Shown here: in pieces, positions 1 through 64,000 of the stretch
Layout of the letters: the number at the start of each line of letters is the position of its first letter
Position numbering within the stretch: position 1 is the first letter of the stretch
From: a virus
Strand: one strand, 5' to 3'
Virus record (IMG/VR): IMGVR_UViG_3300034105_002232
DNA: 64,000 nucleotides
Notes under the pieces: generated by a model
The model's database searches: none
What the model was told of the DNA's origin: nothing
The model's input: only the letters and a program-made list of their open reading frames with translations
Made by a program: the position numbers and the translations under genes

Positions 1-321
1 TACTAGCAGCTGATCAAATGCATACTCTGCAGCTTCAGCTGTGAAGCTCATCATGACCTGCTCTTGATCATGCGCCATTTCGTGTGACAAATACTCATGT
101 ACTGTACGCAAATAGTCATTTGCTAGAGTGATCTTTTCGCTTACCCAGCCATCCAGGCCTTGCTGTTCGCTAACTTCTTTAAGCATACGGTGCAGTTCAA
201 TTGCATATTTGGCTGCACTATAGCAATCACTGCGGGCCATTTGTACTTCATGGTCAGAATGCATGTCATCTGCTTCTTGTGCAATTTGACTAGTTTCTAC
301 AATAAATTCTGTTGGTTTCAT
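1..321 (-). CDS. hypothetical phage protein, truncated by the window edge (MKPTEFIVETSQIAQEADD...)
   Basis: Manually translated open frame from ATG at 319-321 to the window start; late-promoter-like TAAATA about 25 nt upstream. Confidence 0.7.
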   Translation of the reverse strand, partial: MKPTEFIVETSQIAQEADDMHSDHEVQMARSDCYSAAKYAIELHRMLKEVSEQQGLDGWVSEKITLANDYLRTVHEYLSHEMAHDQEQVMMSFTAEAAEYAFDQLLV

Positions 322-350
322 GTTGGTTACCTATTAGTAATATGTATTTA

Positions 351-650
351 TTAGCTTACGACAAAGGTCAGTTGTTTGCTGCCTGGGTCAATGTGATTGG
401 GGTGTAATGCGCCGGGATTGCCTTCAACAACCAGATTTTCTAATTTAAAATCGCCATGGCACGAACAATTCTCAACTCTCACAGTGTGAATGCCAGGATC
501 TAAATTGCAAACCATATGCTCACGAATATAAATTTGATAACCTGCCCAACTAAACGTGCGTTCTGTCAGCAGGTCGTTATCAACATAAATTCTATAACTT
601 GGAGGTGCTTCGCTCCAATGACAATGCACATCGGCTGACATGTGTATCAC
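351..650 (-). CDS. hypothetical protein
   Basis: ORF track; start overlaps the stop of the upstream gene. Confidence 0.65.
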   Translation of the reverse strand: MIHMSADVHCHWSEAPPSYRIYVDNDLLTERTFSWAGYQIYIREHMVCNLDPGIHTVRVENCSCHGDFKLENLVVEGNPGALHPNHIDPGSKQLTFVVS

Positions 651-1492
651 GGCTGCCTGTTCTTTCTAGCGGCCAGTTGAGTATGAATCATGTCCATTTG
701 TTCTTTGAGCTTTTTATAGCGCTTGGTTAGATGGAGCCCAGCCATCATCTTGGGCAATGTGGCAGCAGTTACATCATTGTCGTTGCCCATGGTGGCCATG
801 CTGTAACGTGGGTCATTGCCATTTTTGACCACCCCTACTCCAGCTGCATCTTCGGCCATGGTTTGCGGAATCTTGTCTAGCACACGGCCCAGTTCTGCAT
901 CATCTCTGCCGTACATTTGCAGCAAAAATGCACTACGCTGCTTGGGGTCGTTGCGTACTAGATTCCAGGCCTGTCTGGTTTGAGTACCATGACTGACATC
1001 TACTGATTGTCCGTTGATATCAATTACTTTGTGTCTTTCGTCTGCTATTATAACATAGCCGTGTTGATCTGCTGTGGCACATTCTTTTAAATTTTTGAAG
1101 GTTTTAAAGTACCCAGGATTGCCATCTTTTTTGACACTGTCTGGCGCTAGACGCTGTGCATCCGGTGCACCCACTGCTGCTACAAAGATGGTATTTGCAG
1201 CATTAAACTGTGCAGGCAGTTTATACGGACTTGCGACTTCTAATATACGGTCACTGGGAATGCCCGCAGCATGCATCAGTATACTTTTGTCTGTAAAATT
1301 GAATGGGCTTTTTGGAGGTTCGGTCTTGTTACTGGTTGCAATAAACACACTGTCACGACCAAATTTACCTTGCAGGCTTTGAAATACTTCCCGATGCCCC
1401 AAATGAAAAGGCTGGAACCGACCTGGATATAATACCACCAGTTGCGGTGCAGCCTCGTCTAAATACCTCTCAAATAAATTAGCAATAAACAT
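647..1492 (-). CDS. HIGH-family nucleotidyltransferase (cytidyltransferase-like)
   Basis: YPGRFQPFHLGH motif; TAAATA upstream. Confidence 0.8.
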   Translation of the reverse strand: MFIANLFERYLDEAAPQLVVLYPGRFQPFHLGHREVFQSLQGKFGRDSVFIATSNKTEPPKSPFNFTDKSILMHAAGIPSDRILEVASPYKLPAQFNAANTIFVAAVGAPDAQRLAPDSVKKDGNPGYFKTFKNLKECATADQHGYVIIADERHKVIDINGQSVDVSHGTQTRQAWNLVRNDPKQRSAFLLQMYGRDDAELGRVLDKIPQTMAEDAAGVGVVKNGNDPRYSMATMGNDNDVTAATLPKMMAGLHLTKRYKKLKEQMDMIHTQLAARKNRQP

Positions 1493-1521
1493 AAAAAATC
1501 CGTTCTATTGCTATATTTAGT

Positions 1522-1986
1522 TTATAAGTTTTCTAATAGCCAAATGTAGAATGGACTAGCAAAAGGCAACTTCCAGGTGCCGTTCCACCCTAGATCCACA
1601 AACCCTTTGAGTTCCTTGATCTGCTTCTGTGTTTCATCCAGATACGAATCAGGATAGTCCGGAAAATAGCTGCTGGCAGTCCATTTTAGTGTTCCAATGT
1701 CAATTTCATCAATTTCAATGCTTTCAACATGCAGTAGCATATCCTCGACGATATTTCCGGAATCATCTGTTTTGGTATCAGTAGAAGTCTTATTTAAAAA
1801 ACAAATGTTCAAGCAATGATCGCCTTCAGACAGTTCCGCATCAAATTCAAAGTATTCAGTCAACGTGCTCGATAACGTTTCATGCACATGTTCTATGTCA
1901 TTGATTTTAATTTGAAACTCAGGGTATCGGGTTAACGACGCACTACTTAGTCCAATTTTAAAGTGCAACTTCTCTTTATCTTCCAT
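1522..1986 (-). CDS. hypothetical phage protein
   Basis: ORF with AGGAG RBS; C-terminal GWNGTWKLPFASPFYIWLLENL resembles the end of 19899..20495. Confidence 0.7.
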   Translation of the reverse strand: MEDKEKLHFKIGLSSASLTRYPEFQIKINDIEHVHETLSSTLTEYFEFDAELSEGDHCLNICFLNKTSTDTKTDDSGNIVEDMLLHVESIEIDEIDIGTLKWTASSYFPDYPDSYLDETQKQIKELKGFVDLGWNGTWKLPFASPFYIWLLENL

Positions 1987-1998
1987 TGGCAGACTCCT

Positions 1999-2949
1999 TT
2001 ATGCTGGTGCTTTTTGTGCCATCTTGATTGCATCTTGAAGCGCAGCTGGAGTACCTGGATCCATTTGAGGAGTATCACCTGTGGGACCAAATTGCGGCAT
2101 CTTGGCCAAGTCACCAACAAACTCATAGTGTCCAATGTGATTGAGCAGTACCTTGCCGTGAGCCCAGATCTCGCCACCAATTGCACTCCAGCGTCTGCAG
2201 AACAACCAGTCCTCGCTTAGATAATGACCTTTTTCGTCAATTTCACAATCAAAAATGCTGTACATGGTAGGCTCGTATTGTTTGCCCAAGCCCACATCGT
2301 CCACATACTTGCATTCAGGATGTACTTCGCATAATTTAGAGTACACATCACGCTTGAACAACAAGAAACCTGTTCCCATGGTATCTACTGTAAAGATATC
2401 ACCTTGTACTTTGGTTTCGCGCCTTAGGTTAATGACATAGTTAACTGGCAATGCTTTCTTGGGATACAGCCCGCCAATAACATCTTTGTCACAGGCCATC
2501 ATCTGCAGAATACTTTCTGGTTGGAAACGAATGTCTGCGTCGATGAACATGAAGTGTGTGGCAGCTTTATTGGTCATCATTTTAGCCATCAAGTTGTTAC
2601 GTGCTCTAGTGACCAAGCTCTCATTGACCATGGTATCCAGGCTCCAGTTTAGTCCTACCTGTTGCGCCATGAGAATGAACCGCAACAATGAAGTCATTGT
2701 TGGTTCACTGACCATGCCGCCGTAACATGGAATACCAATATGCAAATGGCATTTGGCAAAATCAAATGGTTGACCTTGCACTTGTTGCTGTGGTTGTTGT
2801 GTTTGCTGCGCTGCTGCTGCCTTGATCAGTGCAACTGCATCTGCAGGACTTGGCGCCGGGCTGGCAGGTCGGGCTGCTGCTGCCGCTTTGATTGCTGCCA
2901 CCGCGTCTGCCTGAGTGGAGGCCGTTTCTCCAATTACTTTTTTGGTCAT
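1999..2949 (-). CDS. GT-A fold glycosyltransferase-like protein with Ala/Pro/Gln-rich N-terminus
   Basis: IGIPCYGG, FMFIDADI (DxD), GTGFLLFKR and LSEDWLFC motifs. Confidence 0.75.
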   Translation of the reverse strand: MTKKVIGETASTQADAVAAIKAAAAARPASPAPSPADAVALIKAAAAQQTQQPQQQVQGQPFDFAKCHLHIGIPCYGGMVSEPTMTSLLRFILMAQQVGLNWSLDTMVNESLVTRARNNLMAKMMTNKAATHFMFIDADIRFQPESILQMMACDKDVIGGLYPKKALPVNYVINLRRETKVQGDIFTVDTMGTGFLLFKRDVYSKLCEVHPECKYVDDVGLGKQYEPTMYSIFDCEIDEKGHYLSEDWLFCRRWSAIGGEIWAHGKVLLNHIGHYEFVGDLAKMPQFGPTGDTPQMDPGTPAALQDAIKMAQKAPA

Positions 2950-2975
2950 TGATTTCTCTCTTGGTTAAATTTTGA

Positions 2976-3146
2976 TTAGGCTTTGTTTACTTCGACAACA
3001 ACACCGTTGCCAAATAATTCTTCTGCTACTGATCCTAAAGCTGCAATAATCTCCACATTGGCAAGATCGGGTGCATCTGCTGCATCGGAGTCTTTTACTA
3101 ATTTGCTAACTGTAATTACAATTACTTCTTCATGTACTTTCGCCAT
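2976..3146 (-). CDS. small hypothetical protein (56 aa, MAKVHEEVIVITVSKLVKD...), not in ORF track
   Basis: Manual translation; AGGAG RBS and TAAATA upstream; fills the intergenic gap. Confidence 0.75.
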   Translation of the reverse strand: MAKVHEEVIVITVSKLVKDSDAADAPDLANVEIIAALGSVAEELFGNGVVVEVNKA

Positions 3147-3173
3147 CCGGGGCTCCTTGAATTATAACAGTAT

Positions 3174-3896
3174 TTATTCCTGTATACACACCAGCTCACA
3201 AACTTCTCTTATGATGTCTGGACAGATAATACGTACCAAATTAGCTACACCAACATCGTTGGTGTAAAAATAACAATTCCACATCCAATCTCCATCTTTG
3301 ACCAACTGCTCTGTGGTATTTTTAGGCAGCTTGACCAAATCTCCCAGTTGCTGCAGATAGTTATGGACCTGCGTCCTTGATTTTATGTCAAACCGTTTCT
3401 CTTTAAGGTATATTCGATATCTAAATTTTGGTTGTCTATTTACTATTATTGCGTTGCCTTGCAACCACTGACTACTGACATCAGATTCTGGGCCTGTAGC
3501 AGACAGTATCTGATGTCGAAACTGGACACCAATGGCCAATGCTATGGATTGTAGTATTGATTCTGATTCGGCATAGAAGCTGATTTTTGGCTCTTCAATC
3601 CTGACCCTTATGTCAGCATGTTTGTGTATCAGTCTTTTGAGATCAATCAGCAGACCCAGATCAGCTTCTTTGAGTTGCTCTTTTAGCTTACGGTCCCACC
3701 ACGATCCGCCTCCCAGTGAATACGATCGAGCACATGATTGCCGGTGCTGTAGATTGGCCTTGATATCATCGTACCGGATACTCTTGCAACCAGGAGCGTA
3801 AATTTCTAATCGATAAAGATACTGTTTAAAATACTGTTTGGCAGTATATTGTATCTTTGTATCTTTAGACAGGTTCTGCCAGAACAATGTATCCAT
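3174..3896 (-). CDS. hypothetical phage protein
   Basis: 240-aa ORF overlapping the end of clpA. Confidence 0.7.
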   Translation of the reverse strand: MDTLFWQNLSKDTKIQYTAKQYFKQYLYRLEIYAPGCKSIRYDDIKANLQHRQSCARSYSLGGGSWWDRKLKEQLKEADLGLLIDLKRLIHKHADIRVRIEEPKISFYAESESILQSIALAIGVQFRHQILSATGPESDVSSQWLQGNAIIVNRQPKFRYRIYLKEKRFDIKSRTQVHNYLQQLGDLVKLPKNTTEQLVKDGDWMWNCYFYTNDVGVANLVRIICPDIIREVCELVCIQE

Positions 3897-6144
3897 TTTC
3901 GTCTATTCTATAGGTTGAATCGGTATTCGCGATTGGTTGAAATGTAAACTCTTTGTCATGAAAATCAATTATGATAGTGCTCACTGGCGCAATCTTGTCA
4001 AACAATATGCGTTTACTCAATGGCACTTTGATTAGATCGTTGATTTTTCTCTGCAAAGGTCTTGCACCCATTTTGGGATCAAATCCTGTGGTAATCAATT
4101 CATCAACAGCAGCTTCAGTTAGTCTTACACGTAACTGTTTGTCTATTAGAAGATCATTTAATTCTGCAATAAACTTGCTAACAATTTTACGCATACTTAG
4201 ATCATCTAATTTAGAAAATTTAACAATACCATCTAAACGATTTCGGAATTCAGGTTTAAAGAATTCTTTAACAGCACGATCATCTTCTTGATTTTTTTGT
4301 AACTCTTTACCAAAGCCAATGTTGTTTTTTTCGTTGTCTGCTGCACCAAGATTGCTGGTTAAAATAATCATGGCATTACGACAGTCAGCTTTCTTACCAT
4401 TGCTGCTGGTAATTGTGCCTTCGTCCATCATTTGCAGCAAAATGTTACTAACGTCGGGATGAGCTTTTTCAATTTCATCCATCAAGATAATGCAATTGGG
4501 ATTTTTTTCAATGTCACTGATCAGCAACCCACCACCCAGATTGCCATCCTCGTAGCCAACATAACCAGGGGGTGCACCAATAAGTTTAGCAACAGTATGT
4601 CGCTCTTGGTATTCACTCATGTCATACCGCAGCAGTTTCATACCAAGATTTTCTGCCAGCAACTTGGCCAGTTCTGTTTTGCCTGTGCCAGTTGGTCCCA
4701 AGAACAAGAAGTTACCAATTGGTTTGTTTAGGGCTTTTAATCCTGCACGGCTCACATAGATTTTTTCTAATACTGTATCTACTGCAGCATCTTGACCGTA
4801 CAGTCGATCCTTGATGCCAACTTCAAGATTTTCAATTCCTTTGGCACCTTCGGTGTTGCCAATTGATTCAATTGGCAATCTTGTCAACCGGCTGATGGTG
4901 TGTACAATATCGGCACCCGAAACAATCCAATTGGTATCTTTGATTTTGAGTCGAGCACACGACGCATCTATTAGGTCAATGGCTTTGTCGGGCAATTTTT
5001 TATCAGTTTGATAACGCACACTTAGATCAACTGCGGTGTTAATGGCATCATCAGTGATGGTGCCTCCGTGGAATTTTTCAAAGTGTAATCTTAACCCAAA
5101 CAAGATATCTTTGGCAACTTCAGCACTGGGCTCATCAATGGTGATCCGTTGGAATCTGCGCATCAGAGCACGATCTTTTTCAAAACTCTGGCTATATTCT
5201 TCCCAGGTAGTACTAGCAATAACTTTAATTCGGCCTTTGCTCAATGCAGGTTTGATCATGTTACTAAAGTCCACACTGCTTTGACTTCCTGCTCCTGCTC
5301 CACGCATCTGGTGTGCTTCATCGATGAACAAGATCGCTTTGCCTTTTACATTTAGTGCAGCCAGTACCTCGTGAATTTTTTCTTCAAAGTCGCCGCGATA
5401 CTTGCTACCTGCTAGCAAACTACTAATATCAAGATTGTACACTGTGTAGTCTAATAGATATTCTGGTACCGTTTTTAACACAATTGCCAAAGCCAATCCT
5501 TCTGCAATAGCAGTCTTACCAACGCCAGGATCGCCTACCATTAGTATATTGCTTTTGTTGCGGCGTGCAAGAATTTCTACTATTTCGTTGGTCTCGGCAG
5601 CACGTCCAATCACTGGGTCAATCTTGCCGTCCTCGGCCTGGGTGTTGAGATTGTCACAATACCGTTCAAGTATCTTGTCTGCCTGGCCGGCATTTGCAAC
5701 TGTCTTGCCTGCGTCTGATTTATACTCTTTGTTGTATGTCTCTATTAGTTTTGCACGATCAAGACCATACTTGACCATGAAATAATGTGCGTAGCTGTTG
5801 GATTCTGCATGTATGCTCAAGAATAAATCTAATATTTGAATATGCGTTCTTGCACTAAACAGGACCTGAGTAAATGCTCGATTAAACACCCGTTCCAGAG
5901 CATGGGTTTTTTTAGGATCACTGGTATCGTTGACAAGATATGTTTGATTGGCAAGATAATCTTCGATGTCGGTTTCTAATCCTTTGATATCTGTTCCGTA
6001 TCCGGATAGAAGCTCTTGGAAGGGAGTATATCGTATCATGCTTAAAAACACATGTTCAAGGGTCACATACTCATGACTTAAACTTTTAGCCAGTTCAGTG
6101 GCTTCAACTACAATGTAATCAATTTCAGGGTTGGTTTGTAACAT
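3865..6144 (-). CDS. clpA: ATP-dependent Clp protease ATP-binding subunit (ClpA family)
   Basis: Clp N-domain; two AAA+ modules (GDPGVGKT, GPTGTGKT); IGF ClpP-docking loop; GARPL. Confidence 0.92.
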   Translation of the reverse strand: MLQTNPEIDYIVVEATELAKSLSHEYVTLEHVFLSMIRYTPFQELLSGYGTDIKGLETDIEDYLANQTYLVNDTSDPKKTHALERVFNRAFTQVLFSARTHIQILDLFLSIHAESNSYAHYFMVKYGLDRAKLIETYNKEYKSDAGKTVANAGQADKILERYCDNLNTQAEDGKIDPVIGRAAETNEIVEILARRNKSNILMVGDPGVGKTAIAEGLALAIVLKTVPEYLLDYTVYNLDISSLLAGSKYRGDFEEKIHEVLAALNVKGKAILFIDEAHQMRGAGAGSQSSVDFSNMIKPALSKGRIKVIASTTWEEYSQSFEKDRALMRRFQRITIDEPSAEVAKDILFGLRLHFEKFHGGTITDDAINTAVDLSVRYQTDKKLPDKAIDLIDASCARLKIKDTNWIVSGADIVHTISRLTRLPIESIGNTEGAKGIENLEVGIKDRLYGQDAAVDTVLEKIYVSRAGLKALNKPIGNFLFLGPTGTGKTELAKLLAENLGMKLLRYDMSEYQERHTVAKLIGAPPGYVGYEDGNLGGGLLISDIEKNPNCIILMDEIEKAHPDVSNILLQMMDEGTITSSNGKKADCRNAMIILTSNLGAADNEKNNIGFGKELQKNQEDDRAVKEFFKPEFRNRLDGIVKFSKLDDLSMRKIVSKFIAELNDLLIDKQLRVRLTEAAVDELITTGFDPKMGARPLQRKINDLIKVPLSKRILFDKIAPVSTIIIDFHDKEFTFQPIANTDSTYRIDENGYIVLAEPV

Positions 6145-6152
6145 AATAATAT

Positions 6153-7022
6153 TTATTGGTTAGAGAGTAAATTTTTAATGGAAAGTTTCTGTGACTCATT
6201 TAAATCAGTAGGTACTATGATGTTAATAACAATTATTAAATTTCCTCTATGTGATTGATTCATTGCATACAAACCCTGTTGCTGTATTCTAAATCTTGAT
6301 CCTGGTTGAGTACCTGCAGGAACAGCCAGATCAAATTTACGACCGTCTAATCCTTGTAATTGAATAGTGGCACCCACAATGGCATCTAAGCAATTTAGAT
6401 CCACAGCTTTAATTAGATCTAAATTGTCAACATTAAAACCTGACGCACCTTCAACATGCAGTCTAACATACAAGTCGCCGCGTGTTAAACTAGGAAAAAA
6501 GTTATCACCTAGTCCAGGATACTTGATTGTGCTGTTGGGTGTAACACCTCGGGGTATCTGGACCTCAACAGTGACACGCTCACCGTTTGTGGTTTGAACA
6601 CTAATAGTCTTTGTTTGAATGTCCAAGGTACTAACCAGGCTGACCACTACATCAACCTGGATGTCTTTGTTTTTTCTTGGTTGCCTAAATTGCGAAAATG
6701 GATCGCTGTGTGCTGCAAATCCTGGGCCAAAACTGAACCCAAAATTTCTCAGCATGTCTTCCATGTGTGATGGTATGTCACCGTTGGTATCGTGCCCATT
6801 CACAGTAAATCTGAATCCACCGTGATGTCCTTGTCGTTCAGCATCATACTGTGCCCGAGTCTGATCTGTGCCTATTGTGTCGTAGGCATGTTGTATTTTC
6901 TGGAAGTGGGTAGTATCCCCACCTTTGTCAGGATGGTGTTGATTGGCCAACTTACGATATGCTTTTTTAATTTCATCCAGACTGGCAGACTCAGGAACTC
7001 CCAAGGTATCATAATGTGTCAT
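6153..7022 (-). CDS. DnaJ/CbpA-type co-chaperone (J domain plus C-terminal domain, no Zn finger)
   Basis: HYDTLGV...HHPDKGG J-domain; GDLYV C-domain. Confidence 0.9.
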   Translation of the reverse strand: MTHYDTLGVPESASLDEIKKAYRKLANQHHPDKGGDTTHFQKIQHAYDTIGTDQTRAQYDAERQGHHGGFRFTVNGHDTNGDIPSHMEDMLRNFGFSFGPGFAAHSDPFSQFRQPRKNKDIQVDVVVSLVSTLDIQTKTISVQTTNGERVTVEVQIPRGVTPNSTIKYPGLGDNFFPSLTRGDLYVRLHVEGASGFNVDNLDLIKAVDLNCLDAIVGATIQLQGLDGRKFDLAVPAGTQPGSRFRIQQQGLYAMNQSHRGNLIIVINIIVPTDLNESQKLSIKNLLSNQ

Positions 7023-7028
7023 AGTAAT

Positions 7029-7057
7029 ATTATATAGTATAAATGAAATACGGTCAA
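7029..7057 (-). promoter_or_regulatory. sigma70-type promoter for dnaJ-clpA
   Basis: TTGACC-17nt-TATAAT on the minus strand. Confidence 0.7.
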
Positions 7058-7077
7058 TACTTTTGGCATTGACCGTA
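7049..7077 (-). terminator. 10-bp inverted repeat, probable terminator of the lysis cassette, overlapping the -35 of the dnaJ promoter
   Basis: TACGGTCAAT-N9-ATTGACCGTA followed by TTTCATTT on the minus strand. Confidence 0.55.
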
Positions 7078-7095
7078 CAATTGAGTTACAGAGGA

Positions 7096-7287
7096 TTACT
7101 TCTTTTTACCATCTGGAATGGCAGTACCTTCAAGTTTCTTGTGAACCTTGATAGTCTTGCAAACTTCTTTTTCCTTCTTGGTTTTTGGATCCATTTGTTT
7201 TACACATGCCTTTTTAGTTTCTGCTTCGGCATGTACTGCTGTAGTTGCAAATAAACCAATTGTTAAAGCTAATAGATATTTTGTCAT
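7096..7287 (-). CDS. small secreted protein
   Basis: Signal peptide (..AVHA), two Cys, Lys-rich. Confidence 0.65.
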   Translation of the reverse strand: MTKYLLALTIGLFATTAVHAEAETKKACVKQMDPKTKKEKEVCKTIKVHKKLEGTAIPDGKKK

Positions 7288-7508
7288 TTTGTACCCTTTT
7301 TAGTAAATTTTTCAGACGCTGTAAGTCCCAACCCGCCTAACACAATATACATCATTGCATCAAATGTGGTAGCACTTACTTTTTTTTCAAAAAACAACTC
7401 TGTAACGAAACCAATTGCTACCAGTACAAAAGCTAGTAATGTAATTACTCTCTTACTACTTGGATTGATTTCGCCTTCTGCTTTTAACATATCAGTTAAA
7501 AAACTCAT
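7284..7508 (-). CDS. small two-TM membrane protein, holin candidate
   Basis: Two hydrophobic helices, basic C-terminus, located in the lysis cassette. Confidence 0.5.
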   Translation of the reverse strand: MSFLTDMLKAEGEINPSSKRVITLLAFVLVAIGFVTELFFEKKVSATTFDAMMYIVLGGLGLTASEKFTKKGTK

Positions 7509-7520
7509 TTTACCTTTTCC

Positions 7521-7976
7521 TTAAATTTCTGGAAATGCTGGCTGTATTGGAGCTGGCTTACCATTTACCATTTGTATTGCGTCGCCAAATGGAGCTGCTG
7601 CCATTGGTGCTGCGCCAAAACTAGGTGCTGCGCCAAAACTAGGTGCAGCTACGGAAGGTGGTGGGGGTGGTGTGTACGGTTTAGTTGCAGCATCAATCGC
7701 TTTACCACGCAAATCTTTGTCGTCACCGGCCAACATAATGCCTGACAGGGTGCCTGTCAAGAATGTGGCAACAGGAATAATAAGCTCAAAGAACTTGTTA
7801 TCCACTGGACTCATCCCATTCATTGGTTGTGTAACAAAAATCAAACTAAACAAAACAACAAACACAATGCCAAACAAGGTTAAACCAAGAATGATGCCGA
7901 TAAAAAACTTTAATCGTGCATTTAGCTCATCTGTTGTGTATTTTTCTCCGGACCATAATTGTTGAATCATTTGCAA
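7521..7976 (-). CDS. two-TM membrane protein with Pro/Ala-rich tail (lysis-associated)
   Basis: Two TM helices, AAPSFG repeats, context. Confidence 0.6.
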   Translation of the reverse strand: MQMIQQLWSGEKYTTDELNARLKFFIGIILGLTLFGIVFVVLFSLIFVTQPMNGMSPVDNKFFELIIPVATFLTGTLSGIMLAGDDKDLRGKAIDAATKPYTPPPPPSVAAPSFGAAPSFGAAPMAAAPFGDAIQMVNGKPAPIQPAFPEI

Positions 7977-8212
7977 TCTCCTTTAGATGTATATTGTGGT
8001 GCAAGTGGTACCATAGATTGAATAGGTTTACCTGCTTTGTCTTTATTGTAGTGCTGTAGGTCTTCGGGACAAGTTCCGTTTGCACTACAGTACGGCTTCT
8101 TGCATTGCTGACTATCCCAGTTTTCGGGATCCTGACAGGGATACCGATAACGCTCGCCACAAGCAACGAGCAATGGTAGCAATAATACTGCCAGAGTATA
8201 TCTCATTGTCAT
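7967..8212 (-). CDS. Cys-rich lipoprotein
   Basis: Lipobox LVAC; RYPCQDP..CKKPYCSANGTCP. Confidence 0.7.
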   Translation of the reverse strand: MTMRYTLAVLLLPLLVACGERYRYPCQDPENWDSQQCKKPYCSANGTCPEDLQHYNKDKAGKPIQSMVPLAPQYTSKGDCK

Positions 8213-8823
8213 GCTCCTAGTACGTGCAACATGTGATTATAATGCTTGATGCGATCGTCTAAGCCAATATAACCACCATTGATCTTTTTGGTCATTTGTT
8301 TGATATCACCAGCATCAGCTTCTTTGTTTAAGTTATTACTTTCCCAAAACCAACAGGCACTTTGTGCAGCACCCTCGAATGTTTCTAGGTATGCACTGGC
8401 TTCTTCGGGATTGACTTCAATACTGGCTGCAAACCATTCATAGTTTGTTTTACCAGTCAATTGAATTAGTCCACGTCCACGATACTTAAAGCCATCGCCT
8501 GAGGCTTCGTCTCCGTTGCCCATACGATTTCCGTAAATTTTATTTGCAATCTTTGCAGGCTGCTTTTCATAAGCTTTTGCAGTGCCCATGTCTTGGAAGT
8601 ATTTTGGAAATACTTTCATTAAACTTTCTGCTTTATAATTCAAGTTCTCAGACAGAAACCTAAATCCTCCCGACTCATGAGCACACTGAGCAACAAATGC
8701 TGCTACTCGCTTGGGTGTGTTGATTTCATAATCAGGTAATAATTGATTCAGAGCTTTAACCCAATGGTCAGCATACAGAATACCGGGAACCATCTCTTTT
8801 AATTGACTTACCGTTAATTGCAT
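8209..8823 (-). CDS. glycoside hydrolase family 19 endolysin
   Basis: AQCAHESGG, ENLNY, YRGRGLIQLTGK and INGG motifs. Confidence 0.92.
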   Translation of the reverse strand: MQLTVSQLKEMVPGILYADHWVKALNQLLPDYEINTPKRVAAFVAQCAHESGGFRFLSENLNYKAESLMKVFPKYFQDMGTAKAYEKQPAKIANKIYGNRMGNGDEASGDGFKYRGRGLIQLTGKTNYEWFAASIEVNPEEASAYLETFEGAAQSACWFWESNNLNKEADAGDIKQMTKKINGGYIGLDDRIKHYNHMLHVLGA

Positions 8824-8835
8824 TTCATCTCCTTG

Positions 8836-8889
8836 TTATTTGTTGTGTTTGCCGCCACATACAGGACAGCTTTCTTGTTCTTGATTCAT
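8836..8889 (-). CDS. putative 17-aa micro-ORF MNQEQESCPVCGGKHNK
   Basis: ATGA-coupled to the o-spanin stop, ends just before the endolysin RBS; CxxC. Confidence 0.35.
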   Translation of the reverse strand: MNQEQESCPVCGGKHNK

Positions 8890-9158
8890 TTGACTTCCTC
8901 GAATATCTGTTTCTGCTTGGTGTACCAGTCATTCCAAAGTTCCACTTTGAGTTGACATTCTTTATACTGACCGTAGTTTTCTACCACCACTGACAAAGTT
9001 TTACTCAGCTCAGTGGTACCTTCGGGCACCATTTTTAAGTCAGGACAGGCTTGTTTTAATTCTTCGGGCACATCAGGAAACGTGCGTTTGACTGGAACAT
9101 GATTTACAGCACACGAGGTCAATAACAATACAGGAATTAAGGCCAATAATTGTTTCAC
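8886..9158 (-). CDS. outer-membrane spanin (Rz1-like lipoprotein)
   Basis: Lipobox LTSC, Pro-rich, additional Cys; adjacent to i-spanin. Confidence 0.75.
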   Translation of the reverse strand: MKQLLALIPVLLLTSCAVNHVPVKRTFPDVPEELKQACPDLKMVPEGTTELSKTLSVVVENYGQYKECQLKVELWNDWYTKQKQIFEEVK

Positions 9159-9637
9159 TGTGGATCCTCACGTTTTAGTGGCTGCACTTCCACTGTGGAC
9201 TTGCGTGACTTTGCTGCTTCATTTAGCAAATTGATTGCTTCCGGGGCAACGCGACAGTCTTGGTCAATGATCTTTTGTACTTCTCGTATCTTTTCTTGCA
9301 CAACAACCACGTCTTGTTTGACCACTTTGATTCGGTCAATGTAGACTTTCTTAATTACGGTGTTTGTTTCAACACTTTTCTTTTCAGAATCAGCAACTTG
9401 TTGTTGTAACGCAGCCACTTGCTCACGCCAGATCATTTCTGTAGTATAGCCGCCGTACCAGTATACTCCGCTGCAGAACAGCACAATTGAAACAATTTGT
9501 ATTGGGGTGCGATAGATATTGATCCAAGGGATGAATCTGATGAAAAAACCCAACAGAATGCCCAGAGCGCCTAGTCCCATGAGCGCATATACTATTAGTA
9601 AAATAAAACTATCTGGTAATAAATGTAGTAGCCACAT
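9155..9637 (-). CDS. inner-membrane spanin (Rz-like)
   Basis: N-terminal TM segments, then coiled coil and Cys; upstream of o-spanin and endolysin. Confidence 0.7.
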   Translation of the reverse strand: MWLLHLLPDSFILLIVYALMGLGALGILLGFFIRFIPWINIYRTPIQIVSIVLFCSGVYWYGGYTTEMIWREQVAALQQQVADSEKKSVETNTVIKKVYIDRIKVVKQDVVVVQEKIREVQKIIDQDCRVAPEAINLLNEAAKSRKSTVEVQPLKREDPQ

Positions 9638-9675
9638 AACCTATACTGTATAATTGATATACAGTATTTATGGTT
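9638..9675 (-). promoter_or_regulatory. late promoter (TAAATA) within a hairpin covering the lysis-operon RBS
   Basis: ATACTGTATA/TATACAGTAT perfect 10-bp inverted repeat plus AACC/GGTT extension. Confidence 0.6.
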
Positions 9676-9684
9676 TTGAGCGTT

Positions 9685-10236
9685 TTACAGGATGCCGGCC
9701 AGGCTGCGCAGGCTTTGTGTGTAGTCATTTTTGGGTGCTTTGGTGGTTACAGCAACACCAGCTGCATTACGCATCTCGTCTAATTCTTTAGTGCCAAACT
9801 TGCGTAGGTAGTCCTGCGTGGTCAACGGGACGTTTGTGCCAATAGAATCTGCAGTAAGCTCAAGTTCAGCTGGATTTGATCTAACAATCATGCGCCAATC
9901 ATCCAAGTCTTGATCCGTTAAATTCATTAGATCTTTCATCATGCTCATGACAAGATCGGGAATATCGCGAGTTCTGTCACATTCAACAAATACTATGTAG
10001 TCACCGTCATTCATTTCACCGGCGCTGATATCAGCGTCAATTACCCATTCATACCCTTTTTCAATGAAATTTACCAGATCTTCAGCTGGCTCACGGCCTG
10101 TTACTTTGAAACTCAGTACAATAATATCTTCATCGCGACCCATCTTGCTTTTGTATTCGTCAATGTGCAACTCAGGATGTACCAAGCGCATCAAATTGTT
10201 GGCTTCTAGCCCTTCGTTAATATTAGAATCCTGCAT
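9685..10236 (-). CDS. hypothetical phage protein (likely start MQDSNINEG)
   Basis: ORF track; start refined to ATG at 10234-10236. Confidence 0.7.
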   Translation of the reverse strand: MQDSNINEGLEANNLMRLVHPELHIDEYKSKMGRDEDIIVLSFKVTGREPAEDLVNFIEKGYEWVIDADISAGEMNDGDYIVFVECDRTRDIPDLVMSMMKDLMNLTDQDLDDWRMIVRSNPAELELTADSIGTNVPLTTQDYLRKFGTKELDEMRNAAGVAVTTKAPKNDYTQSLRSLAGIL

Positions 10237-10795
10237 TTTGTTGTCCTTGGGTAGTAGATTCAATTCCTTGCGCAGCATTTACCGGAGCAGCACTATCAGT
10301 CTTGTACATGTTATCTTCGGTACCAGTTTCGTAGCTTTGTTCGATGTCCTCAACGTCAATGGTGCCAGATTCCAGCTCTAGACTACCTTGATTGATTTCT
10401 TGCATCAGCTGTTTGGGCATAACAATTTCCACAAGCCAAATTGGTACTCGGGCTTGTTTGGGTACGTGGGTACCTGGCTTAAAATCCTTGGGATCCTTGA
10501 CTTTGACGGGATACTGTAAATGATCTTTTTTGTAGCGCACTTCGCACCCGTAATCTAGTAGTCTTTGCCCACCCCGCGGGTCCGGCATAAACTTATAGGG
10601 CCACATAAAAGTACAGGTTATAAAATACTTTTCATATTCAGGCCCTTGTACCAATTCGCCACGTTTCCAATTTTCAAACACATAAACATCTAGCTCGTCA
10701 ATTACTCGCTCAAAGTCCAACAGGCTGTTTACAGCACTGTCTGTCAATGAAATAGTCTTGATGTTTTCGATTATATCTTTAATATCTGTGGCCAT
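10223..10795 (-). CDS. hypothetical phage protein
   Basis: 190-aa ORF with RBS and TAAATA upstream. Confidence 0.75.
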   Translation of the reverse strand: MATDIKDIIENIKTISLTDSAVNSLLDFERVIDELDVYVFENWKRGELVQGPEYEKYFITCTFMWPYKFMPDPRGGQRLLDYGCEVRYKKDHLQYPVKVKDPKDFKPGTHVPKQARVPIWLVEIVMPKQLMQEINQGSLELESGTIDVEDIEQSYETGTEDNMYKTDSAAPVNAAQGIESTTQGQQNAGF

Positions 10796-10811
10796 ATTAA
10801 TTCCTGTTCAA

Positions 10812-11360
10812 TTATTTATCGAATAATTCAGCTATCTCATTGGGAATCCAGGGAACTAGCATACGCTCAGGATGCCATACTATGCCGGCCAAGTTACCAT
10901 CTATCCATGCTTCGCAGTTGCCTTGGTCGTCATTGACTAGCACTGTTGCTTTTGTATGTGGCCGTTTAATATACAACGTATGATAACTATTTACATGTTT
11001 GATTCCACTAAAATAACTAACGTTGTGAGTCACGTCAGCATGTCCACTAATATTGCCTATTTGCCCACCAAGTATATCAGTTAGTAAAAAACACCCATGA
11101 CAGATTCCGATTACTGGCTTTTGTAACACCATCATGGCATGAGCCAGTCTAATTTCAGTTAAACGCCTGATTGTGCTATCGTTGCCGCCAGTTATAACAA
11201 AACAATCCAATTGATGCGCAATTGATTCAAAATTTTGATTGGGCCTGTTTGCAATAGGAAAAAGCGTATGTGTGTTAAAGAAGGAATACCACCCTTGCTC
11301 TAATGCATCATACGCTCTTTTTTTATGTAACAGGACTCGTTGGCTGAGCCCAATATTCAT
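10812..11360 (-). CDS. class I glutamine amidotransferase / peptidase C26 (PuuD-like)
   Basis: ITGGND, GICHG nucleophile elbow, VNSYH, WHPE. Confidence 0.85.
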   Translation of the reverse strand: MNIGLSQRVLLHKKRAYDALEQGWYSFFNTHTLFPIANRPNQNFESIAHQLDCFVITGGNDSTIRRLTEIRLAHAMMVLQKPVIGICHGCFLLTDILGGQIGNISGHADVTHNVSYFSGIKHVNSYHTLYIKRPHTKATVLVNDDQGNCEAWIDGNLAGIVWHPERMLVPWIPNEIAELFDK

Positions 11361-12056
11361 TTACCAACCGTAAGCATCTGCAACAAGTTGTCGTCCGTCA
11401 ACATTGGCAGTAGTGTTACGGCAGCTAATGTCATATAGATCCTTGCGCATCAAATTGACTAAAGATTCAATTCGTGTTTGCTCCTCGGCACTACTAACTA
11501 ACTTCTCTAATGCCATTGCACCAATCTTACTATGGAAGCCTTCATCTTTGGCAATCTTGGCATAGGCATTACTAACAAATTCATCTTCAATGCAATCAGC
11601 CATTTGATTCCATACTGCTTCGGCACGGCCTTCGGCAACCAATTGATAAGCGGCTAGTGCTGCCGGGTCAGTTTCTGCACAGTATTTTTGTAATAGACTA
11701 GCACCTTTTGCTGTTGGGTTGGCAGCTTCAGCAGCAATAGCAGCAGCAACATTAACTGGGGAACCTTGGATATGTTCAATTACTTCCTTGACCAGGCGAA
11801 AATGCACTGCTTCGTCGTGTGCTTGTTGGGTCAACAGTTGTAGTTCAACAGGATCTGCATCTGCAGGCATATTAGCCACTTGTTGAGCAATTTCTACCAT
11901 GTTCATACGCTCGTTGATCATGCGACCGATAAAATGTGTAATCAATTCCTCTTGCGGGGGTTTACTATCAAAGTATGCTTTTACATTGATTTGACTTGCT
12001 TTAAACAATGCTTGATTTTCATCACGCAATTTGTTTACAAATTGTTTTGCGTTCAC
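11361..12056 (-). CDS. ferritin-like diiron protein
   Basis: Helical protein with paired ExxH motifs (DEAVH, DEGFH) and upstream Glu ligands; GTG start. Confidence 0.75.
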   Translation of the reverse strand: MNAKQFVNKLRDENQALFKASQINVKAYFDSKPPQEELITHFIGRMINERMNMVEIAQQVANMPADADPVELQLLTQQAHDEAVHFRLVKEVIEHIQGSPVNVAAAIAAEAANPTAKGASLLQKYCAETDPAALAAYQLVAEGRAEAVWNQMADCIEDEFVSNAYAKIAKDEGFHSKIGAMALEKLVSSAEEQTRIESLVNLMRKDLYDISCRNTTANVDGRQLVADAYGW

Positions 12057-12095
12057 GGGGATTCTCCTTGTGTATATACCCTAATATTTATCAAT

Positions 12096-12770
12096 TTAAC
12101 CGGTTGTTGGTCCATTTATGTTTCTTTCTTTATAAGTTCGACGACCTGCACGAATATGTTCATCCAACCAATGAGTTTCAATTGGAGTTACGTACTTGTG
12201 ATTGGCGTCTTTGTCAATGAACGCATTAATTGAATCGTTGTCCCATGCAATAGGAAAATCTAATATACCTGACAACCATTTGAGATAATACTTACCATGT
12301 AGGAAAAAAGCTTCATGATCTACAAAATGTACAGCATGCTCGCCGGGTAATATGTTTTCGTAATAATATTGTTGTGCAAGTGATAATGAACTGAACCCAT
12401 TCATTAACCGTTGTTGTTGTACAGTATTGATATTCTTATCACGTACAATAATAGCAATGGTTACACGAATTCCCAATTCTGCTGCACGGTCGGCAACTTC
12501 GCGTATCTTAGGGACAATACGTACTCCGTCCATGTACACCGGACAACTTACATTGGCTAAAAAGTACTGACTGTTAGCAAACTTGTCTGCAGTTAATCGT
12601 TCAGGATATTGCCAGTACTCTGCAAAGGGCTCAATATCGCTAGGAACCCAATATTGAGATTTTAAATCTTCCCAACCTTTAACATCCGGATGTTGACTCA
12701 AAATCCTACTAAAAAAATGATTGCCGGACCCTTGTGGTCCAGTGACAATCAATAGATGTTTTTCCTGCAT
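12096..12770 (-). CDS. P-loop / sulfotransferase-like protein
   Basis: N-terminal LIVTGPQGSGNH. Confidence 0.55.
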   Translation of the reverse strand: MQEKHLLIVTGPQGSGNHFFSRILSQHPDVKGWEDLKSQYWVPSDIEPFAEYWQYPERLTADKFANSQYFLANVSCPVYMDGVRIVPKIREVADRAAELGIRVTIAIIVRDKNINTVQQQRLMNGFSSLSLAQQYYYENILPGEHAVHFVDHEAFFLHGKYYLKWLSGILDFPIAWDNDSINAFIDKDANHKYVTPIETHWLDEHIRAGRRTYKERNINGPTTG

Positions 12771-12778
12771 AATTTTTC

Positions 12779-13012
12779 CTATTTAAAAAAGTATATGTAA
12801 ATTAGGCCCGGGATGATAATAAAGTATTGCGGAATAAAATTAAGCATCAATGCTTTCTCATTCCATCGCCATCCCACATAAATCCAGCCTGCTGCTCCTA
12901 CCATTTGCAGTAAACTATTCCACGGAGTTAACCCTAGTACATGAAATACCATTGCAACTAAAATTGTGCATGCACTTGCATACTTAATATACCAAACGTG
13001 ATCGTGTTTCAT
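12779..13012 (-). CDS. small three-TM membrane protein
   Basis: Hydrophobic 77-aa ORF coupled to its neighbours. Confidence 0.65.
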   Translation of the reverse strand: MKHDHVWYIKYASACTILVAMVFHVLGLTPWNSLLQMVGAAGWIYVGWRWNEKALMLNFIPQYFIIIPGLIYIYFFK

Positions 13013-13593
13013 TTAATCAATGCTACTAGCACATCGGGATAAGTTCTGTCTACTGTAACAGTTTGGCCCATATTTGTTAACACCCAATTGGCTGTAAAGT
13101 ATTCCCACGTGACATTGTTCTTACACCCATATTCTAATATCTGTTGGTTTGATCTTGATATCTCGTACAACATGTTAGTACTATCTTTGTACCATTTATA
13201 ATCTGGGTACTGAATTTGAAAGCCACCAGCTTCGTGCCACCAGGAGTAACTGGTCAGGTCAGGACGATACACCAGCATTATCCAGTCATCTGAATAACAT
13301 TTTTCTATTTCGTCAAACTTGTCAGGCCAGTTATGACTCTTAACTAAACGACAACCACCTGGGTTTGCCCATGCTTGATCAATATAATTATGATCTGACC
13401 ACAAGATCAATGGTTCAAACTCCATACCCCACCCAAAATAAGCACCAAGATGGCCAGTATAGGCATGATGTGTATAGGTTCTGCTAGGTAAGCGATCACT
13501 GGTATTAAATCCTGCACCAGATTCTAATGCCTGAGCAATACCGCTCCATCGGCTTCCCGGAACACCAGTAAAAAAGATCCTATTGGGTAACAT
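13009..13593 (-). CDS. sulfotransferase-like P-loop protein
   Basis: IFFTGVPGSRWS, LVKSH and LVYR resemble sulfotransferase 5'PSB, KsH and 3'PB elements. Confidence 0.5.
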   Translation of the reverse strand: MLPNRIFFTGVPGSRWSGIAQALESGAGFNTSDRLPSRTYTHHAYTGHLGAYFGWGMEFEPLILWSDHNYIDQAWANPGGCRLVKSHNWPDKFDEIEKCYSDDWIMLVYRPDLTSYSWWHEAGGFQIQYPDYKWYKDSTNMLYEISRSNQQILEYGCKNNVTWEYFTANWVLTNMGQTVTVDRTYPDVLVALIK

Positions 13594-13607
13594 GTATAAC
13601 TATAGTT

Positions 13608-14135
13608 ATGCATACTCAACAATCGCTTAATAATTATTTCAGCAATCACTGGCGAGGCTACTTGAATCTATATCAGTATTCTGGAGTTAATCTTGCCAAA
13701 AAGATTCAACACAATGAATATGTTTTAGACGTAGGATGTGGATTAAACGCTTTTAAATCACTAGTGCCCAATTTGATAGGTATTGATCCTGCGTTCCCGC
13801 AAGCAGATCATCAGATTGCTATAGAAGATTTTAGAACAACTCAATTATTTGATGTTGCTTTTTGTTTAGGAAGTATTAACTTTGGTAATGAAACCAAGAT
13901 TAAAAATCAGATTCAGCGTGTAATAAGTTTGCTCAAACCTGCTGCTAGGATATACTGGCGTTGTAACCCCGGACGACAGGATCACGGTAATACAGAATGT
14001 AAGTCAATTGAATTTTTTCCGTGGAGCCCGGAGTTATTAATAGAATATGCAACTCAATTTGGTTTTGAGGTACTGGATATTAAGAATGACCTAAACAACA
14101 GGATCTATTGTGAGTGGGCACGGTCTATTACTTAG
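13608..14135 (+). CDS. class I SAM-dependent methyltransferase
   Basis: VLDVGCG motif I; FDVAFCLGSI. Confidence 0.8.
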   Translation: MHTQQSLNNYFSNHWRGYLNLYQYSGVNLAKKIQHNEYVLDVGCGLNAFKSLVPNLIGIDPAFPQADHQIAIEDFRTTQLFDVAFCLGSINFGNETKIKNQIQRVISLLKPAARIYWRCNPGRQDHGNTECKSIEFFPWSPELLIEYATQFGFEVLDIKNDLNNRIYCEWARSIT

Positions 14136-14232
14136 TTTATAAAAATATTTTATCTATAGTGTTTAAATGAACAATTCAAACTCTTAAATATTTGAGTAGA
14201 CGTTGAGTCTACACCATAACCAGGAGGCAGTC

Positions 14233-14970
14233 TTGAGCAAACGCCGTCGCAGCGAAGTAGCACAATTAACCGTAGTAAGCAACAATAACACAACTAGTTT
14301 TGATACCTACCAAAAGCAACGTAAACCAATAGCATTAACCCCTAAAAGTCGTAACCAAGAAACCTACATAGATTTACTAGAAAATCCACAACGCTTAATA
14401 GTATTTGCATCAGGCCCGGCAGGCACAGGCAAAACTATGCTGGCTGTGTTGGCTGCATTAAAAGCATTTAGAGCTGGAGAATGCTCTCGAATTGTTATTA
14501 CCAGGCCCGCAGTAGGCGTTGATGACGAGCAACATGGATTTTTGCCGGGTACACTAAATCAAAAGATGGAGCCGTGGACACGCCCCATATTTGATATTAT
14601 AGAAGAGTATTATAAACCACAGGAAGTGGCTCGTTTGCTAGACGAAAAATATATAGAGATTGCTCCACTAGCTTACATGCGTGGGCGGACATTTAAAAAC
14701 TCGTGGATCATTGCTGATGAAATGCAGAATGCCACACCTTCTCAGATGAAAATGCTGCTCACTAGACTAGGAGAAAATTCCAAGATGGTTGTAACCGGGG
14801 ACACCCAGCAGGCCGACCGTAAGGCCAAGGACAACGGATTGCTAGATTTTCAGCGGCTATTAGCCAACTTTGGAAACAGCCAATACATTGCTGGTGTTGA
14901 ATTTGCTATCAAAGATGTTCGTAGACATCCAGCTGTAGCAGAAGTTCTTAAATTGTACGGGGAGGAATAG
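14233..14970 (+). CDS. phoH: PhoH-family ATPase
   Basis: GPAGTGKT, ITRPAV, GFLPG, YMRGRTF, DEMQN, GDTQQ; TTG start after AGGAGG. Confidence 0.93.
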   Translation: MSKRRRSEVAQLTVVSNNNTTSFDTYQKQRKPIALTPKSRNQETYIDLLENPQRLIVFASGPAGTGKTMLAVLAALKAFRAGECSRIVITRPAVGVDDEQHGFLPGTLNQKMEPWTRPIFDIIEEYYKPQEVARLLDEKYIEIAPLAYMRGRTFKNSWIIADEMQNATPSQMKMLLTRLGENSKMVVTGDTQQADRKAKDNGLLDFQRLLANFGNSQYIAGVEFAIKDVRRHPAVAEVLKLYGEE

Positions 14971-14987
14971 GTTATCGTAAATACTGG

Positions 14988-15989
14988 ATGCTGAACTACA
15001 AAGATATACGCCGCGTACACCTTGAGATAAGCACCAGGTGTAATGCGGCGTGCCCTGAATGTCCACGAAATTTTCGTGGTGTTGACATAGTAGACACCTA
15101 TCCCATATGTGATATGAGTTTAGATCAGGCAAAAAAGATCTTTACAACTTCTTTTTTATTACAATTAGATCAAATTCTCATCAATGGCAATTACGGTGAT
15201 TTTATCACTGCACATGATGGTCTGGAGATTGTGGAATATTTTTTAACAGTCAATCCCAACATAAAAATCATAATCAGCACAAATGCCAGCGGCCGTCCAC
15301 ATATATGGCGTCAATTAGGTGAGCTTGGGGTAGAAGTTCAGTTTAGAATTGATGGACTAGCAGATACTCATCATCTGTATAGACAATATACAAACTTTGA
15401 ATTAATATTGGAGAATGCATTAAAGTTTATACAAGCAGGAGGCTATGCCATATGGGCAATGATTAAATTTGATCATAACAAACATCAGATATCTCAGGCT
15501 GAAATATTATCTAAAGCAATGGGATTTAAAAGATTTGAATTGGTTGATGCTGGTAGGGACACCACTGTGGTCTTTACTAGAGATAAACAACTTAGTCACG
15601 TAATAGGCAATTATCAAGGACCAACAGACTATGATTTATTATATGATCAATATCAACAGTATATTAGCAATCCTGACATTACTTTAAAAAAAGTACAAAT
15701 ACAAGAACGAACCATTAAATGTTATTCAAAAGAAAATAAAGAAGTATATGTGTCTGCCAATGGAGAAATATATCCTTGTTGTTGGTTAGGATTTTATCCT
15801 CTTAGTAAACAAGGAAATCCTAGTACGTTTCAGTTACGGCCGTTAATTAAAGAAAATAATGCACTTGAATATAGCATAGAACATGCAATCGCATGGTTTA
15901 ATCAAATTGAGTCTACGTGGAGTAAAACAGTACTAGATGGAAAAATCTATACTTGCAATGAGACCTGCGGGAGTAGAGCTGTAAGTTGA
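14988..15989 (+). CDS. radical SAM protein with C-terminal SPASM/twitch domain
   Basis: CNAACPEC; C-terminal C...GEIYPCC...CxxxC. Confidence 0.88.
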   Translation: MLNYKDIRRVHLEISTRCNAACPECPRNFRGVDIVDTYPICDMSLDQAKKIFTTSFLLQLDQILINGNYGDFITAHDGLEIVEYFLTVNPNIKIIISTNASGRPHIWRQLGELGVEVQFRIDGLADTHHLYRQYTNFELILENALKFIQAGGYAIWAMIKFDHNKHQISQAEILSKAMGFKRFELVDAGRDTTVVFTRDKQLSHVIGNYQGPTDYDLLYDQYQQYISNPDITLKKVQIQERTIKCYSKENKEVYVSANGEIYPCCWLGFYPLSKQGNPSTFQLRPLIKENNALEYSIEHAIAWFNQIESTWSKTVLDGKIYTCNETCGSRAVS

Positions 15990-16450
15990 TTAACAGTATC
16001 CTCATAATCTTTATGCAATATACCTATACCACCAGAGACACGCCATTCTTCAATGTTGCTTCTCCGATCATCAATTAGTATATCCCCAGGCTGACAATGT
16101 TGATGTTTGTCCTTGCTAAAAGGACCAAACATAACAGGTATGGTTGCAAAGTAATTACGTGCCCAATACACTTTATCATTGAAAGCCCAGGGCACATCAT
16201 TACCTTTTGGTACTGCAGTTAGAAATTTAAGATCGTAGTGTGTTTGTTTGCAAAACTGTTCACACTGATAAACCAATTGGGTTGCATAAGGAGTTGTTAT
16301 TAGATCACGATAAAGTCTAGCATTGGTTGCTAGTTTGTACCAAATTTCGTCAGGATAGATTCCTTGGCTTGGTGGAACACTCAGGGTGCGAGCAGCGTAT
16401 TCGTCGAAGTCGGCGACTACGCCGTCCATGTCTAAGTAAAGTGTTGGCAT
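15947..16450 (-). CDS. HAD-family 5'(3')-deoxyribonucleotidase-like
   Basis: YLDMDGVVADF and ILIDD motifs. Confidence 0.85.
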   Translation of the reverse strand: MPTLYLDMDGVVADFDEYAARTLSVPPSQGIYPDEIWYKLATNARLYRDLITTPYATQLVYQCEQFCKQTHYDLKFLTAVPKGNDVPWAFNDKVYWARNYFATIPVMFGPFSKDKHQHCQPGDILIDDRRSNIEEWRVSGGIGILHKDYEDTVNQLTALLPQVSLQV

Positions 16451-16687
16451 TTATTTTTTAAGTTTTGAATGTAATGCTTGTAGATAATTGGTTTGATTGT
16501 TTAACTTATTCTCAAGACGCTGTACTGTGTCTTTTAGTCTATGTACATCACTGGACAACATATTAATAACTGTTTCTTGGTCACGCAATTTCACTTGATG
16601 AGTCATTAGATTAGGGCGCGGTGGTGCGTTAGGATCAACAGCACGTTTTTTCTTAGACCGCATGGCCTTAAACAATTTTGGGTTCAT
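16451..16687 (-). CDS. hypothetical coiled-coil protein
   Basis: ORF with TAAATA upstream. Confidence 0.65.
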   Translation of the reverse strand: MNPKLFKAMRSKKKRAVDPNAPPRPNLMTHQVKLRDQETVINMLSSDVHRLKDTVQRLENKLNNQTNYLQALHSKLKK

Positions 16688-16696
16688 ATATAGTAT

Positions 16697-17836
16697 TTAC
16701 TCCTTTAACAAAGCCGTTAGTTTTGGTAAGTAATCATTTATGTTCAAATTTCTAAACTCCTTTGTAAGATTGATTTCTTCAAAAAATTTATTCCGCATAG
16801 ACGATGAGTAATTTACTGTTTTAATATAATCAACTAAAAATGATAAATTAAAGTTTATTTCCTGCAAATATGTAATTATACTATGCTTTTCTTTATCATT
16901 GAATATTTGTAGAGAGTAATGCAACGGATATTCGCAAAATATCCATGCAGGTTCAATTTTTAGTTCTTGCACTAATTCGATAACAGGATCCAAATACAAT
17001 ATGTTTAACGCACTTATTACAGTATGAGTATTAAAACTGATGTTAGATTCACGCAAAAATTTAATATTATTTAAAACAGCATCCCAACTACCTGTAGTTC
17101 TAATGTAATAAAATTGCTCTTTGGTGGCATCTAAGCTTAATGTGATATGTACTTTTTTAAATTTCTTAAGTGTATCGTGCATTTTACCATGAATTTCTAC
17201 AGTTCCGTTAGAAGTGTAATATAAGGTACAATTTGATGAGTTGCCGTCACTAATAATCTTTTCTAATATCTTCAGATGACTTAAATTTAAGAAAGGTTCA
17301 CCGCCCATAATAGATACTTTTTCGACTGAACTAAAATCTTCGTTACAAACATTCTCTAATAGAGATTGTGTGTATCCGGCACCTGTATATTTTTTATTTG
17401 GGAATAATTTCTTATGCTTCCATTCATCCTCAATCCAATGACTAGAACTTGACCATGATCCGCAGGTCCTGCAGGCCAAGTTACAATTGATCCCGCTATT
17501 AATTACTAAATTTTTTATTTTCTTATCAACGATCTGTTTGTTGTATGTGTCATGTAATTGTTCCAAGGTTGGATTATCATCTTGAAATAGCGCATATTGC
17601 CGTAAACTTGTTATTCCGTTGTTCTCATCGTCCCAGCACCCGCTACATTCAACACTTTTTATTCCTTTTAAAATATTTTTTTGGATATTCACAACTGTAG
17701 GAGAATTAATTAGGTTATGGAACGTTATGTTTTTTTGTCCTGGTATCGAAACCTCGCAACAAATGTTTGATAATCGATGATCAAATCCACCAAAGGCATT
17801 GGTGCAATAGGTGTTAAGATTTAATTTGTCTGTCAT
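16697..17836 (-). CDS. radical SAM protein with N-terminal twitch-like Cys cluster (AT-rich)
   Basis: CNLACRTC, GGEPF, N-terminal C..CC...CxxC. Confidence 0.88.
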   Translation of the reverse strand: MTDKLNLNTYCTNAFGGFDHRLSNICCEVSIPGQKNITFHNLINSPTVVNIQKNILKGIKSVECSGCWDDENNGITSLRQYALFQDDNPTLEQLHDTYNKQIVDKKIKNLVINSGINCNLACRTCGSWSSSSHWIEDEWKHKKLFPNKKYTGAGYTQSLLENVCNEDFSSVEKVSIMGGEPFLNLSHLKILEKIISDGNSSNCTLYYTSNGTVEIHGKMHDTLKKFKKVHITLSLDATKEQFYYIRTTGSWDAVLNNIKFLRESNISFNTHTVISALNILYLDPVIELVQELKIEPAWIFCEYPLHYSLQIFNDKEKHSIITYLQEINFNLSFLVDYIKTVNYSSSMRNKFFEEINLTKEFRNLNINDYLPKLTALLKE

Positions 17837-18156
17837 ATGTAATACTTATCACTGGGTATGCTAGGAAACTTGATTGCAACTACGCTGGTATCTTCTAGAT
17901 ATTCAGCATAATAATGTTCTCCAGGCTCGGACATATAAATATCGCCAGCAGCAAACTCTACATTGTTGATAATCATACGACCACTGGTAATCAGCTGCAA
18001 CTCTGTTATCACACGGTGGTAGTGAGGAGTGTCCTTTGTACCGGCAGCATTGCTCTGCCAACACACTTCAAAGTCTTTGGTTCTAACAGCAGCACCATCA
18101 AAATCTCCAACGAACCAACCTCTAGCACCCAACTCACTGAGTTTCAATTTCTTCAT
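17833..18156 (-). CDS. cupin-fold protein
   Basis: RGWFVGDF, HYH...E; start refined to MKKLKL. Confidence 0.7.
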   Translation of the reverse strand: MKKLKLSELGARGWFVGDFDGAAVRTKDFEVCWQSNAAGTKDTPHYHRVITELQLITSGRMIINNVEFAAGDIYMSEPGEHYYAEYLEDTSVVAIKFPSIPSDKYYI

Positions 18157-18508
18157 GCCGGCCTGCGTCAACTTCTGATTGCATTTCATCCAACATCCGA
18201 TTAAAGTATTTGGCATCCAAATTGGTCATCACTTCGGTCACGTACTTGTGATAACCCTTGAAGAAATATTTAAACATCTCATTGAAGTCCTTGTTGTTGT
18301 TAAACCCGTTACGCTCAACTGTTTTTGTTGATAGGTTTAACACAACTTTGGCACTGACATCTTTGTTGCGCAGTTTGGTTTGTATTGCCACTTGCTCGTC
18401 ATATTGATGATTGGCCGGATCTTTCATATACCCTGGAATATAAGTTTTCTTGGGATCTCGCGGCTTTGTTACATAGTTGGCTACAAGGTAAATTGATTTT
18501 GTCTTCAT
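18134..18508 (-). CDS. hypothetical phage protein
   Basis: ORF track. Confidence 0.7.
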   Translation of the reverse strand: MKTKSIYLVANYVTKPRDPKKTYIPGYMKDPANHQYDEQVAIQTKLRNKDVSAKVVLNLSTKTVERNGFNNNKDFNEMFKYFFKGYHKYVTEVMTNLDAKYFNRMLDEMQSEVDAGRHEEIETQ

Positions 18509-18511
18509 AGA

Positions 18512-19942
18512 TTATTTAAGATAAGTTTTAAGATTTTCGTTCCACTCAATAAGTTTTGTTTCTAGTCTATCTAGTGGCCATTTTTGCCTTCTTGCTTCGG
18601 TTAATATGTTTATTGTTCGCTGGTAGCGTTCTGCTACAGTAAAATCTTTATTTTTTTTGCTACGATAAAATAATACTTTGTTTGCAGTTTGATTTTTAAC
18701 ATCGTCTGTATAATACAAATTGGGGTCAGCAGACAGTCTAGTATCAGCTAGTAGTCCTGGGTGTCCGTTTATTGCTGCAGATGAGATAGTGCCATCTGCA
18801 ACATATGGCCGCCATCTTTTAAAAATTTCAAGATATTCTAAATGTTCTTGACTGGTTTCGGACGGCCATGTGGTCATTAACTGAAATTGATTTGTTAACC
18901 CTACTCTGCTGCAGTTTTCTAGATGCCAATCTACGTCTTCGTTAGTAAATTTTTTATCCATTTCAAATCTTATACGATCAACGCCAGTCTCTATGCCTAC
19001 ATTAAGAAAGAAACCACCGGAGTTCTTAATCATATCAAACACCTCTTTGCTATGACTGGCACTAGGTCTTATGATAAAGAATCCGCTCCATTTAAAATTA
19101 CGTGCATCAGGGTAATTATTCAAAGTTGCGCAAAATTTGCTAAATTCTTTTAGACTACCGTTAAGTAAACTATCTGCAAAATAGAAATTTTTAGTGCCAT
19201 GAGTTTCGTAGTATCTAATCATTTCCTGCGCTATGCTACTACCTTTTCTATAACGATATTTAGGCCAATATTTTTCTATATCACAAAACGTACATTTCTT
19301 AACGCACCCCCTGCTGCCATAAACATAAAAATCGCGCTCGTTATTGGGATAATCGTACATATCTAGGTTATAATAGTTATAGTTTGGTAGCGGTAAAACC
19401 TCAATATCTTCAATTTGCTTGGCTGGGATCCCATTAATACCGGGGTATTTGGTATTACCTTTAAATAATTCTACTAAACATATTTCGCCCTCGCCTTGTA
19501 TGTAATAGTCTACTAAATTCTTATTATACAATAACTCACCGCAAGTTTCCAGATTAAATTTAAATTCAGTGCCTGGCCCACCTACAACAATTTTTGCTCT
19601 AGTTTTTCCTTTTAGCCACTTACACAAATCATAGAGACTAGCAAAGTCAAACATTGTCAACTGTGACAACAAGATCCAGTCAACGTCTAGAGTACTAGCA
19701 GTAAGATTATATTCATACAGATATTCTGGTACTATGTCAATATCGTACACAAATGAATATGTTTTCTTTTTATTTTGCCACCATAAATTTTCATTATCGC
19801 GAAATAAATTTATATTTAAGTCTATAGCATGAACTTCGTGCCCGTTCTGTCTGGCTACCTCGCAGAGAATTGCTCCAGCAATTGGTGGCCGATGGGGTTC
19901 AAGGTAAGGTGTGTTTATTACTAGCGTCTTTGTTTTTTGCAT
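18512..19942 (-). CDS. B12-binding-domain radical SAM protein
   Basis: VVGGPG, GEGE, SRGCVKKCTFC, GIETG. Confidence 0.88.
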   Translation of the reverse strand: MQKTKTLVINTPYLEPHRPPIAGAILCEVARQNGHEVHAIDLNINLFRDNENLWWQNKKKTYSFVYDIDIVPEYLYEYNLTASTLDVDWILLSQLTMFDFASLYDLCKWLKGKTRAKIVVGGPGTEFKFNLETCGELLYNKNLVDYYIQGEGEICLVELFKGNTKYPGINGIPAKQIEDIEVLPLPNYNYYNLDMYDYPNNERDFYVYGSRGCVKKCTFCDIEKYWPKYRYRKGSSIAQEMIRYYETHGTKNFYFADSLLNGSLKEFSKFCATLNNYPDARNFKWSGFFIIRPSASHSKEVFDMIKNSGGFFLNVGIETGVDRIRFEMDKKFTNEDVDWHLENCSRVGLTNQFQLMTTWPSETSQEHLEYLEIFKRWRPYVADGTISSAAINGHPGLLADTRLSADPNLYYTDDVKNQTANKVLFYRSKKNKDFTVAERYQRTINILTEARRQKWPLDRLETKLIEWNENLKTYLK

Positions 19943-20495
19943 TATCTACCAATTGCTGTAGTTGGTCTAATAGAACATCAATATTTATATCATCATATTT
20001 GTAAACATAGTTATTAATAAAAGGAAGACCACTTTGTTTATCTTTGGACGTAGTTACTATATCCGCTTCTCGTAAATTCTGCACCCAATCGTAAAATGGT
20101 TCAGAGTATGTAATTTTAATAACTCCATTAACACCCATAAATCCATGGGTTAATTCATGTGGACTACCATCATACTTCTGTAAAGCTAATTTTCTAATTA
20201 AAAAATTTAGATTGCATTTATTAATACCCACACCAGTTATTTTTATATATTGATCTCTAAGAATGGTACCGCGATCATCAATTAATGTGTCCCATATTTT
20301 TGGACCAAATCTTTTGTTAGTGTAATGTAATTCAATTTGATTATGATCCAACGAGTCAAAGCTTAAATTAATAATTTGAGAATCTTGAACAAATTCTTCA
20401 AATAATTTTTTTTTGTTTATTATTATTTGTAATAAAGGCCATTGATGATCATAGGCACATCTGGCTTCAATGGCCAATATCAAATTAGATTGCAT
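19899..20495 (-). CDS. hypothetical protein (AT-rich; distant similarity to 1522..1986)
   Basis: P.LQI.IN...NK...T..DD.G.I..D...I pattern shared with 1522..1986. Confidence 0.6.
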   Translation of the reverse strand: MQSNLILAIEARCAYDHQWPLLQIIINKKKLFEEFVQDSQIINLSFDSLDHNQIELHYTNKRFGPKIWDTLIDDRGTILRDQYIKITGVGINKCNLNFLIRKLALQKYDGSPHELTHGFMGVNGVIKITYSEPFYDWVQNLREADIVTTSKDKQSGLPFINNYVYKYDDINIDVLLDQLQQLVDNAKNKDASNKHTLP

Positions 20496-21418
20496 TACAC
20501 AATTTGACTAAGTTCTACTAAGGTTGCTGATAGGTTGATTTCAGGGTCAGCAACCAATGGTGCAGTTGCTAGTCCTTTACGAATAATTTTAATTGCTTCG
20601 TCTTGTTGCTCTGGAGTTTTACCCCATAGTTCCAGATTATGATACATCCAGGTAAACACTTCTTCCATCTCCTCGGGAGAAGTATGTGTGCATAACATGG
20701 TACGTGCTTCACGCACTTTACCTGTTTTGAACAAATCTACCACGGCCAATTTATGATCGGCTGTACCAGCATCGCCGCTGCTTTTTGACACAGTCAACGT
20801 ACCACTCACACTATTTCCTTGCAGTAGCTTTAAACAACTACGTAAATCAGGATACGTGGCACGAACATAACTGTCAATGGTATCTAAGTCAAACTCAACA
20901 CTTTCGTGCACCAGCACTGTGGCCGCTCTTGCAGTAAATTCATTCATATCAGTTTTGTCAATCACAAATTGCTGACAACGACTTTTCAACGGCGTAATAA
21001 TTTTATGTGCAAGATTACATGTCAAAATAAATCTGGCTTGAGCAGCATAAGTTTCCATTAATCCGCGCAACAAGGCCTGTGCATTATGCGACAAATAATC
21101 TGCTTCATCCAACAACACAATCTTTAACTCACCAAATGGCATAGTACTAACAAAGCCTTCGATTTGTTTTTTTAAGAAATCGACTCCGTTGTCTCTTGAT
21201 GCATTGACCTGTAAGAAATCATATGGATCAATGTCTAGACTGTTTACTAGAATTTTTGCTAGAGTGGTTTTACCTGTGCCAGCTGGCCCAACAAACAACA
21301 GATGCGGAATACTCTTTTCCTTGATAAAATACTCAATCTGTTCCCGTTGTCCGGGATCAGTGAATACATACCCATCTATTGTTTTAGGGCGATACTTTTC
21401 AGTCCAAAGTTCTTTCAT
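20495..21418 (-). CDS. clamp loader AAA+ subunit (RFC small subunit / T4 gp44-like)
   Basis: WTEKYRP, GPAGTGKT, NAS, LDEAD, SRC motifs. Confidence 0.92.
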   Translation of the reverse strand: MKELWTEKYRPKTIDGYVFTDPGQREQIEYFIKEKSIPHLLFVGPAGTGKTTLAKILVNSLDIDPYDFLQVNASRDNGVDFLKKQIEGFVSTMPFGELKIVLLDEADYLSHNAQALLRGLMETYAAQARFILTCNLAHKIITPLKSRCQQFVIDKTDMNEFTARAATVLVHESVEFDLDTIDSYVRATYPDLRSCLKLLQGNSVSGTLTVSKSSGDAGTADHKLAVVDLFKTGKVREARTMLCTHTSPEEMEEVFTWMYHNLELWGKTPEQQDEAIKIIRKGLATAPLVADPEINLSATLVELSQIV

Positions 21419-22203
21419 AGATTATCTCGATGTACGCAGACTAAATCCTCGCTACGAATGCTAGGGTCTGCAGGTTCCATTGTTTCTGGGTCAAATGCTT
21501 GGTATCCGGCTTCGTCAATCACTTGAAATAATTCTGCAGTATCTGCAGCACTATATGCACCAAACCATTCCGTAAACAACACTGGTTTATATTTTTGCAA
21601 AAATGCTCGGCTGTTACGTATAATTTCAATATCGTGCCCTTCTGTATCTGTTTTCACAAACCCAATATTGGCAATTTCTTCTGCTGTCAGATACTTGTTG
21701 CACATTGATTCCAAGGTCATTCCTGACACAGTAATACTTTCACCGCTCATTCCTGCCACACGTTGGGTTGTTTCAGCATCCCAAGTTTCACCAACAAGAC
21801 CGCCGTTGCACATGGCATTCTGATGATCTTTGAATGTGAGTCCTTCAGCGTTCTGATTTGTCACTGCTTCAGTGGCAATTACAAAATTTCCTAGATGACT
21901 GTTAACCGCACAGTTAAACTGCAAGTAAGGTAGTATAACAGGATTAGGCTCAACTGTCAACACAGTAGCACGACACTGTGACATCATTGGGATGGCAGTA
22001 TCGCCACTGTGCCCTCCAATGTCAATCACAGTCATACCGGGTTTGATCCAGGTTGACCAATGATTTTTTACCATATAATAGTCAAATATTGTTTGAAAGT
22101 CTGGTACACGTTCTCTTGGATGATCCATTTCAAACCAAAAACAACTCTCGCCGTCGGCAAGGTCTAATTTGTATCCTGTGCGTAATTTAACTGATGTTTG
22201 CAT
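21415..22203 (-). CDS. FkbM-family methyltransferase
   Basis: IDIGGHSG, VEPNP, KTDTEGHD. Confidence 0.85.
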   Translation of the reverse strand: MQTSVKLRTGYKLDLADGESCFWFEMDHPRERVPDFQTIFDYYMVKNHWSTWIKPGMTVIDIGGHSGDTAIPMMSQCRATVLTVEPNPVILPYLQFNCAVNSHLGNFVIATEAVTNQNAEGLTFKDHQNAMCNGGLVGETWDAETTQRVAGMSGESITVSGMTLESMCNKYLTAEEIANIGFVKTDTEGHDIEIIRNSRAFLQKYKPVLFTEWFGAYSAADTAELFQVIDEAGYQAFDPETMEPADPSIRSEDLVCVHRDNL

Positions 22204-22466
22204 TATACTATCTCCTCAATGATTCCTAGAACTTCTGCTACCACAATACACACACCAGCTAACCAAAAGTTACCGGTCATTAGCACACCGCCGGCAAATA
22301 TTCTAATTGCACTTTTGGCTAGGCTGACACGAAAATGTCCCAGACTGGGATCTTTGGGTTGAACAGCCAACAGTGGCGGATGGTGCGGGCATCTGCCCTG
22401 GTTAAAATCGCATGTTGGACTGTAAGGTTTACGACAAATAGCGCATTTGGATGATTTGGTGCTCAC
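22203..22466 (-). CDS. hypothetical membrane protein with Cys-rich N-terminus
   Basis: CAIC..C..CPHH followed by hydrophobic helices. Confidence 0.6.
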   Translation of the reverse strand: MSTKSSKCAICRKPYSPTCDFNQGRCPHHPPLLAVQPKDPSLGHFRVSLAKSAIRIFAGGVLMTGNFWLAGVCIVVAEVLGIIEEIV

Positions 22467-22873
22467 AATGATTTACGCTCCGCTGGCACAGCGGTTGAGA
22501 TTGTTTCATCAGTGTCAGGTTGTTCGTCGCTGACAAATATAATTGCCGTTGGATCTGCTCTGCGTATTACAAATTCTTCATGGTCTTTTTCAATTTTAAG
22601 ACCACGGCTCCAGCGCCCATGTTCTACCAGAATCCACTGCCCAACTTTGACATCATGTTGGGTAGGACCAACAGCGTACACTTGACCCCAACGTGGACGA
22701 ATACCATCGGTCTTTCCGTCGTCTCCGAGTAAAATAACTCCACTGCTTAATTTGCGTCCGGTAAAGTCCATGTCTTTTACAATGACTGAATCTCTTAACG
22801 GTGTAATTTTACCATCTATTTCAATGGTATGTTGATATCCACGTTTTTGATCAAACGGATTTGTGACTGCCAT
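22463..22873 (-). CDS. GroES-like co-chaperonin
   Basis: PLRDSVIV, SSGVIL, VYAVGP, VKVGQ. Confidence 0.85.
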   Translation of the reverse strand: MAVTNPFDQKRGYQHTIEIDGKITPLRDSVIVKDMDFTGRKLSSGVILLGDDGKTDGIRPRWGQVYAVGPTQHDVKVGQWILVEHGRWSRGLKIEKDHEEFVIRRADPTAIIFVSDEQPDTDETISTAVPAERKSL

Positions 22874-22885
22874 TTTTTCCTCTTT

Positions 22886-23296
22886 TTAAATTCGTTGTGG
22901 TCCAGGTTCTACAGGTTGTTCTTGTTCGGCTGGTTTGTTTTTTGCTACCGAGTCTGCTAGGCTGCCTCTCAACGGTCTTTTTTGTGTATCAGTTGGGGGT
23001 GCAGGATCAGTGTTCTCGTCAACGTCTGCTGCAACTTCGACCCAGTCATCGGTAAGATCCTTCTTGGGTACTCGCTTGTGCGATTCTGGCACATAGTCTG
23101 TTGCTACTGGAGTGTTTAATTTGTAATAATCTGCCATGGCCTTGTGCTTGGGCACTTCAACTGTGCCGCCAGGTCCCAATTGATCGCCTTTGGCGTTCAC
23201 TTTCATGTTTCCCACTGCAATTGTGCTTTCGTTTTGAGCAATAATTGCGTCAATATTTACACGTTTTCCATTTGCTGTAGTATATACTCTTTTCAT
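22886..23296 (-). CDS. hypothetical phage protein
   Basis: ORF with AGGAG RBS and TAAATA. Confidence 0.7.
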   Translation of the reverse strand: MKRVYTTANGKRVNIDAIIAQNESTIAVGNMKVNAKGDQLGPGGTVEVPKHKAMADYYKLNTPVATDYVPESHKRVPKKDLTDDWVEVAADVDENTDPAPPTDTQKRPLRGSLADSVAKNKPAEQEQPVEPGPQRI

Positions 23297-23320
23297 AGTG
23301 TTTCTCCTTGTTAGCGGTAT

Positions 23321-23839
23321 TTACCGTAAAAACTCACTGACATCTAAATCATAATACATGCTGTTAATTCGATGAACACCTATTAGGTACAGCACATAAC
23401 TTGCCACGCTTGATCCACGGCCTACACCCCAGACAATATTATTGGTACGCCAGGTATCCACTACGTATTTTAATTGTCGTAGTAAGTCAAATAAATTTCT
23501 TTCTTGGTACAATAGTAGTTCTTGGCCCACACGTTGTAATTCTTCTTGTGTTTTACATTGACCCAACACCCACTGTGCAATATCTAAACTCAAATATTCT
23601 TCGGGCATGTGCCACAAACTTTGTTGAGTTTGATGAAACACATCAACATCGTAATCGGGTGGACAAGGGTGATATTCTCCAACCAATGGAAGATCAGCAT
23701 AGGTACTCTTAACTGCACTGTTGTACTGATCCCAATCTTGTACTAGAAATTTACTAACATCAACTTCTGGCCGTTGGTACAATATCTCGCATAGTGTGTT
23801 GCTGGTAGCGTAGGCCTGACCAAATTGATCATAATTCAT
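23321..23839 (-). CDS. stand-alone DNA polymerase III alpha (DnaE) fragment
   Basis: RVGQEL...WGVGRGSSVASYVLYLIGVH..Y.L..FL; ends before the catalytic DID motif. Confidence 0.82.
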   Translation of the reverse strand: MNYDQFGQAYATSNTLCEILYQRPEVDVSKFLVQDWDQYNSAVKSTYADLPLVGEYHPCPPDYDVDVFHQTQQSLWHMPEEYLSLDIAQWVLGQCKTQEELQRVGQELLLYQERNLFDLLRQLKYVVDTWRTNNIVWGVGRGSSVASYVLYLIGVHRINSMYYDLDVSEFLR

Positions 23840-24072
23840 TTGATATCAATGATGCCTTTGAATTTGTCGCCCTTGGCCTCCATTTCCTCTAGCGTTTTAC
23901 GATTACGATTGTCCATCTCGTAACGATAATTTTCCAGAATCATTTGCATTTGTGGAATAATACTAGTAGGACCTGATCTATAAGCCTGATTCATTTTGGA
24001 CATAAGGTCGTTGTATTTTTTATGAAGATCTTCGTTAGAAAGCCCAGACAAGTCAGTAACAAGTGGGTGCAT
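23836..24072 (-). CDS. hypothetical protein
   Basis: ORF coupled to its neighbours. Confidence 0.65.
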   Translation of the reverse strand: MHPLVTDLSGLSNEDLHKKYNDLMSKMNQAYRSGPTSIIPQMQMILENYRYEMDNRNRKTLEEMEAKGDKFKGIIDIK

Positions 24073-24506
24073 CAGATATCTCCTTGTTGTCTATTTTCCG
24101 ATGAATGTACGTTAAACGTGCCGCCGGGATAACGGCTCATGAGTTTGTTTACATTTTCTTCAATTACCGCGTTGGGATCTAGGTTCAAGGCACGACATGC
24201 ATTGACCCAGTACCACATGACGTCACCCAGTTCACGTTTCATATGGAACAAGCTTTCTTCCGTAAGTGGCTTACCTTGGAACAACATTTTCTTTGGAATT
24301 TCACAGAACTCGCCGGTCTCTGCTGCCAGTCCCAGCGCCGCAGTGATCAACAGTGGCACATTAACGTCTGGGCCGTGTGTGTCAGTCTCAAAATTAAAAT
24401 TTCCATCCAGCTGATCTAGACGATCCATGAATGTGGTTAGGTCTTTGCTGGGTTCACTGGTAACTGCACCAACAAACTCGCTGTAACGATTTAAATTTAC
24501 GGTCAT
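24072..24506 (-). CDS. MazG-like NTP pyrophosphohydrolase
   Basis: GLAAETGE, ELGDVMWY, NVNKL..RY. Confidence 0.88.
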   Translation of the reverse strand: MTVNLNRYSEFVGAVTSEPSKDLTTFMDRLDQLDGNFNFETDTHGPDVNVPLLITAALGLAAETGEFCEIPKKMLFQGKPLTEESLFHMKRELGDVMWYWVNACRALNLDPNAVIEENVNKLMSRYPGGTFNVHSSENRQQGDI

Positions 24507-24556
24507 AAAAAACTCCTAGTTTGCATAATTATACACTATGCCCATCTAGGAGTCAA
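24507..24556 (-). promoter_or_regulatory. overlapping sigma70 promoter, hairpin (terminator-like) and mazG RBS
   Basis: TTGACT-17-TATAAT inside an ACTCCTAG..GCATA/TATGC..CTAGGAGT stem followed by TTTT. Confidence 0.65.
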
Positions 24557-24577
24557 TTATTTTGGATTAGATATTTG

Positions 24578-25762
24578 TTAAACGTTAAACCAACGTCCAA
24601 CGGCGGCACTATACATTAGTTTAATTGAAACAGAACTAGTAATACTAGCTGAATTTGCCCAAGTATTGGCCAATCCATAAACTGAAGTTACACCAGGAGT
24701 CATGTTTGAAACAAAACAACTGGTAATTGCTGTCATTGTTGTAAATTGTAATTCTCTACCATCTTCAACTGAATTAGGTAGTGTAATAAACAAGTTGGCT
24801 ACAGTTCCAGTAGGACTTGCGTTAGCAATAAATCTGTTGTAATCTACGTTTGCACGAAGATTCTGCCCAGTAACTACGTTGGCCAAGAAATAATCTGGGT
24901 TAATAATTCCGCCATTGGTAATTAAATTACCATTAACAAAAATGTTACCGGCCACACCAACACCGCCCGCAACTACCAGTGCACCAGTAGTAGTACTGGT
25001 TGAGCCTACATTTGAGCGTACTACAACGTTGCTACCAGTAGTGTCGTTGATGGCCGAACCCAATGATACATTGCTTGCAATGGTTGAATTGTAAGTTGAA
25101 ACAGTTAATCCATCTAATGTTAAATTACCAGTGATACTCATGCCTGACAGATCAATGTCTCTGTTTCTAATTAGATCCTTGATACCAATTGTGGTGCCAC
25201 CATCAACTGTGAAGAATTCAAAAAGATAGTCTGTGTTGTTGGCGATTTCTGCACTGCTAAAGGTTATAATTGGTGGACTGGTACCTGCCAACCCAGCAAT
25301 TGAATCTGGATCGCCTAAAGTACATGCAGTTGGTAACGTCAATGTATAACTGGCGTTTGTGTTGTTGACCCACAGCTTGATGCTTGCATACTGATTGCTG
25401 GTATTGGTAGGAAAGCTAAATGCAAGAGTGGTTGATCCGCTCATGGTAATTTTTTGGAAATTGCCATTTGTAAAATTAACTGTAACACTGCCACTCGCAC
25501 TACCTATGTTGTTGTAGTTTTGTCTCCAGGCAGATAAGCTTGGGTTACTAATGGTGTTTCCGGAGAAATCATTGTCTAATACTGTATTGGTCAATGCACT
25601 CTTCAAGACTGCTTTGTTCTGCAGATCCTCAACTTCGGCTTTGACATATACTAAATTGTTTCGAATATTGGTAAAATTGTCACGAAAACCTTGACTGTCA
25701 TTGTCTTGGCCTGCAACAGGATATGTACCATCAATATTATTTGGATTTACTTGGCTTGTCAT
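24578..25762 (-). CDS. virion structural protein (baseplate/tail-fibre-like)
   Basis: YPVAGQDNDSQGFRDNF N-terminus; STSTTTGALVVAGGVGV fibre repeat. Confidence 0.7.
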   Translation of the reverse strand: MTSQVNPNNIDGTYPVAGQDNDSQGFRDNFTNIRNNLVYVKAEVEDLQNKAVLKSALTNTVLDNDFSGNTISNPSLSAWRQNYNNIGSASGSVTVNFTNGNFQKITMSGSTTLAFSFPTNTSNQYASIKLWVNNTNASYTLTLPTACTLGDPDSIAGLAGTSPPIITFSSAEIANNTDYLFEFFTVDGGTTIGIKDLIRNRDIDLSGMSITGNLTLDGLTVSTYNSTIASNVSLGSAINDTTGSNVVVRSNVGSTSTTTGALVVAGGVGVAGNIFVNGNLITNGGIINPDYFLANVVTGQNLRANVDYNRFIANASPTGTVANLFITLPNSVEDGRELQFTTMTAITSCFVSNMTPGVTSVYGLANTWANSASITSSVSIKLMYSAAVGRWFNV

Positions 25763-28700
25763 TTATACGAATACTCCATTTTGTGGGAACTTGATATATT
25801 TATCCTTACTTTCGGGTTTGATATATTTGTCTCTATTGGTACTAAACGCTGTTCCACCGCGTATACCACGACGACCTGCTTGAATGTCTTTTTCACGTAC
25901 ACAGCAACTACCACCGTCAAATGTGGTTTCTGCTGTTCTAATTGTGGTAGCAGTTGGTATAAAGTACGGAACTGAACCAAAATCTCCAGTGGTATAGCTC
26001 AATATACTGGCCGGATAACTCTTACCTGTTCTAATAGACACTGACTGATTAAACAACACTTCGGACACAAATACCAGTTGAAGTTCGCTGTTGTCGCCTT
26101 GATCAAATCGACTGTAATATAGATCCGGACTTTCACTGTCAAACCCAACGTTGTCGTCGTCAAATCCCAAGACTGGCAGTGCTCTAAACACCATTCTCCA
26201 TAATCCGCTTCTAAGGTTAACAGTTGATGTCTGACTAATTTTATCTAAATAGCCTGGAATTACAGTGCCGTCACTGTAGACCCATCCATCGTAATCTTCA
26301 CCCGCAAATCCAAATTGTGTTTTAAAAATAATTACTTCGTTGTTTAGGAAACTGTATACTCCGTCAATCCATAAATTATCTCTTACCACAGTCAACAAAG
26401 AACCATCAATGGTGTTAAAGGATTGACTCACTGCATAGTCTGCCTTGGCTTCGCCAATGATTCTAATTTCTGCATTGATGTCAGAATTGACATCGTTTGA
26501 CAAATAAAGTTGATCGTTGACAACATTAGTTACCACGGTATTGGCTGGTATTTCGCTGGCAGCGTCTCTACTTTCAACCACCCACCCAAGACCAACTACA
26601 ACACTGTCGGGTATACTGATCACGTTAGAATTAGTAACAGCTTGGGTCACAGTTGTTATTACAATATCTCCACTGGATTCATTGGTATACTTGTCAAAGG
26701 TAGTGTCTCTACTTGGCTCAAATTGTCCTGTTGTGGGATCATAAAAGGTTGAAAGATAATTGTCCCATTGATATCTGTCGGCTATAAAAGTAAAATTGCC
26801 TGAGTTTTCTTCTAGACTTTTTTGCAATCTATATTTGATCAGTTTAGAAGAGCCAACTTTGACATAGGCCAAAATAATAGCTCGGGTCAATCCCAACACT
26901 AGCCCGTTTTCTTGAACACTGGTCATCCACTTGGGCAATGCGCCACGATTGGTGTACCCAACAGTGTTTTCGAATCTGGTCTGCATGTTGTTAAAACTGT
27001 TGGGATAGATTGTTTTGTATTCAGTACCATTAAAATAAAATCCATACTGAACATCCAGTGCTGTTGATATTTCTGGGCCAATGGTATTGTATGCTTGATT
27101 GTCCTGGGCATCTACATAGACCACTTCGTATACTGGTACACCTTGAGGATCTTTGGCCACGGCCGTTTTTAATGTGCCAAAATTAATAACTTTATTGTAA
27201 TGATTGTACTGTATCGCGTCTACAAAAGTGGCAGCTGCCGATGGACTTAGGCCTGGCAGGAATAAGAATTTAAATGACTTTGCAACACCAAAGTTTGGAT
27301 CATCAGGTCTATAGATCAAGTTTGGTGGGAACACAGACACATCTGTGGTAATGGCCTTTAACAAGTTACGTTGTTCTATAGATGGCAGTGATTTCAAGTA
27401 AACATTTTCGTAAGGGGCCAAATTGTATGGTACGACCTTGACAGTAAAAGTTTTTTTACTAGATATAGATTTGTCAATGGCTTCGGCCTTGACAGTAAAC
27501 GAACTCAGTTGGTCAAATGTGGTTGCTCCGCCATCAACTGCAGTTGAAATAGAATTGGATGTGGTACTAACAACCTTGGTTACGGTGATATTGGTAAATG
27601 TTAACAGTGTGCCTTGGCTGACATAAATGGCTGGACGAACTTCAATGGTGTTGCTGTCTACAATGGCAGATATTTTACAACCGGATGTTACCCCAGGCCC
27701 TTGCACCAACATTCCTACTTCTAAGTCTGTGGTTGACACAATGTTTAATTTTGCCGAGGTTCCATCCAGGGAAAAATATCTAAATGTGGTTCTTCCGGTG
27801 AATCTGCCAGATCTTAAAAATTTTAAACCTTGTGGCGTTTTACGATAGTTTTCAAATACTATGGTATAATCTAGCTCTTTGCCCAGGGTGTTATAAGCAT
27901 CAACATAAAGTTCGCTGATTGCTCCGTTATCCATTTCTCCTAGATCTGCAGGCGAAGTCCAGATGATCTCTTCGTTTAATGTTCGTTTGACTGTGATGCT
28001 AAACGTAATTTCATCGCTGGCCAGACCTGGTTGCAGTGTGCGATATGCACGAATTTTAAATTCGTAAGTATTGGTCTCGGCAGTAAACGTTGGATCTTGC
28101 TGCGGTGTAGGCAACGTTCCTATTGCCCAGCCAGTGTCTGAGTTGATAGACAGGCCTATAGGCAAGCCAAATGCACCTTGATCAAACAACAAGGTATCAA
28201 AGCCATAATTTACTTCAATAAACGTTACTTCTATATTGTTTGTTGCACCAGGAACTGCAGACACAAAGGTCAATTGGTCGCCTGTCACAGTATAACCTGT
28301 TGTGGCAGTCAATAGTACGGTGTCAAGCCGGACAGTAATTCTTCCAGCATTTAAAGGAGTTTGATTCAGAGTGTAAGGACCAGCTGTACCGTTGCCGACA
28401 AATTCTTGAACCTGGAGGTCTTCATTGAGATCAAGGTCGTCCATGCCACTAAAGGCCAATTCGTCAATGGACCAAGAAATGTCTGCATCTTCGGGGTCAA
28501 ATGCTAAAAATCTATAAGCAAAGGTGGAGCCTGATACCAATGTTGGTAAACTGTCCGGAGCATTGAGTATGATAGGCCGATATTTGTCATCTGCGTCAAT
28601 TGATATAAATGTATTGTTAATAAAAGTGAGATCATTGTCTGACGTGAAACTGCTCTTGCTCACAACCAGGATTCTAACATTCAGTGTGTCAAATTTAATA

Positions 28701-29302
28701 CCATCGCTGACCTGCAATGTAAAATTGTAGTACCTGTCACGACTTTTAATCAATGGATCGTAGATCTCGTAATCAACTGGAACAGCATCAAAACCCAGTA
28801 GATCAGGATTGGCAGCAATAATGTCAACAAATCCAGACAGTCTACCTGCTGTGGACAAGCTGGTACCCGGCGGTAATTGCCCGTCTACGATTTTCCATTC
28901 TATTGTGCCTGTAGAGCTTTCGTTGGCCGCTTCAAATTGGTAATCTAGATAAGTACCGTCAAACCATGCACCTACTAGGGTGTTATCTAATAATATCTGT
29001 GGACCAGTTACATTGCTGACAGTGACAGCAAAAGATCTGTCTGCCACTACTCCGTCGGGATTGGTGGCTCGTACCACAAAGGCAGATATTTCATTTTTTT
29101 GATATTGATCTGTGATTGACGGAGTACCTTGCAGCCTTCCGTCCCTGGTCAGATACATGCCGCCAGGCAATTGACCACTCAAGAAACTGTAGAATAGTTC
29201 TTGCTCGGCACTGTCAACAGCCACAAGCTGGTAAGAGTAATATTGTAACTCCGGGATCACTCCCACTGTTCCGGACTTAGTTGACCAAGATACCACGCTC
29301 AT
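25763..29302 (-). CDS. large baseplate wedge-like protein with putative Ig-like domains
   Basis: Repeated GQLPxG..L...G.L.G.P Ig-like motifs, TTFDG repeats, structural gene context. Confidence 0.7.
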   Translation of the reverse strand: MSVVSWSTKSGTVGVIPELQYYSYQLVAVDSAEQELFYSFLSGQLPGGMYLTRDGRLQGTPSITDQYQKNEISAFVVRATNPDGVVADRSFAVTVSNVTGPQILLDNTLVGAWFDGTYLDYQFEAANESSTGTIEWKIVDGQLPPGTSLSTAGRLSGFVDIIAANPDLLGFDAVPVDYEIYDPLIKSRDRYYNFTLQVSDGIKFDTLNVRILVVSKSSFTSDNDLTFINNTFISIDADDKYRPIILNAPDSLPTLVSGSTFAYRFLAFDPEDADISWSIDELAFSGMDDLDLNEDLQVQEFVGNGTAGPYTLNQTPLNAGRITVRLDTVLLTATTGYTVTGDQLTFVSAVPGATNNIEVTFIEVNYGFDTLLFDQGAFGLPIGLSINSDTGWAIGTLPTPQQDPTFTAETNTYEFKIRAYRTLQPGLASDEITFSITVKRTLNEEIIWTSPADLGEMDNGAISELYVDAYNTLGKELDYTIVFENYRKTPQGLKFLRSGRFTGRTTFRYFSLDGTSAKLNIVSTTDLEVGMLVQGPGVTSGCKISAIVDSNTIEVRPAIYVSQGTLLTFTNITVTKVVSTTSNSISTAVDGGATTFDQLSSFTVKAEAIDKSISSKKTFTVKVVPYNLAPYENVYLKSLPSIEQRNLLKAITTDVSVFPPNLIYRPDDPNFGVAKSFKFLFLPGLSPSAAATFVDAIQYNHYNKVINFGTLKTAVAKDPQGVPVYEVVYVDAQDNQAYNTIGPEISTALDVQYGFYFNGTEYKTIYPNSFNNMQTRFENTVGYTNRGALPKWMTSVQENGLVLGLTRAIILAYVKVGSSKLIKYRLQKSLEENSGNFTFIADRYQWDNYLSTFYDPTTGQFEPSRDTTFDKYTNESSGDIVITTVTQAVTNSNVISIPDSVVVGLGWVVESRDAASEIPANTVVTNVVNDQLYLSNDVNSDINAEIRIIGEAKADYAVSQSFNTIDGSLLTVVRDNLWIDGVYSFLNNEVIIFKTQFGFAGEDYDGWVYSDGTVIPGYLDKISQTSTVNLRSGLWRMVFRALPVLGFDDDNVGFDSESPDLYYSRFDQGDNSELQLVFVSEVLFNQSVSIRTGKSYPASILSYTTGDFGSVPYFIPTATTIRTAETTFDGGSCCVREKDIQAGRRGIRGGTAFSTNRDKYIKPESKDKYIKFPQNGVFV

Positions 29303-31509
29303 TATAGGATCACTGCCTCAATTATGTTTGTGCCGTTGTTGGTGTTTACTTCAAGACTCTTGGCAAAAATTCTAACACCAAATCCAGTGTCTGAGCCAAC
29401 ACTTCTGGCATAGCCTGGAGTGGTTGAGGTCACCAGCAAATCACCTTTGGCCACTGGTCCGGAAACTCTAACTAATACTCGGCCTCTCAAGGCCACTGGC
29501 AATCCACTCACAGCAGCATTCATAAGATATGCTGGATTGGCACTGATTACACCAGCCACACGATGATCGGCAAATTCATTTGTGACTGTAATTTCGGCAT
29601 CACCGCCAAATACCACCACAGTACCAATTTCGTAGTTATCATCTGCTACATAGTTTTCTGCCAAGTCAGCATATTGTGCCTGAGTTGACACGCCGTACAG
29701 CGTACCCCACCAGTTGGTAGTAGATCCTAAGTCCTGGGTAGTGTTAGCGCTGGGTATAATCCATCCTGCTGTGTAAACATTTCCGGTTATGCCAGCGCCA
29801 CCTTTGATAATCAATGCACCAGTAGAATCTGATGTTGCAGAAGCAGTATTGCTCACAATCACTGCACCGTTTGATACTATCCTAAGTCCAGCTGCATAAT
29901 CAGCCCACGGCGTAATAGTTAAGTTTGCATTGTTGCTACCACCGTTGCCTGAAAAATAAATTAACGAATCACCAATTCTTGTAGACGGATTGTATGCACC
30001 GGCAGAAGCATTTGCAACAAAACTAAAAAATCCAGTGCTGTTATACAATGACAAATCAGGTGAACTGCTTGATACTGCCGATGAGTTAGTTATTTTTACC
30101 GCACCTGTCGCATCAATGGACTTGCCAGCACTACCGCCAATGTACAAATTACCAGTAGCAACACTGATACCACCAGTCACTTGTACTGCACCAGTTGTGG
30201 TGCTAGTGGCCTTGGTATTATTTCCAAATTGCGTTACAGCGTCGCCACCAATCCTGACAGTGGTTGCGGTTGTATTGAATAATTCACCAACTGCGGTAGT
30301 GGTCGTCACAGCAGCAGCAGTGCCGGTATTAATAGCAATGTTTGCAGTGGTTGTTAATACACCAGCCAAGGTCATTGCACCGCTAAAGTCTGTGTCGAAT
30401 GCCCAAATCTTACTATAACGAGTGCTAGTACTAGAACCAATTGTGTAGGTCAGATTTGTTTCTGGTACAATGTTTCTGGAATTAATTTGTCCTTGGACTG
30501 AAAGCCCAGTTAATGTGCCCAGGCTGGTGATGTATGGTTGTGCAGCAGTAAAAATATTACCCTGCACGTTGGCACGTACATTGCCACCAATGTTGGCCTG
30601 AAGATTACCAGCCCAGACGTTACCTGCAACACCAATGCCGCCTTTGACCGTTACAGCACCAGTCACTGCAGATGTAGATTGTGTAGTATCGTTAAAGATA
30701 GTGGCCAACCCAATGGTGCCACCATCAAATGCTTGTGCAGCAGTTTGTACCGGACTGCCGTTGATATAAATGGTATCTGCACCGGCAAAGTTCATGTTGC
30801 CAATATGGTATCCAGTAATTGCAAGGTTACCAATGTTGGCAAAAGTGGAAACAACATTGCCTGCTACATACAGGTTACCAGCAACACTGGCTCCACCTGA
30901 TACCTTTAATGCACCGGTCACGTTGCTGATTGACGATGTGGTGTTACTGAGCAATAAAGATCCAAACTGCACATTGCCTGGAGTACCAGCGGTGATAATG
31001 TTCGCTGAATCGGTTATGTCATCAAGATAAACCAAACTTCTAGTGGAGTTCTGCCATCCCAGGAATGACTTGAACTCGGCTCCTTCGTAATATTGCCATT
31101 CAAGTCCGATGTCTTTGGCGTCGTCAGTGACCAATGGTGTAGCAGAATAGTGTATTTGTAAAATTGGCGAACTGGAATTTTGCGAGGTTTGGGCCAGCTG
31201 AGTCCCGGACACTGTCAAGTTACCAAAGATTGTAACATTACCAAAAATTAATGCGCCGTTACTTTGGACTGTTAAGTTGCCTGCACTAGTGATAGTATTG
31301 GACACAATTGAGTTGGCATTTACCCAGGTGTTTGAATAGATGTATCCTGCAGTGACGCTGACTGCACTGATAATACTAGATTGTGTTCCAGCAAACAATC
31401 CACCGTTGATAAAGTCAAAATTGTCATTGACTGTGTCAAAGGCATTCCTGATTACATCGCCGGTACCGTCATTTGCTGTTGCTCCTGTATTAATTAAATT
31501 AATTGCCAT
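29302..31509 (-). CDS. tail fibre protein with C-terminal chaperone-like domain
   Basis: ANDGTGD..R.AF N-terminus, STxxTGAxxVxGG repeats, AQYADLAENY domain. Confidence 0.78.
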   Translation of the reverse strand: MAINLINTGATANDGTGDVIRNAFDTVNDNFDFINGGLFAGTQSSIISAVSVTAGYIYSNTWVNANSIVSNTITSAGNLTVQSNGALIFGNVTIFGNLTVSGTQLAQTSQNSSSPILQIHYSATPLVTDDAKDIGLEWQYYEGAEFKSFLGWQNSTRSLVYLDDITDSANIITAGTPGNVQFGSLLLSNTTSSISNVTGALKVSGGASVAGNLYVAGNVVSTFANIGNLAITGYHIGNMNFAGADTIYINGSPVQTAAQAFDGGTIGLATIFNDTTQSTSAVTGAVTVKGGIGVAGNVWAGNLQANIGGNVRANVQGNIFTAAQPYITSLGTLTGLSVQGQINSRNIVPETNLTYTIGSSTSTRYSKIWAFDTDFSGAMTLAGVLTTTANIAINTGTAAAVTTTTAVGELFNTTATTVRIGGDAVTQFGNNTKATSTTTGAVQVTGGISVATGNLYIGGSAGKSIDATGAVKITNSSAVSSSSPDLSLYNSTGFFSFVANASAGAYNPSTRIGDSLIYFSGNGGSNNANLTITPWADYAAGLRIVSNGAVIVSNTASATSDSTGALIIKGGAGITGNVYTAGWIIPSANTTQDLGSTTNWWGTLYGVSTQAQYADLAENYVADDNYEIGTVVVFGGDAEITVTNEFADHRVAGVISANPAYLMNAAVSGLPVALRGRVLVRVSGPVAKGDLLVTSTTPGYARSVGSDTGFGVRIFAKSLEVNTNNGTNIIEAVIL

Positions 31510-31529
31510 GTTTTATCCATTTTACTTAT

Positions 31530-34163
31530 TTAACCACCCAACAACTTCAATCTTTCTGCCAGCTGATCCAATGCATTGCCTATAGTACTCACGTTGCTAG
31601 TCCAATTTTGGTAATTGCCCATGGTGTATCCAACTGCGCCTAAACTGATATTACCTATATTGGCATCAAGCACAGGGATAGTAATACTAACAATATTACC
31701 TATATTGGCATCAAGCACAGGGATAGTAATACTAACGATATTACCTATATTGGCATCAATGGTAGGAATAGTAACACTAACAATATTACCTATATTGGCA
31801 TCTAGTCCTTGAACACTTGACGCTCCGTTATTATAAAAAACATCACCAACAGTGAAAATGCCCTGAGCAGCAACGTAAAAAGGACCATCTTTAGTCAGAC
31901 CTGCTACAGAAGTGTTAGCGACAAACCATACATTGCCGTCGGTCCTAATAGCGGCATTACCACCTATTACAGTCAAGTATCCGTCGTGTGCATATTCGGC
32001 TGTGCCAGTGTCACCAGCCGGCACAACAAAATTGCCGGACCAGTTACTGGAATTCATTCCAATGTTTAAATAATTTGCAGTATCACTGCCATCATCGGCT
32101 GTGATCACAATGTCGCCCGAAGCGTCAGCTCCAGAATTGGTGTTTTGTACCACCAATTGATAATAGCCGTTGACATTACCAGTAAACACACCGGCCTGAT
32201 TAGGATACACAATTGGGGACGGCGCACCAACTATTAACGATCCAGTGGCTGTGATATTTGCATTAGCTGTAATATTTTCTGCCTGTACATTGCCGTTAAA
32301 AATTTGTCCGGAAATATTTGCAGAGTAGGTCTGTAAGGTTAGTATATCTGCAGTGTTTAAACCGGTATCATAAAGAAGCGTACTTATATTGGATTGTTGA
32401 GTGGCTGCATTTGCAGTTAACGTGGTGATACTGGCTGCCTGGGTTGCTGCGTTTGCAGTCAACGTGGTGATGTTTGTAGTAGCAGTACCTAGGTTTGCAT
32501 CAATTGTTGTCAACGATGTTGCCTGGGCTGCTGCATTGGCAATCAAGGTGTTTAATATACCCGACTGTGATCCTGCGTTTGCATACAGAGCATCAATATC
32601 CAATGCTTGGGCTGCAGCATTTGCAGTCAACGTGGTAAGTGTAGTTGCCTGGGTTGCTGCGTTTGCATACAGAGCATCAATATCCAATGCTTGGGCTGCA
32701 GCATTTGCAGTCAACGTGGTAAGTGTAGTTGCCTGGGCGGCTGCGTTTGCAGTCAACGTGGTGATGCTGGTTGCTTGAGTGGCTGCATTTGCAGTCAATG
32801 TAGATGCTTGTGTTGCCGCGTTTGTCCGTAAACTATCAATATCTAATGCCTGGGCTGCTGCGTTTGCAGTCAACGTGGTTAATGTAGATGCTTGTGTTGC
32901 TGCATTTGCAGTCAACGTGGTGATGCTGGCTGCCTGTGTTGCTGCATTTGCAGTTAATGCATCAATTGCTAACGCTTGTGTTGCTGCGTTTGCAGTCAAC
33001 GTGGTAAGTGTAGTTGCCTGGGTCGCTGCATTTGCAGTCAATGTTGATAAGTTTGCGTACTGGGCGGCTGCGTTTGCATACAGAGCATCAATTTCTAATG
33101 TCTGACTGGCTGCGTTTGCAGTCAACGTGGTAAGTGTAGTTGCCTGGGCGGCTGCGTTTGCAATCAATGTGGTAAGCGTAGTTGCCTGAGCTGCTGCATT
33201 ACTGAATAACGTAGTAATGTTGGCTGATAATATGCCAATGTCAGCAGCCTGGGCTGCTGCGTTTGCAGTCAATGTGTTTAGTGTACCCGACTGTGATCCT
33301 GCATTAGATAACAGGCTGTTAATATCCAATGCTTGACTGGCTGCATTAGATTGTAATAAAGATATTGCAACATTAGCTGCAGACACATTGGCCCGTAAGG
33401 CCACCATCTCTGTAGATTGGCTTGCTGCATTGGCAATCAAGGTGTTTAATGTGCTGCCTTGCGTTCCTGCATTGGCTTGTAACGCAACTATATCACTAGT
33501 CTGACTAGCTGCATTGGCCGTTAAAGTGGTCAACGTGGTAGCCTGACTGGCAGCATTTGACAACAAAGAGGATATGTTGGCAGACTGAGTAGCTGCATTG
33601 GCAACCAGGGTGTTTAGTGTAACTGCCTGACTGGCAGCGTTTGCCTGTAATACCGCAATAGCAGCGTTGGCAGCAGTGATGTTTGCATTGATTACTGTCA
33701 AGTTTGAAGCAATTGCAGAATTTGATAATGCGCTAGTGATGCTGGAATCAACATAAGTCACATTGGCTTTGACACTGACCAGGCTGTTTATCTGGGTAGC
33801 CTGAGCAGCAGAATTGCTTTCAAGTGTGGTTATTCTTGCTGAATGATTACTTATAACTGCATTAGCAGCGGCAACATTTGCATTAATTGAGTTGTATGTT
33901 GCGCCCGACACATTGGCTATATTTGCAGCAATTGCAGCATTTACATAGGCTTTACTAACGCCGCCAGTAATATCATTTACAGTTAGTACTACATTTCCAA
34001 CACGTCCGGCTACAGAATGTACCAATACATTAGCGGCCGTAACTTCAACGTTGCCGCTGTAAAGTTCGGTGAAATTATCATTAATTTTTGTAAATGCAAC
34101 ACGTAAGTCGTCGCCAGTTCCGTCACTAGCCGAGGTACCTACTTCAACAGTTTGTTTTGCCAT
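31530..34163 (-). CDS. long coiled-coil tail fibre/whisker protein
   Basis: SDGTGDDLRVAF N-terminus; extensive 14-residue TLTANAAxQA repeats. Confidence 0.78.
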   Translation of the reverse strand: MAKQTVEVGTSASDGTGDDLRVAFTKINDNFTELYSGNVEVTAANVLVHSVAGRVGNVVLTVNDITGGVSKAYVNAAIAANIANVSGATYNSINANVAAANAVISNHSARITTLESNSAAQATQINSLVSVKANVTYVDSSITSALSNSAIASNLTVINANITAANAAIAVLQANAASQAVTLNTLVANAATQSANISSLLSNAASQATTLTTLTANAASQTSDIVALQANAGTQGSTLNTLIANAASQSTEMVALRANVSAANVAISLLQSNAASQALDINSLLSNAGSQSGTLNTLTANAAAQAADIGILSANITTLFSNAAAQATTLTTLIANAAAQATTLTTLTANAASQTLEIDALYANAAAQYANLSTLTANAATQATTLTTLTANAATQALAIDALTANAATQAASITTLTANAATQASTLTTLTANAAAQALDIDSLRTNAATQASTLTANAATQATSITTLTANAAAQATTLTTLTANAAAQALDIDALYANAATQATTLTTLTANAAAQALDIDALYANAGSQSGILNTLIANAAAQATSLTTIDANLGTATTNITTLTANAATQAASITTLTANAATQQSNISTLLYDTGLNTADILTLQTYSANISGQIFNGNVQAENITANANITATGSLIVGAPSPIVYPNQAGVFTGNVNGYYQLVVQNTNSGADASGDIVITADDGSDTANYLNIGMNSSNWSGNFVVPAGDTGTAEYAHDGYLTVIGGNAAIRTDGNVWFVANTSVAGLTKDGPFYVAAQGIFTVGDVFYNNGASSVQGLDANIGNIVSVTIPTIDANIGNIVSITIPVLDANIGNIVSITIPVLDANIGNISLGAVGYTMGNYQNWTSNVSTIGNALDQLAERLKLLGG
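31647..31803. repeat. 42-bp tandem repeat (about 3.5 copies; DANIGNIVSITIPV)
   Basis: ATATTACCTATATTGGCATC recurs every 42 nt. Confidence 0.85.
32400..33650. repeat. degenerate 42-bp coding repeats (ANAAxQAxxLxxLT)
   Basis: Repeated GCTGCGTTTGCAGTCAACGTGGT units. Confidence 0.85.
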
Positions 34164-34192
34164 AAATCATCCTTGTACAAGGTATTTATGGC
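34159..34192 (-). promoter_or_regulatory. late promoter in a hairpin that sequesters the RBS and ATG of the tail-fibre operon
   Basis: GCCATAAAT/ATTTATGGC 9-bp inverted repeat plus inner CCTT/AAGG; TAAATA in the 5' arm. Confidence 0.7.
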
Positions 34193-34219
34193 TTTTGTAG
34201 AGATTGGTTGTTTGGGCAA

Positions 34220-34543
34220 CTACACGCTGAAGCTGCTGCCGCATCCGCATGAAGTTACAGCCTGGGGATTGTCAATGACAAAACTGGCCCCCATTGTGTC
34301 TTCTTTGTAATTGACTTTGGCATTTTGTAGGTATTGCGCACTCATGCTGTCAACCAGCAAAGATACGCCATCAAAGTCCATGGTAAAATCATCCTCGCCG
34401 GTTTCTTCGTCAAAGGTGAACCCATATTGCATACCTGAGCATCCGCCGCCCTGCACAAATACACGCAGTTTAAGATTGGGATTATCTTCTTCTGCAATCA
34501 GTTGTTTGATCTTGCTCACTGCACTTTCGTTTAGTTCTATCAT
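34220..34543 (-). CDS. erpA: A-type Fe-S carrier (ErpA/IscA)
   Basis: [17 protein letters not shown] and SCGCGSSF; start refined to MIELNE. Confidence 0.9.
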
Positions 34544-35091
34544 GCTCGGTCTCCGGCGTAAATTCTGCGATTGACGTATTCCCAATTTATAATACGCCAT
34601 ATGTTGGTTAGGTATTTCTTTTTATCAGCGCCATAATCTTGTATGTATGAGTGTTCCCACCAATCTACCAGTAAAGCAATATCTGTGCGCTTGGCATGAT
34701 TTTTGATGGTTTTTATCTGTCCACCACGGCTAAGATAAATCCAGTTTGATCCCTGCAGCTTCATTGCTTGTTCTGCAAATTCTTTCTTGAAATCAGTAAA
34801 TGTGCCAAAATGCCTGTTTATCAATGCTAGGCTTGCACCACTTGGGCTGTTTCCATTTTTTGGTGCTCTAAGTTGTGGAAAAAAGATGTTGTGCAAATAC
34901 GCACCTGCTTCGTTAAAACTAGCATCGCCCTCACCGCGATTATAACGATCAACGTAACCACGAGCCAGTTTACCATAGTGATTGTCTAGAGTAGTTTTGC
35001 TCATAACTGGCGCAAGACTGGTCATGCTGTAGGGCAATTTCCTAAGCTCTAGTTTTGGTTTATCTTCTGTAAGATCAATAATTTCACGCAT
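34540..35091 (-). CDS. Fe/Mn superoxide dismutase
   Basis: LPY..LAPVMS..T...H, LHNIFF, GSNW, DWWEHSY. Confidence 0.85.
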
Positions 35092-35095
35092 ACTG

Positions 35096-35314
35096 CTATT
35101 TATTACGATACACTATACGCCCGCGACTTAAATCGTATGGGCTCATTTCTATATCAACACTGTCCCCGGCCAGTATGCGTATATTATTCTTACGCAAACG
35201 ACCACTAATTGTGGCAATTATTGGGTGGTTATTTTCCAATACAACTCTGAACATGGCATTGGGCAGCAATTCCTCTACCACGCCTGTCATTCTGATTAGG
35301 TCTTCTTTACTCAC
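35096..35314 (-). CDS. infA: translation initiation factor IF-1
   Basis: KED.I...[15 protein letters not shown]...[27 protein letters not shown]. Confidence 0.95.
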
Positions 35315-35336
35315 ACATTCCTTAAAAAACTATTTA

Positions 35337-35834
35337 TTAAATAGCTAGTGCCATTTCTTCGAATGTTTTGCATTTGTGATTCCACATGTTATTACTAATT
35401 TTAGGTGCACCTGTGTCTTTGTCAAACGGGATGGTATGTTCTTTTAGTATAGCAGGAAACGAAAAATAGTAAAATTTCTCCTGGATTCCTTCGTACACAC
35501 AGGCAAGAATATGTTCTTTGTTATCACATCCTGCTATGCCAGCAGCATAGCTGGCACCCCGGTTATACCGTCTTGCTATGCTAAATTTAGCATCTGCACC
35601 ATTGTCAAAATCAGACCCTACGCCTAATGTAATTGAAATCTTTTTATTAACTGTAGCGATTGCAATTTCAAGTAAATCTTCATAACCAAGGCAATAAAGT
35701 TTTTTAATTTCAAACGGAAAATAAGCACCTTTATGCTTTTCTATTATCAAAATTAAATGTTTTTGAATTTTGGTATTTTGTTTAATTTTTTTGTCGTACC
35801 AATCTGCTTTAAATCTATCTCTAGTAACTGACAC
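35337..35834 (-). CDS. hypothetical protein (AT-rich, possibly PD-(D/E)xK nuclease-like)
   Basis: ORF; SDFDNGADAK is weakly nuclease-like. Confidence 0.5.
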   Translation of the reverse strand: MSVTRDRFKADWYDKKIKQNTKIQKHLILIIEKHKGAYFPFEIKKLYCLGYEDLLEIAIATVNKKISITLGVGSDFDNGADAKFSIARRYNRGASYAAGIAGCDNKEHILACVYEGIQEKFYYFSFPAILKEHTIPFDKDTGAPKISNNMWNHKCKTFEEMALAI

Positions 35835-35836
35835 AA

Positions 35837-36238
35837 TTATCTCCTCATTGAACTGATGTCTTTGGCTTCTTGGTCGCTAAAAATAGGCACTGCATTACTT
35901 TTATGCATGGTACCAATGCCCACAATCTTATCGCCGGTATATTGCGGAGTTTGTTTGATGGTGACTGCGCCAGTGTGGCCGGTATCCAGGCTGGGCAATG
36001 ATCTCAATTCGGCCAGACGTGGATTAACTGGTGCCTTGTATGGCGCTGCACGGAGTCCACGAATACGACGTTTCTCATCAGCATCAACACCCCATTTGGC
36101 CTGTAGCTGTTTCCAATCTTGATCCAATTGTTCGGCTTGTTGTTTTTGGGCAGCACTGGACCATTTTTGCTTACCCTTGCGTTTGCCATTTGTGGATAAC
36201 CACGGACCTTCCATGTGCATTGACATAATTAATCCCAA
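35837..36238 (-). CDS. hypothetical phage protein (YTG..GIGTMHKSNAVP motif)
   Basis: ORF downstream of a sigma70 promoter. Confidence 0.7.
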   Translation of the reverse strand: MGLIMSMHMEGPWLSTNGKRKGKQKWSSAAQKQQAEQLDQDWKQLQAKWGVDADEKRRIRGLRAAPYKAPVNPRLAELRSLPSLDTGHTGAVTIKQTPQYTGDKIVGIGTMHKSNAVPIFSDQEAKDISSMRR

Positions 36239-36257
36239 AATAAGTGTATAGAGTTAC

Positions 36258-36286
36258 AGTATAGCAGAGTTGGTATTTTAGGTCAA
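36258..36286 (-). promoter_or_regulatory. sigma70 promoter
   Basis: TTGACC-17-TATACT with TG extension. Confidence 0.7.
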
Positions 36287-36724
36287 CGGTCCAACCACTT
36301 CAAACCCGTCTATTTGTTGCTTGTACGCATCGTCGAGTCCCAAATATAGGTATCTAAATCCACGAGCCCGATACACTGCGCACTCGTTTTTTAGGCTGTG
36401 TATGCCCAATCTCAGTTCAGGATCAACATAATCCCATGCAAATTGCACACATTCGGCATTTTGTGTATCGTAGCGTTTGATCAAGCTAAAAGCTATTAAC
36501 TGTTTGTTGTGATAGTATCCAATTACATCTGTGCCAGGATCTTGGTATTGACTGTCAAATATGGGCATCACACTGACAAATTTTTTGTATTCGCAATAGC
36601 GGCGGTAGATTTGATTCAATTGATCAATAGGCGGTGTGGTCAGGTACTGCCAATTGTTCAGGATACTGTAGTTTGTTTGATCAAGAACAATTCTAGAAAA
36701 CTTCATGTTTGTATATATCGCCAA
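36278..36724 (-). CDS. aminoacyl-tRNA-protein transferase C-terminal-like (ATE/Bpt, GNAT fold)
   Basis: YYHNKQLIAFS...FAWDY.DP.LRLGIHSL..E....RARGFRYLYLG resembles ATE_C. Confidence 0.6.
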   Translation of the reverse strand: MAIYTNMKFSRIVLDQTNYSILNNWQYLTTPPIDQLNQIYRRYCEYKKFVSVMPIFDSQYQDPGTDVIGYYHNKQLIAFSLIKRYDTQNAECVQFAWDYVDPELRLGIHSLKNECAVYRARGFRYLYLGLDDAYKQQIDGFEVVGPLT

Positions 36725-37191
36725 TCAACCACTTGGGCTAAATTTTCTTCACTCCAACCATCATAATAGCCTTTGGCTCGCAGCAGATCTGCAGACTCAT
36801 TGATCTTGGTCAACTTCTGTAATACCATGAGTCCACAGTGACCAAAATTCATGCAAACTCCTGATATCATTTCTTCAGCGTCAGGATGATCTTCTAGCAC
36901 CACGTAATCTTTATACATCAGGATACTGTTTATGTGTTTGGTGAATAATTCTATCTGACTAGCGGAAAATTTTGTGTGATCAAAACATAACACCACAACA
37001 TCATAATCATCCAAAAAGGTGACATAATTAGCAATCTCTAAAGGGTTGTCAAATACCACGTGGATTTTATTGGCAATCCTGGCCTGCCGTGCATAAGGAC
37101 AAGGAGCCCAGTTAGCAAGTAACGGATTTGGGTTTTCAACAAAGTTGATCAACCATTGAGTCAGTTGTTGTCTGATTTGATCTTGATCCAT
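36703..37191 (-). CDS. hypothetical protein (DUF1415-like CPYA/HP motifs)
   Basis: W..NFVE...CPYA...DHPD. Confidence 0.55.
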   Translation of the reverse strand: MDQDQIRQQLTQWLINFVENPNPLLANWAPCPYARQARIANKIHVVFDNPLEIANYVTFLDDYDVVVLCFDHTKFSASQIELFTKHINSILMYKDYVVLEDHPDAEEMISGVCMNFGHCGLMVLQKLTKINESADLLRAKGYYDGWSEENLAQVVDWRYIQT

Positions 37192-37478
37192 TGCAGTTCT
37201 TCATTTTTGTATGTTGATATATTGATCTTAGGGTAACGCTGTTGTGCCAACGCAATTACCTGTTCTTTGGTATCGGCCTGGGCAACAAAATTGTTATCAA
37301 CATCGTAACAAAGAACAACATTGTGGCCGTTTTGCTCAACTTGCTCAAAAACCACCATCTTGTGATGTTGCTCAATGGATTCCGCAGTTGAAGACTTGAT
37401 ATTGTGTACAGTTAGCCATACCGTGACCACACGATACAGAAACCAGATAGTTATTGCATAACCAAGCAATTCAAACAT
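37161..37478 (-). CDS. hypothetical membrane-anchored protein
   Basis: N-terminal TM. Confidence 0.6.
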   Translation of the reverse strand: MFELLGYAITIWFLYRVVTVWLTVHNIKSSTAESIEQHHKMVVFEQVEQNGHNVVLCYDVDNNFVAQADTKEQVIALAQQRYPKINISTYKNEELQWIKIKSDNN

Positions 37479-37486
37479 GTTTGATC

Positions 37487-37618
37487 CTAGGCATAATCAC
37501 GAATAATTTGTTCAACTTGCTCAAGGTCCACGCCCAGTGCCCGAGCAATTTTGATTGCTGGGTGTCCTTCTTTGTGCATCTCTAACACATCAAGTATTAG
37601 TCCTTTGTATGCTGCCAT
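37487..37618 (-). CDS. small HTH-like protein (43 aa), not in ORF track
   Basis: MAAYKGLILDVLEMHKEGHPAIKIARALGVDLEQVEQIIRDYA; AAGGA RBS. Confidence 0.6.
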   Translation of the reverse strand: MAAYKGLILDVLEMHKEGHPAIKIARALGVDLEQVEQIIRDYA

Positions 37619-37628
37619 CACGTTTCCT

Positions 37629-38459
37629 TTACGTCCAAAGTGCATCTCTAATTTTGATCAGGCGAATCATCATGGCCTCATCCTCCGTGCTGTACTTATC
37701 TTCTAGCTCACGCATTTTCTCATGCATGGCGTCAGTGTTAACTGCATCATCACCGTAGTCATCTAGATCGTCTAATATACCTCGACCATTACCCCATCTT
37801 GTCTCGCAGTAGGCTGTCCATCCGCTGGCTTCCATGGGCTCTACACGCATGGGTCGATACACAGTCCACCAGTAATACAGGTCAAGTATTTCCTGTGCGC
37901 GAACAGCTTGATAAGTGGGTTTGCCATACTCGGGATTATCTTTGTCCGTCCACTCATCATCTTGTTTGAGACCACGTGCCCAGTCAAGACTGGCTATACC
38001 AGCAGCCGGGCTGCGCCAAGTGCGCCAACGAAACCATCCAGTAGTATACCAAGGTGCAGCAAATTGCTTGTAGGCATCCTGGTTCCAGGCCACATGACTC
38101 CAGGCCTGTTCTACTTCTACAAAATCAACAAGCTCATTGAACAGGCAATAAAGAAACCGGTTACCAACGTCCAGCCAACTACCGGGTTTGATATCTCGTG
38201 GATGGGCAGTAAGAGCATGAGTGCGAGTAACCCAACGGTTATTAACATAATACTTAATATCATACAATTTGTCCGGGATGTAAAAAATAAAGTTCTGCAG
38301 ATAAGTTAGCCCATCGTCGGCCAACCAGTAACGAACAGGATGTGCCTGTTTGGCTCGGGCTGTCCACTCACGCCAACCTTTACTGGTCTCTGCAGCGGGG
38401 CTTGCTGTGCCACGCAGCCAGTCGGCAAATTTACTGCAACTCCAATAGTGATTTCTCAT
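37629..38459 (-). CDS. Trp-rich hypothetical phage protein
   Basis: ORF; start refined to MRNHYW. Confidence 0.75.
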   Translation of the reverse strand: MRNHYWSCSKFADWLRGTASPAAETSKGWREWTARAKQAHPVRYWLADDGLTYLQNFIFYIPDKLYDIKYYVNNRWVTRTHALTAHPRDIKPGSWLDVGNRFLYCLFNELVDFVEVEQAWSHVAWNQDAYKQFAAPWYTTGWFRWRTWRSPAAGIASLDWARGLKQDDEWTDKDNPEYGKPTYQAVRAQEILDLYYWWTVYRPMRVEPMEASGWTAYCETRWGNGRGILDDLDDYGDDAVNTDAMHEKMRELEDKYSTEDEAMMIRLIKIRDALWT

Positions 38460-38743
38460 TGTTTGATCTCTTTCTGTACAGCCGGATCTGTTTGTTTTTC
38501 GTTCACACAATAGCCGCCTTTGAACTGATAAACTGTTGATTCCACAGACATTCTTTCATAAATTTCATTGTTGAAACACTTGTACGGGTCTTTGTATATG
38601 TTTATACCATAATAATACACGCCATATCCGATACCACCCAGTACACCCAGTACCAATACCAAAATCACAATGCTTTTGAGGTTGCCCATGAGACTGGGTA
38701 TAAACGCCAGTATCTGCGGCAAGAACTTTAATATGTCTTTCAT
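38456..38743 (-). CDS. hypothetical membrane protein
   Basis: TM helix; ATGA coupling at both ends. Confidence 0.6.
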   Translation of the reverse strand: MKDILKFLPQILAFIPSLMGNLKSIVILVLVLGVLGGIGYGVYYYGINIYKDPYKCFNNEIYERMSVESTVYQFKGGYCVNEKQTDPAVQKEIKQ

Positions 38744-38958
38744 TCAGCAATCCCAAAATGTTTTTTGATTTCGTACTCTAGTATACTTGAACTCTTGGCT
38801 TGTGTAAACCCTTGTGGGGTATTTTCTGCATCTTTGATTACCTGAATGCATTCTGCTATCAGCCTGTTTGCGAAACGTTGCCCGGTTGAATTCCACATAG
38901 GGCTAAGGTAAATGTTAAAATGCGACTGTTCGGCTAGTTCTTTAAAAGGATCATCCAT
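38740..38958 (-). CDS. paralog-array member (diverged)
   Basis: ELAEQ...RFA..LIAECI...IKKHFGIAE. Confidence 0.7.
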   Translation of the reverse strand: MDDPFKELAEQSHFNIYLSPMWNSTGQRFANRLIAECIQVIKDAENTPQGFTQAKSSSILEYEIKKHFGIAE

Positions 38959-38975
38959 TGTTCAATTCCAAAAGG

Positions 38976-39362
38976 TCAAGGTGTGTCTTGATTGGATAGG
39001 TCAGCCCCATCCTTGAATGCTTGTTTTATATTCTTTTTAAAATCTTCTTGCTTACTACTATTTTCAATCCTGGCACGGCGATCATATTGTGATTCTGCGC
39101 TGTTAATATCGGAAGGAGGATAATAACGACCTATACCTTCCACGGTAGGTTCGGCTATACCAAACTTCTTTCTTAGATTGGATTGATCTGTTTGGCTACC
39201 CAAAGAATTAATACATTCCCGCACAATCAACTCGGCGAACTTTTGTTCAAACATTTCATTATAATACTTTGTAGACCATTCAGTAGGGTCTTGAGTGAGT
39301 TCTACTTTCGCAAAAGCATACTGCCTAGCCTGTTCAGCAAGTAGTCGAATTCGTTCGTTCAT
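38976..39362 (-). CDS. paralog-array member with C-terminal extension
   Basis: MNERIRLLAEQA...KFAELIVRECI...KKFGIAE. Confidence 0.75.
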   Translation of the reverse strand: MNERIRLLAEQARQYAFAKVELTQDPTEWSTKYYNEMFEQKFAELIVRECINSLGSQTDQSNLRKKFGIAEPTVEGIGRYYPPSDINSAESQYDRRARIENSSKQEDFKKNIKQAFKDGADLSNQDTP

Positions 39363-39457
39363 AGTCCAAGCCTTCCTAAAATATTGCCCAACCACATCAT
39401 TCCAACTCCAAGCATAATGGTGCCAACGATTAATATTTTGATTTCAGTTCTATTCAT
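39359..39457 (-). CDS. 32-aa single-TM micro-protein, not in ORF track
   Basis: MNRTEIKILIVGTIMLGVGMMWLGNILGRLGL; ATGA-coupled at both ends. Confidence 0.55.
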   Translation of the reverse strand: MNRTEIKILIVGTIMLGVGMMWLGNILGRLGL

Positions 39458-39672
39458 TCTTCTACTCCGAAATGTAATATACCACCTGTGCCGTTGTCAA
39501 AGTGTTGTTCAATACGCTGGGCATAATGGTCGCCTTCTTTGGTGCCATCCATTACAGCATTAGTACATTCAAATACGATCAACTCGGCGAACTTTTCTAT
39601 AATATCTTCAAAATCATCGCCATACTTATAAAACCCTGCTTGTTTAGCAAATTCTTTAATTCGTTCGTTCAT
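39454..39672 (-). CDS. paralog-array member
   Basis: MNERIKEFAKQA...KFAELIVFEC...HFGVEE. Confidence 0.75.
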   Translation of the reverse strand: MNERIKEFAKQAGFYKYGDDFEDIIEKFAELIVFECTNAVMDGTKEGDHYAQRIEQHFDNGTGGILHFGVEE

Positions 39673-39878
39673 CGCCATTCTCCTGATCTACGGATTTCTT
39701 CGTCAGTAAACTGTCCGCCCATACGGTCTGGATTCTCAATCCAATCACGGGTAGATTTAGTTTGGTCAATGACCATTTTAAGTTGCTGGATTTCTTTGTC
39801 TTTCATCGTCAACATGACCTTGGCCATCTCTAATCGTTCTTCAACGGGAAATGCCTCATTGTCTAAAATCTTGTTCAT
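39669..39878 (-). CDS. hypothetical protein (W..NPDRMGGQF), inserted in the array
   Basis: Coupled ORF. Confidence 0.65.
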   Translation of the reverse strand: MNKILDNEAFPVEERLEMAKVMLTMKDKEIQQLKMVIDQTKSTRDWIENPDRMGGQFTDEEIRRSGEWR

Positions 39879-40114
39879 TCTTCAACTCCGAAATGTTCTG
39901 CGATACGGTTGACTGCTAAATCAACATAATAAACACAATCCTCTGGTGTACTTGTATAACTGTCGCCTGCAACTTCCATACACTCACGCACAATCAACTG
40001 GGCGAACTTTTCTATATGTTCCTCTACCGCCAACTCATGACCTTTATAGTCAACTGGCATATATGCTCCAAGACCAGAGCGATCATATAGTGCTAGTAAA
40101 AGTCTTTTGTTCAT
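39875..40114 (-). CDS. paralog-array member
   Basis: KFAQLIVRECM...HFGVEE. Confidence 0.75.
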   Translation of the reverse strand: MNKRLLLALYDRSGLGAYMPVDYKGHELAVEEHIEKFAQLIVRECMEVAGDSYTSTPEDCVYYVDLAVNRIAEHFGVEE

Positions 40115-40323
40115 TCTTCAACTCCGAAATGTTCTTTAATCGCTTTGTGGATCATGTGACTTCTATCTGCTTTTTCCAAGTTATGTTGTCTAGCAAATTC
40201 AGCACATTCTCTAACAATCAACTCGGCGAACTTTTTACATTCTGGCATATCCCAGTGCCCAATACCAAACATATCTTTTTCGTACCCAGCCTGTTCAGCA
40301 AGTAGTCGAATTCGTTCGTTCAT
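40111..40323 (-). CDS. paralog-array member
   Basis: MNERIRLLAEQA...KFAELIVRECA...HFGVEE. Confidence 0.75.
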   Translation of the reverse strand: MNERIRLLAEQAGYEKDMFGIGHWDMPECKKFAELIVRECAEFARQHNLEKADRSHMIHKAIKEHFGVEE

Positions 40324-40550
40324 TCTTCAACTCCAAAATGTCGTGCTATTGCTAATCCTACCCACGCTACACCTGTTTTTTCTTTATTATCATCAAGCAT
40401 AGCATCTACTTTATCAACCTGTGCCAAGCATTCCTTAACAATCAACTCGGCGAACTTTTGTGCATCAAAATGTAGATGCCCATCAATCAGTACTCCGTTG
40501 ACGTAATGGCTCCAGCATTGCTTTTCAAATTCTCGAATTTGTTCGTTCAT
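40320..40550 (-). CDS. paralog-array member
   Basis: MNEQIREF...KFAELIVKECL...HFGVEE. Confidence 0.75.
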   Translation of the reverse strand: MNEQIREFEKQCWSHYVNGVLIDGHLHFDAQKFAELIVKECLAQVDKVDAMLDDNKEKTGVAWVGLAIARHFGVEE

Positions 40551-40810
40551 TCTTTTTCTCCTACCTGGATATTGATCCCAAAATGCTTCTTGATTGCATC
40601 AGCATACTCATGCCCAGTCCTGGCAGTCTTGTTCTTCCTGATCACAATACAGGCTTCTAACAACAACAGGTGAGCCAGAACCTCTGCGTACAATGTTACA
40701 TCTGTATATATTCCAAAAGGACAATATATCTTACCATCTCTACCAGGGTACACCAATTTGGATTGCCGTAGTAGTTGCAATATGTGTTTGTTAATATCTG
40801 ACATGATCAA
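40547..40810 (-). CDS. paralog-array member (diverged)
   Basis: LAHLLLLEAC...AIKKHFGI. Confidence 0.6.
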   Translation of the reverse strand: MIMSDINKHILQLLRQSKLVYPGRDGKIYCPFGIYTDVTLYAEVLAHLLLLEACIVIRKNKTARTGHEYADAIKKHFGINIQVGEKE

Positions 40811-41646
40811 ACCTCTAGGTATTTAAGTTGAAAATGATCTGCCTGCTCTTCCTGTCCATCGTAACCCCTGGGATTACATACCACACGGCAAGTACCAATC
40901 ATGTAATCAAACTCGTGATGGGTATGACCGTGTGTCCATAGCTTGATATTGCGATTATCTAAGATAAACTCATCTAGATTGGTACTGTAGGCTCCGTTCA
41001 TGATGTGCTCATGTTTGTAGCGAGGATGCGTACTGGCCTTGCTGGGGGCGTGATGCCCCACCACCACGGTCTTCTGTGTGGGATACACTGCCAGTACCTT
41101 TCTGAGTACCTCCAAGAACTTCTTGTGATCCTGTACAGAGTCTTCAGGCAAGAATTTTCTAGTATAGAACCCTTCACGCTTGGTGGTATTCTTCACAGAT
41201 TGATAGTCATTCATCATGAAACGAATCTGTTGCATAGTAACAGGATCTTCACCGTTCATGTCTGTCCACAGTGTACCACCATAAAACAACACACCGTTGA
41301 TGATACGCCATTCTTTGTCTAAAAAATGTACATTGTGCAAGTCACCAAAGGTGCCACGAATCGTTTTGGCAGTAGCGGCATAGTCACCGTGGTAGTGTTC
41401 GTGATTGCCCATGATCAAGATCACCTGCGGGAATCGTTTACTGCAACGTTCAACAAAATCAAAATAACGGCGAGCACGTAGATTCATACGAGTGGGCATC
41501 AACACATCATTAAATGGTTCAAGATAGTTTAAGTCTTCAACCACAAAGATATCACCACCCAGGATCAAAACATCCGCATCTTGATCATTGACCAGATCAA
41601 GATCACCAAATTCCAAATGCAAATCACTGCACACTGCAATTTTCAT
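40807..41646 (-). CDS. calcineurin-like metallophosphoesterase
   Basis: SDLHLE, GDI, GNHE, HHAP, HGHTH. Confidence 0.9.
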   Translation of the reverse strand: MKIAVCSDLHLEFGDLDLVNDQDADVLILGGDIFVVEDLNYLEPFNDVLMPTRMNLRARRYFDFVERCSKRFPQVILIMGNHEHYHGDYAATAKTIRGTFGDLHNVHFLDKEWRIINGVLFYGGTLWTDMNGEDPVTMQQIRFMMNDYQSVKNTTKREGFYTRKFLPEDSVQDHKKFLEVLRKVLAVYPTQKTVVVGHHAPSKASTHPRYKHEHIMNGAYSTNLDEFILDNRNIKLWTHGHTHHEFDYMIGTCRVVCNPRGYDGQEEQADHFQLKYLEV

Positions 41647-41647
41647 A

Positions 41648-41836
41648 TCATTTCCATTTTAGTGCAAAATGCGATGCTGCTGCATTACTGGTGAATCCAA
41701 AGGTATAAATGGCACGTATATGTGTATCCATGTCCAACTGCCAATCGTAATCTTGACTTTGTAACCACGTGGCTGCTTGTGTAGCAGCATCAGTTCCGGT
41801 AATTGTTATTTTATACATATACACATTATAACACAC
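41648..41836 (-). CDS. small hypothetical protein (F.LKW C-terminus)
   Basis: ORF track; true start probably the downstream Met. Confidence 0.5.
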   Translation of the reverse strand: MCYNVYMYKITITGTDAATQAATWLQSQDYDWQLDMDTHIRAIYTFGFTSNAAASHFALKWK

Positions 41837-41850
41837 TTACAATTTTAGGT

Positions 41851-42294
41851 CTACTTGTTTTTGAGGATGTCAAATATCCGTTGTTGTTCCAACAACTTTT
41901 GTTCCAGTGCTCGATACTGGTCGCCTAGTGTTTTCAGTTGCTGGTAGTCTTGTTCCAGTGCTGGATTGGGTTCAAGCATGCCCAGTCGGGATTCTACTGC
42001 GGTCAACCAGTCGGACAAGTTCCTGCCTTGCAGTATCACGTTGCCTTCAAATTCTGCTGTTCCGCTGACCTTGAGTGATCCTGGGTTTAGATCAGTGAGA
42101 TTTGTGTTCCATGATGTGCCTTGGTTTGCCCAGACTGAACTAGGTATGGTAGTACCACCACCTTTTATAGCATATGTAGGACTCAGCGGCGCAGTTACTG
42201 ATCGGGCCGGTCCTTGCGGGATAGCAACATCGTCGACAATTATTGGCACTATACCGTCCCATGTAGATGTACTGCGTTTTGATGGTGCGGACAT
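41851..42294 (-). CDS. hypothetical phage protein
   Basis: Start refined to MSAPSK. Confidence 0.65.
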   Translation of the reverse strand: MSAPSKRSTSTWDGIVPIIVDDVAIPQGPARSVTAPLSPTYAIKGGGTTIPSSVWANQGTSWNTNLTDLNPGSLKVSGTAEFEGNVILQGRNLSDWLTAVESRLGMLEPNPALEQDYQQLKTLGDQYRALEQKLLEQQRIFDILKNK

Positions 42295-42485
42295 GTTGTA
42301 GTTTCTGTCAATTTTGTATTTTTTATTTGTTTGTGCATAATGATTATATTGTAAACATAAATATAACAGTAATGTATTTATTTGCGGATATATCATGTAA
42401 AATTTAGATTATTAGCAGGTGTAATTGTACTAAGAATTACTGATTACGAGAATAAATAGTTAAAATACGTTAATAGGAATTAAAA

Positions 42486-42830
42486 ATGATAGAGCTAATT
42501 GATACCTTTATAAAACCAGATTCAGCTGAATGGTATGAATATGCTAGTCCACAAGGGTTAGCGGATATTAAAATAATAGAGGCAGCAATTGATAATTTTA
42601 TCTCTCTTTCTTTGGGAGAATCCCGGATAAAGATGTACAACGGTAATACAGGCACCGCTACCATTGTTCTTGCAGATTGGGATAGAGAAAACGAATGGTA
42701 CAATTATGTAGACGAGAACCCAGATTTCTTAAATAGTCTAATAAATTGGTTGGTGTACAATAGAGATAACGGGATCAGTCAAAGTGAGTCACAGCAAAGA
42801 TTGCTAGATGAACATGTTGACCATGGTTAA
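42486..42830 (+). CDS. hypothetical protein
   Basis: AGGA RBS and TAAATA upstream. Confidence 0.6.
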   Translation: MIELIDTFIKPDSAEWYEYASPQGLADIKIIEAAIDNFISLSLGESRIKMYNGNTGTATIVLADWDRENEWYNYVDENPDFLNSLINWLVYNRDNGISQSESQQRLLDEHVDHG

Positions 42831-42847
42831 AAATTACTAAGTGATTT

Positions 42848-42921
42848 TGGTTGCAGGACCAGGAATCGAACCTGGGACTGTAGCTTATGAGACTACCGTT
42901 TTACCGCTTCACTATCCTGCG
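42848..42921 (-). tRNA. tRNA-Met(CAU), initiator-like C1xA72 mismatch
   Basis: Cloverleaf, CTCATAA loop, TTCGATT, encoded CCA. Confidence 0.88.
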
Positions 42922-42967
42922 ATTGTTCTTACACCAATTTAAAACGCTTTAATACTTGTTCGATTCT

Positions 42968-43162
42968 TTAAATGGAATTACTGGCACGCTTGGCCTCTTT
43001 TGCATTGTAATGCTCCTCAATTGCTAGTATTGCCCAGGCCACCAATGCAGACATATTGGCATACACCGCAGCCGGGTTATCTGCGCCGTAGCAGACAATC
43101 AAGTTAAACACAGTGATGATGCAAATAGTGGCCGGGAACCATCGTTTGAAAAATATAATCAT
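42968..43162 (-). CDS. small two-TM membrane protein
   Basis: Start refined to MIIFFK (the longer ORF overlaps tRNA-Trp); AGGAG RBS. Confidence 0.6.
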   Translation of the reverse strand: MIIFFKRWFPATICIITVFNLIVCYGADNPAAVYANMSALVAWAILAIEEHYNAKEAKRASNSI

Positions 43163-43186
43163 TGCCAACTCCTTGATAGAAAAATA

Positions 43187-43260
43187 TGGCTCCGGTGGAG
43201 AGAATCGAACTCCCACCAGCGGTTTTGGAGACCGCTGCGCTGCCATTACGCCACACCGGA
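43187..43260 (-). tRNA. tRNA-Trp(CCA)
   Basis: Cloverleaf, CTCCAAA loop, G73, CCA end. Confidence 0.92.
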
Positions 43261-43274
43261 ATTTACTGTACTAA

Positions 43275-43514
43275 TTACTTTTGAAGAACTTTGTTCAGTC
43301 GTTGAACGCTCTCGTCAATCTGCTCTTCCAGTTTCAATTGATTCAGCATGGCTCGATACATGGTCCAGATCAAGCATACAATTACACCTGCTGCAAAGAC
43401 CCACATGAACATTTCAGGATTGAGTTGAAACAACATAACGGTCAATGCTGGGGAAACGATACACAATGCAAAAAATCCAGCTGTACGTGCTGCTGCACGA
43501 ATTCGTATATCCAT
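43275..43514 (-). CDS. two-TM membrane protein
   Basis: Hydrophobic ORF with AGGAG RBS. Confidence 0.65.
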   Translation of the reverse strand: MDIRIRAAARTAGFFALCIVSPALTVMLFQLNPEMFMWVFAAGVIVCLIWTMYRAMLNQLKLEEQIDESVQRLNKVLQK

Positions 43515-43536
43515 TCTGTTACTCCTTGATAAAAAA

Positions 43537-43713
43537 TTATTTTAGTTTACGCAAATACTCGATACCATACAGGCCTTTTTCAAATTCATTGAGTGCTGTT
43601 ACACAATCACGGTTGGCAGTACCCACAGTACTTTTGTGTCCGTTACGCAATTCGCGTACTCTGACACTGGCCATCAGTACTAAATTAAATCTATTTTCAA
43701 TTGGTTTATGCAT
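43537..43713 (-). CDS. rpoZ: RNA polymerase omega-subunit-like protein (58 aa), not in ORF track
   Basis: IENRFNLVLMASVRVRELRNG...VTALNEFEKGL matches the RpoZ pattern NRFxLVLxAxxRAR.L..G...ALxEIxxG. Confidence 0.72.
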   Translation of the reverse strand: MHKPIENRFNLVLMASVRVRELRNGHKSTVGTANRDCVTALNEFEKGLYGIEYLRKLK

Positions 43714-43763
43714 ATTTCTTTCATGTGTGTTTGCTTACTTAGCTAACGAACTTGTATTTAAGG

Positions 43764-44093
43764 TCAATGAAAACTTCCCTGAAAACAATGCCGCATTTCG
43801 TGTCCAATTTCATGCATGGTGCTGTGTTGTCCGGTTATCACAATGCATGAATTGCCTTCCCAAAACGAGCAAGCATCTACACCAAATCCAAACCCACCAA
43901 GCCCACGACGTCGACTTTCTGCTTCGCAAGCCTTTTGCACGTTATCGGCAACAACCCATTTTATTGTGCTGGTGTTGGTAAAATTCTTGTTGGTGTTAAA
44001 TCGTGCTTCGGGATCTTTCCACGATCCCGCAAAACTTGAAGTTGCAAAAATAGCAATTACAACAAAAGCAATAACGTTTTTCATAGTCAACAC
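43764..44093 (-). CDS. secreted protein with HExxH zinc-peptidase-like motif
   Basis: Signal peptide; HEIGHEMRHC. Confidence 0.6.
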   Translation of the reverse strand: MLTMKNVIAFVVIAIFATSSFAGSWKDPEARFNTNKNFTNTSTIKWVVADNVQKACEAESRRRGLGGFGFGVDACSFWEGNSCIVITGQHSTMHEIGHEMRHCFQGSFH

Positions 44094-44114
44094 CTTATTA
44101 ATTACTGTACAACT

Positions 44115-44143
44115 ATTATAGCAAAATGGGTATTTAAAGTCAA
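44115..44143 (-). promoter_or_regulatory. sigma70 promoter
   Basis: TTGACT-17-TATAAT with TG extension. Confidence 0.75.
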
Positions 44144-44427
44144 CCTGATTTTTCGTTGCTATCTTTGTAATACTTTTGCTGCTTGTGCTTGCGTTCCTGC
44201 ATGGTTTCTTGGCCCAGGGCTCGTCGCGGATTCATGCACATGTAACATCGGGGATCACCGCAGTTCAGTATTGCGGTTTTGTGGTTTCTATGTGGCTGTT
44301 CAATGTATTTCCACTTGGTGCCTTGATGCATGGCATAGGATTTGGCAATACCAACTTGGCGTTGTATCTTGGTTTCGTCGTTGAATCTACGACGACTGTT
44401 GCGAAACTTATCTTCCTCATGAGACAT
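44140..44427 (-). CDS. basic hypothetical protein with CGxxxCxMC motif
   Basis: Start refined to MSHEED (the longer ORF overlaps tRNA-Ser); AGGAG RBS. Confidence 0.7.
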   Translation of the reverse strand: MSHEEDKFRNSRRRFNDETKIQRQVGIAKSYAMHQGTKWKYIEQPHRNHKTAILNCGDPRCYMCMNPRRALGQETMQERKHKQQKYYKDSNEKSG

Positions 44428-44443
44428 AGCTTGCTCCTTAAAT

Positions 44444-44533
44444 TGGCGGAAGCGGTGAGATTCGAACTCACGGACCCATCTCTGAATCACTAGTTTTCAA
44501 GACTAGAGCAATCGTCCACTCTGCCACACTTCC
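44444..44533 (-). tRNA. tRNA-Ser(UGA)
   Basis: Long variable arm, CTTGAAA loop, G73, CCA. Confidence 0.92.
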
Positions 44534-44551
44534 TTGCATTACTATTTAACC

Positions 44552-44629
44552 TGGAGCAACGGGCGTGATTCGAACACGCGGTTTTAGGGATTTGCAGTCC
44601 CTTGCATTGGGCCGCTCTGCCACCGTTGC
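44552..44629 (-). tRNA. tRNA-Cys(GCA)
   Basis: CTGCAAA loop, U73, CCA. Confidence 0.92.
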
Positions 44630-44639
44630 ATAAACTTTT

Positions 44640-44714
44640 TGGTCCGGCTAGCAGGAATCGAACCCACATTAAAGGAGTAGAAATCCTCTGTATTATCCAT
44701 TATACTATAGCCAG
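44640..44714 (-). tRNA. tRNA-Arg(UCU)
   Basis: TTTCTAC loop, cloverleaf, CCA. Confidence 0.88.
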
Positions 44715-45052
44715 ACTAAACCTGCATGTACTTCGGCGTGACAATTAGCACACAATAAAGTACATTTATTAATTTCTTTTCTTAACTGCTCTATAGGAGC
44801 ACCTCTTTTACCACTAATACCAAATTCTTTTATTGATGGATCAATGTGGTGCCACTGTAATGCCGCAAAAGATTTATCATACTTGCATCTTTCGCACTTG
44901 CCGCCACGCTCAATAATTAACTGGTCTAATTTATCTCTAGCAACTTTATAGGTTCGTTTATTCCAGCATTTTTTGCATTGATAACGATACCCCTTTGCAT
45001 AGAAATGCGATGCTCCTTCGATGCCGCAATCTTTACAGACATACTCTTTCAT
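44705..45052 (-). CDS. HNH endonuclease (free-standing, homing-type) in the tRNA cluster
   Basis: CKDC..CKKC, GGKCERC..ALQWHH.DP...C.LLCANCHAEVH; start refined to MKEYVC. Confidence 0.85.
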   Translation of the reverse strand: MKEYVCKDCGIEGASHFYAKGYRYQCKKCWNKRTYKVARDKLDQLIIERGGKCERCKYDKSFAALQWHHIDPSIKEFGISGKRGAPIEQLRKEINKCTLLCANCHAEVHAGLVWL

Positions 45053-45062
45053 TTTGCTCTCC

Positions 45063-45087
45063 TGGTTAGAGTATTTATCTCTAACCA
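45063..45087 (-). promoter_or_regulatory. hairpin with late-promoter loop abutting the HNH RBS
   Basis: TGGTTAGAG-ATAAATA-CTCTAACCA followed directly by GGAG. Confidence 0.65.
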
Positions 45088-45094
45088 AAGATCA

Positions 45095-45171
45095 TGGTGG
45101 GCCGGGTGAGACTCGAACTCACTGTCACCCGATTATGAGTCGGACGCTTATACCAGTTAAGCTTCCGGCCC
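45095..45171 (-). tRNA. tRNA-CAU, probably Ile2 (lysidine type)
   Basis: GGGCC 5' end, CCGAC-TCATAA-TCGG arm, CCA. Confidence 0.85.
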
Positions 45172-45224
45172 ACGAGTGCCCGCTTGATTACTAGAACTTA
45201 ATCTAGACCGCGCTACACAAAACT

Positions 45225-45307
45225 TGGTACCCGGAGCCGGACTTGAACCGGCACGCCATGAGCGGGAGATTTTAAGTCTCCTGTGTCTACCATTCCACCA
45301 CCCGGGC
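45225..45307 (-). tRNA. tRNA-Leu(UAA)
   Basis: CTTAAAA loop, variable arm, CCA. Confidence 0.92.
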
Positions 45308-45322
45308 AAAACTTTTAAAACT

Positions 45323-45396
45323 TGGTGCCCCTTGACAGAATCGAACTGCCAATTGATGATTACAAATCAACTGTTATACCATTTAACTAAAAGGGC
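45323..45396 (-). tRNA. tRNA-Thr(UGU)
   Basis: TTTGTAA loop, CCA. Confidence 0.9.
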
Positions 45397-45402
45397 AAAT
45401 CT

Positions 45403-45490
45403 TGGCGGAGAGTATAGGAATCGAACCTATCCACCGGTTACCCAGTGACAGTTTAGCAAACTGTTGCCTTAACCGCTCGGCCAACTCTCC
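45403..45490 (-). tRNA. tRNA-Ser(GCU)
   Basis: TTGCTAA loop, long variable arm, G73, CCA. Confidence 0.92.
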
Positions 45491-45502
45491 TAACTTGTTA
45501 CT

Positions 45503-45531
45503 ATTATATAGTGTAGTACCTTTAATGTCAA
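45503..45531 (-). promoter_or_regulatory. consensus sigma70 promoter of the tRNA operon
   Basis: TTGACA-17-TATAAT. Confidence 0.8.
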
Positions 45532-46241
45532 GCAGTTTGTATATATGGATAGATTCTACGTAAGTCTTTACCAGCTAGACTCACTAGCTCATCTTTCTGA
45601 GTGCTTCTGTTAACGGCTAAACACGGGTGTATAACGGTTCCAGATTTTAGGGTCAATCCTTCTCCAAACACTTGACAGCTAAGACCCACATAAACATTAT
45701 CTTCTAATGTGTTATAAACGTGAATACCTGCTTGCCGTTGTATTATACAATTTTTTCCAATAATGTTATGATGTCCAATTGCTGCATATGAAAAAATACC
45801 AGTAAAATCTCCAATGGTGTTATATCCAGAAATATAAACAAAAGAATCAATCAAAACATTTTTTCCAATAGAAACTGTTTTATGTACACAGGCAGTAGGA
45901 TCAACCACTGATATACATTCTAAATTATACATTTCTATCAGGTCTATGAACTTTTTTTTCTTTTGTCTATCCCTGGCTTGAATTGGATTTTTTTCACTGG
46001 TCCAGTTTACTACTAAAAAAAAGTTAAAGTTTGATTTGTAAAATTCAAGTAAATTACTATCTTTAAAATTCTCTTCTGTATCAATGACACTAATACCTTC
46101 AATGTTGTTGGTATTACCGTAATAATCATTGTCTATCAGACCGTGTACCTTGATATCTAATTTTTCAAATAGATCTTTATAATACCACAAAGCTGCATTA
46201 GATCCTAAAAATATTACAGGTTTACTATTATCGTTAATCAT
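45528..46241 (-). CDS. NeuD/PglD-like hexapeptide-repeat O-acetyltransferase
   Basis: N-terminal Rossmann-like domain, VDPTA.V...IG, IGH...IG left-handed beta-helix. Confidence 0.8.
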   Translation of the reverse strand: MINDNSKPVIFLGSNAALWYYKDLFEKLDIKVHGLIDNDYYGNTNNIEGISVIDTEENFKDSNLLEFYKSNFNFFLVVNWTSEKNPIQARDRQKKKKFIDLIEMYNLECISVVDPTACVHKTVSIGKNVLIDSFVYISGYNTIGDFTGIFSYAAIGHHNIIGKNCIIQRQAGIHVYNTLEDNVYVGLSCQVFGEGLTLKSGTVIHPCLAVNRSTQKDELVSLAGKDLRRIYPYIQTA

Positions 46242-46816
46242 TGATTAATAAAATAAGGTTTAAAAAAATTAACAGTTTCTTGCCAAGACGAAAAGGTAGA
46301 TGATTGAAATCTAAGACTAAACGTCCATCTATGTTGATTGCTATTATTTAAAATTCTATGAGGAATTGCTGCATTAATTAATGTTGGTTTTAAAATTTGA
46401 CAACGTTCAATTTCAGTTACTTCGTTGTCATCCCATTGCTGATATTCCATGTTGCTAAAATTCTTTTTAGATTGCGTAATCATGTCATGATTATTGGGCT
46501 GGTACCAAATCATATATGAATCTAGCCCACTTAATACCCAATTAACACCAATTTGGTTAGTACCAGGTGGCCCATCACGATGTATAATGCTGTTCATGTT
46601 GGGTGGACCACAAAAAAGATGACAATTGTTAATTTTTAATTTATGTTCGGCCGCCCAGTGTTGTATATCTAGATGCACTACTTCCAAATTTTTATCTTCA
46701 ACATAATGCCAGAGATACCATTTTTGTTGGTCAAAATTTTCTTGCTCGAGCGCAGGAAAAACAAAATTGTCTTTTAACGGATTAGTAAAAAAGTTCAATT
46801 CATGATAATTTTTCAT
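46238..46816 (-). CDS. cupin / 2OG-Fe(II)-oxygenase-like protein
   Basis: IHRD...PHRI...R facial-triad-like motif. Confidence 0.5.
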   Translation of the reverse strand: MKNYHELNFFTNPLKDNFVFPALEQENFDQQKWYLWHYVEDKNLEVVHLDIQHWAAEHKLKINNCHLFCGPPNMNSIIHRDGPPGTNQIGVNWVLSGLDSYMIWYQPNNHDMITQSKKNFSNMEYQQWDDNEVTEIERCQILKPTLINAAIPHRILNNSNQHRWTFSLRFQSSTFSSWQETVNFFKPYFINQ

Positions 46817-47873
46817 CTTGTACTGTATATTTTTCATACTTTGCTTTTTCGTTAAAAATATGTTCTCTATCTTTGTCAACTAGCCTAGCAAAATCATCTA
46901 GACTATATAATAACCCATTGTGTCTAATCTGAGAAGCTCTAAATGTCTGTGGAGTATTAAAAATTTTATTTAGATAACAAATGGTTCTTGCCATGGTACG
47001 TTTATCGCCATCTTTGACATTGGTAGGTCTTTTATGCAACGTTATTTCTTGATCCATGAATACAATTTGGCCATCTTGCCAATTTTGAGTATGCACATAT
47101 TCTTCTTTGTACACAACTTTTTTTAATTCGTCCATTATACGATTACTTTCTGCAATAGACATACCAACGAATCCGTCAAAACTATGACTAGGAATCTTCA
47201 TACCCGATAACCCAGTTGCTGTTTCTCTATACAGCCGAGTCTCCATGCCATCAATAGGAACCATGTTATAATGTATAATCAATGTTTGTACAGGATTCAA
47301 TCCAGGGGCCATCACATGATCAACCCACTTGTGTTTTACAAACAATTCTTTAACTGTGCTGCGCATGTCTGAGCTCAATGATTCATATGCATCGTGTGTG
47401 CATAAAAACTGCGTTTGACTGTTTACAGTATCGCTTATGCTTTTGAGACCAATGATCCGTTGCCCATCATCAAATGCACACTGATCGCTGTGCCAATCCA
47501 ATTCTCCATTTTGGAAGATTCCGGATGGTCTACCCTTGGGGCCTTTTTTATAACTCACCATGCTTACTGCCTTATGCATGTCGTTTCCTGCTGAATTACT
47601 GACGTAACCCAAGTTTACAAGAATTTCTCTCCAATGGCGGCCTTCAATTTTCTTTTCAGTCACATACTCGTGAATTAACGCTCTACTTGGATCACCCCAT
47701 TCTAACATACTTTTATACAACATTTCTGTGGTAATATCTTGTTCAACAACTACTATACACTGTGATGCACACAATTTACCCAATTCTGTAATCTCGTCCG
47801 GCGACGCCCAATCAATATCGTATGCCTCGAGGCCAACACTGGCCCCATAATTTTTCAATGGTCTGGTTTTCAT
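46800..47873 (-). CDS. TauD/TfdA-family 2OG-dependent dioxygenase
   Basis: WHSD, TQF...AY..L, WQDGQIVFMD...LHKR. Confidence 0.85.
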   Translation of the reverse strand: MKTRPLKNYGASVGLEAYDIDWASPDEITELGKLCASQCIVVVEQDITTEMLYKSMLEWGDPSRALIHEYVTEKKIEGRHWREILVNLGYVSNSAGNDMHKAVSMVSYKKGPKGRPSGIFQNGELDWHSDQCAFDDGQRIIGLKSISDTVNSQTQFLCTHDAYESLSSDMRSTVKELFVKHKWVDHVMAPGLNPVQTLIIHYNMVPIDGMETRLYRETATGLSGMKIPSHSFDGFVGMSIAESNRIMDELKKVVYKEEYVHTQNWQDGQIVFMDQEITLHKRPTNVKDGDKRTMARTICYLNKIFNTPQTFRASQIRHNGLLYSLDDFARLVDKDREHIFNEKAKYEKYTVQDEKLS

Positions 47874-47897
47874 TTTTATCCTTTAGTAAATATATTG

Positions 47898-48005
47898 CTA
47901 GTAGAAGTTCTACTCACGGACGGCGTTCCGCATAATCTAATGCGGTAAAGAGGTAGCTCCCCAAGCGTCTAATAGACCGACGTCAACACTATGTTGGCGC
48001 TGCAC
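47898..48005 (-). ncRNA. candidate structured 5' leader / ncRNA
   Basis: Four hairpins in a GC-rich 110-nt gap directly after TATAAATA. Confidence 0.4.
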
Positions 48006-48040
48006 TACTATTTATATTAGCGTAACAGTCCTGTCAACCT

Positions 48041-48604
48041 TTACATTGTAGGACCGTTACCGTTTTTAAATCCTACTTCACCACCTTCTGCAACGATACG
48101 CTTGATCACATCTTCAAACAGCACGGGTGCAAAGTCAGTTTGTTCTACGCAGACGCAATGGTATCTAGTATCAACCGCACCATCTTTCATTACTCTGTTA
48201 CTGTGCAGATGTCCATGTATATTAGTACCAAAACGGCCTAGGCTGTCCGAGTGAATAGGAATATGACTCAGTATCATTCCGTTCATCACGTGGTAGGCAC
48301 GTAATTCTCTAAAGTATTCGCGGTACTCGTCGTCACGGAAGATATCGTGATTACCACGTATCAGCACCTTGTCCCCGTTTAGGCGAGCCAATGTACTCAA
48401 TGCTCTACGATTGATCACAACATCACCCAGGTGATAAACTTTATCGTTGGGCCCAACACGCTCGTTCCAGGCCTTGACCATAAACTCATCCATTTCTTCT
48501 GGATCGTCCCAAGGACGCAGTTTGGTCACACCATCGTTGCGTAGGAATCTACATACGCCAGCATGACCAAAATGCGTGTCACTTACTAAAAATACTGCTG
48601 GCAT
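48041..48604 (-). CDS. calcineurin-like phosphoesterase
   Basis: SDTHFGH, HLGD, GNHD, HGHLH. Confidence 0.88.
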   Translation of the reverse strand: MPAVFLVSDTHFGHAGVCRFLRNDGVTKLRPWDDPEEMDEFMVKAWNERVGPNDKVYHLGDVVINRRALSTLARLNGDKVLIRGNHDIFRDDEYREYFRELRAYHVMNGMILSHIPIHSDSLGRFGTNIHGHLHSNRVMKDGAVDTRYHCVCVEQTDFAPVLFEDVIKRIVAEGGEVGFKNGNGPTM

Positions 48605-48620
48605 ATTCAACTCCTTTCTA

Positions 48621-48857
48621 TTATCCAAATATTGCTTTTATTACACGATAGTTTTTATCAGTGCCACGAACTTCTACCCGAGTCTTGTCAATTTCAGCTA
48701 GTTCTTGTGCTACCCCTTTAGCCCAGGGCAAAGGTAATTCTACTCGTTCATTGTCATGATCGGGATAGCGTAGCGGCATCCACTGTGCATACCCACCAAA
48801 TCCCTCAGCATTAGTTTCTGTTTGGGGATTGGCAAGCCAAATTTCATATAATGCCAT
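48621..48857 (-). CDS. hypothetical protein
   Basis: ORF with RBS. Confidence 0.6.
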   Translation of the reverse strand: MALYEIWLANPQTETNAEGFGGYAQWMPLRYPDHDNERVELPLPWAKGVAQELAEIDKTRVEVRGTDKNYRVIKAIFG

Positions 48858-48870
48858 AATACTTTCCTTT

Positions 48871-49176
48871 CTATGCTGTTATCCAACGTTCTTGTTCTTT
48901 TAAATATATTGATTCATTACCATCGTATTCATCTACACGAAACACAGTTCCCTCTGGTAACCATAGTATGGACAAATCTTTGAGCCCGCCTACGTAGGCA
49001 TCGGGATACTTCAGTGTTACGTAACTTAGAATTTTATCCGTTTCTTCGGCTTCTAGCCACGCCACAATGCTTGGATCAAAAAGCAATTCTTCAATCTGGT
49101 GACAACTATACCATCCGACACCATACTCGGGGCTATAAAGCACTGCCACTTGTCCGTCACGAATTACACGTTCCAT
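48871..49176 (-). CDS. hypothetical phage protein (VAVLYSP.YG.GW...EYDG.E)
   Basis: ORF with AGGAGG RBS. Confidence 0.75.
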   Translation of the reverse strand: MERVIRDGQVAVLYSPEYGVGWYSCHQIEELLFDPSIVAWLEAEETDKILSYVTLKYPDAYVGGLKDLSILWLPEGTVFRVDEYDGNESIYLKEQERWITA

Positions 49177-49199
49177 TATGCCCTCCTTTCTAAATATTT

Positions 49200-49291
49200 T
49201 GGTACCAGCGGAGGGAATCGAACCCTCTCAAGAACGCTAATCTGGCGCTAAAAGGTTTATAAAACCTCTCTGACTACCAAGTCTCGCTGGC
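49200..49291 (-). tRNA. non-canonical tRNA with UAU anticodon, minimal D-arm and long variable arm
   Basis: GCCAGCG/CGCTGGT-A-CCA; GACT-TGGT-AGTC; TTTATAA loop; GAGGG-TTCGATT-CCCTC. Confidence 0.75.
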
Positions 49292-49300
49292 AATTGTTTT

Positions 49301-49374
49301 TGGAGCGGGGTAGGAGAATCGAACTCCTCGCTTTAGCTTGGAAGGCTAAGGTATTACCACTATACGAACCCCGC
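49301..49374 (-). tRNA. tRNA-Gly(UCC)
   Basis: CTTCCAA loop, U73, CCA. Confidence 0.92.
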
Positions 49375-49383
49375 TTTAAAACT

Positions 49384-49458
49384 TGGTACACCGTAGGAGA
49401 ATCGAACTCCTCTTACCTGCGTGAAAGGGATGTGTCCTAACCAATAGACGAACGGTGC
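49384..49458 (-). tRNA. tRNA-Glu(UUC), anticodon stem with two mismatches
   Basis: CATCC-CTTTCAC-GCAGG. Confidence 0.75.
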
Positions 49459-49462
49459 ATAA

Positions 49463-49546
49463 ACCATATTGAAGCACACTTTAGATAAGCCCTATGCGTC
49501 CGACACGAATGCCACGCATCCAAGGCAAAATGTGTTTCAATATGGT
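49463..49546 (-). ncRNA. long hairpin RNA in the Leu-Glu tRNA spacer
   Basis: ACCATATTGAAACACA/TGTGCTTCAATATGGT outer stem, ATGCGT/ACGCAT, GGCA-TTCG-TGTC tip. Confidence 0.55.
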
Positions 49547-49626
49547 GCCTGGGGCGAGACTCGAACTCGCACGTCTCTCGACACTGGCTTCTAAGACCAG
49601 CATGGCTACCATTACATCACCCAGGC
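49543..49626 (-). tRNA. tRNA-Leu(UAG)
   Basis: CTTAGAA loop, variable arm, CCA. Confidence 0.92.
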
Positions 49627-49742
49627 ATTACTTGTTAAATTGTTAAAGAGTACTCATGTCAGCACACTGTTTGGTGCTTGCTGCTTACTGCTTGATTCAA
49701 TACACATATTATAGCAAACTACTGATTTTTGTGTCTACCGTT

Positions 49743-49940
49743 TTATGCAATTTGTTTTTCGTTTGCTTCAATTTCATTTGCAATGGTATTCACTACTACC
49801 ATGACTGCGGTCCAAACTGCTGCCGGGTTGTCGCTTCCGCGGGCTATCTGATCCACGTACTCCATGGCTAGATCAAATGTTGCACGATCAGCAAACATGC
49901 CGTTACGCATGTTTTTGGCCAACTGAAGATTGCTGTTCAT
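49743..49940 (-). CDS. small hypothetical protein
   Basis: AGGAG RBS; sigma70 promoter upstream. Confidence 0.65.
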   Translation of the reverse strand: MNSNLQLAKNMRNGMFADRATFDLAMEYVDQIARGSDNPAAVWTAVMVVVNTIANEIEANEKQIA

Positions 49941-49970
49941 TTAGTTCTCCTTGTTGTTTACTGTACATAC

Positions 49971-49999
49971 ATTATAGCAAAATGGGCTTTTATGAGCAA
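49971..49999 (-). promoter_or_regulatory. sigma70 promoter
   Basis: TTGCTC-17-TATAAT; spacer CCCATTTTGC shared with the promoter at 44115. Confidence 0.65.
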
Positions 50000-50000
50000 C

Positions 50001-50726
50001 CTAAATTTCACGCAAAAAAGTTAACTCTTTTATAATCTTTTCATTAAATCCTGAGGTTAAATCTAAAGCAACATTGGTGGTTATGGTATCAACAACTTTT
50101 TTTGCTAATATTGCATGATTACTACGACGCAAATGGTTAGGTCTTGGGTCAGGCCATCTCTGCTCGTCAAATTGAGTAGCTAGTTCCGTTGTTGCAAATT
50201 CAGCAGCTGATACACTGTCAAGTGATCCGTCAGACATAATTAAATTTGTGTACCTGGCACAATCAATCACAGTGTCCGATACTGCATTAATAATTACGAT
50301 TTTTATTTTTAATTCTGCAGCCAGACTATCAACACTATGTAAAAAATTTACAACATGCAGTTTCATTTTAGTTGTGTGTATATCTGAAAAATTTGTTTGA
50401 TAATATTTTATTGCCAACATCTCGTCTCTAGATATTTTTTTTCTTGACTCGGGCGGTACATAGTTTATTAACTCTGCCGAGGATAACACAGGAAAATCTT
50501 TAAAGAAATATCCTCTTCCTTCGTGGGTCAAACAAACTATAACTAAGTCATGTTTGGTTATATATTTTCTGCATTGTTCAAACTGTTCAAAAGTGTATTC
50601 AAGCCCGGACCCGCCACGACCAAAGTTTCTCTGGTCGTGTCCTAGCGTAGCAGCCACCAAATATGTCCATGACCAATCAACATTATTTGAATTATCTGCA
50701 AAACTGTCGCCAAATATGTAAAGCAT
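50001..50726 (-). CDS. SGNH/GDSL-like hydrolase-fold protein
   Basis: IFGDSF, N.G.GG, NH....H..LA. Confidence 0.65.
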   Translation of the reverse strand: MLYIFGDSFADNSNNVDWSWTYLVAATLGHDQRNFGRGGSGLEYTFEQFEQCRKYITKHDLVIVCLTHEGRGYFFKDFPVLSSAELINYVPPESRKKISRDEMLAIKYYQTNFSDIHTTKMKLHVVNFLHSVDSLAAELKIKIVIINAVSDTVIDCARYTNLIMSDGSLDSVSAAEFATTELATQFDEQRWPDPRPNHLRRSNHAILAKKVVDTITTNVALDLTSGFNEKIIKELTFLREI

Positions 50727-50749
50727 TATATAATTGTTCCTTGCGTAAT

Positions 50750-51493
50750 TTAGTTGTACCTGACTAACAAATGCGAGCAGGTCTCTGTGCTATTAGTTGT
50801 ACTCTGTTGTTTTTCTGTCAGAGAAAACAGCGCTCTTGAGCGACTATTAAAATCCTTAACAGTATCCTCTAGGTAATAAACTGCTAGACTCTTTCTATAT
50901 ACTCCATTGGGCTGAGTTAACGGCCTGCTCAAGCCATGCCATGAATTTTGCGTAGTATCAAAAATTACTGCTCGATTAAACACAGGTGCAATCTCTTTTA
51001 CTAATTCTTCGGGCTGTGTGGACCCACGCCACAACCCTAAATGCCCACCGTGGTGTTCCTTAAGATCTTGCGAAACATATATTACAATATTTAATTTTCT
51101 CTGTTTATGCAACTTTGGGTGCATGGCGTAGTCCAGATGCGCATTTAGCACACCACCAACTCCGTGTATATGGCACCCACCACTGTGCAGCCCAGGATCA
51201 CTATACAGCTGGGTGCCAACTAACTTAGATAACTTGTTCACAAAATCAGGTGAGTTTAAGTAATCAAACAGCTGGTAGGTGTTTTCTTGAAACAAATACC
51301 AATCGTTGTTTTGTTTTTTTACTTGTACTTCATTGTTATAAGTTAACCAATGACTTGAATGATAGTCTAAAAATTCACTTTCAATTACAGCCGCCAGGTT
51401 GTTGGGTAAAAAGCCATCAATAACACAATGATCAAACGGTGCTTGATTTTTATAATGATCAAATGCTTGTGTAAAGTTATCTAGATTAATCAC
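50750..51493 (-). CDS. 2OG-Fe(II) oxygenase (prolyl-hydroxylase-like)
   Basis: PFDH..IDGFL, HLDY, FNRAVIF...SWHG...RKSLA. Confidence 0.88.
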   Translation of the reverse strand: MINLDNFTQAFDHYKNQAPFDHCVIDGFLPNNLAAVIESEFLDYHSSHWLTYNNEVQVKKQNNDWYLFQENTYQLFDYLNSPDFVNKLSKLVGTQLYSDPGLHSGGCHIHGVGGVLNAHLDYAMHPKLHKQRKLNIVIYVSQDLKEHHGGHLGLWRGSTQPEELVKEIAPVFNRAVIFDTTQNSWHGLSRPLTQPNGVYRKSLAVYYLEDTVKDFNSRSRALFSLTEKQQSTTNSTETCSHLLVRYN

Positions 51494-52089
51494 TATTTGA
51501 TAGAACTCCTGTTAACAATAACTTGATCTGCTAGCCCGTAAGCCACTGCTTCTCCGGCACTCATAAAGTTGTCGCGCTCCATGTCTGCATACAGATCTGC
51601 ATACTGCTTGTCTGCACTGTTGTGAGCGACGTAAATTTCAGTTAATGACTTCTTCATGGCCAAAATCTCATTCACTTGGATCAACATGTCTGTGGCCTGC
51701 CCCCTTGCACCGCCACTTGGTTGGTGGATCATGTGTCTGGCATTAGGCAGTATAAATCGCTTGCCCCGAGCACCGGCTTGTGCCAACAACGATCCCATGC
51801 TGCAGGCCTGCCCCATCACAATGGTGTTCACATCAGGTGCCACAAACTGCATGGCATCGTAAATGGCCATTCCAGCAGTTACACTTCCTCCGGGACTGTT
51901 GATCCAAAGATTGATGTCTTTGTCGGGGTTTTCACTTTCCAGAAACAACAACTGTGCCACAATCAGATTGGCCATTTGGTCGTGTACTTCGCCTTCCAGC
52001 AGAATGATACGCTCTCGGAGCAGTCGGCTGTAAATATCATAACTGCGTTCACCTTTGCTGGTGCTTTCGATTACCATTGGAACTAGCAT
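51493..52089 (-). CDS. clpP: ATP-dependent Clp protease proteolytic subunit
   Basis: [19 protein letters not shown] (Ser), MIHQP (His), ATD (Asp). Confidence 0.95.
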
Positions 52090-52327
52090 ACATCTCCTTG
52101 AAAAATACATTATACTACTTAATTGAAATCATTGCAATGGTAGTAGAAATGAAACTTGAACTTGTGATGAATTGGCCACTCTACCAATCAGACCGATCAG
52201 TATTGTTCAATTGAAATAACATTGCATCATCAATAATATTCAACTCAAAACCTTGTCGAAGATCAATTTTTGTTTATAATCGTTAATAAACGTAAATCTA
52301 ACTTCAGTTCATGATGGTAATTTAATA

Positions 52328-52876
52328 CTAATCAACTGCAAATTTTTTACTCAATTCCTCGAATGAAGGGTTACCTTTAAATCTGATAGTAGCTAAAACT
52401 AAATTAGAATCAGTTGAAAAAACACCGTGTGGTATATCTGTTCTGACTACTATAGGAGTAAACACATCAACTTGATAGCAAATACTGTGTTCCGAGTTCC
52501 ATTTTATTTCAAGATATGTCACATCTTTGTCTGTAGCTAGTGTTACTTTGGTCAAGTCAAAATTACCATGTTCCCAATATACAGAATACCCATTTTTGCA
52601 CACCCACGGTAATACCAAAGATCCGTGACACGGACTGTCACTGCTGACAAAGTAATCCACGTGAGAATCTATAGGGGTAGATGGGGGATAGCCAAATACT
52701 AGCACATGTTCTATTAATAGATCGTATTTTTCTAGTTCTTTGTTTATTTCTTTTCTTAAATTATCAATTGGTAGTAATTTTACTGCAGTATTGATTATTT
52801 TATTGTCTATCATTCTTTGCAGTTGATAGGTTACTTGTTCGCTTAACGGATTGTGCGCAATAGATGAGTATTTCAT
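52328..52876 (-). CDS. cupin/oxygenase-like hypothetical (distantly similar to 46238..46816)
   Basis: HVD...P.VVRTDIPH.V...TIRF. Confidence 0.5.
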   Translation of the reverse strand: MKYSSIAHNPLSEQVTYQLQRMIDNKIINTAVKLLPIDNLRKEINKELEKYDLLIEHVLVFGYPPSTPIDSHVDYFVSSDSPCHGSLVLPWVCKNGYSVYWEHGNFDLTKVTLATDKDVTYLEIKWNSEHSICYQVDVFTPIVVRTDIPHGVFSTDSNLVLATIRFKGNPSFEELSKKFAVD

Positions 52877-52929
52877 ATTAGTATTTAAGCACATATTTGT
52901 TAATCCGTTAAAATTAAATAAGTACAGTT

Positions 52930-54030
52930 ATGACAAACTACTGCCCTGAACTTTTCCAAACAATGTATGTGCAAAAACTCAATGAAAACGAAGTTAAGCT
53001 AGGTCATTGCTGTAACTCAGCAAGATCTGATCCAGTCTCAACAGTTGACATGCATCATGAATTCTTAAAGAAAGGAAGAGTGTTCTACTTAGAACACAAC
53101 AAGTTACCACCTGCCTGCAATATCTGCGTTGATTTAGAAAATAAAGGAATTTATACTCTTAGGCTACTTAGTTTAGAAAAAATTACACAAGAAGTAACAG
53201 TACCAAAACTTGAACTGTTGTTTTATAATTGTGATCCTATATGCAATCTAAAATGTATCATGTGCAACAGCGAATGGAGTTCGGCCTGGATCGATGACGA
53301 AATAAAACTTGGTATTCGATCAGATTTAAAAATAAATCGCACAAAAAATAACAATCTGTATCATGACATGGATCTTTCAAATTTGACTGCAATTCATTTT
53401 AATGGCGGCGAACCATTTATGACTCGGGATCATTTAAATTTATTAGCATTTGTCTGTCAAACCAGATCATCAAAAGACATAAGCGTAACCTACAACACCA
53501 ACGCCACGTGGCCAATTACTCAAGAGATAATTGACATGTGGGCCAAGTTTGGTGGAGTTACTGTGTTTTGCAGCATTGATGGTACCCATGAAGTATTTGA
53601 CTATGTTAGATACGGAGATTCTTGGCAAAATGTAGAGGCAAATATTAAAAGCTATCAGAATATAAAACTAGAACATTTTCAAATTGAAATACATGCTGCA
53701 ATAGGATTACATAATATTTTATACATTGATGAACTGTATTCGTGGGCTGATCAAAATAATCTTGAGTTGAAATTAGGATGTGTAACACATCCTTTAGAAA
53801 TTAAAAATTTTCCTTTTGCAGCAAAACAACAATTGATCAGTTACCTACATAGTCTGCCTAGTACAACAAACACACAAATAATTCTTAACGCTGCCAATGC
53901 CATAGACGAAAATTCAGATATTGGTTGGCTTTACTGGATTAAAAATCTTGACCGTATCAGAGGCAACAACTGGAAGCAGAGTCTGCATAAGTTGTACGAG
54001 CTGGATCCAGAATATTTTGATTCTATTTGA
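52930..54030 (+). CDS. radical SAM protein with N-terminal twitch-like domain
   Basis: CNLKCIMC, GGEPF, N-terminal CP..CC..CNIC. Confidence 0.88.
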   Translation: MTNYCPELFQTMYVQKLNENEVKLGHCCNSARSDPVSTVDMHHEFLKKGRVFYLEHNKLPPACNICVDLENKGIYTLRLLSLEKITQEVTVPKLELLFYNCDPICNLKCIMCNSEWSSAWIDDEIKLGIRSDLKINRTKNNNLYHDMDLSNLTAIHFNGGEPFMTRDHLNLLAFVCQTRSSKDISVTYNTNATWPITQEIIDMWAKFGGVTVFCSIDGTHEVFDYVRYGDSWQNVEANIKSYQNIKLEHFQIEIHAAIGLHNILYIDELYSWADQNNLELKLGCVTHPLEIKNFPFAAKQQLISYLHSLPSTTNTQIILNAANAIDENSDIGWLYWIKNLDRIRGNNWKQSLHKLYELDPEYFDSI

Positions 54031-54040
54031 AGCTCAAATC

Positions 54041-54124
54041 TGGTAGTAGACCAGGGATGAGGACCTCATCCTGCACCGGTCTCCGGGAATTATAAGGCCC
54101 CGCCGCATACCAATGCTGTCTACC
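54041..54124 (-). ncRNA. tRNA-like RNA (UAU loop, minimal D-arm, aberrant T-arm, encoded CCA)
   Basis: GGTAGAC/GTCTACT-A-CCA; GCAT-TGGT-ATGC; CTTATAA loop; T-arm replaced by a CAGGATGAG-GTC-CTCATCCCTG hairpin. Confidence 0.6.
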
Positions 54125-54154
54125 AATTTTGTAACACCTGCTGAAACTAGAGAC

Positions 54155-54179
54155 AAAAAGAAAGCCCTACAAGAGGGCT
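54155..54179 (-). terminator. intrinsic terminator after pqqA
   Basis: AGCCCT/AGGGCT stem followed by TTCTTTTT. Confidence 0.7.
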
Positions 54180-54199
54180 AACTTTTAGTTCTTTGTATA

Positions 54200-54274
54200 T
54201 TAGCGATTAGCAATGTACATTGTAATTTCAAAACCAAAACGTAAATCAATTGCTGCTGGTGTGGTCCATGCCAT
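54200..54274 (-). CDS. pqqA: pyrroloquinoline quinone precursor peptide PqqA ([24 protein letters not shown]), not in ORF track
   Basis: W..P...DLRFGFE-xxx-Y-xxNR signature; AGGAGA RBS 6 nt upstream; own terminator. Confidence 0.93.
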
Positions 54275-54398
54275 TTTAAATCTCCTTGTAAGTTTACATA
54301 CTGCATTAGTATGTATGATTATAATACACTAAAATACCGTATAATAACATCCTGGCGATCATGATTTTGCACTACGTCAATTCATTAGACAGCGCGAA

Positions 54399-55037
54399 CT
54401 ATTTCTGCATTAATTTGTCAACAAATTCAAGCAGCAGGTGATGCTGACCACCTGTCCATTTGTTTTGCATCCAGGAATAGCTGTTGTACCAGTGGCGATC
54501 TGCTTCGGGATGGCATCCAATCAAGCCTACACGATCTTGCATGACAGCCATTGGTGCTCCGTTGGGGTAACTGGCCACTGTGTCGTACTGGCCATCACCC
54601 ATATAGGTGCAACCATCGTAAAAGTACATGTGGGTTGGGTGGTTGTTCCAGGTCACTGGCATATGTTTGGCATGCGGTCTATGCGTGTCTGTGCCAGGGC
54701 TTCGAATGTACTGTATTGCTCTAACACGGTCAAGCAAGCCAAAGTAATTGGTATCGGCCCAATATGCCCCCATGCAAATGCCAAGATACCTACCACCGTT
54801 GGCTACAAAATTACGTATACGTTGCCCATTAACTTGCATCAATTGATCAAATGAATCTGAGTCACCAAAGCCGCCGGGGACGCAGACCAGATCTACGTCA
54901 TCAAAGAAATCGTTTTCTAATTCATGTCGGGTAAAAATTTTAAAATCGTAGTGTGCGCTCAAGGCTCGGATTATGCCATTGCCGCTTTGCACTGAACATT
55001 TGGGTTGATGCAAGAACAGTGCTATCTTGGGTTTCAT
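54399..55037 (-). CDS. GATase-like protein (BPL_N family)
   Basis: VPGG, GGRYLGICMGAY, GCHPE. Confidence 0.8.
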   Translation of the reverse strand: MKPKIALFLHQPKCSVQSGNGIIRALSAHYDFKIFTRHELENDFFDDVDLVCVPGGFGDSDSFDQLMQVNGQRIRNFVANGGRYLGICMGAYWADTNYFGLLDRVRAIQYIRSPGTDTHRPHAKHMPVTWNNHPTHMYFYDGCTYMGDGQYDTVASYPNGAPMAVMQDRVGLIGCHPEADRHWYNSYSWMQNKWTGGQHHLLLEFVDKLMQK

Positions 55038-55052
55038 TTATGTACTTATGTC

Positions 55053-55076
55053 AAAACAAAGCCCCTAAGGGCTTTT
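55053..55076 (-). terminator. intrinsic terminator after the plcP-GT unit
   Basis: AAAGCCC/GGGCTTT stem plus GTTTT. Confidence 0.7.
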
Positions 55077-55132
55077 GTATGGTAACTGGTTACGAGTTCC
55101 AGCGGTGCTCTATCGTTGCACCCGATTTAAAC

Positions 55133-55843
55133 CTAATTCCAGTATTTGGTATGATCCAATCTATCCCAATATTGTTTATTATTGCGATTAACAAAGTTTC
55201 TAATTAGATACGTTGCCATTCCAAAATAACCCATTTTTTTAAATCTTCTTGAGTCTTGTCCAAAATAGTGATCAACAATTCTAAATTTTTTTGTACTGTA
55301 CATTCTTGAAAGAAAGAAATCCTCAGAGGTTACATAGCGTTCAGAAAACCCACTATATTCCTCAAATTTAGTCTTACTAGTTAGCATAAATGCACCAACA
55401 GCAAATGGGACAAAATATTTAAATACTCCGTTCACAAAGTTAAAAATCATGAAACTTATATTGGCTCTGTGATCGTTGTCGTAACAATAAATTTTTGCCG
55501 TAATTAAATCTAAATTGTAAAACTCAATTTCATCTACAGTATCTTGAATTACTGTGTCTCTAAAAAATTGAACATCAGAATCGATGAACAAAATGTAAGG
55601 TGTCGTGGCCAACCGTGCACCGTTGTTCCTGGCTACAGAAACTGTGCCACCATTGATTATTTCTACATTTAAAAAAGCACTGTTGGCTTGTATAACCTGT
55701 CTTGTGTTATCGGTAGAACTATCAGCAATAATGATTCTAGTATCTCCAAGTTTTTGCAATCTCAGTGAGTCTAATAAATGATGAATATACGTTTCTTCAT
55801 TGCGACAAGGTACTACAATTGTAATTTTATCACTTAGTTTCAT
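55133..55843 (-). CDS. family 2 glycosyltransferase
   Basis: IVVPCRNEE, IIAD.STD.T, ARNNGA, FIDSD, SED. Confidence 0.9.
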   Translation of the reverse strand: MKLSDKITIVVPCRNEETYIHHLLDSLRLQKLGDTRIIIADSSTDNTRQVIQANSAFLNVEIINGGTVSVARNNGARLATTPYILFIDSDVQFFRDTVIQDTVDEIEFYNLDLITAKIYCYDNDHRANISFMIFNFVNGVFKYFVPFAVGAFMLTSKTKFEEYSGFSERYVTSEDFFLSRMYSTKKFRIVDHYFGQDSRRFKKMGYFGMATYLIRNFVNRNNKQYWDRLDHTKYWN

Positions 55844-56009
55844 TTTTAATACATTTTCCTTCTATTCGAAAAGAATCAAATTTTATCCAATATGTCATTG
55901 ATTGCAAACTAGTCTCGCAACTGAGTTGATCCGGAAATTCCAACATCACTCTGCCCGGAATGTCCTTTGGATCTTTTAGGTGCACCACTATCAATATCAT
56001 CAACCACAT
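55830..56009 (-). CDS. small secreted/membrane protein with two Cys
   Basis: Start refined to MWLMIL; overlaps the 3' end of the phosphoesterase gene. Confidence 0.5.
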   Translation of the reverse strand: MWLMILIVVHLKDPKDIPGRVMLEFPDQLSCETSLQSMTYWIKFDSFRIEGKCIKNETK

Positions 56010-56760
56010 TGTCTGTCTCCTGTGTCCAAGTAATAATTTCCCAACGGCCATCATGATGTTCCACTAGTGCAGTCATGCTTTCCACCCAATCGCCATCATT
56101 CATGTATATGATGCCATCTATTTCTTTTATTTCTGCATGATGAATATGACCACATATCACTCCATCAAAGCCACGCTTGCTGCAATAGCCAGCAAGATTA
56201 TGCTCAAACTGAAAAATAAAGTCCACGGCTTTTTTGACCTTATGCTTGAGATAAAAAGATAAACTCCAATAACCAAAGCCCATCCTACGACGAAGCCAAT
56301 TAAAACGGCTGTTAACACTGAGAATAACATCATATGCCTTGTCTCCCAAAAAACCCAACCAAGGAGCCAGTCTGGTAATGCCATCAAACAAGTCGCCGTG
56401 TGTGACCAAGTAATGCTTACCGTCCACTCCAATGTGTTCGGATTGATTTGCTATTTCTATTAGACCAAATCCTGGATCATATTGCATAAAGGGTCTGAGA
56501 AATTCATCATGATTGCCTGCCACATACACTACTCGGGTACCACGTTTGGCATGCCCCAGTACTCGACGAACTACATTGGTATGACTTTGTTTCCAACGCC
56601 ATTTGTTTTGTTTAATCTTCCATGCATCAATTATATCACCTACAAGATACAGTGTTTCGCATGAGTTATTTTTAAGGAAATTGTTAAGTGCTTCGGCCTT
56701 GCAATCTTTGGTCCCTAAATGAACATCTGAAATAAAGATAGTGCGATGTGTCTTGTTCAT
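55909..56760 (-). CDS. LpxH-like metallophosphoesterase, PlcP-type phospholipase C candidate
   Basis: RTIFISDVHLG, LYLVGDIID.W, GNHD, HGD.FD, DGVICGHIHHA, NDGDWVES.TALVE. Confidence 0.8.
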   Translation of the reverse strand: MNKTHRTIFISDVHLGTKDCKAEALNNFLKNNSCETLYLVGDIIDAWKIKQNKWRWKQSHTNVVRRVLGHAKRGTRVVYVAGNHDEFLRPFMQYDPGFGLIEIANQSEHIGVDGKHYLVTHGDLFDGITRLAPWLGFLGDKAYDVILSVNSRFNWLRRRMGFGYWSLSFYLKHKVKKAVDFIFQFEHNLAGYCSKRGFDGVICGHIHHAEIKEIDGIIYMNDGDWVESMTALVEHHDGRWEIITWTQETDNVVDDIDSGAPKRSKGHSGQSDVGISGSTQLRD

Positions 56761-56782
56761 AATAATATTTAAGGTCTTTAAG

Positions 56783-56800
56783 ATTACAAACCCATTACAA
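56783..56800 (-). promoter_or_regulatory. Pho box upstream of the plcP-like gene
   Basis: TTGTAAT-GGGT-TTGTAAT direct repeat with 11-bp period. Confidence 0.65.
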
Positions 56801-56804
56801 AGTC

Positions 56805-56834
56805 AAATAAAAAGCCCTTCCGGGCTTTTTATTT
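56805..56834. terminator. bidirectional intrinsic terminator after the porin
   Basis: AAATAAAAAGCCC-TTCC-GGGCTTTTTATTT. Confidence 0.8.
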
Positions 56835-56840
56835 TTGGTA

Positions 56841-58244
56841 CTAGAAACTTATTTGACTTCTTAGCATGACTGCTTTTTCACCAGTTACTCTACTGCCTGA
56901 CGCACCCACTGGGGCATTGAATTTGGTGTCTACATAATTGACCATGAATCGAACATTGTCATTCAAAAACCAAGTAATACCGTATGTGATCGCTGTGGCT
57001 TGATTGGCTTTGCCTGCTACTACGGCAATAGTTTCAGCATCGAACTCACTAGATCTAATACCTACCTGCCATGCTCCAGGACCACCACTGGTAAATGCAT
57101 TGTTTGGTTTGATCCAACCAAATGTGCCATCTTTGTAAGCATGACTTTCTCCGGTTAAATTGTATACCAACTGAACATAGTTACCTTTCACTTCTTGATT
57201 GGATCCTGTGGCTGGGTCGTATTTGTAATTAAACTGCTCGCCCTGTACTTTCAGGCCTTTCCAAGCAAACGCTGCCTCAATGCCTTGGCGTGTTCTTGCA
57301 GTGTCGCCGCTTAGAGCTGACCCTGTGAACCAGGCACTTTGTTGACGAGCTTCAGTACGACCACTGGAAGGAGTTACTCCAGTCTTTACATCACCAGTAC
57401 TGTACGCTGCACCCAAATGAGCCACAAAGTCTTTGTTCTGAATCAACTCAGCAAAGTTTGTGGTCACACGTCCAATAATATCTACACCATCTACAGTGGT
57501 AGTCTTGTTGGCACGACCACGACTTGCAGCCAGTGCATAAGTTATACCTGCTCTAGGCACACCGTGTAACATGATGCCTGTTTCTTTAGCTGGAATAAAC
57601 TCACCTTCAGTTTGTCCAATTAGGCTACGCTCCATGAAGTCAATGTTGTTGGAGCTGGTCAATTGCTCTAGACTGAACGGCATCTTGAAAGTACCAAACT
57701 GAAGTTGCATTACCGGATTGGCAGCATAATTGACCCAGAACTCATCTATTGTGGATGTGGTAGAACTGGCACCAACATCATTTCCAAAGTTTGCTAGCAA
57801 CTGATATTTGAAGTCTTTGGCAATCTGTCCTCTAACTCCAAAGCGACCACGTCTAACTTCTAATGCATCTTGATATGGGTCTGTGGTTTGACCTGCACCG
57901 TACACTGGACTATAACTTCTATAATCCATGTGAATTCTACCTGTGAATTGTGCAGTGGTATTTCCGTCTTTGGATTTGATTCCTAGTCCGTTTTCCATTA
58001 CAGCACCATCACTGGCTTTACTTAGTCTGTAGTTGTTGTTGTCTCGCAGGTCTTTGTCCACACGAGAAGAATTAAACTGTGCATTTTCTACTTTGTCTTT
58101 GTGTGCTTCCACTTTGGTAGCATGCTCTTCCTTGGTTAATATTCCTTTTTGCAAAAGAATATCCAAGGTGTCTGTGTAATCATCTGCCATTGCAGGTGAC
58201 GCAAAGCATAGTGCTAAGAGTGATATAATAGTAATTTTTTTCAT
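56841..58244 (-). CDS. phosphate-selective porin (OprO/OprP family)
   Basis: Signal peptide, GRIHMDY, RRGRFGV.G, G.FKMPFSLE.LTSS..IDFMERS, C-terminal F. Confidence 0.88.
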   Translation of the reverse strand: MKKITIISLLALCFASPAMADDYTDTLDILLQKGILTKEEHATKVEAHKDKVENAQFNSSRVDKDLRDNNNYRLSKASDGAVMENGLGIKSKDGNTTAQFTGRIHMDYRSYSPVYGAGQTTDPYQDALEVRRGRFGVRGQIAKDFKYQLLANFGNDVGASSTTSTIDEFWVNYAANPVMQLQFGTFKMPFSLEQLTSSNNIDFMERSLIGQTEGEFIPAKETGIMLHGVPRAGITYALAASRGRANKTTTVDGVDIIGRVTTNFAELIQNKDFVAHLGAAYSTGDVKTGVTPSSGRTEARQQSAWFTGSALSGDTARTRQGIEAAFAWKGLKVQGEQFNYKYDPATGSNQEVKGNYVQLVYNLTGESHAYKDGTFGWIKPNNAFTSGGPGAWQVGIRSSEFDAETIAVVAGKANQATAITYGITWFLNDNVRFMVNYVDTKFNAPVGASGSRVTGEKAVMLRSQISF

Positions 58245-58252
58245 AATATTCC

Positions 58253-59278
58253 TTATTTCCAGATTGCTTGACCGCTAGGGTCTTTAAGTTCTTTTTTCCA
58301 GTTGTCCTGCACCAGTTTAATCACTGAAGCTGGCATGTGTACGTACTCTAATTCCTCACTCATCTTGGAACCGTTTTTGTAGCTCCAGTCAAAGAATTTT
58401 AGTATTGCGCGGCCTGTTAGTAGATCGGCTTGTTGCTTGTGCATTATGATAAAGCTGGCACCTGTTGCTGGCCATGAATCTTTACCAATTTGATTTGTCA
58501 ACAACAAATACATGCCTGGAGCATTGTCCCAATCTGCATTGGCAGCTGCCGCTTTAAATGCTTCGTCGCTTGGCTGAACAAAGTTTCCATCACGATTCTT
58601 CAATTGAGCGTGAGCAATCTTGTTCTTTTTAGCATAGGCGTATTCCACATAACCAAATGCACCTTTGATTCTTTGTACCTGCGCTGCAACACCTTCGTTG
58701 CCCTTGCCGCCAATACCCACAGGCCACTTGACTGCTGTAGCAGCACCAATCACTTTACCAAATTCTGCATTAGTTTTGCTTAGATAATCACACCAGATGA
58801 ATGTTGTACCTGATCCATCAGCACGATGTACAACTGTGATTGGTAGTGCGGGTAAAGTAACGCCAGGATTCAAGCTGGTAATGGCCTGATCGTTCCATTT
58901 AGTAATTTTACCCAAATGGATATTGGCAATCACATCACTGGTAAGTTTCAATTGCCCTGGAGCAATACCGTCTAGATTTACTACTGGAACTACACCACCA
59001 ATAATAGCTGGGAATTGCATTAGACCTTCTTTTTCTAGGTCTTCTGGTTTCAATGGCATATCACTTGCGCCAAAGTCCACTGTCTTGGCTTTGATCTGTT
59101 TGATACCACCACCTGAACCGATGGATTGATAGTTGAGTCCGATGCCGGTTGCTGCTTTATACGCTTCTGCCCACTTTGAATAGATAGGATAAGGAAATGT
59201 TGCTCCTGCTCCTGTTAAGTCTGCTGCTGCTACTTGACCTGTTAATGCAATCAGTAACATTGCTAATAGTTTTTTCAT
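58253..59278 (-). CDS. pstS: phosphate ABC transporter substrate-binding protein
   Basis: GAGATFPYP, NYQSIGSGGG, DFGASD, RADGSGTT, KGNEGV, GYVEY. Confidence 0.96.
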   Translation of the reverse strand: MKKLLAMLLIALTGQVAAADLTGAGATFPYPIYSKWAEAYKAATGIGLNYQSIGSGGGIKQIKAKTVDFGASDMPLKPEDLEKEGLMQFPAIIGGVVPVVNLDGIAPGQLKLTSDVIANIHLGKITKWNDQAITSLNPGVTLPALPITVVHRADGSGTTFIWCDYLSKTNAEFGKVIGAATAVKWPVGIGGKGNEGVAAQVQRIKGAFGYVEYAYAKKNKIAHAQLKNRDGNFVQPSDEAFKAAAANADWDNAPGMYLLLTNQIGKDSWPATGASFIIMHKQQADLLTGRAILKFFDWSYKNGSKMSEELEYVHMPASVIKLVQDNWKKELKDPSGQAIWK

Positions 59279-59330
59279 TTTTTAATCTCCGTAAAATATG
59301 CGATGCATACTATTATTTAAACATACTAGT

Positions 59331-59348
59331 ATTACAAGCGTGTTACAA
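59331..59348 (-). promoter_or_regulatory. Pho box upstream of pstS
   Basis: TTGTAAC-ACGC-TTGTAAT, 11-bp period. Confidence 0.7.
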
Positions 59349-59390
59349 AACCAAGAATTTTTAAAATATTTGTAATATATTTTTGCCATA

Positions 59391-59415
59391 AAAAAAGGCA
59401 GCATTGCGCTGCCCT
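59391..59415 (-). terminator. intrinsic terminator insulating pstS
   Basis: AAGGCAGC/GCTGCCTT stem plus T tract. Confidence 0.75.
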
Positions 59416-59436
59416 TCCTACTCAGTTGAACTAGAA

Positions 59437-59706
59437 TTAGTCAACTAGACCCATTGCAATTGCCTTGTAACCAGCTGACACCAACGCACGACTGGCCTTA
59501 CCATGACGGTATTCAGTGACACGAACACCGTTACTTGCTTTGCGGGTGTTTGCATATACTGGAAATCCAGCATAACGAATTTCGCTAACGGTAGCACGTG
59601 GGTTCTTGATCCCAAATTTCTTTTGAATCTGGCTAGCAGTTAGTGCTTCTCCTTCAATGACGAGAGCTTGGAACAACTTACCTTGTTTTGTTTTTAAATC
59701 AAACAT
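59437..59706 (-). CDS. small winged-HTH DNA-binding protein
   Basis: LTASQIQKKFGIKNPRATVSEIR..G..V. Confidence 0.65.
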   Translation of the reverse strand: MFDLKTKQGKLFQALVIEGEALTASQIQKKFGIKNPRATVSEIRYAGFPVYANTRKASNGVRVTEYRHGKASRALVSAGYKAIAMGLVD

Positions 59707-59783
59707 TTATATCTCCTATGTGGTTGATAGCTGTACGACAGCATCATTACATTATATACAGTTGTTTTGGTAAATGCAACAAC

Positions 59784-59963
59784 TTATTTTACCGTTTTGT
59801 CTTTTTGTTTTTCCAAACTCCAAGAGCCGTCACCGCGATCAATCCATTTGAGAGTGTCACCTTCTGTCCAGCCGGCTTCGGCCAATAGGTCAGGTGGGAA
59901 TGGTAGGATAAGTTCTCCAGTATCAGGATCTTCCTCTAATGTTATAGTCCAGGTCTTATCCAA
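59784..59963 (-). CDS. AbrB/MazE/SpoVT-like small protein (59 aa), not in ORF track
   Basis: GELILPFPPDLLAEAGWTEGDTLKW; TTG start. Confidence 0.7.
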   Translation of the reverse strand: MDKTWTITLEEDPDTGELILPFPPDLLAEAGWTEGDTLKWIDRGDGSWSLEKQKDKTVK

Positions 59964-60216
59964 TTTGTTCTACCCGAGTAACATTGGCAACCTTGAAACT
60001 GCGCCATTCGTTTTTATCAGTGCACCAAACACTAAGATTGTCTGGGTTTTCTTTACGTGTGTTTTCTTCTCCTGGGTCTTTGACCGTAAAGGCCGGCAGC
60101 ACACCTGATTTGAGTGTACACGGCATGGTGCGAGTTTCACCGTTTACTTTGGTAAATGTAACTTCGCAGATGCTTTCACGCAACATGTTCACAATGTGTT
60201 CTCTATTCAACTCCAT
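59956..60216 (-). CDS. WYL-like SH3-fold phage protein
   Basis: V.FTKVNGETRTM.CTL...W....EWRSF. Confidence 0.75.
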   Translation of the reverse strand: MELNREHIVNMLRESICEVTFTKVNGETRTMPCTLKSGVLPAFTVKDPGEENTRKENPDNLSVWCTDKNEWRSFKVANVTRVEQIG

Positions 60217-60370
60217 CTGTATCTTCCTTTTTAATATAATTGTATTTGGTCAGCTGATGCAAGCGATCAGCACAGTTTCTAACATCTTCGCTCAATAGGC
60301 CGCGTCCCATGTGTTGTTCAATCAGGCGGGCTACATCGTGCAATTGCATTACTGCTTGTTCTAGTGTCAT
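60203..60370 (-). CDS. small hypothetical protein (MTLEQAVMQLHDVARLIEQ...), not in ORF track
   Basis: Manual translation; ATGA-coupled. Confidence 0.55.
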   Translation of the reverse strand: MTLEQAVMQLHDVARLIEQHMGRGLLSEDVRNCADRLHQLTKYNYIKKEDTDGVE

Positions 60371-60600
60371 GATTTAAGCTCCCGGAGTACCATGTCTCTG
60401 CTGCGTTGTTCATCTTCTGCTTGACGACATTTGTGCATTTCGCCAGCAACCATGTTTAAAAACTCAACAACATTTTCCTTGCCAAGGTCGGTCCAGTGAT
60501 TGTAATTTGAACCAATGCTGCTGTTGTAATACAGCTTGGGATTCTGTGACATTTCTTCAATGCCGCCATACACCAGGTCCTTGAGTGCTGCTCTGTTCAT
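60367..60600 (-). CDS. hypothetical protein
   Basis: Start refined to MNRAALK with GGAG RBS. Confidence 0.65.
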   Translation of the reverse strand: MNRAALKDLVYGGIEEMSQNPKLYYNSSIGSNYNHWTDLGKENVVEFLNMVAGEMHKCRQAEDEQRSRDMVLRELKS

Positions 60601-60619
60601 AAACCATCTCCAAAAAAAG

Positions 60620-61933
60620 TTAGATTTTTTCGCCGACTTCAAAACCACGGAAACGCAGGAATCTTGGAAAACGTAAAGAATAAGTGCCATCTTGATTTTG
60701 TGTAATAGCATCTGCTCTCACTTCAACCAGCCTATTGAGTACAGAATCACGATCATGATAGAACTGGTCTCTATCAGCATCGCTAAACCCACTACCAACA
60801 TTGACGGTAATAAACTTCCCGTCATCGGATCCGGAGCAAACGAGAGCTCCAAGTCGTCCCACGTTTCTTCCAGTACCCTCTTCAAGTTCAATAACATTTA
60901 GGCTGACCTCAATAAATGGTTTAAGTTTGAGCCAAGCCACACTGCGCTTGCACTCGTATGCTGCATCTGGATCTTTGAGCATGATGCCTTCGTATCCGCC
61001 TGCCACTGCCTGTTGATTGATTTCAAGATAGCGTGCCTGTCCTTCTTTGGTATCCAGGTCCACAAGCTCTTGCCCAACAACCTCAACATTGGGCAAGAAC
61101 GGTCTACTGACCTTGAACCAAATACTCAGTGCCTGACTACGCAGTTCTTGTGTTTTGTCAAAGCGTCCTTGTTCAAACGCCGCCAATGGTAGCCAATCAA
61201 ACAGGTGCAGTACCGCATCTGTAGACTTGATGTCACTTTTGCGATGTACCTGTTTCATTAAATCTTGAAAACTGCTGCTCATGATTTCACCATCAAACAC
61301 CCATGGTTCTGACAAGTGTTTTGCAACAACGGCAAATTGTTCACGAATGTGCGGAAAGTTTACCAGTTCCTTGCCATTACGGCTAAACTGATCCACACGA
61401 CCAGTGGGGTGGACAACAGTGATAACCCGAACGCCATCCAGCTTAACTTCAATAAGTTTACGTCCTGTGACTTTGCTTTCGTGATTGGCACTGTCGTGCG
61501 CCAGTTGACAGCCAAATACCGGAATACTGAATTCATTATGATTTTCCTCTACTGTTTTGTTGATGGTTTTTTCGCTAACACCGCAACGAAGGTCTTTGAT
61601 TAGAATACGTCGTACCCAACTGTTCCATTCATCTGGCGTGGCCAGCGCCATTGCTGCTTCAATCAAGTCACGTGCAGCATGTCCAGTGGCCTGCCGGGTA
61701 CTCAATTGACGACACAGTTCGTTGGTTGATTCCCAACCTAATCCGGCACCTGCGGTGTCTGTTTTCTCTGGCACCTGCTTGACACCAAATGTGGTCATTG
61801 AATCAAGTGCAAGTCTACAACCAGCAAAAAACTCTTGGTTGTTGTCCAGTGCTTCTCTATGCACAATGAGTTCTTTGTACAAACGTCCATTGCCTGCTTC
61901 CAGTTCTGCAACAACTTCCCAAGGTTTACGCAT
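60620..61933 (-). CDS. ATP-dependent DNA ligase
   Basis: EVKLDGVR motif I, FDGE, EGIMLK, WLKLK, VGSGFSD, SLRFPRF. Confidence 0.93.
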   Translation of the reverse strand: MRKPWEVVAELEAGNGRLYKELIVHREALDNNQEFFAGCRLALDSMTTFGVKQVPEKTDTAGAGLGWESTNELCRQLSTRQATGHAARDLIEAAMALATPDEWNSWVRRILIKDLRCGVSEKTINKTVEENHNEFSIPVFGCQLAHDSANHESKVTGRKLIEVKLDGVRVITVVHPTGRVDQFSRNGKELVNFPHIREQFAVVAKHLSEPWVFDGEIMSSSFQDLMKQVHRKSDIKSTDAVLHLFDWLPLAAFEQGRFDKTQELRSQALSIWFKVSRPFLPNVEVVGQELVDLDTKEGQARYLEINQQAVAGGYEGIMLKDPDAAYECKRSVAWLKLKPFIEVSLNVIELEEGTGRNVGRLGALVCSGSDDGKFITVNVGSGFSDADRDQFYHDRDSVLNRLVEVRADAITQNQDGTYSLRFPRFLRFRGFEVGEKI

Positions 61934-62333
61934 CTTGTGTTTCCTTTACATGACGACAACTTTTACGAAACTGGAATCCTGCACATGTACAAGTCCAGAC
62001 ATTTTTGGATCTTACCACAGTGTATTTAGAACCGCGACTGCCATCTACTGCCCAGGTCTGTGTATCATCGCGAACTGCTTCGCGGACTGCATCAGTACCA
62101 TCTGCGTATTCAATTGCAGTGATCCGATCAAGCGGAATTTCTCTAATACGTACAGGGCTGTCAAAATCTGTTACGATTCTAACAAAGTTGGCGGGAGTAA
62201 ATTTAGTTGCTGAATCAACAATACCAGTTATTGTTGTTTTGTTAACACCTTCGTGTCCGATAACATAACTATCAAACGCAAAAGTAATAGCAACTTTGCA
62301 ACCGGCTTTGGGTATTTGGTATTGAGTCTTCAT
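61926..62333 (-). CDS. SWIM zinc-finger protein
   Basis: GS..Y.V......CTCAGFQFRKSCRHV. Confidence 0.8.
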   Translation of the reverse strand: MKTQYQIPKAGCKVAITFAFDSYVIGHEGVNKTTITGIVDSATKFTPANFVRIVTDFDSPVRIREIPLDRITAIEYADGTDAVREAVRDDTQTWAVDGSRGSKYTVVRSKNVWTCTCAGFQFRKSCRHVKETQDA

Positions 62334-62339
62334 GCTCTA

Positions 62340-62368
62340 ATTATAGCAAATGATGAATTTATTGTCAA
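62340..62368 (-). promoter_or_regulatory. consensus sigma70 promoter
   Basis: TTGACA-17-TATAAT. Confidence 0.8.
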
Positions 62369-62369
62369 T

Positions 62370-62396
62370 AAAAATAGCACCCTAGGGTGCTATTTT
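62370..62396 (-). terminator. terminator of the tmRNA gene
   Basis: AAAATAGCACCCTAGGGTGCTATTTT palindrome. Confidence 0.8.
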
Positions 62397-62399
62397 AGC

Positions 62400-62776
62400 T
62401 ATTTGTTAACAAGGCGCCGCCCCCGGGTCTAGAGTTTCTTAGGCTGCTAGTAAAACTGCTGAGTCATTTGCAGCAACACGGCCAAAAAAGGCAGCTTTGC
62501 TTACAGTAACTTTTACAGTACCATTTGTATTTGCGTTTGCATTTACGAGTTTTGCTTGATTTACAGTCATCGCCTACTGTGCTGTCCATATCCTTACTTG
62601 ATGCCCAATCGAAACCTGGTCGCCCCCATCAGAAGTACTCTTGATCTCCAGTTTACCGGTGGGGATCAATCCACTTTCAACCTTCTCCGATCCGGCGTCC
62701 CGTTTAGAATACTTTTGGTGGAGGCGAGGGGAATCGAACCCCTGTCTTGAACACCTTTCATTCTACTTCATACAAC
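62400..62776 (-). ncRNA. ssrA: circularly permuted (two-piece) tmRNA
   Basis: Acceptor piece ...GACAGGGGTTCGATTCCCCTCGCCTCCACCA (CCA at 62716-62718) precedes the coding piece GGGGGCGACCAGGTTTCGA (G1 at 62627); G3-U70 pair; tag ORF 62439-62540 ends in LAA. Confidence 0.9.
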
Positions 62777-62782
62777 AATTCT

Positions 62783-62950
62783 TTACTTTACTTCTCTAAG
62801 TTCACATCTGGCTTTGATGGCGTTTTCTCTGTGATGCATGATTGCTCGCACAATTTCCTCACATTCAGTCCGGCGTGTATAACTGCGCCAATCTCGCTCA
62901 ACTCCATCGGCAACGACCAAAACCACCAAGACCCAAACCCAAATATCCAT
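62783..62950 (-). CDS. small protein with hydrophobic N-terminus and two Cys (55 aa), not in ORF track
   Basis: MDIWVWVLVVLVVADG...CEE...ARCELR; manual translation. Confidence 0.5.
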   Translation of the reverse strand: MDIWVWVLVVLVVADGVERDWRSYTRRTECEEIVRAIMHHRENAIKARCELREVK

Positions 62951-63106
62951 ACAGTTGTTCAATGCTGACTTTTATTGCACTTCTTTCCACAATATAAAGC
63001 ATGCACCTAGAATACATCCTGTTATCAAAACCCCAAATAGGAACCCTATTACAAAATATGATGATCCGGTGCTCATCTAGTATTTATAATACTAGCAGCT
63101 ACAACG

Positions 63107-63970
63107 TCAGTCAAATTTGATATTTTTAAAATCAAAAGTAAGTCGATGCAACAACCGATTGGCCATACCGTCAAATTCCCATCGTTTATGTATGCCTAGC
63201 CATTGCTCTGCGATTACCACATCGCCGTCTTGCCAGTCATGATGATAGATATATTTTTCTTGCAATACATGAGATTTAAGACGCTCCACAATTTCTAAAC
63301 TTTGTTCTTGGGTCATGCCTACAAAGTTTTTAAACTGTAGGAATGGAAAAAACAATCCAGTTTTACCTGCAATGTTAGTATGCACCAAGTTGGGCGTGTA
63401 CTGTTCATTAAAATTGTTATCGCTACCAAAATCAAATTCTGAATAATTTCCACGTTTAAATCCGCAAACCATTTTAAGATCTTTAACTTCTTCTTTGGTG
63501 TCTAGGTCCAGATCATCCCAGGCAGCAATGTTGTTGGTCCAACTTGTTTTGGAACCAACGGTACCGTGAACCCCCAGTAGCCAAACCAATGGTTTACGAG
63601 TTGGCATTGCAGGTTGATTGCAATGCCAATCTAAATCGCTAACATGTCCAAACAACCCAGGATTGCCATGTTCATCTAATGCTCCGGTTACTCTTTGTGC
63701 CTTGTTCTGACCACCGGACACAAAAATACTAGGAAGATGTTTCATGTTGTCAGGAATAACATCCGGAAATATTACTTGTTCAGTGTCACCAAACATTTCA
63801 ACAATTCTTACTTCATCATCAATGCCAAGATGCCCTTGATTTTTAATTACTACTAAAGTGTTGGTAGCTAAAAATTTACCAATGGTATTGATATCTTGTG
63901 TAGTGGCCTGTAACAGGTCAAAATTGTCAATGACCCCGGTCCAGTTGTTTGTGTGTAAAGGAATTTTCAT
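63107..63970 (-). CDS. TauD/TfdA-family dioxygenase
   Basis: LDWHCN, YHHDWQDGDVVI....IHKR...RLLHR. Confidence 0.82.
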   Translation of the reverse strand: MKIPLHTNNWTGVIDNFDLLQATTQDINTIGKFLATNTLVVIKNQGHLGIDDEVRIVEMFGDTEQVIFPDVIPDNMKHLPSIFVSGGQNKAQRVTGALDEHGNPGLFGHVSDLDWHCNQPAMPTRKPLVWLLGVHGTVGSKTSWTNNIAAWDDLDLDTKEEVKDLKMVCGFKRGNYSEFDFGSDNNFNEQYTPNLVHTNIAGKTGLFFPFLQFKNFVGMTQEQSLEIVERLKSHVLQEKYIYHHDWQDGDVVIAEQWLGIHKRWEFDGMANRLLHRLTFDFKNIKFD

Positions 63971-64000
63971 GTGTGTTATTTATAAAGCCAAGAAAGGGCA

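Follow-up and report, generated by a model that had tools for sequence, protein, structure and literature searches.

Around the locus analyzed here, the window (the whole 64 kb stretch of DNA) carries phage hallmark genes (tail fibre, baseplate, prohead protease and DNA ligase, with 13 tRNAs and a tmRNA) indicative of a large phage. The module itself consists of four ORFs, all on the minus strand, arranged as a pstS-porin unit (unit 1, 59278..56841) and a metallophosphoesterase-GT2 unit (unit 2, 56760..55133). Upstream of both units lies a TGTAAY-N5-TGTAAY repeat followed by a TAAATA box, and three terminator hairpins, each with a U-run behind it, flank the two units (Table 1). RNA folding revealed all three of these hairpins, none of which was picked up by a consensus terminator scan; the one ahead of unit 1 closes an upstream gene of 89 aa and insulates the module. 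The initial annotation had described a pair of units that are each preceded by a repeat of 11-bp period and bounded by terminators, and both this layout and its ORF boundaries were reproduced.

Table 1. Features of the two-unit module and its flanks, in the direction of transcription
Feature	Position	Strand	Basis or remark
Terminator hairpin + U7	59392..59418	-	-16.3 kcal/mol, then UUUUUUU
Pho-box-like direct repeat 1, TGTAAC-N5-TGTAAT, 11-bp period, TGTAACacgctTGTAAT	59331..59347	-	exact match
TAAATA -10-like box, unit 1	59314..59319	-	11 nt after repeat 1, 35 nt before pstS ATG
pstS, putative periplasmic phosphate-binding protein, Sec signal peptide	58253..59278	-	NF008171, TIGR00975, phrog_5385
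Putative OprO/OprP-family phosphate-selective porin, signal peptide	56841..58244	-	PF07396, 149 bits
Intrinsic terminator 3' of porin gene	56805..56834	-	-17.2 kcal/mol, z -4.9, U-run
Pho-box-like direct repeat 2, TGTAAT-N5-TGTAAT, TGTAATgggttTGTAAT	56783..56799	-	exact match
TAAATA -10-like box, unit 2	56766..56771	-	11 nt after repeat 2, 5 nt before plcP ATG
Predicted PlcP-type Mn-metallophosphoesterase (phospholipase C of lipid renovation)	55909..56760	-	profile, tree, motifs
Small soluble GT2 (GT-A fold) glycosyltransferase, agt slot	55133..55843	-	PF00535, motifs, synteny
Conserved two-hairpin element, 3' edge of GT cassette	55086..55126	-	conservation, covariation
Terminator hairpin + UUUGUUUUG, end of plcP-GT2 unit	55058..55075	-	-11.9 kcal/mol, z -2.6

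The first product of unit 1 meets the equivalog cut-off for PstS (NF008171, 429 bits against 339; TIGR00975, 379 bits). The second, a putative porin, meets the criteria of the OprO/OprP family by its Porin_O_P domain, its signal peptide and its homology to the solved structures of OprP (2o4v, E 6.6e-18) and OprO (4rjw), both at about E 1e-17; an RR pair aligns to the RR of OprP, anion selectivity being no more than an inference. The two genes are separated by only 8 nt with an AAGGA ribosome site inside, and the porin gene is translationally coupled to pstS. An OprO/P-type porin gene likewise occurs in large freshwater phages, as the oprP of amoC-phages; phage oprP is already known from this one 2026 preprint (bioRxiv 10.64898/2026.06.18.733297), in the text of which the terms pstS, LpxH, lipid and Pho box do not appear.

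Esterase and glycosyltransferase of unit 2

The esterase matches PF00149 and PF12850 and retains all five metal motifs (DVH 12-14, GDIID 41-45, GNHD 82-85, HGD 121-123 and GHIHH 204-208). Its scores against the LpxH equivalog models did not meet the cut-offs (45.6 bits against 134 for NF003743, 37.2 against 190 for TIGR01854). An LpxH equivalog HMM run on 41 gammaproteobacterial genomes gave a bimodal distribution, with true LpxH at 207-328 bits and paralogues at 26-60, and in phmmer comparisons the esterase scored 190-340 bits with PlcP-like proteins versus 15-35 bits with true LpxH. In a maximum-likelihood tree, true LpxH separated with 100% SH-aLRT support, and the phage clade (98%) was nested among bacterial PlcP-like proteins. 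This tree contained no experimentally characterized PlcPs; the case for PlcP membership is built from clade, motif and synteny together with the identity ranges in the literature. The GNHD motif, present in the window esterase, is shared by 46/48 PlcP-like and 13/15 phage proteins, as opposed to GNRD in 22/23 true LpxH. Homologues, nearly all of them 43-58% identical, were found in 108 of 301 alphaproteobacterial genomes, and the closest bacterial relatives (52-60%) belong to plcP-agt operons; characterized PlcPs share 46-51% identity with one another (PMC8528852, PMC9239053). A GT4 gene immediately follows the homologue in 8 of the 9 bacterial loci examined, in agreement with the published plcP-agt gene order (PMC4796936). 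The closest solved structure is that of LpxH, with the same calcineurin-like fold and an inserted lipid-binding cap, from which the esterase is set apart by its clade, its motif and its score below the family cut-off. Overall, the phylogeny, scores and motif uphold the earlier suggestion of a PlcP-like protein rather than LpxH: judged by its sequence, the esterase is of the PlcP type and clearly not a true LpxH, with phospholipid cleavage inferred.

The second gene of unit 2 encodes a 236-aa GT2 protein (PF00535, 79.6 bits) with DxD (D88, D90), ED (E174-D175) and conserved basic RRFKK motifs. Across 80 related loci, the slot located ~75 nt 3' of plcP is occupied in 41 by a GT4 agt, whose product is a known type of diacylglycerol glycosyltransferase, in 29 by the GT2, and in none by both, so that this synteny survey places GT2 exactly in the agt slot of sister phages, as befits the glycosyltransferase partner of the PlcP-like gene that it had been proposed to be. 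A comparison of the window with a collinear relative, L064, revealed that homology stops exactly at the GT start codon and restarts at the two-hairpin element, which is 96% identical in L064. This element is found, once in each locus, in 38 of 83 sources, with compensatory changes in 6 of 9 predicted pairs. Assignment of GT2 to the Agt family was rejected, as its fold is GT-A and not the GT-B combination of Glyco_transf_4 and Glycos_transf_1. GT2 replaces agt in place, holding the position of Agt without being its homologue; its putative role in glycolipid synthesis is inferred.

It is possible, although unlikely, that PlcP acts as proposed while GT2 merely shares its operon and modifies a different acceptor, perhaps so as to shut out superinfecting phages; LPS core or O-antigen, a surface polymer and a polyprenyl phosphate are candidates. 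The best solved-structure matches of GT2 are TarP and TarS (wall-teichoic-acid enzymes) and a polyprenyl-phosphate mannosyltransferase, its PHROG matches are GtrB-like O-antigen conversion enzymes, and one bacterial homologue (35% identity) does not adjoin plcP; moreover, no similarity to characterized diacylglycerol glycosyltransferases was detectable (Pgt, MgdA and MPN483 were not directly compared). On the other hand, such an acceptor would leave unaccounted for the mutual exclusivity of agt and GT2, the clean replacement between collinear genomes and the persistence of the arrangement in distant GT2 homologues (40-44% identity), which also lie directly 3' of PlcP homologues, and GT2 lacks the transmembrane helices typical of GtrB. 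Diacylglycerol glycosyltransferases of the GT-A fold do exist in the GT21/GT2 families (Pgt of Mesorhizobium and Agrobacterium, cyanobacterial MgdA and Mycoplasma MPN483), although the phage GT2 is much shorter. A partial match to the Pfam GT21 family PF13506 (29.1 bits versus a gathering threshold of 21.7; positions 25-144 of 174) is weaker than that to PF00535; 89% of the bacterial structural neighbours of GT2 are PF13506.

The module has in common with bacterial PlcP-Agt operons (S. meliloti SMc00171, Phaeobacter MED193, SAR11 HTCC7211, P. aeruginosa PA3219-PA3218 and B. cenocepacia BCAL2364-2365) an LpxH-like GNHD metallophosphoesterase, a glycosyltransferase after it and a Pho box upstream, and sister phages carry the GT4 agt itself. 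It differs from them in being phage-encoded, in the unrelated GT2 that stands in the window for GT4 Agt, and in a plcP mRNA that is probably leaderless and driven from a phage TAAATA box. The plcP gene is present on more than 597 IMG/VR contigs; the module is real and widespread, a variant of the bacterial PlcP-Agt pathway.

Repeats and promoters

Exact matches to TGTAAY-N5-TGTAAY in the 64 kb, both strands included, are limited to the two repeats of the module (0.11 expected). In the window together with the 80 related loci (~1.1 Mb), 39 of 41 repeat copies are directly upstream of plcP or pstS, 27 of them directly 5' of plcP; the copy upstream of pstS is kept in 11 of 19 distinct related loci, and the spacing from repeat to TAAATA is fixed. 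A Pho box comprises two 7-bp direct repeats with an 11-bp period, situated ~10 bp upstream of the -10 box in place of a -35 element. Both sites of the window meet this architecture, as TTGTAAC-N4-TTGTAAT and TTGTAAT-N4-TTGTAAT. Their TGTAAY half-sites are not those of the E. coli consensus, TGTCAY, but match those of the closest bacterial pstS genes (59-64% identity), in which TGTAAC, TGTAAT and TGTCAT are found with the same period; the boxes of bacterial plcP genes are of the TGTCAY type. These observations support the view, first put forward in the initial annotation, that the repeats fit Pho boxes, at least to the extent that they behave as regulon-specific Pho-box-like sites; PhoB binding and Pi-dependent transcription are inferred.

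The TAAATA box is enriched 5' of 23 of 90 genes of this phage, structural genes included; it is a general promoter box of the phage rather than a module-specific one and resembles T4-type late promoters. A GGAG ribosome site lies between this box and the pstS ATG. In unit 2 the box is so close to the start codon (5 nt; 4-7 nt in related loci) that the plcP mRNA is probably leaderless or near-leaderless. If a phage sigma factor reads TAAATA, classical PhoB-sigma70 activation need not hold.

In a rather unlikely alternative, the repeats would be bound by a regulator other than PhoB, one encoded by the phage or another member of the OmpR family, or would only form part of a late-type promoter timed by the phage, in which case expression would track the infection clock and not phosphate status. 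The broad occurrence of TAAATA with its T4-like character, the departure from the E. coli consensus and the ~25 related loci in which a hairpin element replaces the box ahead of plcP could all be accommodated by this alternative, but the near-restriction of the repeats to plcP and pstS, the same half-sites in the nearest bacterial pstS genes and the Pho-box period and distance (10-12 nt) to the -10 box could not readily be. Control by host PhoB also has a precedent in cyanophages, whose pstS and phoA auxiliary genes are reportedly governed by host PhoR-PhoB. The two systems share a phage pstS behind a host-type Pho box, and differ in the host (here inferred to be a Gram-negative heterotroph) and in the outer-membrane porin and lipid-remodelling pair added by this module.

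Probable use of host membrane phosphorus

The phosphorus-related auxiliary genes known from phages (pstS, phoH, phoA) work at the level of uptake. In a starved cell, the phospholipids of the membrane represent one of the larger stores of phosphorus. The presence of phosphate-uptake genes together with PlcP-type and sugar-adding enzymes behind two control sites suggests that the phage probably mines the host membrane for phosphorus. With unit 1, the infected cell would gain a phosphate-binding protein in the periplasm and, in the outer membrane, a phosphate channel of the OprO/P type. The PlcP-type enzyme would cut the phospho-head group off host glycerophospholipids to leave diacylglycerol, to which GT2 would most likely add a sugar, yielding a phosphorus-free glycolipid; both activities are inferred. 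Host phosphatases are presumed to free Pi from the released head groups, and this phosphorus could then enter phage DNA synthesis. As both units start at a Pho-box-type repeat 11 nt upstream of TAAATA, host phosphorylated PhoB would be expected to turn the module on under host phosphate starvation.

While no experimental data are available, we consider it likely that the locus is such a phage-borne phosphate-starvation module, with two units, a lipid swap and PhoB control; what can be read from the DNA itself is the identity of the genes, the distinction of PlcP from LpxH, the regulon-specific conservation of the repeats and the replacement of agt by GT2. A broader proposal, that a widespread lineage of large freshwater phages converts the phospholipids of phosphate-starved hosts to glycolipids, freeing phosphorus for phage DNA, by means of two interchangeable glycosyltransferase cassettes, the 236-aa GT2 being a hitherto unrecognized family of diacylglycerol glycosyltransferases, is offered tentatively. 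If true, a phage-borne PlcP pathway would constitute an internal phosphorus source beyond the uptake genes. Genomes of a few hundred kilobases are costly in phosphorus. The small GT2 for which agt has been swapped in place is a concrete candidate, and one cheap to follow up, for a new family of lipid glycosyltransferases. With promoters whose Pho boxes are conserved, control of the phage genes by the host can be put to a direct test, and glycolipid signals of phosphorus-limited lakes may be partly virus-driven.

We find it improbable that the lipid swap is real but serves another benefit, such as receptor display, exclusion of competitor phages or envelope properties suited to lysis or assembly. 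Lipid remodelling in bacteria does alter phage adsorption and predator susceptibility, according to two reports (PMC9938194, PMC9457565), but the plcP-GT2 pair is linked both physically and by its regulation to pstS and the phosphate porin, and a genome this large points to a heavy demand for phosphorus. Finally, the assignment of the esterase to true LpxH or LpxG of lipid A synthesis, for which automatic JGI and GenBank names and a 27-bit, N-terminal-half match to LpxH structures speak, is practically untenable in view of the scores, tree and motif given above, which separate the esterase from LpxH, and of a Sandarakinorhabdus (alphaproteobacterial) genome, the one searched, in which the homologue is present and true LpxH was not found.

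A literature search found no paper on a phage PlcP. GenBank phages label plcP as LpxH, as do JGI/IMG automatic names, and since the gene is filed as lpxH on hundreds of viral contigs, it is overlooked in surveys of viral auxiliary genes. In the Pelagibacter phage Mosig, a plcP homologue is divergent from pstS.

Composition of the module and identity of its esterase

The phage module is real, conserved and widespread: it is a variant of the bacterial PlcP-Agt lipid renovation system combined with phosphate-uptake genes, under promoters of the Pho-box type for which the binding of PhoB is inferred, and its glycosyltransferase cassette in the window is the GT2 form. These functions are encoded by four co-oriented minus-strand genes that together span 59278 to 55133 (see the table). 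Both PstS and the porin start with Sec-type signal peptides, and the 8-nt gap between their genes contains an AAGGA ribosome site. The setting is that of a large phage (tail-fibre and baseplate proteins, prohead protease, ATP-dependent DNA ligase and radical-SAM enzymes; GC content 40.6%). An origin in host DNA was rejected because phage genes lie on both flanks of the module and because it recurs on >597 viral contigs of IMG/VR, with esterases 77-95% identical to that of the window; 80 of these loci were examined. Next to the module is a gene of the BPL_N (class-I glutamine-amidotransferase-like) type; roughly half of the related loci likewise have one no more than a few kb away from plcP.

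Coordinates of the module and associated features (window positions unless a locus is named)
Feature	Position	Strand	Details
pstS		-	341 aa; NF008171 429 bits vs cut-off 339
OprO/P porin		-	467 aa; PF07396 149 bits; solved OprP and OprO matched at E ~1e-17
plcP (LpxH-like metallophosphoesterase)	55909..56760	-	283 aa; profile matches
GT2	55133..55843	-	236 aa; PF00535 79.6 bits
Repeat 1	59347..59331	-	precedes pstS
Repeat 2	56799..56783	-	precedes plcP
Two-hairpin element	55086-55126	-	also L053:9902-9942, L064:9904-9944, L058:7953-7993 and others
BPL_N-type gene	54399-55037	-	212 aa; PF09825 43 bits
TAAATA-preceded genes (examples)	6144, 14987 (15989-side), 16687, 35091, 56760
tRNA genes and tmRNA	42848-49626 and 62348-62809	-	13 tRNA genes in two arrays; permuted (two-piece) tmRNA with long predicted tag
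Divergent box TGTGAC-N5-CGTTAC			upstream of pstS in L058, L070, L093, L101, L128; upstream of plcP in L074
Third repeat in related locus L062	L062:4016-4032		TGTAAT-N5-TGTAAT
Esterase homologue of phage Mosig (L001)	MT647606.1 94129-94866

The initial annotation had described the LpxH-like esterase as a PlcP-like enzyme, and several lines of analysis agree with this description. The LpxH equivalog model scores the window protein at 45.6 bits, far below its cut-off of 134. The same model is bimodal over 41 gammaproteobacterial genomes (including one unpublished genome, G342), with 207-328 bits for true LpxH and 26-60 bits for a second paralogue. A Cellvibrionaceae genome encodes both proteins, and the paralogue is present without a true LpxH in the genomes of an alphaproteobacterial Sandarakinorhabdus and of a Leptospira. 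By phmmer, the phage esterase matches the paralogues with 190-340 bits and true LpxH with only 15-35 bits. In the phylogeny against LpxH that had been proposed as a check (a quick maximum-likelihood tree, 72 proteins), a very long branch with 100% SH-aLRT support sets true LpxH apart, and the phage esterases form a clade (98% support) nested among the bacterial PlcP-like paralogues. All five metallophosphoesterase motifs are intact in the phage protein; one of the motifs reads GNHD in most paralogues (46 of 48) and most phage proteins (13 of 15), as opposed to GNRD in true LpxH (22 of 23). The possibility that the gene encodes a true LpxH was rejected on the basis of its score, the tree split and this signature.

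The closest cellular relatives of the esterase (52-60% identity) are mostly alphaproteobacterial, and a homologue, nearly always at 43-58% identity, is present in 108 of 301 alphaproteobacterial genomes (one of them, G243, unpublished). A GT4 gene directly follows the homologue in 8 of the 9 bacterial loci tested, which is the same as the published "type 2" arrangement of plcP followed by agt (PMC4796936). Since the characterised PlcPs are only 46-51% identical among themselves (PMC8528852, PMC9239053), the phage esterase falls inside the identity range of the family. Judged by its sequence, the esterase is of the PlcP type and not LpxH, with the reservation that the tree left out the experimentally characterised PlcPs. 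The G342 locus is likewise absent from the tree, and none of the conclusions rests on G342 or G243.

Pho-box-like repeats and transcription units

The repeat TGTAAY-N5-TGTAAY occurs exactly twice on both strands of the 64-kb window (0.11 copies expected), and among the 41 copies found in the 80 related loci together with the window (2.25 Mb, both strands counted) 27 are directly upstream of plcP and 12 directly upstream of pstS. A TAAATA box is located 11 nt downstream of each of the two window repeats, a distance that is constant (10-12 nt) in the related loci. This spacing agrees with the known layout of a Pho box, in which two repeats of 7 bp, separated by 4 bp, lie ~10 bp upstream of the -10 box (consensus cited in PMC8528852). 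Bacterial plcP promoters have boxes of the TGTCAY type (one of them being CTGTCACAAAACTGTAAT), and the nearest bacterial pstS genes, whose products are 59-64% identical to that of the phage, are preceded by boxes with an 11-bp period that mix TGTAAC, TGTAAT and TGTCAT; the pstS box of the comparison locus L176, TTTGTAACACGACTGTCAT, nearly matches the window box TTTTGTAACACGCTTGTAAT. TGTAAY is therefore a natural half-site in a canonical Pho-regulon gene of related bacteria. The earlier claim that the repeats fit PhoB boxes is thus supported by their plcP/pstS-specific placement, their layout and the half-sites shared with bacterial pstS: the repeat behaves as a putative Pho box, the binding of PhoB itself being inferred.

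As many as 23 of the 90 window genes (~2 expected), structural genes included, have a TAAATA no more than 60 nt upstream; TAAATA is therefore a general -10-like box of this phage, the repeats being the module-specific part. For plcP the gap between TAAATA and ATG is only 5 nt and a Shine-Dalgarno sequence is absent; the short spacing recurs in related phages, and the transcript is probably leaderless. Five genes of the window have TAAATA merely 4-6 nt before the start codon, which suggests that leaderless mRNAs recur in this phage and that the promoter is T4-late-like.

The predicted organisation into two transcription units, each with an upstream 11-bp-period repeat and bounded by hairpins, was confirmed in that the repeats are exact and three hairpins with U-runs could be folded at the unit borders (-16.3, -17.2 with z -4.9, and -11.9 kcal/mol). 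A consensus terminator scan of the window picked up none of the three, so that direct folding was needed. An Rfam search of positions 54000-60000 returned nothing meaningful, its sole match being a sub-threshold SraG.

Two variations of the repeat were seen in related loci. In one subclade it is replaced by a divergent box of the same 11-bp period (xGTxAC half-sites), and in L062 a third copy is located just past GT2, upstream of a gene for a 153-aa signal-peptide protein, which may also belong to the phage Pho-controlled set.

The glycosyltransferase slot and its border

A synteny survey of the 80 related phage loci, also suggested in the initial annotation, showed that the slot ~75 nt 3' of plcP is occupied by a GT4 agt gene in 41 loci and by GT2 in 29, never by both (7 loci have neither and 3 are truncated). 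Identity between the phage agt homologues and the bacterial operon partner is 38-45%, and agt is also present in L053, whose PlcP (95%) is more similar to that of the window than any other. The window and the related locus L064 share a collinear stretch comprising the gene that precedes pstS, then pstS, porin and plcP; their DNA homology reaches the GT start codon, vanishes over the GT gene and returns (96% identity) in a hairpin element of 41 nt that lies just 3' of this gene. PlcP (44-49%) and GT2 (40-43%) are adjacent again in more distant pairs, and one bacterial GT2 homologue (35% identity) does not adjoin plcP. As far as gene order and sequence comparison can tell, the change from agt to GT2 is a non-orthologous replacement in place.

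The GT2 family is largely viral and consists of ~230-245-aa proteins with a conserved DxD motif, ED pair and basic RRFKK segment. A single-sequence model reached only pLDDT 32, and the alignment-based model (pLDDT 95) was used instead; it shows a plain GT-A fold and no transmembrane helices. Comparison with the PDB gave TarP, TarS and PcManGT at TM 0.6-0.7 and did not discriminate the acceptor. That GT2 glycosylates diacylglycerol remains an inference, and the strongest argument for it at present is the in-place replacement.

The edge of the swapped cassette coincides with the conserved two-hairpin element (~41 nt, invariant ATCG...CTGGA...CGTAACCAG). Of 83 sources, 38 have the element, with a single copy in each locus and always in the orientation of the operon; it lies either ~10 nt before the plcP ATG (replacing the Pho box) or immediately 3' of the GT gene. 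Compensatory changes affect 6 of its 9 predicted pairs, and it has no Rfam match. It is reminiscent of the promoter-stem-loop borders of cassettes in T4-type phages; alternatively, it could serve as a signal for RNA processing or for translation.

Proposed role and distribution

In the proposed mechanism, host phosphate starvation would, by inference, cause PhoB~P to switch on both promoters. PstS and the porin would capture more phosphate across the outer membrane and periplasm, and PlcP would strip phospho-head groups off host phospholipids, with Pi freed from the cleaved head groups by host phosphatases. GT2 is presumed to turn diacylglycerol into glycolipid, so that the membrane would stay intact until lysis, and the freed phosphorus is inferred to be used for phage DNA. 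Phage pstS genes and the control of pstS by host PhoB are already known from cyanophages. Our literature searches found no report of a phage-encoded PlcP. The presence of oprP in freshwater amoC-phages is described in a June 2026 preprint (bioRxiv 10.64898/2026.06.18.733297), the text of which does not contain the terms pstS, LpxH, lipid or Pho box.

A search of GenBank phage DNA identified only Pelagibacter phage Mosig, in which the esterase homologue (49% identity) is divergently adjacent to pstS. A second homologue from a cultured phage is that of Synechococcus phage S-SRM01 (L166); the gene goes undiscussed in the paper on that phage. The two homologues, each annotated as UDP-2,3-diacylglucosamine hydrolase/diphosphatase, fall inside the PlcP-like clade. 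The OprO/P porin has no tblastn match in 50,697 GenBank phage records and the baseplate protein is likewise without a GenBank phage match; this lineage therefore has no cultured relative among them. Host clues from the protein atlas were no finer than Pseudomonadota, and the genomes with the closest PstS gave porin matches of 25-30% only.

Short contigs of public MAGs labelled Haliscomenobacter (L002, an 18.5-kb contig; Bacteroidota), Gammaproteobacteria (L003) and Chitinophagia (L051; Bacteroidota) also carry a plcP of the phage type (73-82% identity), and the neighbouring genes are of the phage type too; these are probably phage contigs mis-binned into bacterial genomes.
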